Assembly: GCA_046704725.1 (NCBI GenBank)
Contig: JBJKRI010000004.1
Location: 12,175 to 76,174, forward strand
DNA from: Candidatus Woesearchaeota archaeon
Lineage (GTDB): Archaea; Nanobdellota; Nanobdellia; Woesearchaeales; SKIA01
Direction of reading: 5' to 3'
DNA length: 64,000 nt
In this document: piece after piece, positions 1 to 64,000 of the stretch
Layout of the letters: every line of letters begins with the position of its first letter
Position numbering within the stretch: the first letter of the stretch is position 1
Translations under genes and position numbers: made by a program
The notes under the pieces: generated by a model
What the model saw: only the letters and a program-made list of their open reading frames with translations
Told to the model about the DNA's origin: nothing
Databases searched by the model: none

Positions 1-187
1 GATCGTCGCCCTGCTCGCCCTGCTCGTGGGAGGGCTCGCGGCAGGACGCATCATGCTCGTCGAACGCAAGAAGCACGGACAGCACCTCACGCGCGCGTCG
101 CCCGCGCACGTGGCCCGCCACCTGCACGCCCGCGCAGGGGTGTGGTATCCGTGCGCGGAGCCGGAATGCCCGTACAGCAAGCCATAG
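1..187 (+). CDS. 3' end of a membrane protein (partial, runs off the window)
   Basis: Open frame from position 2 ([25 protein letters not shown]...[11 protein letters not shown]) to TAG at 185-187; hydrophobic segment followed by basic residues. Confidence 0.5.
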
Positions 188-189
188 CG

Positions 190-198
190 CTTATAAAA
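190..198 (+). promoter_or_regulatory. TATA box of dnaJ (representative of many leaderless-type promoters in the window)
   Basis: CTTATAAAA about 28 nt before the ATG at 219; similar boxes precede starts at 6005, 8184, 13094, 26481, 39889, 41149. Confidence 0.6.
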
Positions 199-218
199 AG
201 GGCGTCTCTTCTCCGAGG

Positions 219-1340
219 ATGCCCGATTACTACGCCGTCCTCGGCGTGGACAAGAACGCCTCGCAGGACGAGATCAAGCGCGCCTACAAGAAGAAGGCCA
301 AGCAGTTCCATCCCGACCTGAACAAGGACGATCCCAAGGCCGAGGAACGCTTCAAGGAGGTCAACGAGGCATACAAGGTGCTCGGCGACGCGAACGCGCG
401 CTCCCGCTACGACCAGTTCGGCCACGAGGGATTCACGCAGAACCAGCGCGCCGGCTTTGGTCAGGGATTCTCCGGCGGCGATTTCGGCTTCGGTGAGGGC
501 TTCGGATTCGAGGACCTGTTCGGCAATATCTTCGGCCAAGGATTCTCTGGACGGCAGCATCGACGGGGGGCGGATCTGCAGACCGAGATTGCCATCACGC
601 TCCAGGAGGCGTACGCGGGATGCGAGCGCACCCTCGACCTGGACAAGTACGACCCGTGCGAAGCGTGCGAGGGCACGGGGGCCAAGGACGGCAAGACCGA
701 GCGCTGCGCGACCTGCCACGGGCGCGGGCGCGTCGTGCGCCAGCAACGCACGCCCTTCGGGGTCTTCCAGACCGAGACCGCGTGCCCGGCGTGCAAAGGC
801 ACCGGACAGACCGCATTGGAGACGTGCCCGACCTGCAGGGGCGAGGGGCGCGTGCGCAAGAAGAAGACGGTGACCGTCGAGGTGCCGCGCGGCGTGCACG
901 ACGGTCAGCGCATCCGCGTGCCGGGAGAGGGGGAGGCCGGTCCTGCCGGCATGCCGCCAGGAGACCTGTACCTGTTCGTGCGCGTGCGGGCGCACCCGCT
1001 GTTCACTCGCGACGGCGACGACCTGAACTGCGAGATCCCCATCAGCTTCCCGCAGGCGGCCTTTGGCGACGATGTTGCCATTCCTACGCTTAAGGGAGAG
1101 GCGCAGCTCGAGGTGCCTTCCGGTACCCAGAGCGGGACGCGCTTCCGCATCTCGGGGTACGGTATGCCGCGCGGGCGCGGGCACGGCGACCTGTACGTCA
1201 GGGTGCGTGTGGTCACGCCCAAGAAGCTCAGCAAGGAGCAGAAGGCAGCGCTCCAGGATTACGCCAAGACCGTCGGCATCGACGCTGCTCCCCAGAAGAG
1301 CTTCTTTGCCAAGCTCAAGGACGCGTTCGACCATGAATAA
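219..1340 (+). CDS. dnaJ: Chaperone DnaJ
   Basis: J domain with HPD, G/F-rich linker, four CxxCxGxG repeats, C-terminal domain. Confidence 0.97.
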
Positions 1341-1424
1341 CCATTCTCGCGGGGTGACGATGGCAAAACATTTTTATAGCTCGACGCGTGCCGACGTCAG
1401 AGTGGAAACGAGGGAGGAGTCCGC

Positions 1425-2657
1425 ATGAGAATACATACACCCTTGATGATGTGCTTCTTGCTTGCTCTGGCGGCCTGTTCCGGGAACACCCTGTTCCCCG
1501 GCAACGGCACCAACGCGAGCAACACGAGCCTCTTTATACCGAACGCGACCAATATCACGAACGCGACGCCCGTGAGCATCCCGAACGCCACGGCGAACGC
1601 GACCCCGACGACGAACGCCTCGGCGAACGCGACCGCGCGGAGCAACGCGACGTACGACGCGACCGTGTCCGGGGTGGAAGGGCAGCTGATCCAGCTCCAC
1701 AGCAAGGCGACGGACCCCGACGGGGATCCTGTCACGCTGAGCTTCAGCGCACCGTTCAACGCGAGCGGCGACTGGCAGACCAAGATCGGCGACGCCGGGC
1801 GCTACAACGTGACGGTCACCGCATCCGACGGCAAGACCTCCACGCAAGCGCACATCCTGGTCATCGTGACGCGCGCCAACAGGCCGCCCGTCATCACTGG
1901 ACCTGATGTCATCCACGTCAAGGAGGGCCAGACGGTCAACCTGCGCGTCTTCACCATCGTGGATCCCGACGGGGACACCTTCGTGACCAGCTACAGCGGC
2001 TGGATGCAGGGCAGCACCTACACGACGAACTACAACGACGCCGGCAACCACACCGTGACCATCATCGCGGAGGACTCGCACGGCAACCAGGCCGAGAAGA
2101 AGGTCATCATCGATGTGGCCAACGTCAACCGGCCGCCCGTGCTCAGCGTTTCGCCGCTGCACATCAACGCCACCGAAGGCGACCTGGTGCGCATCAACGC
2201 GAGCGCGACGGACCCGGACAACCAAACCGTGAAGATCTCGTACGGCGCCCCGTTCAACAGCCTCGGCGAGTGGCAGACCACGGTTGGTGACGCGGGCGAC
2301 TACGAGGCCGCCGTGACTGCGACCGACGGTATCGCGCAGGTCAGCAAGACCGTCTCGGTCCGCGTCAACCCTGCGAACCGCGCGCCGGTCATCCAGGTAG
2401 CAGACACGATCACTGTCAAGGAAGGCCAGCTCATCGACCTGGCGAACTACGTGACGGTCAGCGACCCTGATGGTGACTCGGTCAACGTGACCTACAGCGG
2501 TTGGATGAACAGCGAGACGTACACGGCGACGTACAACGACGCCGGCACCTACTCGGAGACGGTCCGTGCGACGGACGGCAAGACCACCTCGCGCAAGACC
2601 TTCACCATCCAGGTGCAGAACGTCAACCGCGCGCCGGTCTTCATCACGCCGGCATAG
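1425..2657 (+). CDS. Surface lipoprotein with tandem Ig/cadherin-like repeats
   Basis: Signal peptide ending LAAC (lipobox), N-x-T-rich linker, four repeats of N(R)PP...DPDGD...DAG.Y.VTVTA(S/T)DG. Confidence 0.8.
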   Translation: MRIHTPLMMCFLLALAACSGNTLFPGNGTNASNTSLFIPNATNITNATPVSIPNATANATPTTNASANATARSNATYDATVSGVEGQLIQLHSKATDPDGDPVTLSFSAPFNASGDWQTKIGDAGRYNVTVTASDGKTSTQAHILVIVTRANRPPVITGPDVIHVKEGQTVNLRVFTIVDPDGDTFVTSYSGWMQGSTYTTNYNDAGNHTVTIIAEDSHGNQAEKKVIIDVANVNRPPVLSVSPLHINATEGDLVRINASATDPDNQTVKISYGAPFNSLGEWQTTVGDAGDYEAAVTATDGIAQVSKTVSVRVNPANRAPVIQVADTITVKEGQLIDLANYVTVSDPDGDSVNVTYSGWMNSETYTATYNDAGTYSETVRATDGKTTSRKTFTIQVQNVNRAPVFITPA

Positions 2658-2822
2658 GTTTTGGGGACTCCTCCCCATCCTCTTTTTCCTTCTTCTCTTG
2701 ATTCCGAGAACGTATCAGGCCTCTACGAAGAACGAGTCTCCACTCGCCAAGAGCGATAAAACTATTTAAAGCGCTCTTTGGGTTACGAAGCAGCGCCTAG
2801 CGCAGGAAAAGAGGGAAACACT

Positions 2823-3194
2823 GTGGGACTGTTCGGCGGAAAGGACGATACGAAAGCGAAGATCGAGGAGCTCAAGGCCAAGATGCAGGGCGGACAGCCC
2901 GGCTGGCAGCCGCCGCAGCAGCCCTGGCAACCCCCCCAGCAGCAGTACCAGCCGCCGCAGCAGCCCTGGCAACCTCCGGAGGCGCAACAGCCGAGCCCGC
3001 CTCCTGCGCCGCGCAGGGAGGTGCGTGTGGAACGACGAGACGATTTCGAGGAGCTGTCGAGCGGCATCGTGCTCGACCTGGGCGACGGCATGTCGCTCAA
3101 CCTGCCCATCAAGGGACGCATGCATCTCGACGAGTTCTTGCGCATAGCCGACCGCGTGCGCGAGCTCAAGCGCATCGAGCACCCGCAGGCCTAG
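2823..3194 (+). CDS. Hypothetical protein with MGLFGGK N-terminus and Gln/Pro repeats
   Basis: GTG start at 2823 after GAGGG; low-complexity QPP repeats then a small C-terminal domain. Confidence 0.7.
   Translation: MGLFGGKDDTKAKIEELKAKMQGGQPGWQPPQQPWQPPQQQYQPPQQPWQPPEAQQPSPPPAPRREVRVERRDDFEELSSGIVLDLGDGMSLNLPIKGRMHLDEFLRIADRVRELKRIEHPQA
2904..2987 (+). repeat. Four tandem 21-bp coding repeats ((W/Y)QPPQQx)
   Basis: tggcagccgccgcagcagccc / tggcaacccccccagcagcag / taccagccgccgcagcagccc / tggcaacctccggaggcgcaa. Confidence 0.85.
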
Positions 3195-3652
3195 GCGTCG
3201 AGCATCTTGAGGTGCGCGTCGCTCGTGAGGAACTGCTCCCGGCAGAGCTCTTCGAGGACGTAGAACTCCTTGCGGCTCTTCACGCCCAAAACGTCGAGGC
3301 GATCCATGAACTCCTGGACCTCGCTCATGTTCCGGAACAAGACCTCGACCAGGTAGTCATAGCCGTTGTTGATGCGCAAGATGGTGTTCACCTGGTGGTG
3401 CCCCTCCAAGAAGCGCCGCACCGCATCGCGTGCATCGGCCTTGACCTGCAAGAGCAAGGTGACGCGCAGGTCGTATCCCAAGCGACGGAAATCGAGCAGG
3501 CAGGTGTGCTTGGTGATGACCCCGTCCTCGAAACTCTTGAGCCGCTCGTAGATGGTGCTCACAGGAATGCCTGTCTTCCTGCTCATCCGCGTCAATGTCT
3601 CGCGCGCATTGCTGCGCAACCGCCTCATGATCTGTAATTCCTTCGCTTTCAT
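3191..3652 (-). CDS. Lrp/AsnC family transcriptional regulator
   Basis: N-terminal HTH (LRSNARETLTRMSRKTGIPVSTIYERLKS), LDFRRLG linker, RAM domain; start placed at MKAKEL. Confidence 0.92.
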   Translation of the reverse strand: MKAKELQIMRRLRSNARETLTRMSRKTGIPVSTIYERLKSFEDGVITKHTCLLDFRRLGYDLRVTLLLQVKADARDAVRRFLEGHHQVNTILRINNGYDYLVEVLFRNMSEVQEFMDRLDVLGVKSRKEFYVLEELCREQFLTSDAHLKMLDA

Positions 3653-3855
3653 TGGTGACCTCCCGTGCCCCCCACGGTATTTCTGCTCTGAGTGAAGCAA
3701 AGACATCAAGATTCGCGGACAGGGAAATGCTGAAGCGTTCAGGAAAAACCTGAATCTATACCTGGGCTATATAAGCGGACAGAAGAGAGAGCAGAATACC
3801 TCCTGAAACAGCCTGAAACTGTCCCTTTGAAATACTAGCGCTGCTTTCTGCGGTC

Positions 3856-5379
3856 ATGCACGCGTCAGAGCAAGCAGTCCTCGCCGCGTTCGCGCAACAA
3901 CCGCAAGCGCAACTCACCACCGGAGAGCTCGTGAGAAGCGCCTTTCCCCAAGAGCACGACGCCATCCAGCAGGACCTGCGCAGCAGCGACCCCGAGACGC
4001 ATCGGCGCGGACTGCGCAACAAGGCGCGATTGCACCGAAAGCTCCTCTACCACCTCAACAAGCTCGTGGCGAGGAACGCATTGCGCGTGGCAGAGGTGAA
4101 AGAGCATGGGGAGAAGACCTACGCGCTCGCCATGGAGCGCGGGGAGATCGTCGTCTCGGACAAGCAGATGACCGTGGCGATCGCCAAGCACCCCGCGGCG
4201 GAGAGCTTCGTGGCGGACTGGCAAGAACGCGGCATCGTCACCCAGATGACCCAAGCGATCCACAAGGTGGATGCGTACGCCGTGCGCGTGGACGGCGGTA
4301 TGGGTGTGCACGGCCTGCGAGCCGAACTCTTGCGCCTGTACACGCACATCGAGGACGCCGTGGGCATCATCGGCTTCGAGCGCTTCCTCGGACAGGACAG
4401 CGGCACGCTCGCGGAAGGAGTGGCCGAGCTCATCGCGGACACAAAAGACTACGGCATCAGTGTCACCCTCCGCATCGACATCGGCAAGAAGGCATTGACG
4501 GGAAAGGACCACTCGTTCTTCACGGCCTTCGCGCTCCAGCACCCGTCGCGCGTCTACATCGTGTTCGCGGGGCGACACACGGACTTCCAGGAACAGCGCT
4601 CGCACCTCGAACGCATCGCCGACGTGTTCTCGCAAAACGACATCAAGCTCAACCTGCAGGACCTCGGACGCGACGCGGACCCATACCTCATGGGACGCGC
4701 CGGCATGTACAGCATCGACGAACGGCAGCAAGAGGCGCTCGCGCGCATCGGCGGGGTCGTCGTGGCCAACGCGAGCATCGTCATCGACCTGGGGCGCGAG
4801 CAGCTCACCGCGGACGCGTTGCGGACGCTCGCGATAGACTGCGCGCGCACCCTGCTGGCGCGCAGCTCGCTGCAGCGACGGCTCGCGCCAACGATATTCA
4901 ACGGCCTGACAGCCGTGGGGTCCCTGCGCGAGCAGCTCGCCTGGACGCGCACCTACCTGCGGTTATGGAACTATGACACGCAACGATACCCGTACCCCGC
5001 GCTGCTGGGGACCGTGTCGCACGAGCTCGACGTCTTCGCGCGGCAAGAGACCACGATATTCGCCGCGTGCGGAGTGCCACTCAACTACCGCATCCTCTTG
5101 AGCAGCGCCTTCCCGCACTATGGTGTGCTGTCGGTGCGCATGTACGACAAGAAGCCCGTGTACGACCGCGAAGGGCTGCGGACGCAGGAGCTGGAACTGC
5201 GCGAGCAGCTCGCCGCGCACTACAGCGCAGAGCGCATCAGGGTCTTCCGGGAAGGGGACTTCACCGGACAAGACGTCATCAGCGAGATGCTGTGGATCAC
5301 GCGCAGCCACGACCTCGCTTTTGTCACCTACGACTTCCGCAAGATGCAGAAGATGATCAGCCTCACCAGATTCCTATGA
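3856..5379 (+). CDS. Uncharacterised 507-aa protein, N-terminal winged-helix-like region, PIP-box-like C-terminus
   Basis: Long ORF; RKLLYHLNKLVARNALRV..GEKTYAL is wHTH-like; ends QKMISLTRFL; ATGA overlap with thyA. Confidence 0.75.
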   Translation: MHASEQAVLAAFAQQPQAQLTTGELVRSAFPQEHDAIQQDLRSSDPETHRRGLRNKARLHRKLLYHLNKLVARNALRVAEVKEHGEKTYALAMERGEIVVSDKQMTVAIAKHPAAESFVADWQERGIVTQMTQAIHKVDAYAVRVDGGMGVHGLRAELLRLYTHIEDAVGIIGFERFLGQDSGTLAEGVAELIADTKDYGISVTLRIDIGKKALTGKDHSFFTAFALQHPSRVYIVFAGRHTDFQEQRSHLERIADVFSQNDIKLNLQDLGRDADPYLMGRAGMYSIDERQQEALARIGGVVVANASIVIDLGREQLTADALRTLAIDCARTLLARSSLQRRLAPTIFNGLTAVGSLREQLAWTRTYLRLWNYDTQRYPYPALLGTVSHELDVFARQETTIFAACGVPLNYRILLSSAFPHYGVLSVRMYDKKPVYDREGLRTQELELREQLAAHYSAERIRVFREGDFTGQDVISEMLWITRSHDLAFVTYDFRKMQKMISLTRFL

Positions 5380-5978
5380 CCGACGCCATCACCGCCTGGA
5401 AAGACCTGCTCGGCCGCGCGCGCGGCGCGGCGGGCTTCACGGACCGCTCCAGCAGGGAGTGCCACGAGCTGCGCGACCAACTGCTCACCATCGCTCACAC
5501 CACCGGCATGCGCGAGCCATTGCTCGCGGTCAGGCACCTGGGCTGGTACTATCCCTCGGACGAGGAGCTGCGCAGCGTATTGCTCAGCCCGGACGACCAG
5601 CACCTCTACAGCTTCGCGAGCCGGATCGCCGGTCAACTGCCCGCGCTCGTCGCGCACCTTCGCAGGCATCCGGAGACCCGGCGGGCGTTGTTGCAGCTGG
5701 CGGACCTGCGGCCAGAGACCTACGAGGAGCCCCACGTGCCGTGCCTGATCAGCGCGTGGTTCGCCATCCGGGACGGCAAGCTCACCTGCACGGTGCACGC
5801 GCGCAGCGTGGACGTGCTCATCGGCCTGCCCGCGAACCTCTACCAGGCGGGCGTGCTCCTCGAGCACGTCGCCCACGAGGTCGGCGTTCCGCCCGGAGCC
5901 CTCTCCATGTTCATGGACAGCGCCCACGTCTTCGCCGAATACGACCCGCAGCTGGACCGTATCCTCAGAAAACCTTAA
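5376..5978 (+). CDS. thyA: Thymidylate synthase, archaeal-type ThyA
   Basis: TRRA, catalytic PC, RSVD...GLPAN (dUMP-specifying Asn), SAHV; ATG at 5376 overlaps upstream TGA. Confidence 0.85.
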   Translation: MTDAITAWKDLLGRARGAAGFTDRSSRECHELRDQLLTIAHTTGMREPLLAVRHLGWYYPSDEELRSVLLSPDDQHLYSFASRIAGQLPALVAHLRRHPETRRALLQLADLRPETYEEPHVPCLISAWFAIRDGKLTCTVHARSVDVLIGLPANLYQAGVLLEHVAHEVGVPPGALSMFMDSAHVFAEYDPQLDRILRKP

Positions 5979-6004
5979 AAGAGGGCGTGTGCCGTGGGCC
6001 GCTG

Positions 6005-6145
6005 ATGGAGTACGAGGACGACGACTTCCTGGACGAGCCGGAGGCCGAATACGCCGAGGACGCGGTGGATCTCGAGCCCAGCGACGACGAATTGTTCGAC
6101 GAGGACTTCGGGGCTGACGGGAACTACGCGGACGAGGACGACTAG
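6005..6145 (+). CDS. Very acidic 46-aa peptide
   Basis: MEYEDDDFLDEPEAEY...ADEDD; TATA-like CTTAAAA at 5974; stop 1 nt before argS. Confidence 0.65.
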   Translation: MEYEDDDFLDEPEAEYAEDAVDLEPSDDELFDEDFGADGNYADEDD

Positions 6146-6146
6146 G

Positions 6147-7805
6147 ATGCGCATCGAGGACGCGGTCCGTGATGCGCTGCGCGCAGCGCTGCCGGGCGAG
6201 ATAATCCTGGAGGAGCCGCCGTCGCCCGAGATGGGCGATCTGGCCGTGCCATGCTTTTCCTACGCGAAGGCATTGAGGAAGAGCCCTGCAGCGATCGCCT
6301 CGGAGATCGCTTCCGCTGTGTCAGGCAAGGGACCGATCGTGAATGCCGTCGCTGCCGGGCCGTACTGCAACCTCTTCTTGGACCGCTCGTTCGTCGCGCA
6401 GAACGTTCTTTCCATGGAATTGGGAGTGGGAAAGAAGAATCAGAAGCTCCTCTTCGAGTATCCGTCGCCGAACACGAACAAACCATTGCACCTCGGGCAC
6501 CTGCGCAACATGCTGCTCGGGAGCAGCGCGGCGGCGATCGCCGAAGCGGCCGGGTACTCCGTGGTGCGCACCAACCTCTACAACGACCGCGGGGTCCACA
6601 TCTGCAAGAGCATGCTCGCCTACCAGCGCTGGGGAGAAGGGAAAACACCTGCCGACCTGGGCATGAAGCCCGACCACTTCGTCGGGCACTGGTACGTCGA
6701 GTTCGCGAAACACGCCAAAGAGGATGAATCCCTTGAGAATGAGGCGCAGGAGATGCTCCGCAAATGGGAGGACGGCGACAAGGTCGTCCGGTCGCTCTGG
6801 AAGAAGATGAACGACTGGGCGTACGAAGGCTTCACGCAGAGCTTCGACCGGTTGGGGATCACTTTCGACAAGCACTACTACGAGTCGCAATTGTACGACA
6901 AGGGGAAAGCCGTGGTGGAGCACGGTTTGAAAGTGGGCGTGTTCTCGCATGATGAGAACGGGAATACGCGGGCGTCGCTCGGAACGTTGGGGGAGCCCGT
7001 CGTGCTGCGGGCGGACGGCACGGCCGTCTACATGACGCAAGACCTGTACCTCGCGCAGGTCCGGCAAGACGAGTGGAAGCCGGACGCGCAGGTGTATGTC
7101 GTGGGCTCGGAGCAGGACCACCGCTTCAAGCAATTGTTCGCCATCCTCGAGGCGCTGGGCATGGAGCACGCCGACCGGTTGTTCCACCTCTCGTACGGAT
7201 TGATTGCCCTGCCCGAAGGACGCATGAAATCACGCGAGGGGACGGTCGTCGACTGCGACGACCTGCTCAACAGCATGGAGGCGTTGGCCGCGGAGGCCGT
7301 GCAGGAACGCCATCCCGAGCTCTCCGCGAAAGAGGTGCAGAAGCGCGCCAAGACGATCGGGCACGGGGCATTGCGCTTTTTCATCTGCAAGTACGAGCCC
7401 AAGACGGGGTTTGTCTACGACCCGAAGGAGAGCCTGTCGTTCGAAGGGGAGACGGGACCGTACGTGCAGTACGCGGCAGCGCGCATCAGCAGCATCCTTG
7501 CCGAGACGAAGCCCGGGAAAGCCGACGCTTCCCTGCTTTCCGAGGACGAGGCCTTCGCGCTTCTCATGGCACTGCGGAAGACGCCCGCGATCGTCGAGGA
7601 GGCCGCTTCCCAGTACAAGCCGCACCTCGTGGCGCGGCACGCCATGAGCGTCGCGCAGGCCTTCACGGGCTTCTACCACACCTACAAGGTATTGGTCGAT
7701 GATGCGAAGGTGCGGGACAGCCGTCTCGCCTTGCTCAAGGCTACGCGGGCGCACCTGGCGTACCTGCTCGGACTGCTCGGTATCGAAGCTCCAGAAGCGA
7801 TGTAG
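6147..7805 (+). CDS. argS: Arginine--tRNA ligase
   Basis: SPNTNKPLHLGHLRN, MKSREG, FEGETGPYVQYA motifs. Confidence 0.97.
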   Translation: MRIEDAVRDALRAALPGEIILEEPPSPEMGDLAVPCFSYAKALRKSPAAIASEIASAVSGKGPIVNAVAAGPYCNLFLDRSFVAQNVLSMELGVGKKNQKLLFEYPSPNTNKPLHLGHLRNMLLGSSAAAIAEAAGYSVVRTNLYNDRGVHICKSMLAYQRWGEGKTPADLGMKPDHFVGHWYVEFAKHAKEDESLENEAQEMLRKWEDGDKVVRSLWKKMNDWAYEGFTQSFDRLGITFDKHYYESQLYDKGKAVVEHGLKVGVFSHDENGNTRASLGTLGEPVVLRADGTAVYMTQDLYLAQVRQDEWKPDAQVYVVGSEQDHRFKQLFAILEALGMEHADRLFHLSYGLIALPEGRMKSREGTVVDCDDLLNSMEALAAEAVQERHPELSAKEVQKRAKTIGHGALRFFICKYEPKTGFVYDPKESLSFEGETGPYVQYAAARISSILAETKPGKADASLLSEDEAFALLMALRKTPAIVEEAASQYKPHLVARHAMSVAQAFTGFYHTYKVLVDDAKVRDSRLALLKATRAHLAYLLGLLGIEAPEAM

Positions 7806-7808
7806 GCT

Positions 7809-8111
7809 TCAAGCAGGATCCTCGCGCCCTAAGAAACGGCGGATATGACGGGTCACTGAGAAATGCTCTCCAGTGATGAGATCCCCGATGCCCTCCGTGA
7901 CGTAATAGCCGAAACAGGCCTCGAAGAACGGATGTCCTGCAGCAAGATGACACTCCATCAGGCCGACTGCGCCGAGGACTGCGCCGAAGGCGCGATTATA
8001 CGCGTCGGCGGCGAGGTTGTCCCCGCGCCAGCTCGGCTCAGGCTCGGCGACCTTCTTGAGAGTATAGGACAAATGGACGCGCTGCGCCAAGGAGAGACCG
8101 TCGGAAGCCAT
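7809..8111 (-). CDS. Hypothetical protein
   Basis: 100-aa ORF filling the gap between argS and rps17e, AT-rich box upstream. Confidence 0.5.
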   Translation of the reverse strand: MASDGLSLAQRVHLSYTLKKVAEPEPSWRGDNLAADAYNRAFGAVLGAVGLMECHLAAGHPFFEACFGYYVTEGIGDLITGEHFSVTRHIRRFLGREDPA

Positions 8112-8183
8112 AGAAGGGGGAAGCGGTCTGGATTCTTAAGCCAAGACGTATGTTTTATAAACCACGCGGCGCTTTCCCCCAGA

Positions 8184-8384
8184 ATGGGACGGATCAAGAC
8201 GACGCTGGTCAAGCGCATCTCCCACGACCTGCACGAGCAGCATGGGAAGAGCTTCACGACCAGTTTCGAAGAGAACAAGCGCGCTGTGGAGGAGTTCGCC
8301 GAACTCCCCTCGAAGAAGATCAGGAACACGATCGCCGGTTACCTCACTCGACTCAAGAAGAAGGAAGCAGCCGACGCGCTCTAG
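8184..8384 (+). CDS. rps17e: 30S ribosomal protein S17e
   Basis: MGRIKTTLVKR...FTTSFEENK...SKKIRNTIAGYLT. Confidence 0.96.
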   Translation: MGRIKTTLVKRISHDLHEQHGKSFTTSFEENKRAVEEFAELPSKKIRNTIAGYLTRLKKKEAADAL

Positions 8385-8386
8385 AA

Positions 8387-8674
8387 ATGGCCAAGGACGC
8401 GGACAACAGCATCTTCGTGGGCGACAAGCCTTTCATGAACTACGTGACAGGCATCGTCATGCAGTTCACCACGCACAACCAGGAAGAAGTCATCGTCAAA
8501 GCGCGCGGCAAGTACATCAGCCGCGCCGTGGACGTGTCCGAGATGGCCCTCAAACGCTTCTTGAAGGACAAGATTCGCATTAAGGATATCGCCATCGACT
8601 CCGAGGAAGTGGAGAACAGAGAGGGGCGTGAGGTGCGCGTGAGCACCATCGAGATCACGCTGGAACGATTATGA
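8387..8674 (+). CDS. albA: Nucleic-acid-binding protein Alba
   Basis: IFVGDKPFMNYV, VIVKARGKYISRAVDV, VSTIEITL. Confidence 0.96.
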   Translation: MAKDADNSIFVGDKPFMNYVTGIVMQFTTHNQEEVIVKARGKYISRAVDVSEMALKRFLKDKIRIKDIAIDSEEVENREGREVRVSTIEITLERL

Positions 8675-8814
8675 GCGTGTACTCCGGGGTCCTGATCGGC
8701 CTTGGAGTGTTATTGCTCGCATTGGGGACGTACTTCGTCTTCCTGCACTACCAACGGGCGCCGGCCACGGACTATCGCTGGGTCGGTCCCGGAGAGCATC
8801 CGTTCAAGAAGTGA
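8671..8814 (+). CDS. Small single-TM protein (47 aa)
   Basis: MSVYSGVLIGLGVLLLALGTYFVFLHYQR...; ATGA overlap with alba stop; below the ORF-track cutoff. Confidence 0.6.
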   Translation: MSVYSGVLIGLGVLLLALGTYFVFLHYQRAPATDYRWVGPGEHPFKK

Positions 8815-8832
8815 GCCGCCTCAGCGTGTCTG

Positions 8833-9447
8833 TCAGTTGTTCTTTGTATTCCCGAGGGGCAACGTCGCGTATACGCTCTTTCGGGCGCGGTCGAAGACAA
8901 CTACCTCTGTGATAGGGAAAGGCGGGGGGAGAGGGGTTTCAGAGATGATGCGTAACGCGTCCTGCCTGACGGTCTCATCCTCGCAGCGCACGATCGTGGT
9001 GTGGGGCGTGTAGTATTGGAAATAGAATGGGTTCTCGTATATTCTCACCATCTCCTGTTGCTCTCTTGTGAGCTCGATATCGAAGGTTATGCCCCTTGGT
9101 CTGGAGATGTATGGCTGGGACGCCAGAACGGAGAGCTCATGCAATCGCTGGAGCGTCTCGTCATGCCCCACCAGAAACACGATATGGCCGCGATTCAGCG
9201 TCTGGACGCCAGTAAAGCGAAGTTCGAAGGGGCTGATGCTGGAGAGCTTCGTTCGGTACTCCGCGATGAAGTCGTCTATACGATTGCTGTAGAAATTCTC
9301 CCTCAGCGTGATATGCGGCGGAAGGGCGGGCATTACGCAGCTGCGCTTGAGGCGCGACCGTAATCCCTGCACGGCAGAAGCAGCTTCACCAGAGGGCCGC
9401 AGCGCCAAGACGTATTTCCCATCCATCGAACAGGTGGGTGGAAACAT
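8833..9447 (-). CDS. 2H phosphoesterase / 2'-5' RNA ligase family protein
   Basis: Two HxT motifs (PPHITL, TPHTTI) about 100 aa apart; start may be the downstream MDGKY. Confidence 0.85.
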   Translation of the reverse strand: MFPPTCSMDGKYVLALRPSGEAASAVQGLRSRLKRSCVMPALPPHITLRENFYSNRIDDFIAEYRTKLSSISPFELRFTGVQTLNRGHIVFLVGHDETLQRLHELSVLASQPYISRPRGITFDIELTREQQEMVRIYENPFYFQYYTPHTTIVRCEDETVRQDALRIISETPLPPPFPITEVVVFDRARKSVYATLPLGNTKNN

Positions 9448-9497
9448 CCTTATAGACGTTTCTTAAATCAAGCGAAGGGTCATAATGGATGAGAAAA

Positions 9498-9681
9498 GGG
9501 TGTGGAGGAGGGGAATTGAACCCCTCTTTTCACTCTGCTTTTGTGGTACGTGATCCGGATGGCGAGTACGCACTACTCCCCGCGCCACAGGTAGGCGACA
9601 GCCCTCCACAGACAGGTCGCAGAGTGTCCTGGACGCGTTTTCGTTTCCTCAGTTGAGGAGCGTATCGCTCTTCCCCAACCC
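9498..9681 (-). ncRNA. Candidate structured RNA with a tRNA-like acceptor stem and T arm
   Basis: GTGGAGG (9609-9603) pairs with CCTCCAC-A (9508-9501) directly after AGGGG-TTCAATT-CCCCT; further stems; upstream TATA-like box at about 9713-9721; T-run after 9498. Confidence 0.5.
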
Positions 9682-9867
9682 GTTTCCACTGAAAGTGTTT
9701 CAGTGACGGTTGTATATCTAACTTTTCGGGAAATATCGCGGGCGTGTGGGCATGGCGATTATGGATATGCATATGTGTTCCGTACGGGTTTAGAAGGACC
9801 GTCCCGAAGCGGTGATTGCTTTTTTACTGGGTATGTATATAAACCGAAAGGCTTCCCGTCACCTGAC

Positions 9868-9942
9868 GGCCCTGTAGCTCAGCCTGGATAGAGCGTCCGG
9901 CTTCGGACCGGAAGGTCGGGGGTTCGAATCCTCCCGGGGTCA
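9868..9942 (+). tRNA. tRNA-Arg(TCG)
   Basis: Cloverleaf GGCCCTG..., D arm GCTCAGCCTGGATAGAGC, anticodon loop CTTCGGA, T loop TTCGAAT; CCA not encoded. Confidence 0.96.
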
Positions 9943-10053
9943 TTCTGAATCCTAGACTGTTTCATCTGTTGTGTATGAAATCGGCATATACGACGTGGGT
10001 CTGGTAAATTCTGAGTGATTTTGATGTGCCGCGAGGTGATTGCTGTGAAGCGA

Positions 10054-10308
10054 TCATATTGAATGCACGAAATATGCAATTACCCAAAGAACTGCCCAGA
10101 CGACACCTCCAACTCCCATCATTTGAAGGCTGCCTCCTATGCCAAATAGAATGCCGACAATGAGCGCTAGGTAACCGAAGAAGATGAAGTACGTGTTTGG
10201 TTGGGGCCAGAGCATATGTGTTATGCCTGTGGCCACTAACGCTACGACAATAGCCACTGCAATGGCTCCAATGACCGTCCAGAGTGATTGTGCCTTTCTT
10301 GTCAACAT
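10054..10308 (-). CDS. Small membrane protein with class III signal-peptide-like N-terminus
   Basis: MLTRKA/QS followed by a hydrophobic helix and further TM segments; low GC. Confidence 0.6.
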   Translation of the reverse strand: MLTRKAQSLWTVIGAIAVAIVVALVATGITHMLWPQPNTYFIFFGYLALIVGILFGIGGSLQMMGVGGVVWAVLWVIAYFVHSI

Positions 10309-10392
10309 GAATCTTGAAATTGCTCTGTCTGTATTAAAGGATCCGTCTACGTGACCAGTGCTTCATTTATAAGAGCAAAATATTGATTGCGC

Positions 10393-11307
10393 CTATACCT
10401 TATAGAACCAGCCTTTCACTCCATTCGGGTATGGAAGCATATTGTACGGTTCGGTCGTTTCGATAAAATATTTTGCGCTTCCCGTGTTCACATAGACTAT
10501 CATGTGATTCACTGTCTGAGGATCAGTTGGGTTGTTTGCATCCAAGTATACAAGTTCGATGTCCCATCCCGTATTTGCAGCTTTAAGCATGCTCGCCAGC
10601 AGTATTGAAGTGTCTTTACAGTCTCCTCCTCCAGACAACAGTGTCTCCAAAGGATATTTTGGTTTCTCCGTGAACACTGCGGAGTATGTATCCAGTTCGG
10701 TCACTATGTGCCACACATCATGTATAAACTCCTCGTCGCTTGTCCGGTTCAAATATAGGCTGCGCATGACGGTACTGAAGGGAGCTGGATTAACAAAATC
10801 CATCATGTTCTGCACGCGATACGTTTGTCCATTACCTTGCAACAGGAGATATCGCATTCCACTGTTCCGTTTAATGTATCCCTCTCGAAGACTGTTATCA
10901 AGAGAAGAAAACGGTGTCGTCCACGAAATTAGATTGCCTTTATCGTCTTTGAACGCCAACAGCACAGTCTGATTGTGAATTGATATATACGGTGGCGTTA
11001 ATGCTTCCCATTGTAGTTCTGTGTAATTAGATGTCAGCGATATATACCTGTATTCAAGATTGGAGTAGTTGCTCGCGAGCATCTGGTACTCCTGCTGTGA
11101 CGCTTGTAAAGAATTTTGGAGGTTTGTGATCTGCTTGTTTTGTGATGCTAGCTGAGAATTTGACTGTTTTACCAAGTCTGTTGTATGAGTTCTCTCTTTG
11201 CTGATTTCTGTGAGAGACCAGATGACCATCCCTAAAAGAATGAGGATGACTATGACTGCTGTCCACAGCGCAAGACGATACCCTGTAAAAGACCGCCCCC
11301 TTGCCAT
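10393..11307 (-). CDS. Membrane-anchored transglutaminase-like cysteine protease
   Basis: N-terminal TM, coiled coil, then YPLETL..GGDCKDTSILLASML, NH, IETT (Cys-His-acid triad). Confidence 0.82.
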   Translation of the reverse strand: MARGRSFTGYRLALWTAVIVILILLGMVIWSLTEISKERTHTTDLVKQSNSQLASQNKQITNLQNSLQASQQEYQMLASNYSNLEYRYISLTSNYTELQWEALTPPYISIHNQTVLLAFKDDKGNLISWTTPFSSLDNSLREGYIKRNSGMRYLLLQGNGQTYRVQNMMDFVNPAPFSTVMRSLYLNRTSDEEFIHDVWHIVTELDTYSAVFTEKPKYPLETLLSGGGDCKDTSILLASMLKAANTGWDIELVYLDANNPTDPQTVNHMIVYVNTGSAKYFIETTEPYNMLPYPNGVKGWFYKV

Positions 11308-11344
11308 TCCCAAATCTTGATTGGAGAGCTAATAAATGCTTTCT

Positions 11345-11857
11345 CTATTCTTTCGGCTCAGAATTCTCGCCCTTCTCCTTTCGCATCAAGGCGTAGATGC
11401 GGTGTTCCACCGCGTCGCTGTCAGGCACACTCTCCAATACCAACGCTTTCTGGTCGCCGTGCGAGGTGTGCAGTATCAGGTCCGAAGCCCCGGTCATCCG
11501 GTCCCACACCGAGGAGTCGTTCTCCACCTTGGTTATGGATCGGTACGGCAGTGAATGCCGTTTCACGGTGATGAAGCGTCTTTCCCGAACGACGTGAGAC
11601 GTGTAGAACGAGTACCGTGTATTGTGCAGTCCGATCAGGCGGTGCTTGACCATGACGAAACCGCCGAGGAAGCCGACGACGATCACGGAAATCAACAACG
11701 CCGGATGATACACCGACACCATGCCCAATTGCTCAAGCCCGATGAAGATGAAATACACAATGGCAGCAGCGATGCCGAAGCGCCAGAACCAGCGCGCATA
11801 ATGCGGCACAAGGGCGTTCAATAAGGCGGGCTTTATCACGAACTGCGGTTTTTCCAC
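11345..11857 (-). CDS. Membrane protein with bacterial PH (bPH_2-like) domain
   Basis: Two TMs then TRYSFY..HV...RFI...SLPYRSIT.V....WDRMTG.SDLIL.T pattern. Confidence 0.75.
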   Translation of the reverse strand: MEKPQFVIKPALLNALVPHYARWFWRFGIAAAIVYFIFIGLEQLGMVSVYHPALLISVIVVGFLGGFVMVKHRLIGLHNTRYSFYTSHVVRERRFITVKRHSLPYRSITKVENDSSVWDRMTGASDLILHTSHGDQKALVLESVPDSDAVEHRIYALMRKEKGENSEPKE

Positions 11858-11946
11858 GGCAGAAACCCGTAGTGCGGGTATTTATGCGTTCTGCCCGAGC
11901 GCCATCGAGCGAAACGCATATAATGTGTCGCCGCGCCGGTCCGTTG

Positions 11947-13041
11947 ATGCAACCCAACGGACTCACCTATGACGAGCTCGTCAAGCAGCACACGGAGATA
12001 CTCAAGGAGCTGCAGTACAAGAGCGGTCTTTTCGCGGCCAGCAGCAAGGACGTGGGAACAGGCTACGACAAGAGCTGGCTTCGGGACAACTTCTACGAAT
12101 GCCTCGCCTTCGAGGTCATCGACGACTGGGACACCGTCGCCAAGACCTACGACGCGCTCCTCAAGGTCTTCGAGAAGCACGAGAAGAAGATCGACTGGGC
12201 GATCGAGCACAAGCCCCAGGATCAGTTCCAGTACATCCACGCCCGCATCCATCCAGAGACCTTCGAGGAGTTCTGGGAGGAGTGGGGCAACAAGCAGAAC
12301 GACGCGGTGGGAGCCATCCTGTTCCGGATAGGCGAGCTCGAGCGGCACAAGCCGGGTTTCATCATCAAGGACTTCCACCACATGCGCATCACCCAGAAGC
12401 TCGTGGACTATCTGAGCAGCCTGGAGTACTGGCACGACCCGGACAACGGGATCTGGGAGAACGACGAGGAGATACACGCGAGCAGCATCGGCGCGTGCGT
12501 GGCGGGCCTCAAGGCCGTCAACGCGATATCAGGGATCAACGTCGACCCCGAGGTCATCGAGGCGGGGGAATCAATGCTGAATGCCATGCTCCCCAGAGAG
12601 AGCGACAGGAAGTTCGTCGACCTCGCGCTGCTCTCATTGATCTGGCCGTACCACGTAGTGAACAAGGAGCAAGAAGAGGAGATCCTCAAGAACGTCACCT
12701 ACCTGCTGGAACGGGAACGCGGCGTCATCCGGTACAAGAACGACTGGTACTACAACAAGAATCCCGACGGCTACAGCGAGGAGGCGGAATGGACCTTCGG
12801 CCTGGCGTGGCTGGCCATCATCTACGAGCGGCGCGGAGAACAAGAAAAAGCGCAGCACTACATCGACAAGATGCTCGCGACCGTCACAGAGAAAGGCGTT
12901 CCCGAGCTGTACTACAGCCACACGGACAAGCCCAACGAGAACAACCCGCTGGGCTGGAGCGAGAGCCTGTTCATCGTGGCATTGCACGGCATGAACAGGA
13001 AGCTCCTGGCAGGAGAGACCATCCACGAACCGCCCGAATAG
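11947..13041 (+). CDS. Glycoside hydrolase family 15 (glucoamylase/trehalase-like)
   Basis: GYDKSWLRD, QNDAVG, DNGIWE, PELY, PLGWS motifs; start placed at MQPNG. Confidence 0.88.
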   Translation: MQPNGLTYDELVKQHTEILKELQYKSGLFAASSKDVGTGYDKSWLRDNFYECLAFEVIDDWDTVAKTYDALLKVFEKHEKKIDWAIEHKPQDQFQYIHARIHPETFEEFWEEWGNKQNDAVGAILFRIGELERHKPGFIIKDFHHMRITQKLVDYLSSLEYWHDPDNGIWENDEEIHASSIGACVAGLKAVNAISGINVDPEVIEAGESMLNAMLPRESDRKFVDLALLSLIWPYHVVNKEQEEEILKNVTYLLERERGVIRYKNDWYYNKNPDGYSEEAEWTFGLAWLAIIYERRGEQEKAQHYIDKMLATVTEKGVPELYYSHTDKPNENNPLGWSESLFIVALHGMNRKLLAGETIHEPPE

Positions 13042-13093
13042 GATGGACGAAACGTCGCAAAGCTTTATATGCTGACGAGCCGTCGCAGAAGCC

Positions 13094-13645
13094 ATGGTCA
13101 TCGGCTGGGTCATCCTGGGTATCGTCGTCGTCATCGCGCTTGTCATCTGGCTGGTGTACAACAGCTTCATCCGGGTCAAGAACCAGGTGGAGAACAGCTG
13201 GGCGCAGATCGATGTGCAGCTCAAACGACGGACGGACCTGATACCGAACCTCGTCGAGACCGTGAAGGGATACGCCAAGCACGAGAAGACCGTGCTCGAG
13301 GACGTGACCAAGGCGCGCACCGCCCTCATGCAAGCGAAAAGCGTCGGCCAGAAAGCCAAGGCGAGCAACCAATTGACGGACACGCTCAAGAGCCTGTTCG
13401 CGGTGAGCGAGAACTATCCACAGTTGAAAGCGAACGAGAACTTCCTCCAGCTCCAAGAGGAGCTGTCAGGCACAGAGAACAAGATCGCGTACTCACGCCA
13501 GCACTACAACGACATGGTCATGCGCTACAACACCTTGCGAGAGAGCTTCCCCAGCAATATGATCGCGAGCATGTTCAACTTCGGCAAGCGCGACATGTTC
13601 GAGACGCCCGAAGCGGAAAAACAACCCGTGAAGGTCAGCTTCTAG
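13094..13645 (+). CDS. lemA: LemA family protein
   Basis: N-terminal [39 protein letters not shown]. Confidence 0.96.
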
Positions 13646-13649
13646 GGGC

Positions 13650-14546
13650 ATGGAAAAACGCGTCAGCTTCGATGAGATCCGCGCGAACAACATCCGCTCG
13701 GGAGTACTCATCTTCTTCTTCCTCTGCATAGCGGCAGGACTGGGGCTCATCCTCGGATTGTTCTGGGGGAGCATCTGGGGCGGCCTGATCACAGCGGTCC
13801 TTGTCGCGATCATCTACAGCATCATCGCCTACCACAACGGCCGCGGCATGATCACAAGCCTCATGCACGCCAAGCCCGCGACGAAAAAAGAATACCCTTA
13901 CCTGGTCAACACCGTGGAAGGGCTCGCGCTCGCCGCGGGAGTGCCCACTCCCAAGATCTACGTGATGAAGGACTCGGCGCGGAACGCTTTTGCGACGGGC
14001 ACAGGACCGAACGACTCGGCCATCGTCGTCACCACAGGATTGCTAGAGGTCATGGACCGCCAAGAGCTCGAAGGCGTCATCGCGCACGAGATGAGCCACA
14101 TCCAGAACTATGACATCAGGACCATGCTCGTCGCGGCCGTCATCGCAGGGGTCATCGTGCTGCTCGCGGACATCCTGCTCCGCAGTTTCCTGTGGGGCGG
14201 CGGGCGACGCGACAACAACAACGGCGGCGGAGTGCTCATCGTCGTCGGGCTCGTGCTCGCCATCCTGTCACCGATCATCGCGCAATTGATCCAGCTCGCC
14301 ATCAGCCGGAAGCGCGAGTTCGCGGCCGACGCCGGAGCGGCGGTCCTCACCAGATACCCGCCAGGGCTTGCCAGCGCGCTCAAGAAGATCGAGAAGGACC
14401 CGGACCCGCTCGTGGACACGGCGAACCGGGCGACAGCGCACCTTTTCATCAGCACGCCGTTCGCGAAGCACAAGGGCTTTTTCACGAACCTGTTCAGCAC
14501 CCACCCGCCCCTCCAGGAGCGCATCAAGCGGCTCGAACAGATGTGA
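13650..14546 (+). CDS. htpX: M48 zinc metalloprotease HtpX
   Basis: NAFATG, HEMSH, SRKREFAAD, STHPP. Confidence 0.96.
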   Translation: MEKRVSFDEIRANNIRSGVLIFFFLCIAAGLGLILGLFWGSIWGGLITAVLVAIIYSIIAYHNGRGMITSLMHAKPATKKEYPYLVNTVEGLALAAGVPTPKIYVMKDSARNAFATGTGPNDSAIVVTTGLLEVMDRQELEGVIAHEMSHIQNYDIRTMLVAAVIAGVIVLLADILLRSFLWGGGRRDNNNGGGVLIVVGLVLAILSPIIAQLIQLAISRKREFAADAGAAVLTRYPPGLASALKKIEKDPDPLVDTANRATAHLFISTPFAKHKGFFTNLFSTHPPLQERIKRLEQM

Positions 14547-14547
14547 G

Positions 14548-14790
14548 CTAGGCGGCCTCGCCGCTCGGATACGGCTCATAGACCTCGACAGAACCGTCCT
14601 TCTCGTGGACGAGGATACGGCCGCCCATGCCGGCGAGATGCCAGGCGTGATGCACGGCATCCTCCTCTGTCAAGAAATACTCCGGCTCCGCCCCTTGCTC
14701 GTCTCCCACGACGAGCCAACGCAGCCCGTCGACAGCCCGCTCCACGTGCATCACTCGTCCCATGAAAGAATGCATGTCGTCTTCACCCAT
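14548..14790 (-). CDS. DUF2188-like small protein
   Basis: HV....W.V.......F.T.E.A...A..LA....ILVHEKDG.V pattern; start uncertain. Confidence 0.6.
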   Translation of the reverse strand: MGEDDMHSFMGRVMHVERAVDGLRWLVVGDEQGAEPEYFLTEEDAVHHAWHLAGMGGRILVHEKDGSVEVYEPYPSGEAA

Positions 14791-14838
14791 AAACCCATCG
14801 GCCAAAGGGCTTAAAAGTCCTCCTCGCCAGAAGAATGC

Positions 14839-16131
14839 GTGGTCAATATCCTCAAGGAGCTCGATGAACACATCCAGGCGTACAGCGAGCCCGCGCAGAG
14901 AGTCCTGAAAGGAGAGATCGCCCACGCCAAGAACGGCAATGACCAAGCGAGCGGGCTGGCCCTCATACGCGTACGTAACTGGATTACCGAGCTGCTCGCG
15001 CAGCAGGACCTCGACGCGAGGATCCGCAAGGAAGCGGGTGCAGCACAGAGCCAGATCAGGTCCCTGCTCGGACGCAACGAACGCAAAGAGCCGTACGACA
15101 AGCATCGCCTGGAGGATGTACGCCTGCTCGTCCGGCTGCTGGAGGATATCGCCAAGCACGAGACGCTCACCCCGGAAAGAGCTGAGCTGTTGCAGAAACT
15201 CGATCTGCTCTTCCACCAACGCGGCCGGGCCGCCACGCGCGAAGCGGAGCTCGCCAAGGCGCTGCTCAAGGTGGAGATCACTTTCGCGAAAGAGCACGAC
15301 CCAAGGCCGCAACAAGAAATGCTCAAGGTCATCGAGAACCGTCTCCTAGGGATGCAAAAGAACACGAACAAGAAAGCGAGAAAGCGCATCGAAACAGCGC
15401 TCAATTGCATCACGCTGCTCGGAGAACTCAAGCATCCAGGAGAGAGCACCGAGCACGACAAGGAACGCATGAACTGCGTGAAGGACATCATCGCCGCGCT
15501 CGACGAGACCCCCGCAAAGAAACGACGACGCGGGTGGCTGCGGCGTTTCATAGCCGGTGGACTGCTGTTCGGTGGCCTGCTCGGATCGCAGGCCGTGCGC
15601 GCCCAACACACCTCGCAACCGCCGGAAGCAGCGCAGGTGCAACAACAGATGAGACAGCCGTTCACGCAAGAGGGCATCGCCACGATCTACGCAGGATTCT
15701 TCCAGGGAAGGACCACGTCGGCCGGGACGCGTTTCGACCAAGGTCGCGTGAGCGCTGCGGTACCGTTGGGCAGCCCGCTCTTCAATAGGGCGCATCCCTA
15801 CAGGCTCCGGATCACGAACCTGGATAACGGCCGGACGATCGTGGCGGACGCTGAGGACAAGGGAGACTTCGGATACCATAAGGAAAAGGGCGATTGGGTC
15901 GAGAACAAGTACGCGACGCAAGACAGCGTGCCGCGTATCGTGGACCTGTCCATGGCCGCAGCCCTCAAGCTCGGTATTATAACGCCAACAGAATTCCGTG
16001 ACGCGGAGAAGGATGGCTTCCGCGTCAATATCCGTCGCTCCGCCCATGTGCGCGTCACGCTGGTCGCTCCTCCGCAGGCGCAGAGCATCGTGAAGGCCGA
16101 GAGCGTGGGCGACCCCGCGCAGGTCCTGTAA
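14839..16131 (+). CDS. RlpA-like lytic transglycosylase (DPBB domain) with long N-terminal helical region and TM/signal segment
   Basis: EGIATIY..FFQGRTT.AGTRFD...SAA, LRITNLDNGRTIV...EDKG, RIVDLSMAAALKLG match the RlpA pattern. Confidence 0.82.
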   Translation: MVNILKELDEHIQAYSEPAQRVLKGEIAHAKNGNDQASGLALIRVRNWITELLAQQDLDARIRKEAGAAQSQIRSLLGRNERKEPYDKHRLEDVRLLVRLLEDIAKHETLTPERAELLQKLDLLFHQRGRAATREAELAKALLKVEITFAKEHDPRPQQEMLKVIENRLLGMQKNTNKKARKRIETALNCITLLGELKHPGESTEHDKERMNCVKDIIAALDETPAKKRRRGWLRRFIAGGLLFGGLLGSQAVRAQHTSQPPEAAQVQQQMRQPFTQEGIATIYAGFFQGRTTSAGTRFDQGRVSAAVPLGSPLFNRAHPYRLRITNLDNGRTIVADAEDKGDFGYHKEKGDWVENKYATQDSVPRIVDLSMAAALKLGIITPTEFRDAEKDGFRVNIRRSAHVRVTLVAPPQAQSIVKAESVGDPAQVL

Positions 16132-16167
16132 CGAACGATTTAAGAACGAGCGGTTCACGGTGAATGG

Positions 16168-16902
16168 GTGGCGGGGATCATCATCACCTTCGAGGGCATC
16201 GACAGGTGCGGGAAGGGGTCGCAGATCAAGCTCCTCAAGGAGCTGCTCGAACGCATGCACGTGACGCACGTCATCTCGCGCGAGCCGGGAGGGACGTCCT
16301 ACGGCGAGGCCGCCAGGCGCATGGCGCAGGACCCCAAGTTCATCCTCCGGCTCAACGAAGCCTACAAGGACCTCGACGTGCCGCACCTGCCGACGAACGA
16401 GGACCTCGAGCCGCACGGAGAGCTCTTCACGTACCTGGTCGCGAGGAGCCTGTTCTACTCCCAACGCGTCATTCCCTTCGTGGCGAAAGGAGGAGTCTTC
16501 ATCGCCGACCGCGGACCGGACAGCAGCACGGCCTACCAAGGCTACGGACTGTTCCAAAACGAGTCGGACGTGGATTTCGTGCGCCGGGCGAACGATTTCG
16601 CCACGCAGAAAGCGCGGATCGCGCGCACCTACCTGCTCGACATCACCGTGGAGGAATCCGAAAGACGCAGCGCGGAGACCGAGTTCGGCGACGGCAAGGA
16701 CCGCATCGAGCTGCGTGAGCGAGAATTCTTCACACGCGTTCGCGACGGCTATCTCTCATTGGCGAAAGACGAGCCGGAGCGCTTTCTCGTGCTGGACGGC
16801 ACGCTGAGCATCGAGGAATTGCACGCGCGGATCAAAGCGGACGTGATCGGATTGCTGCGCGAGGCAGGCATCATCCCGACCGGGCTGGAAGAAGGCATAT
16901 AA
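16168..16902 (+). CDS. tmk: Thymidylate kinase
   Basis: ITFEGIDRCGKGSQ P-loop, REPGG, DR...SSTAYQG. Confidence 0.95.
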   Translation: MAGIIITFEGIDRCGKGSQIKLLKELLERMHVTHVISREPGGTSYGEAARRMAQDPKFILRLNEAYKDLDVPHLPTNEDLEPHGELFTYLVARSLFYSQRVIPFVAKGGVFIADRGPDSSTAYQGYGLFQNESDVDFVRRANDFATQKARIARTYLLDITVEESERRSAETEFGDGKDRIELREREFFTRVRDGYLSLAKDEPERFLVLDGTLSIEELHARIKADVIGLLREAGIIPTGLEEGI

Positions 16903-16955
16903 ATCGGGAGGCATTCGCGCCACCGTCGACCTAAAATCGACGTGAGGTGTTGCAC

Positions 16956-17234
16956 ATGCAGATACGACCGATCGGAGAACGCGTCCTCATCCGGACGATA
17001 CAGCAAGAAGAGCGCACCGCCTCGGGCATCTACCTGCCGGAGAGCGCGCGCGAAGGCAAGAAAGAAGGCATCGTCGAAGCCGTGGGAGAAAAAGACGGCA
17101 AGCCCCTCCCGCTCAAGAAAGGAGAGCGGATCCTGTACGGCGGCTACAGCGCCGACGAGTTCGAGATGGACGGCACGACATTCATCATCCTCGAGTACAA
17201 GGACCTGCTCGCGACCATCGGAGGGACCAAATGA
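16956..17234 (+). CDS. groES: Co-chaperonin GroES
   Basis: [18 protein letters not shown] mobile loop, GIVEAVG; ATG at 16956. Confidence 0.95.
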
Positions 17235-18829
17235 GCAAGCAGATCATGTTCGACGAGGGCGCGCGCCAAGCATTGCAGAAAGGCATCGACAAGGTCGCGA
17301 ACGTCGTGAAAGTCACGCTGGGCCCGAGAGGACGCAACGTCATCCTCGACAAGGAAGCGAGCCCGACGGTGACGAACGACGGAGTCACCATCGCCAAGCA
17401 CATCGAACTGCAGGACGGCTTCGAGAACGTCGGCGCGAAACTCATCAAGGAGGTCGCGAGCAAGACGCAGGACCGCGCGGGAGACGGCACGACAACAGCG
17501 ACGGTTCTCGCGCAGGCCATGATCGCGGAGGGCCTCAAGAACATCACCGCCGGAGCGAACCCCATCGAGGTCAAGCGCGGCATCGAAGAGGCGACCAAGC
17601 ACGTCGTCCTCCAGCTGAAAGAGAAGAGCGTTCCCGTCAAGGACAAGGAACGCATCGAGCAGGTCGCAACAGTCAGCGCCAATAACGACGAGGAGATCGG
17701 CACGCTCATCGCCGAAGCGATGGAGAAGGTCGGCTCGTCCGGCGTCATCACCGTCGAGGAAGCGAAGAGCATGGAGACCTCGCTCGAGGTCGTCGAGGGC
17801 ATGCAGTTCGACAAGGGCTACATGAGCCCGTACATGGCGACCGACCAGGAGAAGATGGAGGCCGTCTACGACGACCCGTACATCCTGGTGACCGACAAGA
17901 AGATCAGCACGATGAAAGAGATCGTGCCCGTCCTTGAACTATCCGCCCAGCAGGGAAAGCCGTTGTACATCATCGCCGACGACGTGGACGGAGAGGCGCT
18001 GACCACGCTGGTCCTCAACATCCTGCGCGGCGCACTCAAGGTCGTCGCCGTGAAGGCGCCGGGCTTCGGCGACGAGCGGAAAGCCTTGCTGCAAGACATC
18101 GCCGTCCTCACGGGCGCGACGGTCATCAGCGAACAGCTCGGCGGAAAGCTCGAGAGCGTGACGGCGCACGACCTCGGACGCGCCGGGCGCGTCAAGAGCA
18201 GCAAGGAGAGCACGGTGATCATCGAGGGCAAGGGCGACGCCAAATCATTGAAGGAACGCATCGGCATGCTCAAGAACCAGATGAAGAGCGAGGAGAAGGA
18301 GTACAAGCGCGACGAGCTGCAAAAGCGCCTGGCCAAGCTCTCCGGCGGTGTCGCGGTCATCAACGTGGGCGCAGCGACGGAGACCGAGCTCAAGGAGAAG
18401 AAGATGCGCATCGACGACGCGCTCCACGCGACGAAGGCCGCCGTGGAGGAAGGAGTCGTTCCCGGAGGGGGCATCACGCTCTTCCGCGCCGCAGCGACCC
18501 TCGAAAAGAAGAAGGGCGAGCGCGGCGTGGGCATCGCGATCGTGCGGAAAGCCTTGGAAGAGCCTCTGAGACAGATCGCGCACAACGCGGGCGTCGAGCC
18601 CGCGGAAGTCGTCGCCAAGCTGCGCGAGCACAAGGACGCGTACGGCTACAACGCACGGACAGGGGTCTATGAGGACCTGTACAAGGCCGGCGTCATAGAC
18701 CCCACGAAGGTCGTTCGCAACGCCTTGCAGAGCGCGTCGAGCATCGCGGCGATGCTCCTCACCACGGAGAGCGTCGTGACGGATTTCGACGACGAGAAGG
18801 ACAAGGGCAGCCCCGCGATCATCATCTGA
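17231..18829 (+). CDS. groEL: Group I chaperonin GroEL
   Basis: [39 protein letters not shown]; no GGM tail. Confidence 0.98.
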
Positions 18830-18845
18830 AGCCGAAAGCTCATTT

Positions 18846-18905
18846 TCCATTACATTTCTCCTAAACGCTCCATTCGAGAATAGGTGTTAGGAGATATGTA
18901 TTGGA
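18846..18905. terminator. 19-bp inverted repeat between convergent groEL and proS
   Basis: tccattacatttctcctaa (18846-18864) vs ttaggagatatgtattgga (18887-18905), 17/19 complementary. Confidence 0.55.
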
Positions 18906-18912
18906 TGCGTGT

Positions 18913-20337
18913 TCAATAGCTCTTCGCGAACAAGAAGGTACCGATGGCCTTCTCTCCGGACTCGAAGCACGCGCCCTTGCCATCGAGAACGCCGTTCAGG
19001 CTCTTCGCGCCGGTCGCGCCCTTGATACGCTCCTCGGAATCGGGAGCGCCCGACCACGCCGCACGGCCCACCTTGCCGTCAGCGATGGCCTTCTTGAGCT
19101 CGTCGAGAGAAGACACATCCACAATGCAAGAGGACAAGCGCTTCCTCTGCTTCTCCAGCAGAGAAGACTGCATCTCCGACAACAGCGCCGCGACCCGAGC
19201 CTTGACATCGGCGAGCTTGACCTGCTCTTTCGCGCTGGTATCGCGGCGGACAAGCGTCGCCACACCCGCTACCAAGTCCTTGGGACCGAGCTCGACGCGC
19301 ACGGGAACGCCCTTGAGCTCCCACTCATGGAACTTGAAGCCGGGCGAGTAGCCCTCACGGTCATCGAGCCTCCAGCCATTCTCAGAAGCGAGCTTCCGCG
19401 CGGCATCCAAGACCTTGGCGGACTCCTCGGGCTTCTTGGTGAAGACGATAGGGACGACGACGACAGGGATCGGCGCGACAGCAGGCGGCAATACCAAGCC
19501 CTTGTCGTCGCCGAGCACGCCGATCATCACGCCGATGCTCCGCGTGGAAAAACCCCAGCTGTTCTGCCAGACGTATTGGCGCTTCTCGTCGGCATCGAGG
19601 AACGTGATATCGAACGCCTTGGAGAAATGCTGGCCGAGCATGTGGCTCGTCGCCCCCTGGATGGCCTTGCCGTTCGGGAACAACGTCTCGATGGACAAGG
19701 TCTGCTGCGCGCCGGCGAACTTCTCCCTCTCGGACTTCACACCGTCCCACATGGGGACGCACAATAACTCCTCGAAAGCCCGTTTGTACACGGACAGGAT
19801 ATGCCAGGCCTCCTCGCGCGCGGACTCCTCGGTCGCGTGCGCGGTATGGCCCTCCTGCCACAAGAACTCCCTGGTGCGCAGGAACGGCACAGGATGCTTG
19901 AACTCCCAACGCACCACGTTCACCCACTGGTTGATGAGCAAGGGCAGGTCGCGGTGCGAGCGGATCCACTTGGCGTAGGACTCGTACATGATCGTCTCGG
20001 ACGTTGGCCGGATCGCCAAGCGCTCCGGCAGCTTCGAATTGCCGCCCTGCGTGACCCAAGCCACCTCGGGAGCGAAACCCTCGACGTGCTCTTGCTCCTT
20101 GCTCAACAGGTGCTCGGGGATGAGCAGCGGGAAATAGGCGTTCTGCACTCCGCGCTTCTTGAACTCTCCGTCCAGGAAGGCCTGGAGCTTCTCCCAGACG
20201 GCGAACGCGTAGGGACGGATGACCATGCAGCCGGACACGGAGGAGTAATCGATGAGCTCGGCCTTCTGGATGACCTGGGTGTACCATTCGGAAAAATCCT
20301 CGTCCTTCTTGACGGTCACGCCGAGCTCTTGTGCCAT
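18913..20337 (-). CDS. proS: Proline--tRNA ligase (archaeal/eukaryotic type)
   Basis: FSEWY, IRPTSET, FLRTREFLWQEGHT, QNSWG.STR; start MAQELG. Confidence 0.97.
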   Translation of the reverse strand: MAQELGVTVKKDEDFSEWYTQVIQKAELIDYSSVSGCMVIRPYAFAVWEKLQAFLDGEFKKRGVQNAYFPLLIPEHLLSKEQEHVEGFAPEVAWVTQGGNSKLPERLAIRPTSETIMYESYAKWIRSHRDLPLLINQWVNVVRWEFKHPVPFLRTREFLWQEGHTAHATEESAREEAWHILSVYKRAFEELLCVPMWDGVKSEREKFAGAQQTLSIETLFPNGKAIQGATSHMLGQHFSKAFDITFLDADEKRQYVWQNSWGFSTRSIGVMIGVLGDDKGLVLPPAVAPIPVVVVPIVFTKKPEESAKVLDAARKLASENGWRLDDREGYSPGFKFHEWELKGVPVRVELGPKDLVAGVATLVRRDTSAKEQVKLADVKARVAALLSEMQSSLLEKQRKRLSSCIVDVSSLDELKKAIADGKVGRAAWSGAPDSEERIKGATGAKSLNGVLDGKGACFESGEKAIGTFLFAKSY

Positions 20338-20359
20338 ACAGGCCGAGGGGCACCGGAGC

Positions 20360-21001
20360 TTATAAAGGTTTATCGGGGAACGACACCGTATCGGCGACGA
20401 GCACGCCCTTATCGAGCCTGACGGGACGCCAATCATCCTGCACGAGCCGCGCATCGAGCCACGCCGCCAACTCCTCCGGATTACCAATAGTTGCGGATAA
20501 CGCGATGAGCTGTGGCTTGATGAGCCGGCGCAGCATGGTGATGAGGATCTCCAATGTCGGGCCGCGGCCCGGATCGTTGAGGAGGTGGATCTCGTCTACG
20601 ATGACGACACCGACGCGCGACAGCCACGGCGCGTGATGACGCAACAAGGAATCGAGCTTCTCGGCCGTCGCGATGATGCAATCAAACTCGGAGAGACGAG
20701 AATCCGTGCTGTCGAAATCACTCACGGACAACGCCGTGCGGAAATCATGCCCCCTCCGGAAATCACGGTGCTTCTCGCTGCCGAGCGCCTTGAGCGGCAC
20801 GATATACAATGCTTTTTTCTTCTGCGACACTGCACGCCTGATAGCGAGCTCGGCGATCAAGGTCTTGCCGGAAGCGGTGGGCGTGCACACGAGGAGCGAC
20901 TCGCCATCGAGCAGGCCGGCGTCGAGGGCCTTTTTCTGGGCGGGACGCAGCTGTCTGATGCCGCGCTCAGCGAGGAACCCGGAGACCTCCTTGGGAAGCA
21001 T
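20360..21001 (-). CDS. Stand-alone N-terminal RecA domain of a Hel308/Ski2-like DExH helicase
   Basis: Q motif RPAQ, PTASGKT, VPLKAL, TAEKLD, DEIH, SAT; ends before RecA2. Confidence 0.85.
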   Translation of the reverse strand: MLPKEVSGFLAERGIRQLRPAQKKALDAGLLDGESLLVCTPTASGKTLIAELAIRRAVSQKKKALYIVPLKALGSEKHRDFRRGHDFRTALSVSDFDSTDSRLSEFDCIIATAEKLDSLLRHHAPWLSRVGVVIVDEIHLLNDPGRGPTLEILITMLRRLIKPQLIALSATIGNPEELAAWLDARLVQDDWRPVRLDKGVLVADTVSFPDKPL

Positions 21002-23243
21002 TCTTGGACGGACGGCGACGCCCTATAAGAACCTTCGCGGCGAGAAAGACGATGACCGCCGAGAGCAGCCACGCCCACCACGTCGAGCCGGAGACATGCA
21101 CGGTGACGGGAACGGCTCCCGCAACGGCGTGCGCGGAGTTGTCAGAGCCGGTGAGGCTCGCCGTGATGACGCCCTTGTAGGTGCCGGACGGCAAGGTGAT
21201 ATTGCCGCTGTAGGCCCCGTCGGCATAGGCGAGCGGGAAGCGGTACTGGCCGAAGACCGCGTTCACGGTCGCTTGCGGGATGCAGCCGTACGTGCTGCTC
21301 GAGGGGACTGCAAGGCCGTTCGCGCGAGAACGCACCTTCGCGCTGAGCACGAACGTCCCGTGCACCGTGCCGGGAGCCTTCACGTCGTACACGTCGAGAC
21401 CGGGCTGCTGGGTCAGGGCGTAGATCTCGCCGAAGACCCGCGACAAGGAGGACTTGTCGCTGTTCGAGAAATAGAAATTACCGCAATCGTTCTTCGCGCG
21501 CGACTCACCGGCCATGCTCGCGAGCAAGTCAGTGGCGTTCACTCCCTGGTCGCCATAGCCGATAGTGTACAAGCACGCGTCGCCGAGCGCGCTATCGACC
21601 GCCTTGATGATCGCGGGCTTCCCGCCCGGATCGTATGGAGCGCCGTCGGACAAGAAGATGATGAGCGCCTTGCGGGTGCTACCAGAGAGCCTGACCTGGC
21701 TGCCGGCAAGCTTCAATGCGTTGATGTAGAAGGTCGAGCCGTCGCTCGTGATGGAATTCACCCCCGCGATGAGCGAGGGGAAGTCGGAGGTCAACGGGCG
21801 CACGATGAGCGCGTCATCGGAGAAGACGATGAGCGAGGCACGGTCACCGGACTCGAGGACATGCAACAAGCCGTCAGCGGCCGCTTTGGCGTTCGCCAAG
21901 GGGGCTCCGGACATGCTTCCCGAGCGGTCGATCACCAAGACGAGATCGACAGGATCGTGATGGCTCGTGTTATCGTTGCGGAACGTTCCGGTGAAATCCG
22001 CGTTGGGATCGTGGTAGGAATAGTCGCCCGGAGAGAATGTGTGCGTCCAGGACTGTCCCGGCTGCAGCACAGGGGAGGACCACGAGCCGTCGGTCGCCTC
22101 GACGGAATGCGGATGAGTGTCGGCATTGTGCCAGGTCACCACGCCCTCTGTGCTCACGCTCTGCGGCGAGAAGCCCTTGGGCCCGATCTCGACCTCGACG
22201 TACTTGTTGTTGTTCAGCAATGGCTGGAGCTTCGACCACGGGACCTGGCAGGCCTGCGAGGGACCCGCGGACACCGTCACGTTGCCCGAACGCTCGCCTG
22301 TGAACAGGCACGCGCCCCCGCACTCTTCTTCGGCGGAGATGTAGTACGTGTATTGCCCTGCGGGAAGGCTCTGGTTGAAGGACAAGGCCGTCCCTGAACG
22401 CTTGGCGACGACCCGCTTGCCCTGCAGCACGGTGAACGTGAGCGTAGGGGAGAAGCACGTATCGGCCAGGGATGCGTTGTTGATGGCGCTAGACAAGGAA
22501 GTGTTGATCCGCACTCCCTGGTCGCCCGAGACGTTCGCCGCCACATCGATGACCTGCTCGGAGGACACGCGCGAATAGATGCTCGAGAAGATATGCTGGA
22601 GATCGAAATCGTTCTCTCCCGCGCGGAAGTACTGCCCGCAGCCAGTCTCCTGCTGGGAGATGGAAGCCATGCGCTGCAGGATCTGCTGGGCATCGGCCTC
22701 CGCGGAGGCGGCGTAGGCGATCGTGAAGATGCAGGTCCCTTGCTTGCCGAGCTGCGAGACCAGGTTGAACAGCGCCGTCTGGTTATCGTCTGGCTTGCCG
22801 TCGGACAAGAAGACGATGATGCGACGGTTTGCGCCCGTCAAGGACTGCGCCTTGCGCAACCCCGCGCTGTACTGGGTGAAATCACCGACCTGGATATCGT
22901 TTATTGCGGTGTGCAACTGCTGCTTGTCAGCGGTGAGGGCGGAGAAGACCTCTGCGTGGCTGTCGAAAGCGATGACCGCCGCGCGGTCACCGCGTGTGAG
23001 CGCGTCAACGAGGTCGTTGGCCGCGGTCTTGGCGCGATCGAGCTTGCTGCCGCGCATGCTCCCGGAGCGGTCGAGCACGAGGACATAATCCTTCGCGCCC
23101 TGCTGCGCGATGGTGGCGTTCGTGCCGTACGTAAGCAGGTGCGCCGCCTGCGGCTCGGTGCAGACCGCGCCTACGGCGAGCAAAGAGACTGCCAACAAGA
23201 CGAGCACCGCGGCTCTCCTCACCTCTCTACCGCCGCACGGCAT
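20967..23243 (-). CDS. Surface protein with two vWA domains, a cupredoxin-like domain and C-terminal TM anchor
   Basis: Signal peptide; two DRSGSM MIDAS motifs with FLSDG; FSP..V..VTW.N.D..PHSV cupredoxin strand pattern; WWAWLL... anchor. Confidence 0.85.
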   Translation of the reverse strand: MPCGGREVRRAAVLVLLAVSLLAVGAVCTEPQAAHLLTYGTNATIAQQGAKDYVLVLDRSGSMRGSKLDRAKTAANDLVDALTRGDRAAVIAFDSHAEVFSALTADKQQLHTAINDIQVGDFTQYSAGLRKAQSLTGANRRIIVFLSDGKPDDNQTALFNLVSQLGKQGTCIFTIAYAASAEADAQQILQRMASISQQETGCGQYFRAGENDFDLQHIFSSIYSRVSSEQVIDVAANVSGDQGVRINTSLSSAINNASLADTCFSPTLTFTVLQGKRVVAKRSGTALSFNQSLPAGQYTYYISAEEECGGACLFTGERSGNVTVSAGPSQACQVPWSKLQPLLNNNKYVEVEIGPKGFSPQSVSTEGVVTWHNADTHPHSVEATDGSWSSPVLQPGQSWTHTFSPGDYSYHDPNADFTGTFRNDNTSHHDPVDLVLVIDRSGSMSGAPLANAKAAADGLLHVLESGDRASLIVFSDDALIVRPLTSDFPSLIAGVNSITSDGSTFYINALKLAGSQVRLSGSTRKALIIFLSDGAPYDPGGKPAIIKAVDSALGDACLYTIGYGDQGVNATDLLASMAGESRAKNDCGNFYFSNSDKSSLSRVFGEIYALTQQPGLDVYDVKAPGTVHGTFVLSAKVRSRANGLAVPSSSTYGCIPQATVNAVFGQYRFPLAYADGAYSGNITLPSGTYKGVITASLTGSDNSAHAVAGAVPVTVHVSGSTWWAWLLSAVIVFLAAKVLIGRRRPSKNASQGGLRVPR

Positions 23244-23342
23244 GCCATTCTGCCGGAATGACCATATAAAAAGCTATGCGGCGCGAAATCTTTCCGGAAA
23301 ACAGGCTGGAGAGCACTAAAAGCCCGGATACGGAGAGGATCC

Positions 23343-23630
23343 ATGGAGGAACGTACGCTGCTCGTCATCGCTCTTTCCATCGCGGTCATCGGGCTTGCCG
23401 CGTTGTTCGTGCTGCCCGACCTGCCGCCATCGACGGTGGCGGCGCACATCGAATGGACGAACGGCACCGATGCACGAGCGAGCACCGGGACGCTCTACAT
23501 CACTTTTGCGCAACCAACATCGGTCAAGAGAGGGGATTGCGTCGTTCTTGAAGGCACGCTCGACGGACAAGACCTGCTCAACGCAAGACTTTCTCCAGCT
23601 GGTCCACAAGGGTCCCGTTCCTGTTCCTGA
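23343..23630 (+). CDS. Small membrane-anchored protein, possible OB fold
   Basis: N-terminal TM then beta-rich VKRGDCVVLEGTL. Confidence 0.6.
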   Translation: MEERTLLVIALSIAVIGLAALFVLPDLPPSTVAAHIEWTNGTDARASTGTLYITFAQPTSVKRGDCVVLEGTLDGQDLLNARLSPAGPQGSRSCS

Positions 23631-24219
23631 TCTCGAACATCAGGGTCGTGATGTTGCTGGGCGGGTCGTTGGGGAAGCCGCCTGTACCGTTGGTCATCAC
23701 GTAGGTCATGAATTGCTTGCCGCTGCCGAGGTTCACCGTGTCAGAGACGTCGGCGGTATTGGGGTAGAAGCCCGCCCAATAGACCTTATAGGTGAGTTCT
23801 TGAGCATCCTTCAAGCCGTTGGTGATACTGATCTGCACGTTCTGGAGCTTCTGGGAGTTCACTGAATCCGTCGTGACGACCCAGCCCGCGCTGATGCGCC
23901 CGGAAAGGAAGGGGTTCGTTGTGGAAGCGGCCGAAGAGGTGTTGGTGGTCGAGGACGCTGCCTGCGTCGCCGACTGGGTCGCCGCCTGCGCGGTCTTGAC
24001 GGCCTGCTGCGAAGCGTTGAGCTCCTTGGTGAGGTTCTTGTTCTGCGCGGTGAGCTGCGAGATCTGCTGCTGGAGCGCGGAGACGTTCACGCTCGACGTG
24101 TGCTGGGGGGCCGCGGTGGGGGGCCGCAAGAAGATGTACAGGCCCAGCGCGATGATGATGAGGATATAGACGGTCCGCTCGAAGGTGTGGGCATTGATAC
24201 GGATCTGGATGTCGGACAC
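23578..24219 (-). CDS. Single-TM exported protein with coiled coil and S/T-rich linker
   Basis: TM at aa 16-30, LQQQISQL heptads, beta-rich C-terminus with N-x-S/T sequons. Confidence 0.7.
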   Translation of the reverse strand: MSDIQIRINAHTFERTVYILIIIALGLYIFLRPPTAAPQHTSSVNVSALQQQISQLTAQNKNLTKELNASQQAVKTAQAATQSATQAASSTTNTSSAASTTNPFLSGRISAGWVVTTDSVNSQKLQNVQISITNGLKDAQELTYKVYWAGFYPNTADVSDTVNLGSGKQFMTYVMTNGTGGFPNDPPSNITTLMFEIRNRNGTLVDQLEKVLR

Positions 24220-24343
24220 TCAGCAGAGCGCGGCGCGGCATCTTATATGCTTTGCGGCCGAAGCCTCGTAATTCCGGTCGGCGTGGACGCGTTCCGAGAG
24301 AGGCGTGGCGTGAGACAAGAACGCGCGTGGCGCACCCTCACGC

Positions 24344-25507
24344 ATGGAATTACCGGCGATAGCCCTCGGGATCGGCGCAGGCATCGTGACCGGCCTCACG
24401 CCGGGCGTGCATGTCAATCTTGTCGCGACGCTCGCATTGGCCGCCGGGGCGGGAGCCGCTGCAGTGCCTTTTCTTCTGGGACTGGCCGTCACGCACACCT
24501 TCTTGGACACCATCCCCGGGGTGCTGTTGGGAGCGCCGGACGCGGACACCGCGCTCGGCGTCCTGCCGGGGCATCGCTACCTGCTCCGCGGCTGGGGCTA
24601 CATGGCCGTCAAGCTCACGCTCGTCGGCTCGCTCCTCGGGCTTGTCGCGGCGACAGCGCTCATCCCGCTCTGGTGGCTCGCCATCCAAGCGTACCCCTAT
24701 CTCGTGTCCGTCATGGGATACGTCCTGCTCGTCGTGTCGGCATACCTGATCCTGCGCGACCGGCAAAGGAAATGGGCGGTCGTCGTCTTCGGACTGTCGG
24801 CAATCCTCGGCTATCTCCTCCTGAACAGGCCATTGCTCACCGACCCGTTATTCCCGCTCTTCAGCGGACTGTTCGGGACGAGCACCTTGCTGTACAGCCT
24901 GAAGAGCGACCCCGTCGTGCCGCCGCAACAGATCGAGACGCGCATCCAAGTACGATGGAAAGACGCTTCACGCGCGATCGGCGCAGGAACCTTCGCCGGA
25001 TTCCTGACGAGCATGCTCCCCGGCCTCGGGAGCGCGCAAGCCGCGATCATCGGACAGCGACTGTCCGGACGCGTGGGAGACCACGGCTTTCTCGTATTGC
25101 TCGGAGCGGTCAGCACAGTGAACTTCACGCTCTCATTGCTCACTTGGCTGGCATTGGACAAGGCACGGAACGGCGCTGTGGTGGCGATGCAACAGCTCAC
25201 GCTGCCGAGCCTCCTATTGACCGCGCGACTGTTCGCCGCCGCGCTGCTGGCGGGAGGCATCGCCACATTCCTGGGCATCGCCCTTGCGAGAAAAGCGGTG
25301 AGACTCATCAACCGCGTGCCCTACAAGGGGCTCTCCATCGGTATCGTGGCGCTCATCGTCGCGCTCGTCGGCATATTGACGGGACTGAGGGGATTGCTCG
25401 TGCTCACCGTCGCCACAGGTATAGGCCTTGTGCCAGCGGTCACGCGGACAAGCCGCGCGCAGGCCATGGGCTGCCTGCTCCTACCGGTAGCACTATACTT
25501 TCTTTAG
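24344..25507 (+). CDS. TctA-like tripartite tricarboxylate transporter permease (archaeal type)
   Basis: GLTPGVHVN, IPGVLLGAPD...VLPGHRYL..G.G, multiple TMs. Confidence 0.85.
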   Translation: MELPAIALGIGAGIVTGLTPGVHVNLVATLALAAGAGAAAVPFLLGLAVTHTFLDTIPGVLLGAPDADTALGVLPGHRYLLRGWGYMAVKLTLVGSLLGLVAATALIPLWWLAIQAYPYLVSVMGYVLLVVSAYLILRDRQRKWAVVVFGLSAILGYLLLNRPLLTDPLFPLFSGLFGTSTLLYSLKSDPVVPPQQIETRIQVRWKDASRAIGAGTFAGFLTSMLPGLGSAQAAIIGQRLSGRVGDHGFLVLLGAVSTVNFTLSLLTWLALDKARNGAVVAMQQLTLPSLLLTARLFAAALLAGGIATFLGIALARKAVRLINRVPYKGLSIGIVALIVALVGILTGLRGLLVLTVATGIGLVPAVTRTSRAQAMGCLLLPVALYFL

Positions 25508-26393
25508 CCGCGATAATCGCGATATCCTGAGCGGCCCCATCCAGCGGTTTCACGAGGACGTCGACATGACGCGCATTCGTGTATCGCATGGTTGGGGCAA
25601 GGGATAACAAGTATTGCATACGTGGTCCGCCGCCGATGGAGAGCTGCAGGATGTGCTTCGATCGCCAGAACCTCCGGGCGCCCACATAACCAGCGTGATC
25701 CGCAGCGATATCGACGAGCCGGTCCGACACATTCTCCACTGCAGGCCTTTCAAGGCTTGGGATATCGAACCGTGCGTTGAATCGAGTGCGGAAATCGACG
25801 CGCACCTCCTTTGTTCCTGTCGCGAAAGGAAGCGCAGCGATCCCGCTCCGATCACGATTGGCGAAGGTCCGAAGATCGCCGAGCACGATCAGGTCCGAGT
25901 ACAGCTCCGCAGAGCTTGTCTCGTATGCGCCGCCCGCCGGCGAGAATGTATGCTCGTTCCAAGACGTATCCCGTCGCGACGCGACAGGGTACGCATTCAC
26001 TGCTGCGCTCTCGTATGCTATCGGCACGATCTGCAGATTGTTCTGGCTCACCGCGACCGCTGACGGTCGAGTCTTCCTAGCGATCGCCCCATCCATGGAC
26101 GCGAGCGAAAATCGCAAGCAAAGTCCTTTAAGGAAATTCTTGCTGAAAGGCACTACTTGGACCTGCCCGCCGCTGAGGCCAACGGTCATGTAATTGCTGG
26201 AACTCCAGAAGCCGAAAGTACTTTGCTGTCTTGTACGCACGCCGATGTATGGATATCGCTGCGCATCCTCGATGAGGCGCGCGAGGCCGTCTTCGCTATT
26301 CGCGTAAAGAGGCCGCTCGCGCGGGAGCCCCTTCAAGCGCTCCTTGCTGATATCTGCCTCATATGTTCCCTCCGGGGTACGGACCGTGGTCAT
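25440..26393 (-). CDS. Hypothetical protein
   Basis: 317-aa ORF, ATG at 26393 with AT-rich box upstream; no motif recognised; 3' end overlaps the tctA-like gene. Confidence 0.6.
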   Translation of the reverse strand: MTTVRTPEGTYEADISKERLKGLPRERPLYANSEDGLARLIEDAQRYPYIGVRTRQQSTFGFWSSSNYMTVGLSGGQVQVVPFSKNFLKGLCLRFSLASMDGAIARKTRPSAVAVSQNNLQIVPIAYESAAVNAYPVASRRDTSWNEHTFSPAGGAYETSSAELYSDLIVLGDLRTFANRDRSGIAALPFATGTKEVRVDFRTRFNARFDIPSLERPAVENVSDRLVDIAADHAGYVGARRFWRSKHILQLSIGGGPRMQYLLSLAPTMRYTNARHVDVLVKPLDGAAQDIAIIAAKESIVLPVGAGSPWPARGLSA

Positions 26394-26480
26394 GAAACCT
26401 GCTGCACGGGCGGATACATATAACCATTTCGCAATGAGAACGACGGAACGCTTTTAAAGGGATGCGCGTTCCGCACAGAC

Positions 26481-26735
26481 ATGAAAGGCCGTATCCTGCA
26501 TTTCCGGCAGAACAGGCACTCCACGACGGGAAACCAGATGCTCGTCTCAGTCGACGGAGTGGACGACCGCGAGAAAGCGGGAAAGCTCGTCGGAAAGAAC
26601 GTGACCTACGACACGGGCAAGAACAAGATCGCGGGCGTCGTGGCAGGAGCGCACGGCAACAGCGGCGTGCTCCGCGTGCGGTTCAACAAGGGCATGCCCG
26701 GACAGGCCATCGGCAAGGACTGCGAGATTCAGTAG
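26481..26735 (+). CDS. rpl35ae: 50S ribosomal protein L35Ae
   Basis: FRQNRH...NQML, LVGK.V, G.V...HGNSGVLRVRF.KGMPGQAIG. Confidence 0.95.
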   Translation: MKGRILHFRQNRHSTTGNQMLVSVDGVDDREKAGKLVGKNVTYDTGKNKIAGVVAGAHGNSGVLRVRFNKGMPGQAIGKDCEIQ

Positions 26736-26736
26736 T

Positions 26737-27159
26737 TCAGCGCGCGTTCTCGAGCTCTGCCGCCTCTTCTTGCCGAACGCGTTCATCAAATTTGTCCTCT
26801 TCCTCGAGCCGCTTCTTCAGATCATCCACAAGACGGTTGAGAGATGCGATGAGCTCATGGTTCGGATTCTCCACGATGATGCGGAAGATGGCTTGGATAT
26901 GTTTGATATCCTCTTCCTCGGCGCGAAGAATGTTTTGCAGACCTTTGTTGTGTTTAGACAACCAGATCTCTTTTCGCTCATTACGATCGAGGACGTCCAG
27001 TGCCTTATTGATGCTTTCTCGTAGCTTGACCGCGCTATTGTCCTCTTTGAACCCTTCGATCAGGAAGTCCACATACCTTTTCAGATTCTGGATGGTCAAC
27101 AAGGTAATCGACTTGATGTGTACGCTGATTTTCTCGTACCTCTTGAGATCCTCGTCCAT
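26737..27159 (-). CDS. Hypothetical helical/coiled-coil protein
   Basis: Charged 140-aa ORF, third of three closely spaced minus-strand genes. Confidence 0.65.
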   Translation of the reverse strand: MDEDLKRYEKISVHIKSITLLTIQNLKRYVDFLIEGFKEDNSAVKLRESINKALDVLDRNERKEIWLSKHNKGLQNILRAEEEDIKHIQAIFRIIVENPNHELIASLNRLVDDLKKRLEEEDKFDERVRQEEAAELENAR

Positions 27160-27161
27160 TC

Positions 27162-27764
27162 CTATCCTCCGATGAGGTCCGCGGTGGCGGCTCCCATGAT
27201 AGCAAGGATGCTGACCGCGGCCACGTTCTTATAGATATCGGCGAACGACATCGTCGGTCCGATGCGACCGAACAAGAAGAGCACGAAAGCGATGACGATG
27301 TGCGCGGTCAAGTAGATCGTGAGCACGCGCCACGGGATCCACTTATGATGGCGCACCGCCTTGACCTTCCGGAAACCGCTGAAGTAGATGAAGAGAACGA
27401 GCAAGACGAAGCTCGTCGCCATCAACGCGTTCGCGCGCGCGATGCTCAAGCCGACGGCGATCTCTCCGCCGTAGAAGAAGGCGAAGTGGCCAACGATACC
27501 GAAGAACGAGCCGATGATGCCCTTGGTCACGTCGCGGTACGTGATGCGCGTCAAAGGATGCGGAGCGGTCTCCTTGTTGATCTGCTCCTCGAGCTGCTTG
27601 AGCTCCTCGAGGTCGGCGAGCTCTGCCTCCTCGTCCTTCTCGACCTCCTGCTCCTCATGCGCTTCCTTGGTGAGCTTCTTCTCGAGGCGGGCGATGCGAC
27701 GCTTCATCGAGCGCACGTCGGACGCGACGTCGTCGAGCACCTCTTTCTCGGTCTTGGTTGCCAT
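27162..27764 (-). CDS. Membrane protein with N-terminal coiled coil (DUF2391-like)
   Basis: Acidic coiled coil then 4 TMs; DV.KGIIG.FFG and GAATADLIG ends. Confidence 0.7.
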   Translation of the reverse strand: MATKTEKEVLDDVASDVRSMKRRIARLEKKLTKEAHEEQEVEKDEEAELADLEELKQLEEQINKETAPHPLTRITYRDVTKGIIGSFFGIVGHFAFFYGGEIAVGLSIARANALMATSFVLLVLFIYFSGFRKVKAVRHHKWIPWRVLTIYLTAHIVIAFVLFLFGRIGPTMSFADIYKNVAAVSILAIMGAATADLIGG

Positions 27765-27768
27765 GAGT

Positions 27769-28209
27769 TCAGGCGGGATACGTGGTGGTCGCGTTGGTCG
27801 CCTGGCCGCCGCCCAGTGCCGCGGGGACCATGGGAGTGATGAAGCCCCAGATGTACGGGCTCGCGGCGATCAGCGCGCCGATGACAAAGGCATGGCCGAG
27901 CTTCTCGCCCACGCTGTTATGCCCCTTGACGATGGCCGCCGCGCCCTTCACCTTGATGGTCGCGACAAGGCCGACGACGATGCGCAATCCCAGGTCGACC
28001 CAGAAGTTCTGCTGCAGATTGAGACCGACAAGGCCTGCGGCCCAGCCGAGATTCATAGCAATGAGGGTGAGGATAATCGCGATAGGCAACGTGTGGAAGC
28101 CGTGCGAGAGCCAGCCGAGCCCCTGCTCGTCGGCGTGCACGAAGAAGAGCTCGATGAGGCCGATGACGCCACCCATGATGAGCGCGGGAACGAGCATGAA
28201 TCCTGCCAT
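27769..28209 (-). CDS. Four-TM hypothetical membrane protein
   Basis: GLIELFFVHADE...WLSHG.H, four hydrophobic helices; divergent from 28320. Confidence 0.75.
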   Translation of the reverse strand: MAGFMLVPALIMGGVIGLIELFFVHADEQGLGWLSHGFHTLPIAIILTLIAMNLGWAAGLVGLNLQQNFWVDLGLRIVVGLVATIKVKGAAAIVKGHNSVGEKLGHAFVIGALIAASPYIWGFITPMVPAALGGGQATNATTTYPA

Positions 28210-28319
28210 GCGTCGTTTCCCGGAAGACGCTCCTTATAAAGCTATTCCTGTGTGCGTCACCCTTCACGCGAAGGGAATCTTTAAATACGGTCTTCCGGGG
28301 AAAAACGGGCGATACAACC

Positions 28320-30377
28320 GTGGGAACGAGCAGGAGAATCGCAGCAATAGCACTCGGACTAAGCATGCTCTTGCCCGCGGTGCGCGCCGCGGTCCCGAGT
28401 CAGAGCATCTGGCAAGGACTCGGGAAAGGATGGGCGCTCATCAATCCAGCGGCGGTCTACCAGCAGGGCAATCCCGCAGCGCACGTCATCGACGCGATAC
28501 TCCTGTTCATCATCATCTTCGTGAGCGTCTTCGACATCGCGCGAAGCAAGGTCGGAGGACGCCAATTCCCCAAGAGCGTCGCGGCCGCGATGGGGCTGAT
28601 AGTCTGGCTGCCGCTAGTCATCTACCTCAACGCGAACGGGCAGCTCCTGCTCACGAACATCTGGACGGTCTCCGCGTCCATCATCATCTTGACCCTGAAC
28701 GTGGCGTTGCTCTTCCAGAAGTATGCGGCCTCGCTCGGCAAGACGACCAAGCGATGGAAGATTCTCTCGTTCCTGCTCGCGCTCGGGGTCGTCGGCGCGG
28801 GGATGACCGGTTTCCTCCAGCGCGCGATCGCCACGTCGGCGACCGAACAGAGCGTGAAGGGATGGATGACCTATATCTACGGCATGGGTTGGCCGCTCGC
28901 GCTCATCTTCGGGCTCGGCATGCTCTTGCTCAGCGCGACAGGAGGCTACGCGCTGGGACGACAAGACAGGATGCGCGATGTCGCCTCCAAGAGTGACGAC
29001 GCGGAAAAGAGAGCGAGAAAAGAACGGCGGCAGCGAAACAAGGAAGGCAAGAAGGACGACAAGTTCCTCAAGCGAGCCGAGCGTATCGAGACGGAGGCAT
29101 CGGCTGACGCCGCGAGCCTGCGCGCGCAAGACCGCGGACTCGGGCAACGGCTCCAGGTCCTGCGGGTCCAGCTCCAGGACCTCAGCGACCACGTGAAGTC
29201 CTACGCGGAATGGAAACGCAAGAACAAACACGACCTGCCGAGCAACTACAAGGATAGCCTTGTCGCCGCGGCGAAGAGCTGGGAGACCCTTCTGCAGAGC
29301 TTCGAGGAGGACGTCGAGAAATTCGCGACGACCCTCAAGAAGGAAGCGAACACGATCGCATCGAACGTCAAGATCAATCTCGACGAGCTGCATACCCGTC
29401 GGCAACAGCTCGAGGGGACCAAGGCGAACATCGACTCCATCCGGAACGACGTGGAATCGATACGACGTGACGCCGCGAAGGCGCTGGCGGCAGCGGCAAA
29501 GGTGAAGCAGCGCAGCGTACAGGCACAAGATGAAGAGGGTAGCCTGGCGGAATACTTCAAGAACAATACGAACGACCTGCGGAAATTCGCGAATCTCGCG
29601 GACAGTCAGCGCGGAATCATCGAGGAGCAGGAGCGGGCAGTCGCGACGTACGACACCGACGCGCAGCGCCTCGACAGCGCCATGCGCCAGGTCGAGAGCA
29701 CCGAGCGCCTCGTCAGGAACGCAGAGAACGATATCGGCGAAATGCTCGACGAAGTCGTCAAGGATGTACGGAGCGCACGCGAGGACATCCGCAACGGGTT
29801 GGAGAATGTCAGAGTGAGCAGGACGCAGAACGCCGTGCGCGCGATCGACAAGGCGATCGCCACTGTGGCGAAAACGAATCAACTCGCGTCGCGACAGAGC
29901 GAGGCCGCACAGAACGCCGAGAATGTCATCGAAGAGCAAGAAAGAGCATGGGACCAGTTCTCCACCATCGATGACGGCCTCATCGGCAAGCTCCTGAATG
30001 CGGCAGAACGGGCGAAGGAACTGTTCATCGCCTCCGATCTTGTCGAGGAGATATTCGACGGCGCGCTCATCCTCGAAGAACGCCTAAAGCAACTTCGGAT
30101 AGCCATGGAGTACAACAAGAAGGACCATCGGGGGGAATGGTTCAAGAGACAGCAGGTCGCGACCAAGGTCCTCAACGACGCGCGCAGCGAGATCAGTCGG
30201 AAACTTGAAGCGGTCATCAGGCGTGCCGCGCGCAAGCAGACGACTGTCGAAATGGCGAATACACTCCGTGAGATGCGCGCTCTGGCAGAGGGCTTGATAG
30301 CTGCGGTGACGCAAGATGAGGGCGCCGTGCGCAGGGATGCGCTCGCAAAATTGAAGGCTGTGAGGGCTGCCGTATGA
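28320..30377 (+). CDS. Multi-TM membrane protein with very long coiled-coil C-terminus
   Basis: Signal-like N-terminus (..PAVRA), about 5 TMs, then about 470 aa of charged heptad-rich helix. Confidence 0.85.
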   Translation: MGTSRRIAAIALGLSMLLPAVRAAVPSQSIWQGLGKGWALINPAAVYQQGNPAAHVIDAILLFIIIFVSVFDIARSKVGGRQFPKSVAAAMGLIVWLPLVIYLNANGQLLLTNIWTVSASIIILTLNVALLFQKYAASLGKTTKRWKILSFLLALGVVGAGMTGFLQRAIATSATEQSVKGWMTYIYGMGWPLALIFGLGMLLLSATGGYALGRQDRMRDVASKSDDAEKRARKERRQRNKEGKKDDKFLKRAERIETEASADAASLRAQDRGLGQRLQVLRVQLQDLSDHVKSYAEWKRKNKHDLPSNYKDSLVAAAKSWETLLQSFEEDVEKFATTLKKEANTIASNVKINLDELHTRRQQLEGTKANIDSIRNDVESIRRDAAKALAAAAKVKQRSVQAQDEEGSLAEYFKNNTNDLRKFANLADSQRGIIEEQERAVATYDTDAQRLDSAMRQVESTERLVRNAENDIGEMLDEVVKDVRSAREDIRNGLENVRVSRTQNAVRAIDKAIATVAKTNQLASRQSEAAQNAENVIEEQERAWDQFSTIDDGLIGKLLNAAERAKELFIASDLVEEIFDGALILEERLKQLRIAMEYNKKDHRGEWFKRQQVATKVLNDARSEISRKLEAVIRRAARKQTTVEMANTLREMRALAEGLIAAVTQDEGAVRRDALAKLKAVRAAV

Positions 30378-33300
30378 GCCCGTCTTTTCTCGCGTACCCG
30401 CTCGGACTGCTGAATCCCGCGCAGGTCTATCTCACCGCGCCGTACCTCTGGGACGCGATCATCTACTTCATGCTCTTCCTCGGTCTTGCGACGTTCGTCT
30501 ACACGCAGAAAGGAACGTACGGGAAGAAACGTGGAAAGCCCGTCGCGATCGCCATCGCGATGGCGCTCACATTTTCGCTGTCAGTATGGGAATACACGAG
30601 CGGCTGGTATCTCGGTCAGACGCGCTTCGCCATCCTCCCCCTCATCATCTTGCTCGGGCTGTTCTTCCTGCTCTTCTATCGCATGCTCACACAGATGTTC
30701 AACATGAAGGCGCACTGCGCGGCGGCGATATCCTATTATCTCACCTACGCCGGCGCGGGTGGCATGTTCGACGGCGCCATCAGCTCCGGACTCTCGCAAT
30801 ACCCCTCGATCGGCATGGTGCTCGACATCCTGATACTCACCGCGTTCATCACGTTGATCGTGTGCGTCATTGGATTGTTCCCCAAGTCGACGCCGACGGG
30901 AACAGGTGACGATGGTGGGGGCACGTCGTCCGGAGCGGGCACCATGCCTGACGGGGGCCGGGGAGGCAACGAACCAGGAGGGTTGTCTCCAGGGAAACCC
31001 GGGAAAGGCGGGCTCGAGGTGAAACTGAAGGAGCCGAAGAACAAGGCGAAGATTTCGGTGGACGACAAACTTCCGGTGAAAGCGAAGATCAGCGGCGGGA
31101 CCGGAAACTATGTGTGGCGTGTCATCACGCAGAAGGACGGCGGCGATGCAGAAGAGCAGAAGCGAGGGAAAGGGGAGAACGTGAAGGTCTCTGTCGGACC
31201 CTTCCCGCCCGGGAAGTACCGTGTCTACGTCATCGTGCAGGACGGTCAGTCCGAGGCCAATGCGAACGCCCGATTCCGCGTCGAGTACAAGGACTCACAA
31301 CTCGGCGTGATCGAAGGGACCGGTGTCTACGCGACCACCGACGAGCCGGTCCAGGACCGGACGATATTCTATCTCGTCGACGAGTACTTCGACCAACTGA
31401 CCGGAAAGGACGGCAAGCCCATACGGACCACGGGTCGCGTGGATGACGACGAGTGCACGTTCGTGTTCAAGGATATCCCCATCCCCAAGGAAGGGATCAA
31501 CGTATGGGTGCAGGGGTACACCCCGTCAGGTGAGAACGGACGCTCTGAAAGCGCGGTGAACCTGCGCCGCGACGATCGGAAGAAGAGCGTGCGCGTGCGC
31601 TTCGGCGTCTCACCCAATCGCGTACTGCCGCAATTCGAGCAACCGCGGGAAAACGCAGAGCTGCTGGCCGGAGAAACGAGTGATGTGAAGCTCTATTTCC
31701 ACGGCCCGGCGGGGGCGACCGCCATGTACAGCATCTCACTTGTGGACCGCAATAGTCACGAGGTGGTAAACGTCGTGCAGAACGCGAGCGTCAGGATACT
31801 CGGTACGGCCGTGGAGCGAAGGCACGCGATGACGCATCCGAAGGCGCCCGGAGCATACACGCTGACACTGACCTACGTCCAAGGTGAGCGCCGCGGCTCG
31901 ATCAAACGGGAGGTCAGGGTCGTGGGCTCCACCGAAGGGACGCTGCGGGTGTCCGTGAAGCCCGAGCAAGAGCAATACGAAACACTGGATGTGGTCAAGT
32001 TCCAGCTGCATGTGGACGGACTGCAGGGCGTGAAACGCGAATGGAGGGCCATCCGCGGGGAGAACAACAAGAAGATCACCGATTGGATTGCGCTGGAAGG
32101 CGACACCGGAACATTCGACGGCACGCTGCGACTGCGGCACGGCCTCAACTTAACAGGAAAGCAACGCATACGCATCCTCGTACGGGACGGATACTCTGTC
32201 GGCAGCGACGAATTCACAGTGGAAATCTTGTCCTCGGAACCACAGCGTGCAGTGACCATCTCCGGGCATGTGACCGACAGCGGCGCGCCGTCAGAGGGCC
32301 GATATGTACAGGTGCTCGACGAAAGAGGCGCGGAGCTGAAACGTTCCGACGAGACGCGTATCACGCCGAACAACCCTGACCTGTCGGGCGCATACAGCCT
32401 GCAATTGGGTACCATTCCGGACGGACCACTCATCATCCAGGTCGTTGGCGCGCCGCAGACTGCACGGCCGCTGCAGATTGCCGAAGGAGCGAACGAGATA
32501 CACGAGGACTTCGACCTCTCCGGGAACACAACGCCGACGCCCGATAGCAATGTGACTGTCTTCCGAGGTCTCGTGCTGCATGTAGAGCCCAATGGCCGGA
32601 TAGTCGGACCAGCGGCTGGAGGGGCCGTGAGATTGTCTTTTGACGGTACGCTGATTGCGCAAACGAGGATCGCGGACAACGGCTCGTACGCAGTCCGCGA
32701 CACGCACCCCAAAACAGGCGTATATGTGTTGGATGCGGACACTGCGCGTGGACACAAGACTTTGCGCATCCGCATCAACCGACCGGGTCGTGTCAGTGAG
32801 AACCTGTTGGTCCCCGTAGATGCGAATACAGGACAGCAATTTATTGTTGAGGGCAAGGCAGTATATGATGACGGCCGCGGGATAACCGAGGTATTGCCGC
32901 GCAACAGTACAGCGCAGCTCATCAAGGACGGTCGCCAGCGTGGTATTCAAGGCGTGGGGCCGGACGGAAGCTTCCGTGTCGCGGATGACTCTCCAGTCAG
33001 AGGCGATTACTTGCTCGTCATCGAGACTCCCTTTGGCGAACGAGAATCCAGGACTGTGCGCTACGATCCGGACAGTCCGTCGATAGAGAAGAATATCAAG
33101 GTTGAGCGCGTGCAGACGGTCGTTGTCGGGCGCGTTCTCTCGGGAGGACACGGCGTTCCCGACGCGGAAGTGTCCGTGCTCACGCCGCGGGGTGAACCTG
33201 TTGATTGGAATACGACGACGGATCGTGAAGGGCGCTTTTCATTCGACGGTGTCCCTCGACTCGGAGAGTTCTATCTGCAGGCAATCACTGCTGAGGGGAC

Positions 33301-33979
33301 CGGGCGCACGGAGTTGCTGAGAATGCCTGACACCGGCCGGATCGACGGCCTGGATATCGAGATAGCCGCTGGGCGAGACGGGAGCGAGGCGCGGTCGAGA
33401 ACAGTGACTGGCAGCGATGCACGTCTGATTGTCAAACCCGCCGAGCAGACCGCAGATCATCTGCGCACGAACGGTAAGAATGTCTGGTACGGTGACGTGC
33501 GCAATCCGCTCACCGGGCAGAACCGCCTCGATTTCGAGATCTTTCCCCCCAAGGTTCCTGTGAGAGGCAATTTCCGCATCGCCGTCGGTGTGTCCGCGAT
33601 ATCCGGGAATGAGCGAAAGGACCTCACGAATCGACAATTCAGCGCGTTGCACTTGAAGCTGTTGGCCCGCAGGAAGAAGGGAGAACCCATGACCAGTGAG
33701 ATATCCTTCACAGCGGGCAGGGGAAGGGATGAAGGACGCTGGGTCGCGAACAATCAAGCAGTGTTCCAAAGCGCGGAAAGCATCAATGCAAGCCTGTTGC
33801 TGGATCTTTCTGACGGCGAGTCAGCGTTCGATATCGTGCCGGGCGCCGAGGCCTTCGTATTCGTCGTCACAGTGCATATAGGGACGCGGAACACGGTGAG
33901 CGAACTAGCCGGTGAGAAACTGATCGGGTATGCGGTCCTCACTGTCCGGAAGCCCGCCACGCGTCAAGAGGGCTCTTGA
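30374..33979 (+). CDS. 1201-aa multi-TM protein with tandem Ig-like / carboxypeptidase-regulatory-like beta domains
   Basis: About 5 N-terminal TMs, Gly-rich linker, repeated ISGHVT / VVGRVL...VPDAEV...TTTDREGRFSF modules; ATGA overlap with upstream gene. Confidence 0.85.
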   Translation: MSPSFLAYPLGLLNPAQVYLTAPYLWDAIIYFMLFLGLATFVYTQKGTYGKKRGKPVAIAIAMALTFSLSVWEYTSGWYLGQTRFAILPLIILLGLFFLLFYRMLTQMFNMKAHCAAAISYYLTYAGAGGMFDGAISSGLSQYPSIGMVLDILILTAFITLIVCVIGLFPKSTPTGTGDDGGGTSSGAGTMPDGGRGGNEPGGLSPGKPGKGGLEVKLKEPKNKAKISVDDKLPVKAKISGGTGNYVWRVITQKDGGDAEEQKRGKGENVKVSVGPFPPGKYRVYVIVQDGQSEANANARFRVEYKDSQLGVIEGTGVYATTDEPVQDRTIFYLVDEYFDQLTGKDGKPIRTTGRVDDDECTFVFKDIPIPKEGINVWVQGYTPSGENGRSESAVNLRRDDRKKSVRVRFGVSPNRVLPQFEQPRENAELLAGETSDVKLYFHGPAGATAMYSISLVDRNSHEVVNVVQNASVRILGTAVERRHAMTHPKAPGAYTLTLTYVQGERRGSIKREVRVVGSTEGTLRVSVKPEQEQYETLDVVKFQLHVDGLQGVKREWRAIRGENNKKITDWIALEGDTGTFDGTLRLRHGLNLTGKQRIRILVRDGYSVGSDEFTVEILSSEPQRAVTISGHVTDSGAPSEGRYVQVLDERGAELKRSDETRITPNNPDLSGAYSLQLGTIPDGPLIIQVVGAPQTARPLQIAEGANEIHEDFDLSGNTTPTPDSNVTVFRGLVLHVEPNGRIVGPAAGGAVRLSFDGTLIAQTRIADNGSYAVRDTHPKTGVYVLDADTARGHKTLRIRINRPGRVSENLLVPVDANTGQQFIVEGKAVYDDGRGITEVLPRNSTAQLIKDGRQRGIQGVGPDGSFRVADDSPVRGDYLLVIETPFGERESRTVRYDPDSPSIEKNIKVERVQTVVVGRVLSGGHGVPDAEVSVLTPRGEPVDWNTTTDREGRFSFDGVPRLGEFYLQAITAEGTGRTELLRMPDTGRIDGLDIEIAAGRDGSEARSRTVTGSDARLIVKPAEQTADHLRTNGKNVWYGDVRNPLTGQNRLDFEIFPPKVPVRGNFRIAVGVSAISGNERKDLTNRQFSALHLKLLARRKKGEPMTSEISFTAGRGRDEGRWVANNQAVFQSAESINASLLLDLSDGESAFDIVPGAEAFVFVVTVHIGTRNTVSELAGEKLIGYAVLTVRKPATRQEGS

Positions 33980-34742
33980 CGTCCTTGATCGTGTCGCGCG
34001 TAACGTGCGTGTAGATCTGCGTGGTCTGCAGGTTCGCGTGCCCGAGCAGTTCTTGGATGATTCGAACGTCCGTGCCCCCCTCGAGCAGGTGCGTGGCGAA
34101 CGAGTGGCGGAGCACGTGCGGAGTCACGTGTTTCGCGATGCCCGCGCGCTCGGAGGCATCCGCGACGATCGCTTGCACGTTGCGCGTGGTCATTGTGCCG
34201 TCGCCGAAGATGAAACCCTCGCCTCGCAGCTGTTCGCGCAGGCTGTCGGGGATGACGGTGATGCGGTCCTTACCCCCCTTTCCTTGTCGTACGTGCAAGG
34301 TACCGTCCGAGGAGATGTCGTCATAGCGGAGCTTGACGAGCTCGGAGACCCGCAGCCCGCAGGCGTAGAGCAACTCGATCATGAGACGGGACTGCTTCGT
34401 GGGAGCCGCCTGCACCAGTGAAGCGACCTCTTCTTTCGTCAGATGGACAGGATGCTTCTGCGCGACCTTCGGAGCGCGGATGCCGGTGAAACCGCGCTCG
34501 AGGACCTCATTGTAGTAGAAGAGCAATGCGCTGCGCGCGAGATTCACCGTGCGCGATGCCTTGCCATCGTCAATGAGCGTCGCGAGGTACGCTTTGATAT
34601 CGTCCTTGGTGACATTCTCAGCATCCTTGCCCAGCCGCTTGAGGAACTGCGTGTTGTAGCGCAGATACGCCTTCTTGGTGTGCGGGGACAATCCGCGGAG
34701 CGTCATCTCCGTCTGCAAACGCTTCATTTTATGCGAATACAC
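33939..34742 (-). CDS. xerA: Tyrosine recombinase, XerA/XerD-like
   Basis: SAM-like N-terminus, GLRVSEL, GKGGKDR, HVLRHSFATH, LGH...TTQIY (full R-K-H-R-H-Y set). Confidence 0.92.
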   Translation of the reverse strand: MYSHKMKRLQTEMTLRGLSPHTKKAYLRYNTQFLKRLGKDAENVTKDDIKAYLATLIDDGKASRTVNLARSALLFYYNEVLERGFTGIRAPKVAQKHPVHLTKEEVASLVQAAPTKQSRLMIELLYACGLRVSELVKLRYDDISSDGTLHVRQGKGGKDRITVIPDSLREQLRGEGFIFGDGTMTTRNVQAIVADASERAGIAKHVTPHVLRHSFATHLLEGGTDVRIIQELLGHANLQTTQIYTHVTRDTIKDVKSPLDAWRASGQ

Positions 34743-34765
34743 TTACATCCTTCTTAAGGGCATCG

Positions 34766-35341
34766 CTACGCTACCAATTCGAGCTGCGGCTTGGCAGTTG
34801 GGATTGTTTCGTACAACTGTTCAGGCAGTTCCCTCTTGAGGTCGCGATAGATCGTGGAGGTCGATACACCCCACAGATTGGCGATATCGCGTACAGATGT
34901 CCCTTGCTTCCGCATCGCTTGAGCGTTCATCGCACGTCCGGCGATGTCCCAGGGGCGGGCTTCCCTCCGCGAAAGCCTGTTTGAAGTGCGTATTTCGCGG
35001 TATAGCTCCTCTTGACTGACTGTAGAGCTCGCTATGATGTGATATACCGGGGTGTTCGAGTTATAATAGAGGTCGATCGCAGTCTCCAGGGTTATGGGCC
35101 CGGAGCTTTGAAATGCCGTTTGCGGACTGGGAGCTGGTGTTTGTGGGACGGGAACTGCCTGTGCATCGGTATCAGAATTGGTGGGCTCACGTACAGGGAT
35201 GACGAGCGGGATCATCGGTTCCTCAGCAGATCGAAACAGATCCAGTACTCTGGCTACAAGACCGTGCGCACGCGCTGTCAAGTCATAAGCGCGTGTGAGA
35301 ATAGTCTGCTTCGGTATGAACTGCTGAATCGTCTGATACAT
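34766..35341 (-). CDS. DNA-binding protein with two HTH-like motifs
   Basis: C-terminal GTSVRDIANLWGVSTSTIYRDL (Hin/resolvase-type HTH) preceded by a weaker copy; start placed at MYQTIQ. Confidence 0.7.
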   Translation of the reverse strand: MYQTIQQFIPKQTILTRAYDLTARAHGLVARVLDLFRSAEEPMIPLVIPVREPTNSDTDAQAVPVPQTPAPSPQTAFQSSGPITLETAIDLYYNSNTPVYHIIASSTVSQEELYREIRTSNRLSRREARPWDIAGRAMNAQAMRKQGTSVRDIANLWGVSTSTIYRDLKRELPEQLYETIPTAKPQLELVA

Positions 35342-35752
35342 CGCTGTTTGCTGCAACTGCTTTGGTGCGTAGCGCGAAGTCCGTTCAGTAGGTGTGGATG
35401 CGCGGTCGCGCAACGCTGCGTATCCTTCGTGGATTCTTGCTGAGAATCTGCCTCACACTGATTCCGTTGGGTTGCGTGACCTCTCTAAAGCGTTTTCGAT
35501 AATCATTACTGAATAGGGGTATATCTCCATGCTATTTAAATATGCATTCTTTGATGTGTTTAATGGGCTGTATTATGATTATAATATATGCTTATAAATA
35601 ATAGACGTTGTATTGTGAATTGTATGTCCAATATGTTAGTACTATTAAATTATGTGTTTCGAGGATGTCTGAAATATGTCGTTTTGTCGTAAAACTTTTT
35701 GTAGAGGATGGAATGCTGCGGCTTTATAAAGTGCTCCGTGCAAATACGCCCC

Positions 35753-36370
35753 ATGAAATCGAGCAGACGCGCAGTGACCTGGGCGGTACTCAGTACGATT
35801 GTCGCGGGAAATGCCCTCGCAGGCTGCAGGATCGCCACACCGAGCAAGAAGACCCCTGAAGAGCTTGTCCCGGCCGCCACACAAGTGGAGCATGAAATGG
35901 AAGAGGGCAGATTCGCCGATGCCGGCGAGAAATTCGTGAGCTTTGCACAGGCGTGCCCTGGCACCGTGGACGCGCAGCAGGTCGGCGAGGTCTGCGCGAG
36001 TCTCGAATTGATCAAGAAGTACGCCGATGCCATGATTGCCAACAAGGGGCTTGAAAGCTGGAAAGCTGGGCTGTCCGAGCTGGACCATGAGAATATGGCG
36101 TTTCTCACTGAAGGGCTCAAGCACTACGCCAAGCTCATGAACGGATCGGATTATGATCTCCGAAAGCGGATGCTCTATGGGTTGCTGCCTACCCTGAACA
36201 AGGTACGCGACGGTCTTGAGCTGACTGTGCAGGCGAAGAACTCCTCCGTCTCCAAGCCGAGGGGAATTCTCGCTCGAGCGACAGGTTTGTCGCCCGACTG
36301 GGTATTGAAGGATGCGGAGAAGACGCGGAACGCGTATCTGAAGGCGCTTTCCCAGGCACTGCAGCCATAG
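35753..36370 (+). CDS. Predicted lipoprotein, helical
   Basis: MKSSRRAVTWAVLSTIVAGNALAGC: basic N-region, hydrophobic core, LAGC lipobox. Confidence 0.72.
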   Translation: MKSSRRAVTWAVLSTIVAGNALAGCRIATPSKKTPEELVPAATQVEHEMEEGRFADAGEKFVSFAQACPGTVDAQQVGEVCASLELIKKYADAMIANKGLESWKAGLSELDHENMAFLTEGLKHYAKLMNGSDYDLRKRMLYGLLPTLNKVRDGLELTVQAKNSSVSKPRGILARATGLSPDWVLKDAEKTRNAYLKALSQALQP

Positions 36371-36396
36371 TTCGCATAATATACATTATCTGTATT
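36369..36396. other. dif-like Xer recombination site
   Basis: AGTTCGCATAA-TATACA-TTATCTGTATT: 11-6-11 layout with inner ATAA/TTAT symmetry; left arm 9/11 identical to the E. coli XerC arm GGTGCGCATAA. Confidence 0.6.
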
Positions 36397-36589
36397 TATT
36401 TTCCGCCTGAATCGTGGTTTGTTTAAATAGGGGGATGTAGAAGACAGGAAATCATGCACGAAACGTCTCATTTGTCTAGGAAAGCCCAATAGTTTGCTGC
36501 TGTTTGTTGCGATTCCGATCCCACCATCTAACAAACATACAGTACACAATACATCATGAATATGTACTTTATGCCCATAGATTTTAGAA

Positions 36590-37618
36590 TTACAGAACTG
36601 GTTCGTTCCCGTTGTGGAAGAAGGCGAAGACCTTCTTCTCGATGGTGAAATCATCGTATCCATGCATGAAGAGTGCGATGGCCACGCCGATGAGGACGAA
36701 GTGCGGCCACACCGCCTCTTTGAAGAAGATGAGGCTGATGGTGAGAAACGTCAGGAAGAACAATGACGTAAAGCGGATGTCCATGCCGATGATGTAGAAC
36801 AATCCGATGAGGATCTCCACAATCATGGCCCCGAGCACCAGGAACATGGGGGAGAAGTGGAAATATGTGGTCAGATGGTAGGCTTTCACCGTGTCGAGGG
36901 CCAGGTCGGAATGGATGAGCTTGGCGTAGATGCTCGCATAGATCAGGCTAATGCCGAACAGCACCCGGAGAATCGGGAAGGTATAGCGCTCGAAGCTGGC
37001 GAAACGAGGCTTGAGCTTTCTCCACACGTGGTCGAGGGAGAAGGTCTCTCCGCCCAATATGAGGACGAAGATCATCTCCCCGAGGTAATTGACGTAGGTG
37101 AGGGTGTACATGCCCTTGTTGAAGAGCACCGTGATGAAGCCCAAAAGCGCCACAAGCGCCGCAGGACGCGTCATGAAGCCGAGTATCAAGAAGACGCCGA
37201 TGATGAAGAACGCCGCTCTCCAGAAGGGAGCGAAAGAGCCGAAGAGCGTCGATAAGGGTATCTCCGGACCGAATAATGCGTTGAAATAGCCCGCGGCGAT
37301 CATGCACACGCCAAGCGTCCAGCGTGCGGCGATGCCCGCGTAGGGCTTGAGCTTGAGCAGCCAGGGATCGATCCCGCGCTGGATGAAATGCGACATGGAG
37401 AGCAGGAATATCGCCACGACAAGGACTGTAGCCAGGAAACCCCAGAAGAAGAACTGCAGCTCGTCATGCGGGATGAGTGTGAGCGGGTCGGGGCTTCTCG
37501 CGGCCACGTCGCGAGCGATCGTGGACTGGTTGAGGACGTAGATCTCGTGGGCCGAGACGGTCCCTGCCAGGCACAGCAGGAGTGTTGCTGCAAGGAGTAT
37601 CGCTGCGAATCTCCACAT
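36590..37618 (-). CDS. DoxX-like multi-TM membrane protein (duplicated domain)
   Basis: Signal peptide (VSA/HE), two repeats of R..LG...G.F.ILG..TR..A pattern. Confidence 0.75.
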   Translation of the reverse strand: MWRFAAILLAATLLLCLAGTVSAHEIYVLNQSTIARDVAARSPDPLTLIPHDELQFFFWGFLATVLVVAIFLLSMSHFIQRGIDPWLLKLKPYAGIAARWTLGVCMIAAGYFNALFGPEIPLSTLFGSFAPFWRAAFFIIGVFLILGFMTRPAALVALLGFITVLFNKGMYTLTYVNYLGEMIFVLILGGETFSLDHVWRKLKPRFASFERYTFPILRVLFGISLIYASIYAKLIHSDLALDTVKAYHLTTYFHFSPMFLVLGAMIVEILIGLFYIIGMDIRFTSLFFLTFLTISLIFFKEAVWPHFVLIGVAIALFMHGYDDFTIEKKVFAFFHNGNEPVL

Positions 37619-37642
37619 CTTCTTAACTACACGAAACGGTAC

Positions 37643-37972
37643 TTAAGCGTTCTGCGACCCCGCACGAGTGCGCACGGAACGGATCTTGTGCCGTAGACCG
37701 CGGAACAGCCTCGAGAACTCCTTGTACAGCTCCGAGAGCTCCTGTTCCCCTCGCATCGAGAGCTTATAGCGCTTCTCCCTGCCCGAGCTTCTGTACGTGA
37801 TGAGATGCTTTCTGTGCAGCGTCTTGAGCGCTGGATAGATCGTTCCTGGAGTCAGGAGGGCTCCGCGGCGATCGCCGATGCGTTTCGCTAGCTCTGTCCC
37901 TGTGGATGGCGTCCGCAGCTCGTGCAGGAGCAGGAAGGCGAGCGGCTCTGTGAGTTCGACGGCCCGTTTCAT
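37643..37972 (-). CDS. PadR family transcriptional regulator
   Basis: PGTIYPALKTL..K.LI....GREKRYKLS.RG. Confidence 0.93.
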   Translation of the reverse strand: MKRAVELTEPLAFLLLHELRTPSTGTELAKRIGDRRGALLTPGTIYPALKTLHRKHLITYRSSGREKRYKLSMRGEQELSELYKEFSRLFRGLRHKIRSVRTRAGSQNA

Positions 37973-38127
37973 GGCCGTCCATTCTCTGCCAGGGATATAA
38001 ATATTGTGTTTCCAATATCAATAAATATGTTTCGCACACAATATCTAATAACTATAAGCGATTAATGATATTTTAAGATATGTGCAATTATTTTATTGTA
38101 TTTACGATATGCTGAATAATTGGTTAT

Positions 38128-38649
38128 CTATTGCTGTTGTTCAAACAAGGATAATTGCATATCCCGACTCAATTGCTTCGAGAGATTATCATCGATGCCG
38201 ACTATATTGTGACGTGCTTGAAGCTCGTGGAACTCGATGTCCAACAAGAGCAAGAACCGTCCCTCGGGCGAGCGCTGCTTGATCACCGGCACCCCTTTCT
38301 GGATGAGAGCGAACACCAGATCCTGAACGTGCGACGACGGAAGGGAAAGGCGACGGGACAGCTCGGCATACCCGATCGGACCCGCCGCGGTATAGAGCAA
38401 GAGGAAGACCTCCTGCTCGCGAAGCGACAGGGAGATACGCGAAAAACGCCCGAACGCGGGATCCTCCAGTCGCATTTGAAACCCTGCAAGGGCGTCTTGC
38501 ACCTTGCAGAGCCGCTCACTCAACTCGAGAAGCATAGCGCGATTCTCGAGAGTCTCTTCGGTATTCGAGTTGATCGCGTCCAAGTGCTCGTCAAGCTCCT
38601 CCTTGACGGCGCCGAACGCCTGTCGCAGTCTTTTCTCCTTGCGGAACAA
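38128..38649 (-). CDS. Coiled-coil plus winged-helix protein
   Basis: KEELDEHLDAIN coiled coil; LSLREQEVFLLLY...YAELSRRL...LIQKGVPVIK wHTH; ends QLSLFEQQQ; TTG start after GGGGGT. Confidence 0.75.
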   Translation of the reverse strand: MFRKEKRLRQAFGAVKEELDEHLDAINSNTEETLENRAMLLELSERLCKVQDALAGFQMRLEDPAFGRFSRISLSLREQEVFLLLYTAAGPIGYAELSRRLSLPSSHVQDLVFALIQKGVPVIKQRSPEGRFLLLLDIEFHELQARHNIVGIDDNLSKQLSRDMQLSLFEQQQ

Positions 38650-38802
38650 CTCATTACCCCCAGAAACAGGAGCACACAACCGCCTTAAAAATTCATATGG
38701 TGCGCCAGCGCACATGTCATCAACGAGTGAAACAGTGTAAGCGCAAGGACTAAATACACGCACGCAAAAGAGCCAAGAAATGCGCGGAATGCACGAGATC
38801 CG

Positions 38803-38936
38803 GATGTGGTATATCCCGAATCGTATCATCCTGCGCAAGCCCTGTCATTGCTGAGGACCCGGATGCGGGCGCCTCGGACGATGACAGGAACCACATCTTC
38901 TCTGAGCGCCCCGCCACAAGAGGTCCCTGGCGGAGG
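38803..38936 (+). promoter_or_regulatory. Candidate structured 5' leader RNA
   Basis: Nested stems GATGTGGT/ACCACATC and CCTGTCAT/ATGACAGG, then CCGCCA/TGGCGG overlapping GGAGG. Confidence 0.4.
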
Positions 38937-38944
38937 AATGACGG

Positions 38945-39232
38945 ATGGAATGCACCATGTGCGAAGAACCCATCACCAACCCGTTGTGCCCGGACTGCCT
39001 GGGACAGGCAGTCAGTGCGTGGCTAAACGAGCAGAGGCCACGAAAGGTCGCTGCGCTCCAAAATCTCACGAACAGCTGGAAGAGCCAGCACGGCGAGCAC
39101 TGCATCCGCTGCGGACAATCGTTCGTCTTGTGCACGTACTGCTACACGAAGGACGTGTTCAACTGGCTGCGCGACGGGGAACTGCAAGTGCAATTCCTGA
39201 GGCATTTCGACTTCCTGAGTCAAAACGCATAA
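38945..39232 (+). CDS. Small zinc-finger protein (four CxxC)
   Basis: CTMC, CPDC, CIRC, CTYC. Confidence 0.8.
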   Translation: MECTMCEEPITNPLCPDCLGQAVSAWLNEQRPRKVAALQNLTNSWKSQHGEHCIRCGQSFVLCTYCYTKDVFNWLRDGELQVQFLRHFDFLSQNA

Positions 39233-39256
39233 AAGCCCCGCACGGCTCGACAATGC

Positions 39257-39865
39257 ATGCCATCGAAAAGCCAGCTGGCCGTGGCGCTCTCGAAGCTCAA
39301 GGGCTTCGACAAGCCCAAGGATGCGCTCGAGCAATACCGCACGGACGGCGACACGGCAGCGGACCTGCTGCACAAAGCGCAACTCATCGACGGCATCGAA
39401 GGCAAACGCGTCGCCGACCTCGGGGCAGGGACCGGCATCCTCGGGATCGGCTGCCTGCAACTGGGAGCATCGCACGTCACCTTCGTGGAGATCGACGAGG
39501 AAGCGATCACGCTGCTCGAAGAGAACCTCGCGCCCTTCGCACAGGACAGGAGAGAGATCATCCACGGAGGAGTGCAGCACGTGCAAGCGGACATCGTCGT
39601 CATGAACCCGCCTTTTGGCGTGCAGCGCACGCACGCGGACCGTCCGTTCCTGCTTGCGGCATTCTCGTCCGCGCCGATCATCTACAGCCTGCACCTCGCG
39701 GGGTCGGAAGGCTTTCTGGACGCGCTGTGCAACGAGCATGGCTACGCACGCACGCACACCTGGGACTACGAGCTCCAGCTGGCTCGGAGCATGAAGCACC
39801 ACCGCCAACGCACGCACCGGACGGCCGCGATCGGGGTGCGCCTCGAGAGAAGGCAACCTTTATAA
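39257..39865 (+). CDS. METTL5-like N6-adenine RNA methyltransferase
   Basis: LEQYRT, DLGAGTGILG, MNPPFG. Confidence 0.92.
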   Translation: MPSKSQLAVALSKLKGFDKPKDALEQYRTDGDTAADLLHKAQLIDGIEGKRVADLGAGTGILGIGCLQLGASHVTFVEIDEEAITLLEENLAPFAQDRREIIHGGVQHVQADIVVMNPPFGVQRTHADRPFLLAAFSSAPIIYSLHLAGSEGFLDALCNEHGYARTHTWDYELQLARSMKHHRQRTHRTAAIGVRLERRQPL

Positions 39866-39888
39866 ACGGGTCTGGGGTTCCGCGACAC

Positions 39889-40164
39889 ATGGAGATCGCA
39901 GTCCTCGAGCAGGACAAGAACCGGATGAAGTTCGTCCTGAAAGGAGCCGGACACACCTTCTGCAACAACCTGAAACGCGAGCTGTACGCGGACAAGAACG
40001 TCCACGTCGCGAGCTACAGGGTGGACCACCCGCTCATCGGCACGCCGACCTTCATTCTCGAAAAGACCGGGACCGCGTCATTCGCGAAGATCCTCGCGGA
40101 CGCGGCAAAACGGATACAGAAACAGAACGCGGAGGCCCAAAAGGCCTTCAAGAAACTGAAGTGA
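39889..40164 (+). CDS. rpoL: RNA polymerase subunit Rpo11 (L)
   Basis: GHTFCNNLK.EL.....VASYRVDHPL. Confidence 0.93.
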   Translation: MEIAVLEQDKNRMKFVLKGAGHTFCNNLKRELYADKNVHVASYRVDHPLIGTPTFILEKTGTASFAKILADAAKRIQKQNAEAQKAFKKLK

Positions 40165-40370
40165 GCCTGAAAATCATCGAGCATCGCTGCCCGGAATGCG
40201 GAGCGGCCCTCCAGCCTGCCCGCGTCGGAGACGAGACCATCCGTGCATGCCGATGCGGATACGGACAGCCGGAGAAGCGGGAGGAGAACACGCGAGGGAT
40301 AGTGACCTATATCCAGCAGCTCGGAGCGGCAACGCTCACACACCTCATGCAGAACCGTGAAAAGCGCTAG
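40161..40370 (+). CDS. Small zinc-ribbon protein resembling the N-terminal ribbon of TFS/RpoM
   Basis: CPECG...CRCGY; GTGA overlap with rpoL; no C-terminal ribbon or DE hairpin. Confidence 0.6.
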   Translation: MSLKIIEHRCPECGAALQPARVGDETIRACRCGYGQPEKREENTRGIVTYIQQLGAATLTHLMQNREKR

Positions 40371-41068
40371 GCGCCGAAACGGCGTTCGCGGGAAGCATAC
40401 TGTGACAAGCACTCGTCGAACTCCTCCTTGGAGAAGGCGGGCCAGAGCGAATCCACGAAGCACCACTCGCTGTACGGGCTCTGCCAGAGAAGAAAGTTCG
40501 AGGTCCGCCGTTCGCCGCCAGTACGGATGATGAGATCGGGACTGTCAGCCATGACGAGCGCATCATCCACGATCGCTTCCGAGATATCAACCGGGGAGAG
40601 CTCACCGTCCCTCACGCGCTCGGCGAGCGAACGGAAAGCGTCGACGAGCTCCTCACGACCGCCGTAGGCGATCGCGACGTTCAACAAATAGTCGGAGAAA
40701 TCCGTGGTCGCCTCCTCAAGCGCCGACAATGCCGAGCGCACGGACGCGGGAAGCATATCCAGCCGTCCGAGGAACCGCACACGCACCTTATTGCGCATCA
40801 CTTCAGAACCGGGCTTGACCTGCTCTTTAGCGAAACCCGTGAAGGTCCGCATGAGGAAATCGAACTCTATTTTGGGACGGGAGAAATTCTGCAATGACAA
40901 CGCATACACCGTCACGGTGCGGATGCCCGCATCGCGGCACCATGAGAGCACCTCCTTGAGCTTGGAAGCGCCCTGTGAGTGTCCGACGGACGGGTCCTTG
41001 AGCAAGGCGCGCGCGTACCGTCGATTCCCATCCATGATGAAAGCGACATGCGAAGGGGTCATGCGCAT
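40367..41068 (-). CDS. uppS: cis-prenyltransferase (UppS family)
   Basis: HVAFIMDGNRRYA, SLQNFSR, YGGREE, DLIIRTGGERRTSNFLLWQ, RRFG. Confidence 0.96.
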   Translation of the reverse strand: MRMTPSHVAFIMDGNRRYARALLKDPSVGHSQGASKLKEVLSWCRDAGIRTVTVYALSLQNFSRPKIEFDFLMRTFTGFAKEQVKPGSEVMRNKVRVRFLGRLDMLPASVRSALSALEEATTDFSDYLLNVAIAYGGREELVDAFRSLAERVRDGELSPVDISEAIVDDALVMADSPDLIIRTGGERRTSNFLLWQSPYSEWCFVDSLWPAFSKEEFDECLSQYASRERRFGA

Positions 41069-41148
41069 CGGACCGGAAAAGTGAATATAAAGATTCCTGG
41101 GAGCGCCGGAACGAATCCTTATAAACAAGAGAGTCCCGGAACGGACGG

Positions 41149-41739
41149 ATGAACGCGATACTCAAGTTCCTGCTCTTCTTGCTCGGCATCGTGCTCGTCG
41201 CAGGAGTCCTGTTCCAACTCGCTCACCCGCCGGTCAGGACGAACACGAACCCGGTGGCCCAACCGAACTACACCGCCGTCGTGCCGCCCGGTTTCACCGC
41301 CGAGAACGTGACGCGCGTGCTCGACCCGCACGACGCCGGAAAGCTCATGACGCCGCGCCTGCCATTGGTGAAGATCGCCGACAAGATCACAAGCATCGCC
41401 TGCCCTGGCGGAGGGATGCAATGCAAGGCCAAAGCCCTGCTCGTCTGGACGCGCACCAACATCCAGCACCTTGCGGTATTGCCGCCGAACGAACAGATAC
41501 TCGGGCCCGAAGAGACCATCCTCTACCGGCAGGGCGACGACACGACGATGAGCGTCCTGCTCATCGCGATGCTACGGGCAGAAGGCATCAAGGCACGCAT
41601 GGGCATCACGCCGTACGTGACGTTCGTCGAAGCGACCGTGGGCGGCGTGAACGTGCAGCTCGATCCCGGATGCGCCGATTGCGCGTACGGCGATAGCCGA
41701 TACACCGGCCAAGCGAAAGACATCACCTGGGTGTCGTAG
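41149..41739 (+). CDS. Membrane-anchored transglutaminase-like protein, probably catalytically inactive
   Basis: PEETI...GDDTTMSVLLIAMLRAEGI: GDC replaced by GDD, His position occupied by V. Confidence 0.7.
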   Translation: MNAILKFLLFLLGIVLVAGVLFQLAHPPVRTNTNPVAQPNYTAVVPPGFTAENVTRVLDPHDAGKLMTPRLPLVKIADKITSIACPGGGMQCKAKALLVWTRTNIQHLAVLPPNEQILGPEETILYRQGDDTTMSVLLIAMLRAEGIKARMGITPYVTFVEATVGGVNVQLDPGCADCAYGDSRYTGQAKDITWVS

Positions 41740-43051
41740 GAGACACGACCATACCGTCCAGCACCTTCCCGTCTATGAAGCGCACCCCCTCCTCAGCGAG
41801 CAACCGTCGCTTGCGATCGAGCGGCTCGCCAGAGACCGCGCCCATGAAACCGCCGATCGTGCCGTCAGAAGCGATGACGCGATGGCACGGCACGGTAGGC
41901 GCGTAGGGATTCTTGCGCAAGGCCGCGCCGACAGCACGGTACGCGGCACTATCGAGCGCTCTGGCCACCAAGGCATACGTGGTGACCTTCCCGACGGGAA
42001 CCGAGCGCACGGCGCGATAGACGCGCTCGGCGAAGGAATCAGCAACGAGCGTGGCTGGACGGATGCGGAGCTCGGGGAAACGCTTGTCGAGCACGACCAG
42101 ATACTCACGCAACTGCGACAGGTTCTGGGGGCGCGGGCTGTGCCGGGCACGCTCGAAATCGATGAGCGTGACCGCCTGCCCGGAGACGATGACGTGCTTG
42201 TAGGGATTGGTGAACTCGGTCTTGCGGATGCCGGCATGATCCAGCAAACGGGCCTGTCGTACCAGTTCGGAGAGCACCTCCAGCGCCTCGACGCGAGAGG
42301 CGTGCGAGAGGAACTCCTCGATGCGCTCGCCCGGAACGTACGCTATGCACAACACAGCATCCTCATGGGAGAAATATTGCGGGCCGATGCCCAGAGCGTT
42401 CACAATGCCGAGCATACGCGCCTCCTGCGTGATGCGGCGCTGGTCAGCGATCTTGAAGACGCGGTCATCCTCCTTGTACACGCGGCTGCGCTTTCCCGAT
42501 GCGAGGTACCGTGCGGCAGGATGATCGGGCAGGGCGAAGACGATGCGATAGACACGAAGCTCCTCGAACGAGATTCGTCGCTTTTCGACGACCTCCCAGG
42601 AGAACCCGCGCTCGAGCAAGGACCGCTCGACCACCGCGAAGTTCGTGCGGGAAGAGACGAGCAGGAATGCCTGTCCGTCGCGGGACAGATGGTCGGCGAG
42701 CCCGGAGAGGAAACGGACGGTCCATTCGTAGCCGTGAGGACCGCCGTCGAGCGCGACGTCCGGAGCGGCTCTCTCGTCCGGGAGGTACGGCGCGTTGCAT
42801 ACCACAGTATCGAAGACGCCATCCACGGCGGAGAACAGGTCTGAACGGTGGGCATCGACCCCTGCCTTGCGCGCGGCGGCGACGGCCTCAGGATCGATAT
42901 CGACAGCCACGACCGCGCCCACATCAGGATTCTCTTTCGCGGCGATCGCCTGCACGCCGCTGCCAGTACCCATATCCAACACCCGGCCCTTGGCGGCAGA
43001 GCGTACGACGCGCGAGAGCAGTTCGCTGTCCTCACGAGGCTCGTATACCAT
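41723..43051 (-). CDS. Fusion: HemK2/Mtq2-like methyltransferase + Ser/Thr kinase-like domain + MGMT
   Basis: VYEPREDSELL, DMGTGSG, NAPY; SGKRSRVY..VFK..EA..LIDFE; VTTY..VA...RAVG.A..NP....PCHRV. Confidence 0.88.
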   Translation of the reverse strand: MVYEPREDSELLSRVVRSAAKGRVLDMGTGSGVQAIAAKENPDVGAVVAVDIDPEAVAAARKAGVDAHRSDLFSAVDGVFDTVVCNAPYLPDERAAPDVALDGGPHGYEWTVRFLSGLADHLSRDGQAFLLVSSRTNFAVVERSLLERGFSWEVVEKRRISFEELRVYRIVFALPDHPAARYLASGKRSRVYKEDDRVFKIADQRRITQEARMLGIVNALGIGPQYFSHEDAVLCIAYVPGERIEEFLSHASRVEALEVLSELVRQARLLDHAGIRKTEFTNPYKHVIVSGQAVTLIDFERARHSPRPQNLSQLREYLVVLDKRFPELRIRPATLVADSFAERVYRAVRSVPVGKVTTYALVARALDSAAYRAVGAALRKNPYAPTVPCHRVIASDGTIGGFMGAVSGEPLDRKRRLLAEEGVRFIDGKVLDGMVVSPTTPR

Positions 43052-43073
43052 ACGACGAGAATACCGCGGTCGT

Positions 43074-43538
43074 TTATCTGCCTTTACCGAAGGCCTTGTC
43101 GGCGACGGCCAGATATTCCTTGACCCGAGACAATATGGAGGCGAGGAAATACTGCTCGACATGCTCCTCGAAGATCGAGACGAGCGAAGCGTTCTCGCGC
43201 ACGCGATACGCGTTCTTCACCTTCTCGACGAGGAATATCTCGCGCAGGCGCAACACCTGGCGGCGGATGTTCGAGGGAGCGACGCCGAGGACGGGGACCC
43301 CTGCCGCTTCCCGGGCGTCGATGGTCGCGTGCTCGATCTGCTTGCTCGTGAGCGGCTCTTTCGCGCGCAGCAGGACATGCAAGACATCGACGATGACATC
43401 GCGGCTATCGCCGGGCTGCAGTACGCCTAGGGAAAGGCAGAGCTTTCGCACGAGTTCGCGCTCGGACAGGCCGCGCGGCGGCTCGTACTTGCGCAGCGTC
43501 AGTTCTCCAAGGGGGGTATCTGTTGCTTTTCTTGCCAT
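43074..43538 (-). CDS. Conserved archaeal winged-helix hypothetical protein
   Basis: ELTLRKYE.P, LCLSLG.LQPGDSRD, SNIRRQV.RLR...LVEK. Confidence 0.75.
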   Translation of the reverse strand: MARKATDTPLGELTLRKYEPPRGLSERELVRKLCLSLGVLQPGDSRDVIVDVLHVLLRAKEPLTSKQIEHATIDAREAAGVPVLGVAPSNIRRQVLRLREIFLVEKVKNAYRVRENASLVSIFEEHVEQYFLASILSRVKEYLAVADKAFGKGR

Positions 43539-44371
43539 GCGTTCTTCTCCACGTGCAGCACGCGCTGCGGGAAGGGAATCGTGATGCCCTGCTCGTCGAG
43601 CGCGTCCTTGATGCGCTCGAGATACTCTTGCCTGATGGCGAGCTCGTCCTCGGCCTTGTTGACCCAGACGCGGAGCAGGATGTTCACACCGCTGTCGGCG
43701 AGCTCGGTCACGACGACCGTGGGCCGCAGGTACTGCGACAGTCGCGTATCCGCCGAGGGGTCGACGAGCGAGAGCACGACCGAGCGCGTCTTGCTCACGC
43801 TGTCGCTGTAGCTGATGGAGAACGGGATCTCCACGCGCACCTCGCCGTTCTTGGTGTGATTGACGACGAGCTGGTTGACGATAGAGGTGTTGGGCACGAT
43901 GAGGTACTGGTTCTGGAGCGTGCGGATGCGCGTGGAACGCATCGTGATCTCCGTCACGCGCCCGTACAGGCTATTGACCTCGATGTAGTCGCCCACATAG
44001 AATGGCTTGTCCCAGAAGATCGTGACGCCGGCGATATAGTTGCTCACGGTGTCCTGCGCCGCGAAGCCGAGGCCGACGCCCACGATACCCAGGCCGGTGA
44101 GCGCATCCCCGATACGCACGCCCATCTGGTATAAGGCGATGACCGCGCCGACGATGATGAGGAAGTACTTGTAGGTCTTGAGAGACAAGGAGATGATGCT
44201 CGCGTGGACGTGCCGTCGCTCGAGCGCCGCGCGCAAGAGCAGGACGGTGCCCTGGTACATCGCGTAGAACGCCGCGAAGATGAGCAGTCCGACCAGGAAG
44301 CGCGGAAGGAAGGTGACGAAAGAGCCCCAGACACGCGCGAGCTCGGCGACCGGGATGATGCTGAGGGCCAT
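43499..44371 (-). CDS. mscS: Small-conductance mechanosensitive channel
   Basis: GLGFAAQDTVSNYIAG, KPFYVGD, VPN, IPFPQR. Confidence 0.95.
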   Translation of the reverse strand: MALSIIPVAELARVWGSFVTFLPRFLVGLLIFAAFYAMYQGTVLLLRAALERRHVHASIISLSLKTYKYFLIIVGAVIALYQMGVRIGDALTGLGIVGVGLGFAAQDTVSNYIAGVTIFWDKPFYVGDYIEVNSLYGRVTEITMRSTRIRTLQNQYLIVPNTSIVNQLVVNHTKNGEVRVEIPFSISYSDSVSKTRSVVLSLVDPSADTRLSQYLRPTVVVTELADSGVNILLRVWVNKAEDELAIRQEYLERIKDALDEQGITIPFPQRVLHVEKNAWQEKQQIPPLEN

Positions 44372-44404
44372 TCCGCTTAAAAATTGTGAGCAGGGTATTT
44401 AAGC

Positions 44405-47400
44405 CTATTCCTGGAGGGCGATGCCGTAGCGCAACGCGCGTTTCCGCACGCGCTCCTCGGCCGTGTGCGGCGTCGTGAGCTTGTCGACGAAGGAGACGGC
44501 CGTCACGCCGCAGACCGTCTTGAGCTCGTCCTCGCGGCCGCTCACGACGTCCTGGAGGTCCGTGGCGAGCTGGATGCTGACGCGGTCGGTCTTGTCCATG
44601 CCTGCCTCCTTGCGCAGGCGCTGTATGCGCCTGACGAGCTCGCGGAAAAAGCCTTCCTTTAGCAGCTCTTCGTCCTGCGCTGTGGAGACGAGCACCTTGA
44701 TGCCCTGCGACTCCGCGAACGCCCAACCGTCCGGCGCGTGCGCGGTCACTGACAGGAACTCCGGGCCCAAGGTCTCTTCCAGTACGGTCACCTTCCCATC
44801 CTTGGCGAACTGCGCGCCGAGCCGGTCGGCGTCCTTCTTGATGGCCGTCGCGAGCTCGGCGGTACGGGCCCCGAAGGACTTGCCGAGCGCCTTGAAATCG
44901 GGATCCACCGTGAAGGACAACGGGAGGGATTCCTCGAAGCGGATCTCCTTGACGTTCGCTTGTTGGGCGACGAGGGAAGCGAGCTCATCCGGCAGCACAG
45001 CAACGCCACTGACCCGCGCGGTGCGGAGCGGCCAGCGCAGACCCGTCTGTGCCTTGTCACGCGCCGCCAGGATGACGCTGAGCACGTCCATGGCCTCATG
45101 CATACCGCCTTCGAGCGCGGTATCGATCCGTTTTTCGTCCGCAGCGGGAAGGCCGCTCAAGTGCACGCTCTGCTCCTGCAATCCGAGCGGACCGCGGAGG
45201 TTCCGCCAGATGGCCTCGGTGATGAACGGCGAGACCGAAGCGAGCAGACGGACAGCGATGAGATATGATTCGGTCAAAGCGCTGCGCACGGCCGCACGCT
45301 CGTCATCGGTGCCCTGCGCGACCTTGGGGCGCACCAGCTGGATGTATGTCCGGCTGATATCGTCGAGCAGGGATTCGATCGCTTCGGGGATGCGGTCGAG
45401 GCGATAGGCGTCCAGGAGGTCCGCGACCTGTTTCGCGGTGCTGTGGGCGCGCGACAGGATGTACCGCTCCTCGACACCCAACGAAGGCTTCCCCCGCGCG
45501 TCGGCGTACAGGTCGAGCAGGTACTTGTGGATGTTCCAATAGACGAGCAAGCTCTTGCGCTTGTTCTCGCAATCATCGAGATTATAGTTGAGGTCCTGGC
45601 CGGCGCGTGTGCCGCTGATGAGGTACAAGCGCACGGCGTCAGCGCCGTACTTGCCGATGACCTCCTCCGGCAGGATGTAGTTGCCCTCGCTCTTGGACAT
45701 CTTGCGTCCCTGGGCGTCCTGTATCATGCCGTGCATGTACACGTTCTTGAAGGGCAGCTTGTCGAAGGCGACGGTCGATGCGACCATGAGCAGGTTGAAC
45801 CAGCCGCGTATCTGGTCGTTGCCCTCGATGATGAAATCCGCGGGGAAGAACGTATCGAAGAGATCCTTGCGTGCGGGGAAGTGCAGCGACGCGAACGACG
45901 CGACACCCGCATCAACCCAGACGTCGATCACGTCGGGCAAGCGACGAAACGTCTTCTTGCCCTTCTTGATGATGACATCATCGATCCACGGCTTGTGCAG
46001 CTCCTTCACCGGATGCCCGCAGAGCCTTTCGAGCTCTTCCTTGGAGCCCACGACGATGACATCGTCCGGGTCCTCCTCGTTGCGCCAGACAGGGAAAGGC
46101 GTCCCCCAGAAGCGTTGCTTGGTCAGGCTGTTGTCGCGCAGGTTCTCCAGCCAGCTGTTGAAGGCGTTGAAACCGGCCTCGGGAACCCAATGGGCCTTCT
46201 TGTTCTGCGCGACCATACGCTCCTTGAGGTCATCTACATGCAAGAACCACTGCCGCGTCGTCTTATAGACGATGGGCTGCTTGGAGCGCTCGGCGAACGG
46301 ATAATCGTGGACGTAGGGCTCGATCGCGACGAGCATGCCCTTCGCCTCGATCTGCTCGGTGAAAAAAGCGTCCTCGAAACGCGCGCGCTTGCCCGAGAAG
46401 ATGTCGACGTCCTCAGGGTACCGGCCCCGCTCGTCGAGGAGGTTCCAGGCCGGGACGTCCTCGCGCACGCCCACCTCGTAATCCTCGGGGCCGCAGCCGG
46501 GAGCGGCGTGGACAAGACCGGTGCCGCTGTCGGTCGTCACGTACTCGACGGAAGCGACGACAGTATGGACATTGGGATGGTCCTTCTTGAGGGACGCGTA
46601 GTCGAAGGTGTCCGCGAAGAAATGCGTGTATTCCGCGCCGACGAGCTCCTTGCCAGGAGTCTTCCCGATGATTGTGCCCTTCTTTCCCGCGCCGGCCAGC
46701 ACGGCGTCCACGCGCTGCTCGGCAATGATCCAAACCTCATCATCCACCTTGACGTGCGCGTACGAGACGTCGGGATTCACCATGATCATGAGATTGAAGG
46801 GGATCGTCCACGGAGTGGTCGTCCAGACGATGAAGAACTCGTCCTTCGCGTCCAGGCGGGGAAACTTCACGTAGATGCTCTTGTCCTCGACCTCCTGGTA
46901 ATAGAGCTCGTGCTTGGCGAGGGCGGTCTCGTGCACGGGATCCCAGTACATGGGACGCAAGCCCTCATAGAGCCGTCCGTTCTCGTGGGCATGCTTGATG
47001 AGCCACCACACAGCGCCGATCCACTCGTCGCTGATCGTCTGGTAAGGATCGTCGAAATCGAGCCAGACACCGAGGCGCGCGAAGTCCTCGTTCATGGCGT
47101 GCATGCGCGATACGGTCAGGTCGCGGCAGTAGGTCGCGAAACGCTCGACGCCGTACGAGACGATATCCTCCTTGTTCTTGAGGCCGAGCTCGCGCATAGC
47201 GGCGTGCTCGTTGGGAAGGCCGTGCATGTCGTAGCCCGCGCGGTCCCAGACCCTACGGCCCTGCATGCGTCGCAACCGCACGACCAGGTCCTTCATGCTC
47301 TTGTTCCACGCCGTGCCGATATGGACCTTGCCGCTCGTGTAGGGAGGGCCGTCGAGGAAATAGAACGGCTCTCCCGAAGCCTTCTTGTTCGCCGCCGCAT

Positions 47401-47473
47401 GAAGACCGTTCTTCTTCCAGAAGTCCAGCACAGCGGGCTCGAGCACGGTGAAATCCGGGTCGGGATACTCCAT
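44405..47473 (-). CDS. ileS: Isoleucine--tRNA ligase
   Basis: DGPPYTSGKVHIG, WTTTPWT, GTGLVH.APG, KMSKS; start MEYPDP. Confidence 0.97.
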   Translation of the reverse strand: MEYPDPDFTVLEPAVLDFWKKNGLHAAANKKASGEPFYFLDGPPYTSGKVHIGTAWNKSMKDLVVRLRRMQGRRVWDRAGYDMHGLPNEHAAMRELGLKNKEDIVSYGVERFATYCRDLTVSRMHAMNEDFARLGVWLDFDDPYQTISDEWIGAVWWLIKHAHENGRLYEGLRPMYWDPVHETALAKHELYYQEVEDKSIYVKFPRLDAKDEFFIVWTTTPWTIPFNLMIMVNPDVSYAHVKVDDEVWIIAEQRVDAVLAGAGKKGTIIGKTPGKELVGAEYTHFFADTFDYASLKKDHPNVHTVVASVEYVTTDSGTGLVHAAPGCGPEDYEVGVREDVPAWNLLDERGRYPEDVDIFSGKRARFEDAFFTEQIEAKGMLVAIEPYVHDYPFAERSKQPIVYKTTRQWFLHVDDLKERMVAQNKKAHWVPEAGFNAFNSWLENLRDNSLTKQRFWGTPFPVWRNEEDPDDVIVVGSKEELERLCGHPVKELHKPWIDDVIIKKGKKTFRRLPDVIDVWVDAGVASFASLHFPARKDLFDTFFPADFIIEGNDQIRGWFNLLMVASTVAFDKLPFKNVYMHGMIQDAQGRKMSKSEGNYILPEEVIGKYGADAVRLYLISGTRAGQDLNYNLDDCENKRKSLLVYWNIHKYLLDLYADARGKPSLGVEERYILSRAHSTAKQVADLLDAYRLDRIPEAIESLLDDISRTYIQLVRPKVAQGTDDERAAVRSALTESYLIAVRLLASVSPFITEAIWRNLRGPLGLQEQSVHLSGLPAADEKRIDTALEGGMHEAMDVLSVILAARDKAQTGLRWPLRTARVSGVAVLPDELASLVAQQANVKEIRFEESLPLSFTVDPDFKALGKSFGARTAELATAIKKDADRLGAQFAKDGKVTVLEETLGPEFLSVTAHAPDGWAFAESQGIKVLVSTAQDEELLKEGFFRELVRRIQRLRKEAGMDKTDRVSIQLATDLQDVVSGREDELKTVCGVTAVSFVDKLTTPHTAEERVRKRALRYGIALQE

Positions 47474-47524
47474 GTAAGGGTGCGCACGCGTAGCTTTAAA
47501 AGGGTTTTCGGTCCTCCGGAACGT

Positions 47525-47821
47525 ATGCCAGTAGAGACTATCCGCGGATGCCCCGTCTGCGGCGGGACCGTCTCCGGGAACGGAGTCCTCGGCTACCTGT
47601 GCGGGCACTGCTCGCTCGTATTCAGCAAGAAGCACTTCTCTGGCCATCCGAGCAGAAAAGAGCTGCTGAGCGCGTTCGAGCGGACCGTGCGATACGTGCG
47701 CGCCGATGACAGCAATACCTATCACGTGCCTATGTGCAAATACGCCAAGCGAATCGACACGCAGCTGGAAGTGACGGACACGACCGGATTGCGTGCCTGC
47801 CGATGCGTGCGAAAGCCATAA
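47525..47821 (+). CDS. Zinc ribbon plus Ada-like metal-binding domain protein
   Basis: CPVC/CGHC, then SNTYHVPMC..AKRI...GLRACRC. Confidence 0.7.
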   Translation: MPVETIRGCPVCGGTVSGNGVLGYLCGHCSLVFSKKHFSGHPSRKELLSAFERTVRYVRADDSNTYHVPMCKYAKRIDTQLEVTDTTGLRACRCVRKP

Positions 47822-47845
47822 AAGGGCCTGGCCGAACGCCACTGG

Positions 47846-48802
47846 GTGCTCACCGACACGATAGACCCGATCATCACGACGATACCTGCCTTCACGCTCG
47901 CGAGCGCGTGGATACTCTTCGGGGGCCTTCTCATCGCGCTCATCGGCGGAGCGCTCGCCTGGCGCCGGCACAAGAAACCGCAGGACGCCACCACCCTCTG
48001 GATCGGGGCCGTCATCGCGCTCATCGGCGTGTTCTTGTACCTGACGGGAAGAAGCAGCGTCGCGATCGGACCCATCAGCCTGCGCTGGTACGGCGTGGTC
48101 TACGTCCTCGGATTCATTGGCGGCTACTGGGCCTTCAGAAAGCTCGCAGGACTCACCGCGGACGAGGCCGACAGCCTCACGCTGTGGGCGATGATCGGAC
48201 TGCTCATCGGGGCGCGCACGTTCTTCTTCGCTTTCTACAGGCCGGACCTGTTCAGTCCCGCAGAGTTCTTCGCGGTCTGGCACGGGGGGATGAGCTTCCA
48301 CGGAGCGCTCCTGGGCATCACCGTGGCGGGCTGGCTGTGGGCGCGGCACTACAAGAAACGGTTCTGGCGGATAGCAGATGTGGGTGCGGTGCTCGTCTCA
48401 TTCTTCCTCGCGCTCGGACGCCTCGCGAACTTCGCGAACAGCGAGATCGTGGGAACCGTGACGAACGTTCCGTGGTGCGTGCACTTCCCGCACGCGGCCC
48501 CGCCGGGGAACGTCGGCTGCAGGCATCCAGTGCAATTGTACGCGGCGTTCAAGGACCTCTTGACAGGCTCGGGGATGCTATTGCTCTACAAAAAGGGCGG
48601 CTTCGCCGACGGGTTCCTGTTCTGGCTGTTCGCGGCGATCTACGGCGTGCTGCGCTTTGTCATCAACATCTGGCGTGCGGACCCCGTCATTGCGTTCGGC
48701 TGGCTGAAGATGGGGCAGATCCTATCGGTCGCGCTCCTGCTGATAGCGGTCCCCGTGCTGCTCAAGCGATACAGGAAAGACCTGCAGAAGATATTTAAGT
48801 GA
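47846..48802 (+). CDS. lgt: Prolipoprotein diacylglyceryl transferase
   Basis: RWYG, GGMSFHG, GRLANFANSEIVG, RHPVQLY, YG..RF. Confidence 0.93.
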   Translation: MLTDTIDPIITTIPAFTLASAWILFGGLLIALIGGALAWRRHKKPQDATTLWIGAVIALIGVFLYLTGRSSVAIGPISLRWYGVVYVLGFIGGYWAFRKLAGLTADEADSLTLWAMIGLLIGARTFFFAFYRPDLFSPAEFFAVWHGGMSFHGALLGITVAGWLWARHYKKRFWRIADVGAVLVSFFLALGRLANFANSEIVGTVTNVPWCVHFPHAAPPGNVGCRHPVQLYAAFKDLLTGSGMLLLYKKGGFADGFLFWLFAAIYGVLRFVINIWRADPVIAFGWLKMGQILSVALLLIAVPVLLKRYRKDLQKIFK

Positions 48803-48818
48803 AGATGCCGCGGACACG

Positions 48819-49457
48819 ATGATGGAACCGCTGGTCATAGTCAACTTCAAGACGTACAAGAAAGCTACAGGACAAGCCGCGGTGTCATTGACCCAGGCAT
48901 GCGCAGAATCAGGAGCGCAAGTCGCTGTCCAGGCCGTCGACATCCAGGCGTGCGCCGCGACAGGAGCGCAGGTCTGGGCGCAGCACGTGGATTCGGCAGG
49001 GTACGGATCGCACACCGGAGCGGTCATTGTAGAAGCTGTCAAGGCCGCAGGAGCGATCGGCACATTGCTCAACCACAGCGAGCATCGTCTCGACGACCCA
49101 ACCATCGGCGAGACGGTGAAGCGATGCAAAGAGCTCGGCCTGAAGACCGTCGTGTGCGCGGCGAGCGTGGAGGAGGCAGAACGTTACAAGGCCTTCGCGC
49201 CAGACTATATCGCTGTCGAGATCCCTGCACTCATCGGCGGGGATGTGAGCATCATGAACGCCGAGCCGGGCATCGTCAAGCGCGCGGTTGAACAGCTCGG
49301 AAGCAACGTGCTCGTGGGAGCCGGCGTCTCCTCGGGGGATGACCTCAAGACCGCTATGGACGAGGGCGCTGCGGGCGTCCTGTTGGCGAGCGCGATCGCG
49401 AAGAAGGCGGACGACCCCAAGGCCGCGCTGCGCGAGCTCTACTCCAAACTCACGTAG
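48819..49457 (+). CDS. tpiA: Triosephosphate isomerase (archaeal short type)
   Basis: NFKTY, AQHVD, LLNHSE, AVE.P.LIG, GVLLAS. Confidence 0.96.
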   Translation: MMEPLVIVNFKTYKKATGQAAVSLTQACAESGAQVAVQAVDIQACAATGAQVWAQHVDSAGYGSHTGAVIVEAVKAAGAIGTLLNHSEHRLDDPTIGETVKRCKELGLKTVVCAASVEEAERYKAFAPDYIAVEIPALIGGDVSIMNAEPGIVKRAVEQLGSNVLVGAGVSSGDDLKTAMDEGAAGVLLASAIAKKADDPKAALRELYSKLT

Positions 49458-49978
49458 AGGTGCTGGACCCCGTAGACCGTCGAGGTCCCTTCATCGACCG
49501 TGACCGTGTAGATGAACTGCTTGGCATCGATGTTCGTCGGAGGCGTGATGAGCACTGATTCGTACTTCGTCTGGCCCGGCTTGATATCGAGCGTGTCGGT
49601 GAAGTACTGTATCTGTCCGTTGCCCTCCTGTTTCGGATTGGCAGCAATAACATTGATCTTGAAACTGTTCATAGAAGCCCCGGTGTTCTTGATGCCGATG
49701 GCGAACATCGCTGTCTTCTGCGAGGACCCCCCGCACAGGGGGCTTCCCGTCATCTTCGCGGTCTTGCTGTTGTCCGCGACGACGACGCGGCCGCCGCCCG
49801 CGAGGAGACGGTCGATCTGGTTCTGCGTCTGGGAATCGACGGTGTTCGAGTAATGCACTGCCGCGCACAACGCCTTGTAGGTGAGCGTGAAGGCCATACC
49901 GAGGATGACAATCGCGACGAGGAGGATGACGACGGTGCTGGCCGCGAGCTCGATGCCGCGCTTATTTAGTGATCTCAT
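49439..49978 (-). CDS. Class III signal-peptide (type IV pilin-like) protein
   Basis: NKRG/IELAASTVVILLVAIVILG then beta-rich domain. Confidence 0.8.
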   Translation of the reverse strand: MRSLNKRGIELAASTVVILLVAIVILGMAFTLTYKALCAAVHYSNTVDSQTQNQIDRLLAGGGRVVVADNSKTAKMTGSPLCGGSSQKTAMFAIGIKNTGASMNSFKINVIAANPKQEGNGQIQYFTDTLDIKPGQTKYESVLITPPTNIDAKQFIYTVTVDEGTSTVYGVQHLYVSLE

Positions 49979-50186
49979 ACTCCCGGATGAGGATGCTCAT
50001 GAAGAGCAGCAGGACGAAGGCACCGCCGACCATGATCCAAAAGCCGTAGGTGAGGTTGCTGTTGTGGATGATGATGTACAAGCCGTAGAGCAGGATAATA
50101 AGGCCCGCCCACAAGAACTTGTCCAATACGAGCTTCAGGATATCGAACTCCTCTTGCCGCGTGAGTTTCTTCTTGTTCTTCGCCAT
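49962..50186 (-). CDS. Small two-TM conserved membrane protein
   Basis: MAKNKKKLTRQEEFDILKLVLDKFLW..., IREYE; TAATG overlap with upstream gene. Confidence 0.75.
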   Translation of the reverse strand: MAKNKKKLTRQEEFDILKLVLDKFLWAGLIILLYGLYIIIHNSNLTYGFWIMVGGAFVLLLFMSILIREYEITK

Positions 50187-50728
50187 TATTGGTTCACCGT
50201 CAGGCTGAATTCCGCAGGAGATATCTCGCTGATCGCCTGTGGAGTGGAACCACCGCCTGTGACGCCCATCGCCACGATCCGGCACAAGTAGGTCGAACTC
50301 ACGGCGTTCTTGTTGATCATGAACACGTACGTGAAGACGTTCGAATCGCCCGGCTTGAGCGTCTTGCTGAAGTACTGTTGGCTCTTATCGGCGATGGGAT
50401 TCGTACCGCTGGCAGGGTCGTTCTTGCATTCAATCGCCGGATACGCTCCAGTGATAGTTGTCGAGGGCGTGTTGTCGAGGATTCCAATCTTCATACCGAT
50501 GTAATCGCCGCGCGAGCCCGATTCCGCGGTGCGCGACAGCGTGATGGGAGTTCCCTGCGAGGGCGCCGGCGGATTGGGCTCGTTCGAATCGATCGAGTTG
50601 AAGAACTTCTGCTCGACGGAATTGAACGCGCGCGTCACAAGACCGATGATGAGGCCGAGCATGATGACCGCGATGATGAGCACGACGATCGCGTTGGTCG
50701 AGATGGATAATGAAGCGCGTCGTTGCAT
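50186..50728 (-). CDS. Class III signal-peptide (type IV pilin-like) protein
   Basis: QRRA/SLSISTNAIVVLIIAVIMLG then Ig-like beta domain with a Cys pair. Confidence 0.8.
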   Translation of the reverse strand: MQRRASLSISTNAIVVLIIAVIMLGLIIGLVTRAFNSVEQKFFNSIDSNEPNPPAPSQGTPITLSRTAESGSRGDYIGMKIGILDNTPSTTITGAYPAIECKNDPASGTNPIADKSQQYFSKTLKPGDSNVFTYVFMINKNAVSSTYLCRIVAMGVTGGGSTPQAISEISPAEFSLTVNQ

Positions 50729-50785
50729 GACACGCGTTCTCCAATAAAGAGCTTTATAAAACTTTCTCGCTCTGCGAGAGTGATT

Positions 50786-51250
50786 CTATTCGGAATCCTG
50801 CGCCGCAGGCTTTTCCTCGGCCTGACGAGCCGTCTTCTCCGAAGCATCCTTGTCGCTCTTGGAAGCCTCGTCAGCCTTCTGGGCTTTCTTATCCTCGGCA
50901 GGAGCTTCGTCAGTTTTCTTGGCCTTCTTCGCTTCCTTCTTGGCCTTCTTGTCGTCCTTGGCAGCCTCCTCGGCAGCGATCTCGGACGGGAGCTGCTCGC
51001 CCTCGAGCACAGCATGCACGACGCCATCCTCGTCCTTCTCGGTGACGACAGTCACGCGAGCGGGCGGCTTTCGCGAACCGCGTTCCCAGAGCAGCTCGTT
51101 GATGGACGGACCGATACGGACATCATCTCCTTTCATGTGCTTGGACAGGAAACTGCGCACGGACGAAACCGCCTTCTTCGTGCGCTGGTGACGCTGCGAG
51201 CGCTGGAAGGAGCGTCGGAGCGGAATCGTGTAGGTGCGCTTATCGGCCAT
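50786..51250 (-). CDS. rpl31e: 50S ribosomal protein L31e with charged C-terminal tail
   Basis: RTYTIPLR, R..KAV..VR.FL.KHMK, INE.LW.RG..KPP. Confidence 0.95.
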   Translation of the reverse strand: MADKRTYTIPLRRSFQRSQRHQRTKKAVSSVRSFLSKHMKGDDVRIGPSINELLWERGSRKPPARVTVVTEKDEDGVVHAVLEGEQLPSEIAAEEAAKDDKKAKKEAKKAKKTDEAPAEDKKAQKADEASKSDKDASEKTARQAEEKPAAQDSE

Positions 51251-51254
51251 GGTC

Positions 51255-51425
51255 CTATACCTTCAGGCGCGATCGGCGCCAGTGACGCTTGGTGTGCGTG
51301 TGGCGGCCGGGATGAACATTGTAGCGGCCGTACTTCTTCGAGACGGTCCAGAACGGAGCCCAGACGGTCTGCGTGTTTCGCTTGGCGAGGCGTCGCTTGA
51401 CCGCCGGGTGCTTGTTGCGGGTCAT
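51255..51425 (-). CDS. rpl39e: 50S ribosomal protein L39e
   Basis: MTRNKHPAVKRRLAKRNTQ..WAPFW...KRHWRRSRLKV; between S19e and L31e. Confidence 0.9.
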   Translation of the reverse strand: MTRNKHPAVKRRLAKRNTQTVWAPFWTVSKKYGRYNVHPGRHTHTKRHWRRSRLKV

Positions 51426-51844
51426 GCTGTCACCCCGATGACAGCCTTGTCCAGAAGAGACTCGCCCTTCGGCGTGAGGACACGGCCCTTATGGCCCTCG
51501 ACCTCGGCCTGCTTGACCAGGCCGGCGGCCTCGAGCTGCTGGAGCGCCGTGCGGATCACGCTGCCGGAGCCCTTGGCGAAAGCGTCGGGCTTGTGGCCGC
51601 GGTTCTTGCGCCCGCCGTAGAGCACGCGGAGCTTGTTGGTCCCGATAGGACCGCGCAGAGCGACCTTGCGGAGCACGGCGGCGCAGCGCACATACCACCA
51701 GTCAGGCTGCATGGGCGCGCGCTCCTTGTGCATGCCCGTCTTGACATAGGACGCCCACACTGGAGGCTGCACTTGCTCAAGCTGCTTGAGCTCTTGCGCA
51801 ACGCGCATGATGAGCGCCTCTGGAGCCGCAAACTGGATTCGCAT
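51422..51844 (-). CDS. rps19e: 30S ribosomal protein S19e
   Basis: PPVWASYVKTG.HKER.P...DWWY.R.AAVLRK, GSGSVIR.ALQQLE. Confidence 0.96.
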   Translation of the reverse strand: MRIQFAAPEALIMRVAQELKQLEQVQPPVWASYVKTGMHKERAPMQPDWWYVRCAAVLRKVALRGPIGTNKLRVLYGGRKNRGHKPDAFAKGSGSVIRTALQQLEAAGLVKQAEVEGHKGRVLTPKGESLLDKAVIGVTA

Positions 51845-51887
51845 GTTCCGGGCGAATCGAAGACGTTTTATAAAGATATTGGTCGCC

Positions 51888-52181
51888 TCACGCGCTCTTG
51901 AGCGCGCGAGAGGCCTCGTCGAGGTCCTTGAGCACGCCGTCGAGGGCGAAGTAGAGATTCTCGTCCCGACGCGACGCCTTGAGGGTGTGACCTCCGACAA
52001 GGAGTTCCCCGGAGACGGTGCACTTATCGTCGAGGTCGGCGGTGATGGTCAGGCCCTCGAAGCCACGGACGCGCTCGGAGACATGCTTTGTGAAATTACC
52101 GACGATCTTCTTGACAACGATAAGGTCGCTGCTGTCCTCCTCGTCGAAACCGACGAGTTCGATATTCCCTCCGAGTTCCAT
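51888..52181 (-). CDS. Small protein with HPF/RaiA-like secondary-structure pattern
   Basis: beta-alpha-beta-beta-beta-alpha pattern ending NLYFALDGVLKDL. Confidence 0.6.
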   Translation of the reverse strand: MELGGNIELVGFDEEDSSDLIVVKKIVGNFTKHVSERVRGFEGLTITADLDDKCTVSGELLVGGHTLKASRRDENLYFALDGVLKDLDEASRALKSA

Positions 52182-52341
52182 GCGAAGCCCCGCTATAGCC
52201 CCCTAAGCGGCGTTCGGGTATAAAAAGTCTCTGTCCGTACACGTCCAACACCTTTAAAAACGAAGCCCCGTTCTCATCAGCGACGGAATGTGGGCCTGTC
52301 TCGCCTGAACCGTCCAAGACACCAAGAACGGAGGACACAAC

Positions 52342-52908
52342 ATGGCAATCTACAAGCAATTGCGAGAATTCTGGCAGAGCAAGGCTGGAGAGAAAGCGCT
52401 CTCCCAACAGCTCATCGCCTGGCGAAAAGAACCGGTCACGGTACGTTTGGAGCATCCAACGCGCCTCGATCGCGCACGCAGCGTCGGCTACAAGGCCAAG
52501 CAAGGCTATGTGATCGTGCGCCAACGCGTCTTGCGCGGCGGAAGGCAACGACCGGCCATCGAGCACGGCAGGCGCCCGAGGCACAACCGACGCAAGAAGA
52601 ACCTCAAGCTCGACTACCGCCTCGTCGCCGAGGGACGCGCGCAGGCGAAGTTCCCGAACCTGACCGTCCTGAACAGCTACCTGCTCGGAAAGGACGGCAA
52701 GCATGCCTGGTACGAGATCATCCTCGTGGACCCGCAGCACCCGAACATCGCCAAGGACCGCTCGCTCAAAGGCGCCGCAGCAAAGCGTGGACGCGTGGAG
52801 CGCGGCCTGACCAACGCCGGCAAGCGGGCGCGCGGACAGAAAGGCAAGGGCAAGGGTCACGAGAAGAACCGCCCGAGCCTGGCAGCGCACCAGAAGCGCG
52901 GGAACTAA
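52342..52908 (+). CDS. rpl15e: 50S ribosomal protein L15e
   Basis: PTRLDRARSVGYKAKQG, VLNSY, YEIILVDP, RGLT.AG. Confidence 0.97.
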   Translation: MAIYKQLREFWQSKAGEKALSQQLIAWRKEPVTVRLEHPTRLDRARSVGYKAKQGYVIVRQRVLRGGRQRPAIEHGRRPRHNRRKKNLKLDYRLVAEGRAQAKFPNLTVLNSYLLGKDGKHAWYEIILVDPQHPNIAKDRSLKGAAAKRGRVERGLTNAGKRARGQKGKGKGHEKNRPSLAAHQKRGN

Positions 52909-52939
52909 GCGGAAGCGTATCGCTGAAGCGGACGTTCGT

Positions 52940-53491
52940 TCACTCGGTGAACAAACGGTGCTTCTCGTTGCCAGAGAGCTCTGCCATGATACGGCGGATG
53001 ATAAGCTTCTGGGGGTCGGGCAAGAGCTTGACGCGCTTTCGGATATCGGCGAAACTCTCGAAATCCCCGTCGCGGCGCGCCTCGATGACCTCCCACATAT
53101 GCTTTTTGCCTAGGCCGGGGAGCAGTTCGAGCGAATGCATGCGCGTCGACAAGGGCTGTGCCTTGTTGAAGAACTCGATAAAGCGCTGCTCGCTCTCCTT
53201 GACCAGGCGCGCGATGACGACCTGCAATTCACCGGAGGCCGTGTTCGTGAGCTTGTCGCGCGTGATCCGTCCCTCGATGTGATGCACCTTGTCGCGCTTA
53301 CCCTCGCCGATGTACACCTCGTCGCCGATATTGAGGAAGACCCCTTCTTTGGGGACGAGTTCCAACAGGGAGAAACGCGTCTTGCCGATCGCCTGCGCGA
53401 TGGCGCTCTTGCGATGGCTCGGACGCTTGTCGAGCGGATGGCCTTCGGGCAAGAAGTCCAATACTACCGCGTGCTCCTCCCTCCCAACCAT
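52940..53491 (-). CDS. DUF655 putative RNA-binding protein
   Basis: VLDFLP.GH, FSLLEL, FFNKA.P..TRMHSLELLPG.GKK; L21e-RpoF-DUF655 synteny. Confidence 0.93.
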   Translation of the reverse strand: MVGREEHAVVLDFLPEGHPLDKRPSHRKSAIAQAIGKTRFSLLELVPKEGVFLNIGDEVYIGEGKRDKVHHIEGRITRDKLTNTASGELQVVIARLVKESEQRFIEFFNKAQPLSTRMHSLELLPGLGKKHMWEVIEARRDGDFESFADIRKRVKLLPDPQKLIIRRIMAELSGNEKHRLFTE

Positions 53492-53526
53492 AGCATATCC
53501 TCCGGAAAACGACCTTATAAACGTTT

Positions 53527-53865
53527 CTACGCGTTGAGCGCGTCGATGATCTTCTGCTGATAGTCTTTGTTCACCGTCAGCGTGTAGCCGGACAGGATCA
53601 GGTTGAGCTCCTTGACGGTCTTGGGCATCAGATCGATGATCTTGTGGATATGGAAGGGCTTGAGACGCGGCACGTTGAGCGCCTCGATGGCGGTGAAAAG
53701 CTGCTCGATGCGCTCGGCATCGACAACATGGATGTGATTGAGGTGGTCCAGGGTCTTGCCGGCACGGAAGCTGAGCTCCCCATCGCGCTCCTGAATCGCG
53801 GTGAGCTTATCCTTGAGCTCGCTGAGCGTGAGCGTCTGCTCCTCCAGAATCTGCGGTTGCGACAT
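53527..53865 (-). CDS. rpoF: RNA polymerase subunit Rpo4 (F)
   Basis: ELSFRA.KT..HL, KIIDLMP.T..EL..IL; synteny. Confidence 0.88.
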   Translation of the reverse strand: MSQPQILEEQTLTLSELKDKLTAIQERDGELSFRAGKTLDHLNHIHVVDAERIEQLFTAIEALNVPRLKPFHIHKIIDLMPKTVKELNLILSGYTLTVNKDYQQKIIDALNA

Positions 53866-54156
53866 CTAGACCCTCCTTAGGTGCGACGGGTGGACGATCA
53901 ACGTCTTGGCCTTGCCACCGTCCTGGACATGGATGAGATAACACTCGCCACTCTTGCCAGTGACGCGACCGGCCTTGCCGTGGAAGCGCGGCAGGTACAT
54001 GCCCTCCTGCACAGCAGGCTCGACCGCGAGCAGCACCTCATCGCCCTCAGAGAACGTCTGGAGGGCGCGACGGATGCTGATTTTGCCGCGCGTGCGCGGC
54101 GACTTGGCGAGCTTCGTACGCGTCTTGCGGCGCATGCCGCCCTTCCGTTGCACCAT
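53866..54156 (-). CDS. rpl21e: 50S ribosomal protein L21e
   Basis: G.RRKTR.KL.K..R.RG, RFHGK.G.V, DGGK.KTLIVHP.HL. Confidence 0.96.
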   Translation of the reverse strand: MVQRKGGMRRKTRTKLAKSPRTRGKISIRRALQTFSEGDEVLLAVEPAVQEGMYLPRFHGKAGRVTGKSGECYLIHVQDGGKAKTLIVHPSHLRRV

Positions 54157-54258
54157 GGGCTGTGCGAACGGCAGGCCATTTTTAAAGGTTTGCGTCTGGC
54201 GCATACGCGAAATCCTTAAATACGGGGTCCTCCGGGATTCATGTAGCACACGAGGTGA

Positions 54259-54483
54259 GTGCCTATCGCAAAACACATCCAATCCCACGTGCTCGAGAAG
54301 GCCATCGGAACGCTGATGGTGATTTTCGGCCTGTTCGCGCTGTACATCTTCTTCACGACGCTGCCGCAAGCGCAGCAGGTCTCGCAAGAGGTCGCGATCA
54401 TCGAGATACTGCTCATCATCGTGCTGGCCATCCTGGCGCAGACGATCGTGCTGATCAGGATCTACGAGAAGGTCGAGAAGTAG
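54259..54483 (+). CDS. Small two-TM membrane protein
   Basis: GTG start after GAGGTGA; two hydrophobic helices. Confidence 0.65.
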   Translation: MPIAKHIQSHVLEKAIGTLMVIFGLFALYIFFTTLPQAQQVSQEVAIIEILLIIVLAILAQTIVLIRIYEKVEK

Positions 54484-54502
54484 TACGTTTTTTGATTCGG
54501 CA

Positions 54503-54601
54503 GGCTCCTACGTATCAGGGAGTTGCTTGGAACTTCATCGCATTACTTTTGCGGTGGGGATGCGGTATAGCATAGACAGATACCACTCCACGCAGAGAGC
54601 C
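54503..54601. ncRNA. Candidate structured RNA between convergent genes
   Basis: Nested stems GGCTC/GAGCC, GGAGT/ACTCC, CTTCATCGCA/TGCGGTGGGG, GGTAT/ATACC. Confidence 0.35.
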
Positions 54602-54641
54602 AATAGACCATTCTTCGTGTGCTGCTGCGGAAAGACGTATT

Positions 54642-55373
54642 TTACAGGCTCTTGGAGACCGCCTTCTCGGCGGCCGTGGCCTCTTCGGGCAGGACCTCGT
54701 CGGCGATAGCAGACGGGACGCCGGCCTCGGTGAGAGCCGCCTTGATAGCGCTGCGCTCCTTGCCCGCCATGGAGGACACGATGCCTTGCGCAGTGGCGAG
54801 GAGCTCCTCGCGGCGCTCCTCCATCTCGGCCTTGAGCCGGGCGCGCTCCTCCTCGAGCTGTTTCTTCTCCTCAGCGGAGATCTCGGTCTTGCGCGCATTA
54901 ATCTGGGAATCGTACTCGCCCGCCTCGATGCGCTTGAGCGCCTCTTGCGCGGGCTTGCCCTCGACGAGGACGCCCATGGACTGGCAGGTGCCGACGATCT
55001 CACGGACCTTGCCCTTCATGTCCTTGCCGAGGAGGTTGTCCTCCTTCATGATGGCGATCTTGATGACCTGCTCGATGGCGAGGTCAGCGACCTTGTCGAG
55101 CAACGGATTGCCGGCGCCCTTCTTGATGCCCGCCTCCTTCTTGATGAGGGCGGAGGCCGGCGGGGTGCCGACGGTGATGGTGAAAGCCTTGGTCTCGGTG
55201 TCCACCGAGACGGTGACAGGCACTTGCATGCCTTTGAAGCCGTCAGTCTTCTTGTTGATCTCCGAGACGACCTGCCCGATATTCACACCAAGCGGGCCGA
55301 GCGCGGGACCGAGCGGAGGCGCAGCGGTGGCTTTGCCCCCTTCGATGAGCACGTCGACGGATTCAGTGGCCAT
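54642..55373 (-). CDS. rpl11: 50S ribosomal protein L11 with C-terminal extension
   Basis: GGKATAAPPLGPALGPLG, GTPPASALIKKE, GTC.SMGV. Confidence 0.96.
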   Translation of the reverse strand: MATESVDVLIEGGKATAAPPLGPALGPLGVNIGQVVSEINKKTDGFKGMQVPVTVSVDTETKAFTITVGTPPASALIKKEAGIKKGAGNPLLDKVADLAIEQVIKIAIMKEDNLLGKDMKGKVREIVGTCQSMGVLVEGKPAQEALKRIEAGEYDSQINARKTEISAEEKKQLEEERARLKAEMEERREELLATAQGIVSSMAGKERSAIKAALTEAGVPSAIADEVLPEEATAAEKAVSKSL

Positions 55374-55397
55374 GCTCGGGCGAATCAGGAGCTGTTT

Positions 55398-55925
55398 TTA
55401 AACGTTGCTCTCAAACAGCTTACGGAGCGCGGCGTCGCACGCATCCTGGAGAGAGGTGTGGATGGGGAAACCAGGACGCTCCTGTTGGAATGCTCTTCTC
55501 AACGTCCGAAGACCCGAGAAGCCCTGCTCCGCCCCCAGGACGAAGGACGGCCCGTCGCCCGCCTTGTACTGGCCGATGATGGTCCCAAGCTCCCTGCGAG
55601 TGTCCATACCGTAGGGATGTGCGCAGTTGTGCTCTTGTTCGGCTGGAAGATAGCCAAGGATCACTCCTCGCTTTCCCGCGGATTCAAGATAATGATCCTC
55701 CCAGTAGAACTGTCCGTTGATCCTGTCAGGGGAACGCAAGCGGAATCGCTCATAGCGGGGAGGAAGAGAATGGTCCGGGCTGACGATAGGGATATCCGGA
55801 CTCCCAAGCCACAACAACTCATTCGCCTCCTCACGCCACACAGGAGCGCCCCCGATCGGCCCGAGGAGGAACACGTGGGGCTCTCGGAGAGTGAAGCGAT
55901 CGTACGGAATGATGACCCGACCCAC
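55398..55925 (-). CDS. Nucleoside 2-deoxyribosyltransferase-like protein
   Basis: VFL.GPI.GAP.W, Q..WE..YL..A, TR.ELG. Confidence 0.72.
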   Translation of the reverse strand: MGRVIIPYDRFTLREPHVFLLGPIGGAPVWREEANELLWLGSPDIPIVSPDHSLPPRYERFRLRSPDRINGQFYWEDHYLESAGKRGVILGYLPAEQEHNCAHPYGMDTRRELGTIIGQYKAGDGPSFVLGAEQGFSGLRTLRRAFQQERPGFPIHTSLQDACDAALRKLFESNV

Positions 55926-55949
55926 GAGTTCTGCCTAGCGTTCCACTAT

Positions 55950-56489
55950 TTACGCGTTGCTCTTGCGCGCGAAGAAGAACTGGAGCGCGAATATCGCGGC
56001 GAAGACGGACAAGGAAAGCAGCGGGATGGTGAAAAAGCCGAACGCGTTGAGGTACGGGCTCGCGCAGGACGCGGTGGCGTCGCACGGGGCGGAGGCCTCG
56101 AGGAAGGCGAGGTGCTGCAAGGCATAGTGATATATGGCTACAAGTCCGCCAATCACCGTCATCCAGAGCGCCAGGAGACGCTGCGACTTCCGCTGGTACA
56201 GCGCGAGCGCGAACACCAATACGAGCGGGTACATGAAGATGCGCTGGAACCAACAGAGCACGCAAGGCGTGAGATTGGCGATGTTGGACAGGTACAGGCT
56301 TCCGAGGGTCGCTGCAGCGGCCAAGAACAGGCTCCACCGGTCGGCGGTACGTCGCAAGTGCTTCTCCAGCGCCTTCCAGAAGGATGGCTTGGTCCATGCG
56401 GCCACGCCGACGATCACCAGCGCGGCCCACAATGCGAGCGCCGCAGCAGAAGCGATTTCAAAGATGATAGGCAGGTAGGCCAGCGTCAT
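55950..56489 (-). CDS. dsbB: Disulfide bond formation protein B (BdbC-like)
   Basis: ATLGSLY.S, PCVLCWFQRIFMYP, second Cys pair, TIP.LSL. Confidence 0.92.
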   Translation of the reverse strand: MTLAYLPIIFEIASAAALALWAALVIVGVAAWTKPSFWKALEKHLRRTADRWSLFLAAAATLGSLYLSNIANLTPCVLCWFQRIFMYPLVLVFALALYQRKSQRLLALWMTVIGGLVAIYHYALQHLAFLEASAPCDATASCASPYLNAFGFFTIPLLSLSVFAAIFALQFFFARKSNA

Positions 56490-56974
56490 GCCGTCTCGTC
56501 GAACTCCTCATCATCACGGCGGATGACGCGGATAGCGTCCATCTTGAGCGTGATGGGGATGCTGACGACCGCCTCGAGAAGCTCGACGATGACCTCCTCC
56601 TTGGTCGGGTCCACGCGCGTGACCTTGGCCTTCTCGCGCTTGAACGGACCGGAGATGATCTCGGCGATGTCACCCTTGCGGATGTTCATCTCTTTTTTGA
56701 CCTGCTCGAGCATGTGCTCGATCTCCTTGTACTCCACCTCGTTGGGGAGCACGCCCTTCGCGTAGGGAACGCCGTGCGCTGCCTGCTCCGCATCGGAACG
56801 GGAAGCAGCCTCCACGAAGATATAGCCGCGCATGCCGTGCGGGCGGACCACGGAGTACACATTGAGGCCTTTCTTGTTCGCGTTGGACGCGACGAACGTG
56901 ACGACCTGATCCTCACGGTTCGCCGTGGTACGCAGCGCGTAGATGTGTCCTTCCTGGGATTCTGCTTCGGTCAT
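56486..56974 (-). CDS. spt5: Transcription elongation factor Spt5
   Basis: NGN domain (RGYIFVEA), KOW (GD..EIISGPFK.EKA.V). Confidence 0.96.
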   Translation of the reverse strand: MTEAESQEGHIYALRTTANREDQVVTFVASNANKKGLNVYSVVRPHGMRGYIFVEAASRSDAEQAAHGVPYAKGVLPNEVEYKEIEHMLEQVKKEMNIRKGDIAEIISGPFKREKAKVTRVDPTKEEVIVELLEAVVSIPITLKMDAIRVIRRDDEEFDETA

Positions 56975-56978
56975 TGGT

Positions 56979-57152
56979 TCAGCCGCCTTGGGTGATGAGG
57001 ATATAGCCGATCTGGATGATGAAGCCGATCAGCCCGATAACAATCAGGCCAAGACCGGTGATCTTCACCAACTCGGTGAACTCGCTCTGGTCGGGCTTGC
57101 GTGTGATCTTGAGCACACGCACGCAGTTGTGCCAGAAGAGCTTCAAATCCAT
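56979..57152 (-). CDS. secE: Protein translocase subunit SecE (Sec61 gamma)
   Basis: RVLKITRKPD.SEF...KITGLG...IGLIGFII; ftsZ-secE-spt5 synteny. Confidence 0.93.
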   Translation of the reverse strand: MDLKLFWHNCVRVLKITRKPDQSEFTELVKITGLGLIVIGLIGFIIQIGYILITQGG

Positions 57153-57189
57153 GCCCCGGACAATCGGCGTCGTCTTATAAATGTTGCCG

Positions 57190-58329
57190 CTAGTCGACGA
57201 ACTCGATGCCGAGCTCGGACTGGACCTTGTGCTTCTCGTCGATGGCCTTCTTCTTGACGACAGAAGCCCCGGTGATCTGCTCGCTATGCACGCCGGTCAC
57301 GATGATCATGACGCGCAACGTGCCTTCGAGGTCGTCGCGGATCTGGGCTCCCCAGATGATGCGAGCATCCTCGTCGAGCTGCTCGGACACCTCTTCGACG
57401 ACCAATCGAGCCTCCTCGAGGGTGAGGTCCGGTCCGCCGACGACATTGATGAGCGCGCCGTTCGCGCCCTTGATATCGGCGTCGAGCAAGGGATTCGTGA
57501 CCGCCTTGACGACCGCGTCCCGCGCCCGGTCAGACGTGTCCGACTCGCCCACTCCGATAAGCGCGACGCCGCCCTTTCCCATGACGGTCTTGATGTCCGC
57601 GAAGTCGAGGTTTACGAGGCCTGCCTTGGTGACCAGCTCGGCGATGCCCTTGACCGCGTTGGTGAGTATCTCGTCAGCGACCTTGAAGGCCGTGTGTATC
57701 GGCAGGTCGGGCGCGAGCTCGAGGAGCTTGTCGTTGGGGATGATGATGAGCGTGTCGACATTGTCCTGCATGCGCTCGAGCCCCCACATGGCGTTGTCCT
57801 TGCGACGGCCGCCCTCCATGTGGAAGGGTGTCGTCACGACACCGACGACGAGCGCTCCCTGTTTCTTCGCGATCTCCGCGACGACGGGCGCAGAACCGGT
57901 GCCCGTCCCACCGCCGAGCCCGCACGTGATAAAGATGAGGTCCGCGCCAGCGACGGCCTCGCGTATCTCGTGCTCTTGCTCGCGGGCGGCCTCCTCGCCG
58001 ACCTTGGGGATGCTTCCAGCGCCAAGGCCTTTGGTGGTCTCACGCCCGATGAGAATCTTCTTGTCCGCGGAGGTGTATAATAGGTCCTGCGCGTCCGTAT
58101 TGAGCGCAATGGTCTCCGCGCCCTCCACGCCGATCTCCGTGATGCGATTGACGGTATTCTTTCCCGCGCCGCCGCAACCGACCACGCGGATGTTCGCTCG
58201 CTGCGCCGCGAGCAACTGCTCCAATTCGTCATCGATGGAATGCCGCTTCTGCGGACGATCGGGTTCGGTGCGTTGCTGCGCTTGCTGAATATAGCTGTCC
58301 ATGTCGTCGCTCTCCGGAAATGTCTCCAT
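57190..58329 (-). CDS. ftsZ: Cell division protein FtsZ
   Basis: VVGCGGAG, GLGGGTGTG, NLDFAD, C-terminal LGIEFV. Confidence 0.98.
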   Translation of the reverse strand: METFPESDDMDSYIQQAQQRTEPDRPQKRHSIDDELEQLLAAQRANIRVVGCGGAGKNTVNRITEIGVEGAETIALNTDAQDLLYTSADKKILIGRETTKGLGAGSIPKVGEEAAREQEHEIREAVAGADLIFITCGLGGGTGTGSAPVVAEIAKKQGALVVGVVTTPFHMEGGRRKDNAMWGLERMQDNVDTLIIIPNDKLLELAPDLPIHTAFKVADEILTNAVKGIAELVTKAGLVNLDFADIKTVMGKGGVALIGVGESDTSDRARDAVVKAVTNPLLDADIKGANGALINVVGGPDLTLEEARLVVEEVSEQLDEDARIIWGAQIRDDLEGTLRVMIIVTGVHSEQITGASVVKKKAIDEKHKVQSELGIEFVD

Positions 58330-58346
58330 TCCTGGATATTTAAGGA

Positions 58347-59006
58347 TTACGCATCGGACTTCTTGGGGGCGCGGAATTCGACGCCCGTCGCCGCTGTATG
58401 CGCAGCGACCTCATCGGAGACCTGCTTTTGCGCCTGTTCCGGCAATTCCAGGGGAAGCTCGAGCACGGCTTTCCCCTCGTCGATGGTTATCTTGGGAGAG
58501 AAGCCGAGCATGCGCCCCACGATCGCCTCCACCTGTTCCGGAAGCTCATCGACAGTGCCTTCGAGCATGACCTCGTACGTGAGCTCCTTTCCCGCGAGGG
58601 GATGGTTGAAATCGACGATGATTCGGTTGCCCGTGACGTTGCGGACCACTCCCCGCACACCGTCGATATCCACTTCCAGTCCGGGCTGGGGAACAACCTC
58701 CTGTTTCTTGAAGGCGGACAAGGGCATGAGCTTGATGCGGTCGGCGCGTTTCTTGCCGAAGGCGTCCTCGGCCGACAAGGTGATAGAGAACGTGCCTTCC
58801 GGCCCCTTACCGACGAGCGCCGCGTCGAGCGCTGGCAAGAGGAATCCCTCGCCCACGCAGACGGTCAACGGCTCGAAGGTGACGTTCCGGCCAGCGAGAC
58901 CGTGCTCTTTGGCGACGCTCTCCTTTGTCGTGTCGAAGACCTCACCAGTCTCTGCGATCCTGCCGGTGAAATCGAGGCGGACGAAGTCGCCCTTCTTGAT
59001 GGCCAT
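58347..59006 (-). CDS. FKBP-type peptidyl-prolyl isomerase (SlyD-like, archaeal long type)
   Basis: GEVFDTT, AFG.., VDFNHPLAGK.L. Confidence 0.93.
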   Translation of the reverse strand: MAIKKGDFVRLDFTGRIAETGEVFDTTKESVAKEHGLAGRNVTFEPLTVCVGEGFLLPALDAALVGKGPEGTFSITLSAEDAFGKKRADRIKLMPLSAFKKQEVVPQPGLEVDIDGVRGVVRNVTGNRIIVDFNHPLAGKELTYEVMLEGTVDELPEQVEAIVGRMLGFSPKITIDEGKAVLELPLELPEQAQKQVSDEVAAHTAATGVEFRAPKKSDA

Positions 59007-59074
59007 GCGTGACGGACTTGTCGCGCATTTATAAGGTTGTTGAAGAGAAAGAAAAGAGAAAAGAAGAATGTCCC

Positions 59075-59659
59075 TTACGGGTACAGGTACACGCGTTGTG
59101 TACTGATCACGTCGGGCGTGTTGAACTCCACGAGCGTGGGCGTACCGATCTTCGGGATGAAGTTCAGACGCATGTGCTCGTCCTGGCCTATGGAGCGGGG
59201 CATAGCGAACTGCAACCGCACAACATCTCCACGTTGGAGGTTGCCGTCCAAGTGGTTGGTGCCGTTGATAAGGTACGTGATGCCGAAGGTTCCCGTCGTC
59301 GCGTTGGCTACGGTCGCGAACGATGAGTTGCCGCTGTAAGTCAGGGTAGTCGTGGAGTTGTCCGTGTCCACCGTGAACGTCACTTCATCAAGCTTCATGG
59401 GATCAGAGCCGGGGCTCAACTTCATCTCCAGCGAGAAATTCTCAAGAGTCTGGTCCGTGCCGTCGACGGCAGAGACCTCGATGACTTTCGCATTCGTGGA
59501 TATCTCGCCTTTCGATTGCTGACCGGTCGACAGGGCCTTCTGCTGAAGACTGCCCGCAGTCTGGAGCAATACTCCTGCAGCCACCGCAGCGACCAACAGC
59601 ATGGCGATGAAGATGATGAGCGTGCCTACGCCCATTTCTGCTTTCTTGTTCCACTTCAT
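59075..59659 (-). CDS. flaB: Archaellin (FlaB/ArlB family)
   Basis: KKA/EMGVGTLIIFIAMLLVAAVAAGVLLQT..SLQQKA..TG archaellin N-terminus. Confidence 0.9.
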   Translation of the reverse strand: MKWNKKAEMGVGTLIIFIAMLLVAAVAAGVLLQTAGSLQQKALSTGQQSKGEISTNAKVIEVSAVDGTDQTLENFSLEMKLSPGSDPMKLDEVTFTVDTDNSTTTLTYSGNSSFATVANATTGTFGITYLINGTNHLDGNLQRGDVVRLQFAMPRSIGQDEHMRLNFIPKIGTPTLVEFNTPDVISTQRVYLYP

Positions 59660-59824
59660 AAGGCGTTCACCTATATACCGTATACTGTGCTACGGTTTTG
59701 TATACTAGGAGGTCTTGAGTATAAAAATGTTTGCCCCCCCTTATATTGCTCAATCCAAGCGAGAGAGCGCCCGCTGCGGGCGAAATACGCCACCTATTTA
59801 AAGAAGCGCACGTTGCGGACCGCT

Positions 59825-61420
59825 ATGGAGCCGAGCGGAATCCAACCCATCTTCATCCTGCCAGAGAGCAGCCAACGCAGCACCGGGAAGAACGCGCAAC
59901 GAAACAACATCCTGGCTGCGCGCATGGTCGCCGAGACCGTGCGGACGACCCTCGGACCCAAAGGCATGGACAAGATGCTCGTGGACAGCGCGGGAGAGGT
60001 CACCGTCACCAACGACGGCGTCACCATACTCGAGGAGATGGACATCGCGCACCCGGCGGCGAAGATGATCGTCGAGGTAGCCCGCACGCAAGAGAACGAG
60101 GTCGGCGACGGAACGACCACCGCTGTAGTGCTCGCCGGAGAGCTGCTCACGAACGCAGAACGGCTGCTCGACGATAAGATCCATCCGACAGTCATCATCA
60201 AGGGCTATCGTCTCGCCGAAGCGGAAGCGCAGCGGGCCCTCGAGAAGCTTTCGCAAGGGGTGTCGCAGAAAGATACCTCGCTACTGCGCAAGATCGCGGC
60301 AACAGCCATGACAGGCAAGGGGGCCGAGTCGCAGAAAGAGCATCTCGCAGAGCTCGCGGTGCGCGCGGTGCGCGCGGTCGCAACAGAGGACGGGATCGAC
60401 CTGGACAGCATCAAGATTATGCACAAGGTCGGCGGGTCCATACAAGACAGCGAGCTCATCGCCGGCATCGTGCTCGACAAGGAACGCGTGCACCCGTCCA
60501 TGCCGGACTACATCGAGCGCGCACGCATCCTCTTGCTAGACAGCGCGCTCGAGCTCAAGGAGACGGAGCTCGACGCGAAGATCAGCATCACAGACCCGAC
60601 ACAGATGCAATCCTATCTGGACATGGAGGAACGCATGCTGGAGAGCATGGTCTCGCGAGTGCTCGCGGCGGGCGCGAACGTGGTCGTCTGCCAAAAAGGC
60701 GTTGACGACCTTGCGGCCTACCAGCTCGCCAAGCAAGGCGTGTTCGTCGTGCGACGCGTCGCGAAGAGCGACATGGAGAAACTCTCTAAAGCGACGGGGG
60801 CGGACATCCTCAGCGACCTCAAGGACGCACGCGCACAGCATCTCGGACGCGCCGGGAGCGTGCAGCAAGCGAAGGTCGGTGACGAACAGATGATCTTCAT
60901 CGAGGACTGCCGCAAGGCCAAGGCAGTGTCCTTGCTCATCCGCGGCGGGACGAGCCACGTGGTGGACGAAGTCAGGCGCGCGGTGACAGACGCGGTCGGT
61001 GACCTGCGCGCAGCATTGCTCTCCGAACGTGCGGTCCCGGGAGCGGGAGCCACGGAGATCGAGCTGGCCAAACGACTGTCGCGATACGCCCGCAGCCTGT
61101 CCGGACGGGAGCAGCTCGCCGTGGAAGCGTACGCGCAGGCCATGGAGGTCATCCCGCGCACGCTCGCCGAGAACGCGGGACTCGACCCCATAGATGTGGT
61201 GGCGGACCTGAAGAGCGGCCACAGCAACGACAAGGAGGCAGGGATCGACGTCTTCTCCGGAAAGGTCATCAATGCGTGGCGCAAGGGAGTCATCGAGCCG
61301 TTGCGCATCAAGACCCAAGCCATCAGCAGCGCGACCGACGTGGCGTGCATGCTCCTGCGCATCGACGACGTGATAACGAACGGACAAACGGAGCAGCCCG
61401 TGCAGCCGCAGCTGGACTGA
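59825..61420 (+). CDS. thsA: Thermosome (group II chaperonin)
   Basis: [38 protein letters not shown]. Confidence 0.97.
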
Positions 61421-61465
61421 GCGAAAGCTTATATATCGGTCTTTCCGGGCAAGGACGAGGTGAGC

Positions 61466-61885
61466 ATGGACGAAGATAGTTCTTCACGGTCGTTGGTAGA
61501 AGCCATGGACAGGCTGGCTAGCCAGCTCGCACACCTCACCCAACTGTTCGAGCAAGCGAACAAGGAACTCTACGATGAATACAGCGCAGGTTTCCATGAG
61601 GAATCCGCTCGGCTCGACAAGCTCATCGCGCAGAACGAGAAGATCGCGCGCGGGGTCTTGGCGGTGGCCGACATGGTGCAGGAACGTCGACCGACGTCGA
61701 TGCGCGACGAATCCCCTATCCGGACCGTGGCGGTGGAGGAACAGCCCGAACAGTTCCAGGACGAGAGCGCAGCACCACAACCGCTGGTGCCGGAGACACC
61801 CGCCGCCCCCCAAGAGCAACCGCCTGATGCGGGCATGGAGCATGAACAGATGAGCAGGAAGCAGCTGCTGGACGCGTTCCGATGA
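61466..61885 (+). CDS. Hypothetical coiled-coil protein with Pro/Gln-rich tail
   Basis: GAGGTGA RBS; LDKLIAQNEKIARGVLAVADMV helix. Confidence 0.7.
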   Translation: MDEDSSSRSLVEAMDRLASQLAHLTQLFEQANKELYDEYSAGFHEESARLDKLIAQNEKIARGVLAVADMVQERRPTSMRDESPIRTVAVEEQPEQFQDESAAPQPLVPETPAAPQEQPPDAGMEHEQMSRKQLLDAFR

Positions 61886-62142
61886 GACAGCAGCACCACA
61901 AGCACCTGCTCTTGCACCTGGTCGACGCGTGGAATCGCAATCCGCTCGTCCTGCATACGCGTTTCTCCGGACAGCAAGTGACCGACGGGCTGCACGAGAA
62001 ACTCGAGAAGGAGACCTTGCGTCAACAGCTCAAGCGAGAACTTGCGAGCGTGAAAGCGATATTGAGCCAGCATCACGGCAACCCGCGGGCAGGAGAGCTT
62101 TTTGCACGCGCCTCTGAGATCGAAGAGCGATTGAAAGAGTAG
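61882..62142 (+). CDS. Hypothetical helical protein
   Basis: ATGA overlap with upstream ORF; 86 aa. Confidence 0.6.
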   Translation: MRQQHHKHLLLHLVDAWNRNPLVLHTRFSGQQVTDGLHEKLEKETLRQQLKRELASVKAILSQHHGNPRAGELFARASEIEERLKE

Positions 62143-62167
62143 AAAAGAAAAAAGAGAGTAGACGGTC

Positions 62168-62338
62168 TTACAGGTCCTTGGCCATGACCGTCTTGCGGTT
62201 GTTGCCTTCTGCGCGCTTGACAGCATCCTTGATCATGCTACGCACACGGCGGTCCAGAGCGTCGGCGAAATCGCCGGCCACGTTATAGCCCGCTGCAACA
62301 TCCTTAATCTTTGCCTTGACGACAATCATATCTGACAT
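62168..62338 (-). CDS. Minimal histone-fold protein (56 aa)
   Basis: IVVKAKIK...NVAGDF..AL...V...I..AVKRA..N.RKTVMAKDL; GGGGTGA RBS. Confidence 0.88.
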   Translation of the reverse strand: MSDMIVVKAKIKDVAAGYNVAGDFADALDRRVRSMIKDAVKRAEGNNRKTVMAKDL

Positions 62339-62504
62339 AGTGTTCACCCCGTTGATTCGGTGTTTTTGGCGCCCCTGAAGGCGCTTCTGCTGTATCTCCG
62401 CGGATGTAGATATAAAAAGGTTATGGTTCCGGAGGGCTGAAAGGCCCGAATTCGAGGGGCAGCCGTGCGAAAAGGACTTAAGCACACTGTTCCGGAGTTC
62501 GCAC

Positions 62505-63080
62505 GTGACTTGGATCGCGAAAGAGCAGCAAGAGCGAGGTTGGCGCGCAGCAAAACGCTCAGGCCTGAACGAGGACGCTTGTGCATATGTCGCGAATGTC
62601 GTGAGTGATCCGGGTACAGGATTCCACAGCTCCAGACTGGAACCCGCACTGTACGTTTCTGACATGATCAAAGACGCGAGTGCATTCCACTTCGGTATCA
62701 GGAAGCAAATCGCGGACAAGATGCTCATGCAGAACAGCATTTTCTTCGAGGTGCTCGCCGCACGCGAGAATCGCGGAGCCCCACCCAGAGACTGGTACGC
62801 ATCGTTCGGCCGCCAGCTCTATGTCGGTCTGTTCGACATGACAAGAGAGCTTCCCCTCATGGCGAAGATCTTTTTGAACGTGGCTGTACATTACCACGTG
62901 CTGTCCCTTCAGTTGCACCAGGAGTTCTGGAAAGAACAGACAGCACCGGACATTTTGATGCGAGATGGAAGCGTGCCACGCGTCGCACAAGAATGGCGAC
63001 CCCAAGCGTTCCCGCCAGACGAGAACTGCATCAATAGCGTGCTCTCAGAGGTCGAGCGTACGCGAAACAGGCTTCACTGA
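62505..63080 (+). CDS. Hypothetical protein
   Basis: 191-aa helical ORF with AT-rich box upstream; no motif assigned. Confidence 0.65.
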   Translation: MTWIAKEQQERGWRAAKRSGLNEDACAYVANVVSDPGTGFHSSRLEPALYVSDMIKDASAFHFGIRKQIADKMLMQNSIFFEVLAARENRGAPPRDWYASFGRQLYVGLFDMTRELPLMAKIFLNVAVHYHVLSLQLHQEFWKEQTAPDILMRDGSVPRVAQEWRPQAFPPDENCINSVLSEVERTRNRLH

Positions 63081-64000
63081 TGCGCGAACCAGAAGCGATT
63101 CTCCCTCATATCATCGCAGCGGACGAAACCGAAACGCTCGAACTGGTATAGACTGTCCGAAATGAAGTCGCGAGGCTCGATCGCGCCGTCCATCCAGGAA
63201 CCGTCTGGCATATGGACCCGCGCGTCGTCCGCGTCGTCCGCGGGAAGCCATTGGACAATGCGACGTCTTTTCGCCTTGCGGAACTCCTCGATACTCTTGG
63301 AGACAAAGACCCAGGCGCCGTTCTCCCTACGAAAGTTATAGGCGTCCATGAGACGGAAGAGCACACCGTCCGCGTCCTCCAGGTCGTTTGCTGGAACGAC
63401 CACCTTCGGTCCGGCGGCGAGCGAGCGGCCGCCCTTGCGCTCGGTGGGATGCAGGTCGAGCCTCACGGGGAATTCGGGAGCGCCCTCGATGACGATGTCC
63501 ACCGGGTCGGGGATGAAGAACGCCCTGTCGGCGATGGGGTCGATGATCTCCCTGTTGAATGCCTCGATATTGCGGAAGTACTCGGCTTTGGAGACCTTCT
63601 TGTCCGTGGCGGAAAAGCCCATCTCCTCCGCCAGGCGCAAGAACGCCTCGGGCTGGAAACCCCTCCTGCGCAATGCGGGCAGGAACGGCAGGCGGATATC
63701 GTCCCAACCGCTGAACTTCCCCTCCTCGATGCTCTTTCTCGTCTCGGTGGTGGAAAGACGCAAGTCGGTGAAGTTGATGCGACCAACGTTGTAGACTTTT
63801 GGTATGGGCTTGTCGAAATAGCGGTACATGAACTCCTGGCGCTTGGCGTTATCGGCGTGGTCCTTGGCGCGCAAGACATGCGTCATGCCCATCTCCATAT
63901 CATCGACGGAGACGCTGAAATTCATGAGGGGCCAGACGCGATACTTCGTCCCTTGACGTGGATGGACAGACGTATTGATACGCAGCGCCGGCCAGTCGCG
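63074..64000 (-). CDS. gltX: Glutamate--tRNA ligase, C-terminal part (partial)
   Basis: VWP.MNFSV.VDD, THVLRAKDH, LSTT, GWDD.RLP.L..LRRRG, QFERFGF. Confidence 0.95.
   Translation of the reverse strand, partial: RDWPALRINTSVHPRQGTKYRVWPLMNFSVSVDDMEMGMTHVLRAKDHADNAKRQEFMYRYFDKPIPKVYNVGRINFTDLRLSTTETRKSIEEGKFSGWDDIRLPFLPALRRRGFQPEAFLRLAEEMGFSATDKKVSKAEYFRNIEAFNREIIDPIADRAFFIPDPVDIVIEGAPEFPVRLDLHPTERKGGRSLAAGPKVVVPANDLEDADGVLFRLMDAYNFRRENGAWVFVSKSIEEFRKAKRRRIVQWLPADDADDARVHMPDGSWMDGAIEPRDFISDSLYQFERFGFVRCDDMRENRFWFAHQ

Follow-up and report, generated by a model that had tools for sequence, protein, structure and literature searches.

Does an archaeal cell that encodes a bacterial-type prolipoprotein diacylglyceryl transferase (Lgt) use it on archaeal lipids, and could an extra pair of hydrophobic helices near the N-terminus be the mark of such a use? 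Both a 2018 review and Hong et al. 2025 (PMC12462473) describe archaea as being without known Lgt or Lsp homologues, and archaeal lipoproteins have been explained through another enzyme pair, AliA/AliB (PMC12462473). A sequence-only reading of a 64,000-nucleotide stretch of Candidatus Woesearchaeota DNA (the window) had singled out an lgt gene with such helices, and had proposed that the cell either lipidates its proteins with scavenged bacterial-type lipid or has adapted the enzyme to archaeal ether lipids, the insertion perhaps reflecting that adaptation. The analysis reported here suggests that the gene very probably encodes a working prolipoprotein (diacyl)glyceryl transferase, the only one of the cell and a member of an old DPANN clade, and that the insertion would be a tolerated private addition with no adaptation to lipid.

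Results

A genuine Lgt in an archaeal genome

The gene is an open reading frame of 318 aa with a GTG start and a TGA stop, and its boundaries are those assigned by the sequence-only reading. It lies among the following genes of the window:

44405..47473, reverse strand: ileS (Pfam tRNA-synt_1), divergent to lgt; a conserved neighbour by synteny in L003-L006 and L009
47525..47821, forward strand: zinc-ribbon-like open reading frame of 98 codons upstream of lgt, its stop 24 nt before the lgt start
47846..48802, forward strand: lgt coding sequence, 318 codons plus TGA, with matches to PF01790, TIGR00544, 5azb and by Foldseek
48819..49457, forward strand: tpiA (Pfam TIM), the conserved downstream neighbour of lgt by synteny

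Family membership was confirmed by several comparisons. PF01790 matched the protein over residues 72-305 with an E-value of 2.8e-57 (194.3 bits, cut-off 24.9), the equivalog model TIGR00544 scored 165.9 bits (cut-off 118.9), and E. coli Lgt (5azb) could be aligned over residues 73-314 (E 2e-30). The same structure was the sole significant fold match in Foldseek (E 1.9e-12, TM 0.66), as the next match had an E-value of only 0.29. In the AlphaFold2 model, the core helices are arranged as in Lgt, with pLDDT 85-98 from residue 80 onward and the strands of the arm-1 hairpin at residues 72-74 and 77-79, and two extra helices of low confidence are added to this fold. All the Lgt motifs that had been recognized from the letters are present, namely RWYG (residues 80-83), GGMSFHG (147-153), GRLANFANSEIVG (191-203), RHPVQLY (226-232) and YGVLRF (266-271). 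Two parts of the gene are of use here:

48068..48799, forward strand: canonical Lgt body, with the second strand of arm-1, seven core helices and a short head domain
48416..48454, forward strand: Lgt signature motif GRLANFANSEIVG, residues 191-203, equal to E. coli G142-G154

The signature motif G-R-L-x-N-F-x-N-x-E-x-x-G is present with its essential Arg, Asn and Gly, and R192, N195, E200 and G203 are invariant across the 98 rows of our alignment (23 archaeal and 75 bacterial). The signature motif, the residue roles and the list of essential or important residues of the E. coli enzyme were taken from Mao 2016. Equivalents of all eight listed residues (Y26, H103, R143, N146, E151, G154, R239 and R246) are kept here, and likewise in all 23 archaeal rows except for H103 (22/23). 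The HGGL motif at the start of TM3 is H152-G153-A154-L155, Ala replacing the second Gly, and its His occurs in 22 of the 23 archaeal and all 75 bacterial rows; Y82 corresponds to E. coli Tyr26 in TM1, and every row with a residue at that column has Tyr.

The host is indeed an archaeon, as the sequence-only reading had assumed. Its genome is of the DPANN group, measures 1.18 Mb, is 99.69% complete with 0.6% contamination, and contains one Lgt match only. The contig that carries lgt is 150 kb long and encodes the archaeal ribosomal proteins S17e, L35Ae, L31e, S19e and L15e together with Rpb4, Spt5 and a thermosome, with archaeal ribosomal protein genes 2 kb from lgt. The gene order ileS-lgt-tpiA-pilin is kept in 4/4 genomes of the same genus and in one genome of another genus. 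A Pfam search assigned no family to the zinc-ribbon-like frame, and a homologue of it (E 4.9e-9) lies directly 5' of lgt in L009, which belongs to another genus of the same family. Thus, positions 47846..48802 encode a genuine Lgt family member in an archaeal genome.

An old archaeal clade

This lineage departs from the statement that archaea generally lack Lgt: among 301 sampled genomes of the phylum, 264 had a match to the enzyme (262/299 when the two unpublished ones, G261 and G262, are set aside), and LspA turned up in 40 of 41 close genomes. The closest named homologues are from Woesearchaeota; one of them (P0002, Candidatus Woesearchaeota archaeon), annotated as prolipoprotein diacylglyceryl transferase, is 60% identical. 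A phylogeny against bacterial and DPANN sequences had been proposed as a check, and in the resulting tree of 98 rows the 23 archaeal Lgts form one clade with an SH-aLRT support of 98. The bacteria nearest by path length are Thermodesulfobacteriota and Nitrospirota, but because the bacterial sample consists of the best 80 tblastn matches and the root of the tree is unknown, we name no bacterial donor. The archaeal clade is old, monophyletic and nearly universal in this DPANN phylum. Our literature search, confined to the main text of openly accessible articles, found no paper that treats Lgt or Lsp as present in Woesearchaeota, Nanoarchaeota or DPANN.

A 61-codon insertion private to one genome

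The sequence-only reading had noticed that the usual N-terminal stretch is split by about 60 aa. The split proved real and is made up of 61 residues with two modelled helices, preceded by an orthologous N-terminus:

47846..47884, forward strand: orthologous N-terminus, codons 1-13, with the start and then I-D-P at positions 6-8
47885..48067, forward strand: in-frame insertion of 61 codons (P14..I74) with two hydrophobic helices, its boundaries uncertain by a few codons

Residues 1-13 agree with the N-terminal ends of 22/22 archaeal homologues; in 20 of these, Met precedes G-P by exactly 13 residues. From residue 75 on, the protein continues with the canonical G-P...RWYG. The inserted helices were modelled at residues 16-41 and 45-66 (pLDDT 34-62). 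The loop that joins them, WRRHKKPQD, carries four positive charges, while residues 1-15 have only two Asp as charged residues, which fits the positive-inside rule for the topology of membrane proteins. The two helices would run out-in-out through the membrane, with their positively charged loop on the cytoplasmic side, and such a pair would leave the topology of the seven core helices unchanged.

The sequence-only reading would have been contradicted by an insertion common among ordinary bacterial Lgt proteins, and a measure of this is how far the P of the DP motif stands from the W of WYG. The spacing is 73 here and 12 in 106 of the 111 scorable homologues among the 120 matches listed; the five exceptions are this protein, one pattern misfire and three proteins with spacings of 13, 14 and 18. 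In the rows of the tree it is 12 in 86 of the 89 scorable (of 98), the others being two at 16 and this protein, so that a spacing of 73 is unique in both sets. The insertion is absent from 4/4 Lgts of the same genus and from the other 119 homologues among the matches listed, and when residues 1-75 were compared with 5.8 billion proteins, only this protein itself was recovered among 717 candidates. Known from one assembly, the insertion belongs to this genome alone, and for this reason it cannot reflect an adaptation to archaeal lipids in general, as had been suggested. Small insertions of 4-6 residues are found at the same arm-1 hairpin tip in P0013, L041 and L103, which indicates that the site tolerates additions.

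It could be argued that the extra codons are not part of the enzyme at all. Translation would then start at the in-frame GTG at 48029 and yield a 257-aa Lgt, with the 183 nt upstream as a leader or separate product, and there would be no nine-helix enzyme. MAFFT indeed places the Met of all 16 unextended homologues at residues 60-62 (V-F versus M-F), the homologues among the 120 matches listed are 245-291 aa long, and no Shine-Dalgarno-like motif is evident 5' of either candidate start. However, this shorter protein would lose the [D/N]-P motif, although Pro stands at position 8 in 22/22 archaeal homologues. The mean BLOSUM62 score against these homologues is 19.9 for positions 2-13 and -0.1 for residues 62-74, the N-terminal segment being higher in 22/22; this comparison stands in for a genome-wide null and has no empirical p-value. 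The codons upstream also have a GC3 of coding type: it is 0.89 for the insertion in frame, compared with 0.835 +/- 0.08 for in-frame windows of genes, whereas off-frame windows average 0.61 and 0.43 and reach 0.85 in 0.5% and 0% of cases. Moreover, no start codon precedes the GTG at 47846 in the open frame, and this GTG lies at precisely the canonical distance from the DP motif. We thus consider a start at 48029 very unlikely as the whole explanation, and long and short forms could coexist.

The lipoprotein pathway and lipid genes

A search for lspA had been recommended, and the genome does encode LspA: there is one lspA, with 101.9 bits for PF01252 and 91.5 bits for the equivalog TIGR00077 (cut-off 73.95). 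Among 1080 open reading frames obtained by crude GC3-based calling, 29 gave PROSITE-like lipobox matches, and a strict pattern gave 16 lipobox signal peptides of the LLAG-C or LLAA-C type. At position +1, Cys is about 5.5-fold enriched relative to how frequent it is; D, E, K, N or R at this place yields 1-2 matches each. LspA and the 16 strict lipobox proteins offer indirect support for the predicted activity of the enzyme (EC 2.5.1.145), in which phosphatidylglycerol donates its diacylglyceryl to the lipobox Cys. The N-terminal domain of Lnt (LNT_N, PF20154) had no match in the genome. Lnt, the apolipoprotein N-acyltransferase, is optional and missing in some bacteria.

Lipid synthesis, the other point proposed for checking, gave a divided answer, as head-group enzymes are present and genes for core lipids were not found. 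Family searches of the genome returned no match for GGGPS (PcrB), UbiA, PlsY or Fe-ADH_2, the family to which G1P dehydrogenase belongs. PlsC had no match in the same search, yet the count of PlsC-type acyltransferases in 26/41 genomes (25/40 relatives) tallies this genome in. These negatives come from one genome of 99.7% completeness and do not prove absence. The CDP-activating enzyme is of archaeal CarS type: a CarS-like frame scored 89 bits, its best NCBIfam match being CDP-2,3-bis-(O-geranylgeranyl)-sn-glycerol synthase (120 bits, where the cut-off is 148); a PgsA-like frame scored 95 bits, below its cut-off of 109, and PssA 112, above its cut-off of 107. The lipid genes of the relatives are a mosaic: besides the PlsC-type enzymes, CarS was found in 21/41 genomes, UbiA in 19/41 (18 over the cut-off) and PcrB in 5/41, all weak partial matches with 3 barely over the cut-off. 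Across the 41 genomes, this mosaic gives no clear answer between ether and ester lipids. The absence of core-lipid genes in the searches of this genome fits the use of acquired lipid cores.

A conserved glutamate replaced throughout the clade

The reading of Asn in place of the usual Glu in the RF..EF.R stretch was borne out by the alignment to 5azb, and a second trait of the protein lies in its head region:

48665..48667, forward strand: codon of Asn274, equal to E. coli Glu243 by alignment to 5azb
48476..48520, forward strand: Cys211 ... Cys225 pair in the extracytoplasmic head region

In the Glu243 column, bacteria have E in 75/75 rows, and the 23 archaeal rows have N in 9, D in 7, E in 4 and T in 3. 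The change is a trait of the clade, with 19 of 23 archaeal rows lacking Glu versus 0/75 bacterial ones. Cys stands at each of the two head-region columns in 20/23 archaeal versus 4/75 bacterial rows, both occurring together wherever rows were listed individually. Glu243 is a conserved residue that lies outside the criteria of the curated models, and homology stands despite the Asn, though mechanism and donor may differ from those of E. coli Lgt. According to Mao 2016, R239, E243 and R246 form a buried H-bond network in E. coli Lgt, each of them intolerant of mutation, and E243A, E243Q and E243R do not complement. Here R270 and R277 are kept and the E243 position is Asn274, so that this network is not reproduced; the H-bonds around R239 must differ, and we infer the function.

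These facts raise the question of whether the loss of Glu243 and a cleft-side insertion have abolished classical Lgt activity or redirected it, perhaps to a different acceptor or donor. The failure of the E. coli mutants would speak for such decay or repurposing, and so would the site of the insertion, since arm-1 flanks the entrance proposed for the substrate (Mao 2016). On the other hand, the loss of Glu is common to 19/23 archaeal Lgts, and most of these 19 genomes that were also searched for LspA carry it, so that losing this Glu need not mean losing the pathway. The protein is also the sole Lgt of its genome, in which LspA and 16 strict lipobox proteins are retained, and all its other key residues are kept. 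We therefore regard a degenerating or repurposed enzyme as very improbable. In the three relatives with a Glu-keeping Lgt whose lipid genes were searched, all had PlsC and no CarS. Five genomes with N, D or T showed the same pattern, however, in a small set of related genomes, and this tie between residue 243 and the lipid genes was rejected as evidence and is kept as a lead.

Origin of the insertion

The insertion contains one exact direct repeat:

47931..47948, forward strand: 18-nt repeat, copy 1, coding for ..IALIG. in helix 1
48012..48029, forward strand: 18-nt repeat, copy 2, coding for ..IALIG. in helix 2

The copies are spaced 81 nt apart and are the only two in the 1.18-Mb genome. Blastn and tblastn searches of the genome with the first 225 nt or 75 aa returned the locus itself and weak hydrophobic matches only, and the 61-aa insertion had no match at E <= 1 in 5 close genomes, in a search with no positive control. 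Two internal sources were tried and rejected: duplication of the Lgt hairpin after the HG motif gave a score of 46, reached by 45/2000 shuffles (42 for the reversed insertion), and duplication of one half of the insertion from the other gave a score of 30, reached by 193/2000. In the ESM Atlas, the top cluster for residues 1-75 (0.90) was an unnamed 91-aa family of Planctomycetota; as shuffled sequences reached at least 0.9 in 4-10 of 100 cases, this family is a lead only.

Although the insertion is known from one assembly, it is extremely unlikely that the 183 nt are an assembly or binning artefact missing in the living population, or that the gene is non-archaeal, given a length that is a multiple of three, a stop-free frame with coding GC3, a topologically neutral helix pair, an only repeat of 18 nt, which is shorter than the usual word lengths of assemblers, and a long contig of a little-contaminated genome, with ileS and tpiA ordered as in relatives and archaeal ribosomal protein genes close by.

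Discussion

The best explanation of these results is the one given at the outset, a single working transferase with a private insertion. By analogy with the E. coli enzyme, Lgt would sit in the membrane with its active site outward, take a glycerophospholipid with a phosphoglycerol head and transfer the lipid-glyceryl moiety to the lipobox Cys, after which LspA would cleave the signal peptide. The cell probably makes the donor lipid itself, with its CarS-like, PgsA-like and related head-group enzymes acting on lipid cores taken up from outside, because genes for core-lipid synthesis were not found; between ether and ester cores, we lean very slightly towards ether. The 61 codons, found in this genome only, probably went into the tip of the N-terminal arm-1 hairpin with the frame kept, and we take them for a tolerated, lineage-private addition beside the front cleft that is no lipid adaptation.

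Compared with E. coli Lgt (PDB 5AZB/5AZC; PF01790; TIGR00544), the archaeal protein shares the signature motif, the HGxL motif and equivalents of Y26, R143, N146, E151, G154, R239 and R246, and its host likewise has LspA and lipobox substrates. It differs in its two extra helices at the arm-1 hairpin tip, in Asn for Glu243, and in a head region with a Cys pair that is about half as long (residues 200-228 versus E. coli E151-P197; Mao 2016). The host, moreover, is archaeal, and our searches of its genome found no PlsY/PlsC, no ether-core enzymes and no Lnt N-terminal domain. With the database-annotated Lgts of Woesearchaeota and Nanoarchaeota, the protein shares its clade, the neighbourhood at genus level, the Glu243 replacement and the Cys pair; those examined have the canonical 13 residues before G-P, and the 61-residue insertion occurs only here. 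AliA/AliB (arCOG02177) of Haloferax volcanii has been proposed to do the same job, joining the lipobox Cys to a membrane lipid through a thioether (PMC12462473). It belongs to another family and is only marginally similar to Lgt (HHpred probability 29%, two shared arginines; PMC12462473), whereas the protein described here is a full Pfam and TIGRFAM Lgt.

A further idea, which we put forward tentatively and rate as somewhat doubtful, is that the archaeal Lgt clade uses archaetidylglycerol and places an ether-linked glyceryl group of opposite glycerol stereochemistry on the lipobox Cys. If this is true, an enzyme derived from bacteria would have crossed the lipid divide, and the exchange of Glu243 across the clade, perhaps together with the Cys pair, would be the mark of that crossing. 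Archaea would then possess two separate systems for lipidating lipoproteins: AliA/AliB, that of Euryarchaeota, and Lgt/LspA, that of this DPANN phylum. Bolder still is the suggestion that the private arm-1 helix pair alters the lipid or signal peptide that enters the front cleft.

A whole DPANN phylum carries Lgt and LspA almost universally, although the two papers named at the outset describe archaea as lacking homologues, and these bacterial-type enzymes sit in cells whose lipid-synthesis genes are patchy or were not found. This raises the question of whether Lgt works on ether lipids or whether there are archaea that live with ester lipids, and the clade-wide loss of a Glu that is indispensable in E. 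coli puts a concrete residue behind it. The insertion is of narrower interest, indicating that, in the sole lgt of a genome with the rest of the pathway in place, the tip of the arm-1 hairpin can accept a whole transmembrane hairpin.

The lgt gene and its archaeal surroundings

The gene studied here is confirmed as an ordinary member of a large, little-noticed archaeal Lgt clade, and the gene itself carries a unique in-frame transmembrane-hairpin insertion. Every Lgt motif listed in the sequence-only reading is present in the ORF, and the claim of a bacterial-type Lgt on archaeal DNA was borne out: PF01790 (Pfam LGT) matches residues 72-305 (E 2.8e-57), the NCBI equivalog model TIGR00544 is passed (165.9 bits, cut-off 118.9), E. 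coli Lgt (PDB 5azb) aligns at E 2e-30, and archaeal ribosomal proteins share the window. The AlphaFold2 model, made from an alignment of 18 sequences, has a mean pLDDT of 81.7 (85-98 from residue 80 onward), and 5azb is its sole significant PDB match (E 1.9e-12; next E 0.29). The gene and its neighbours are as follows.

47525-47821, plus strand: zinc-ribbon-like ORF of 98 codons, no Pfam family, its stop 24 nt upstream of lgt
47846-48802, plus strand: lgt, 318-codon open frame starting at GTG
47885-48067, plus strand: insertion of 61 codons (boundaries +/- a few codons), after the first strand region and ahead of the G-P turn
48476-48520, plus strand: Cys pair C211/C225 of Lgt
49439-49978 and 50186-50728, minus strand: paralogous pair of ORFs, each about 180 aa, no Pfam family, with an archaeal pilin-type N-terminal hydrophobic segment
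55953-56489, minus strand: DsbB-family ORF, 7 kb from the Cys-pair codons

The host genome comprises 1,183,702 bases in 8 contigs (completeness 99.69%, contamination 0.6%). A Pfam scan of 55 ORFs in the window found archaeal S17e, L35Ae, L31e (2 kb from lgt), S19e, L15e, Rpb4, Spt5-NGN, DUF655 and a thermosome, together with bacterial-type DnaJ and GroES/GroEL. The bacterial-type chaperones and the thermosome lie on one archaeal contig (219-1337, 16947-18826, 59516-61417), in agreement with the description of Woesearchaeota by Castelle et al. (2021). As a separate observation on 8001-12000 and 33942-34742, GC drops to 0.48-0.56 vs about 0.61 elsewhere and a tyrosine recombinase (Pfam name Phage_integrase) is encoded at 33942-34742 on the minus strand; these features may mark mobile DNA.

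Distribution and phylogeny

The top named homologue of the window protein (60% identity) also belongs to a Candidatus Woesearchaeota archaeon. Gene order, ileS(-), lgt(+), tpiA(+), pilin-like(-), is the same at each of the four same-genus loci and at one further locus, from another genus, the conserved tpiA neighbour in relatives being the ORF at 49439-49978. The zinc-ribbon-like ORF has a homologue at the equivalent site in another genus of the family (locus L009, E 4.9e-9), and none was found in the four same-genus loci. Among the host genome and 40 relatives of the same order, a search with the window protein matched Lgt in 38/41 genomes, including 4/4 of the same genus. In an evenly drawn sample of 301 genomes of the phylum, each at least 90% complete, PF01790 scored above cut-off in 264 (262/299 without the unpublished G261 and G262); the 37 genomes without a match comprise 11 from the host's order and 26 from the remainder of the class.

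The sequence-only reading had called for a phylogeny against bacterial and DPANN Lgt. Besides the window Lgt and 18 relatives, our 98-protein tree takes in 79 named loci that came out of a pattern scan over GTDB genomes; L038 (truncated) and L014 (motif did not extract) were left out. A single branch (SH-aLRT 98) parts 23 archaeal rows, as one clade, from 75 bacterial rows. One archaeal row, L034, comes from a record titled uncultured Methanosarcinales archaeon; it sits inside the DPANN Lgt clade, retains Glu at the E243 column and is without the Cys pair discussed below; mis-binning of the contig or a transfer may explain its position. Wide occurrence in the phylum, synteny and archaeal monophyly argue that lgt is an old, vertically inherited gene of the lineage rather than a recent import. 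By path length the closest bacteria are Thermodesulfobacteriota and Nitrospirota, but, since the bacteria sampled are a biased set and the tree lacks a known root, no donor is named.

According to a 2018 review (PMC6098224) and likewise Hong et al. 2025 (PMC12462473), Lgt and Lsp homologues have not been identified in archaea; the latter attribute Haloferax lipidation to AliA/AliB and give its anchor as archaeol in thioether linkage. Our full-text search found no paper reporting Lgt or Lsp for Woesearchaeota, Nanoarchaeota or DPANN. Archaeal Lgt proteins already carry that name in public annotation.

The N-terminal insertion

The sequence-only reading described an N-terminus split by two extra helices, and this description holds. 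The hairpin G-P comes exactly 13 residues after the start Met in 20/22 archaeal homologues, and position 8 is Pro in all 22. Against these N-termini, window residues 1-13 score a mean BLOSUM62 of 19.9 (mean identity 3.3 of 12) and residues 62-74 a mean of -0.1 (1.3 of 12), the former outscoring the latter in 22/22 comparisons. The MAFFT placement of homologue N-termini at residues 62-74 was rejected for this poor fit. Since residues 1-13 match the orthologous N-terminus and 62-74 do not, the 61 codons were inserted between them, before the G-P. The inserted DNA is coding-like in the lgt frame: its GC3 is 0.89, compared with 0.835 +/- 0.08 for in-frame gene windows and means of 0.61 and 0.43 for the two off-frames, where 0.5% and 0% of windows reach 0.85 or more.

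For E. coli Lgt, Mao et al. 2016 (PMC4728403) describe a head domain that faces outward and takes its strand beta-1 from the N-terminus; the amphipathic arm-1 consists of beta-2 and beta-3, and arm-1 and arm-2 flank the front cleft, a proposed substrate entrance. The model of the window protein has the hairpin at 72-74/77-79 and, at low confidence, helices at 16-41 and 45-66. The loop joining the inserted helices, WRRHKKPQD, bears four positive charges, and two Asp are the sole charges in residues 1-15; an out-in-out hairpin would therefore obey the positive-inside rule and leave the core topology unaltered.

Among the homologues compared, the insertion is private to the host genome. It is absent from all four same-genus lgt genes, and residues 1-75 matched nothing besides the window protein in a set of 5.8 billion proteins. 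The P-to-W spacing is 73 in the window Lgt and 12 in 106 of 111 pattern-scorable homologues from the protein search; the other five are the window Lgt itself, one pattern misfire and three reading 13, 14 and 18. In the tree, the spacing is 12 in 86/89 scorable rows; rows that the pattern did not score either have a canonical appearance or were extracted without their N-terminus. Elsewhere, extra residues at the arm-1 hairpin tip occur only in the homologue P0013 and the Cloacimonadota loci L041 and L103 (4-6 each). No donor was found in the host genome or five close genomes, and a copy of Lgt's own helix hairpin was rejected, the similarity being within reach of shuffled sequences. The two inserted helices share an exact direct repeat of 18 nt, spaced 81 nt, that has no further copies in the genome.

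Lipoprotein pathway and membrane lipids

The host genome has one lgt match, one LspA above the TIGR00077 cut-off, and no LNT_N match. LspA (PF01252) occurs in 40/41 genomes of the order; the sole genome without a match, G013, is 99% complete. Among 1080 ORFs from crude GC3-based calling, a PROSITE-style lipobox rule fits 29 N-termini. A strict pattern ending [LVI][ASTVI][GAS]C fits 16, mostly ...LLAG|C or ...LLAA|C; putting D, E, K, N or R where Cys stands leaves 1-2 hits for each residue. Relative to residue frequency, Cys comes out at about 5.5x the pooled rest. Two of these proteins are encoded within the window, at 1425 and about 35738.

1425-2657, plus strand: Big_9, cadherin-like and PKD domains, signal peptide end LALAA|C
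35708-36370, plus strand: no Pfam family, signal peptide end NALAG|C

That the genome retains one lgt together with lspA and lipobox substrates suggests a functional nine-helix form.

The lipid-synthesis genes called for in the sequence-only reading were found in part. PcrB/GGGPS, UbiA, PlsY, PlsC and Fe-ADH_2, the family that includes G1P dehydrogenase, had no match in the host genome. Four head-group enzymes were found: a CarS-like ORF (best NCBIfam CDP-archaeol synthase, 120 bits, under the cut-off of 148), a PgsA-like ORF (95 bits vs 109), PssA (112 bits vs 107) and a third CDP-alcohol transferase. From this gene content, the host can apparently activate a lipid core and attach head groups, including phosphoglycerol, without making the core. 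Across the 41 order genomes (host and relatives G001-G040) lipid genes are a mosaic: PcrB/GGGPS in 5, each a weak partial hit; PlsC-type acyltransferases in 26 (25/40 relatives, tandem pairs among them); CarS in 21 (20/40 relatives); and UbiA in 19 (19/40 relatives, 18 above cut-off), including 4/4 same-genus relatives, yet not in the host. This gene content fits either an ether or an ester donor for Lgt, with the archaeal-type CarS tilting our reading slightly towards ether.

Glu243 replacement and Cys pair

The Glu-to-Asn change (Asn274, E. coli E243) noticed in the window Lgt is real, but common across the archaeal clade. In the 98-row alignment this column is Glu in 75/75 bacterial rows and non-Glu in 19 of the 23 archaeal rows (N 9, D 7, T 3, with E in the other 4). 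Mao et al. 2016 (PMC4728403) report that E243A/Q/R fail to complement, as do R239 and R246 mutants, and place E243 in a hydrogen-bond network beside R239, which touches the C3 hydroxyl of bound diacylglycerol. Equivalents of Y26, R143, N146, E151, G154, R239 and R246 are present in 23/23 archaeal rows, and that of H103 in 22/23. With the other key residues so retained, the replacement is a trait of the clade, at a site to which the mechanism is sensitive, and not a flaw of the window copy. A Cys pair in the outward-facing head region marks 20/23 archaeal rows vs 4/75 bacterial rows; together with the nearby DsbB-family ORF, it hints at extracytoplasmic disulfide formation in the host archaeon. 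As for the proposal that the insertion reflects adaptation to archaeal lipids, we judge it the wrong place to look: lipid adaptation, if any, would rather be sought in the clade-wide Glu243 replacement.
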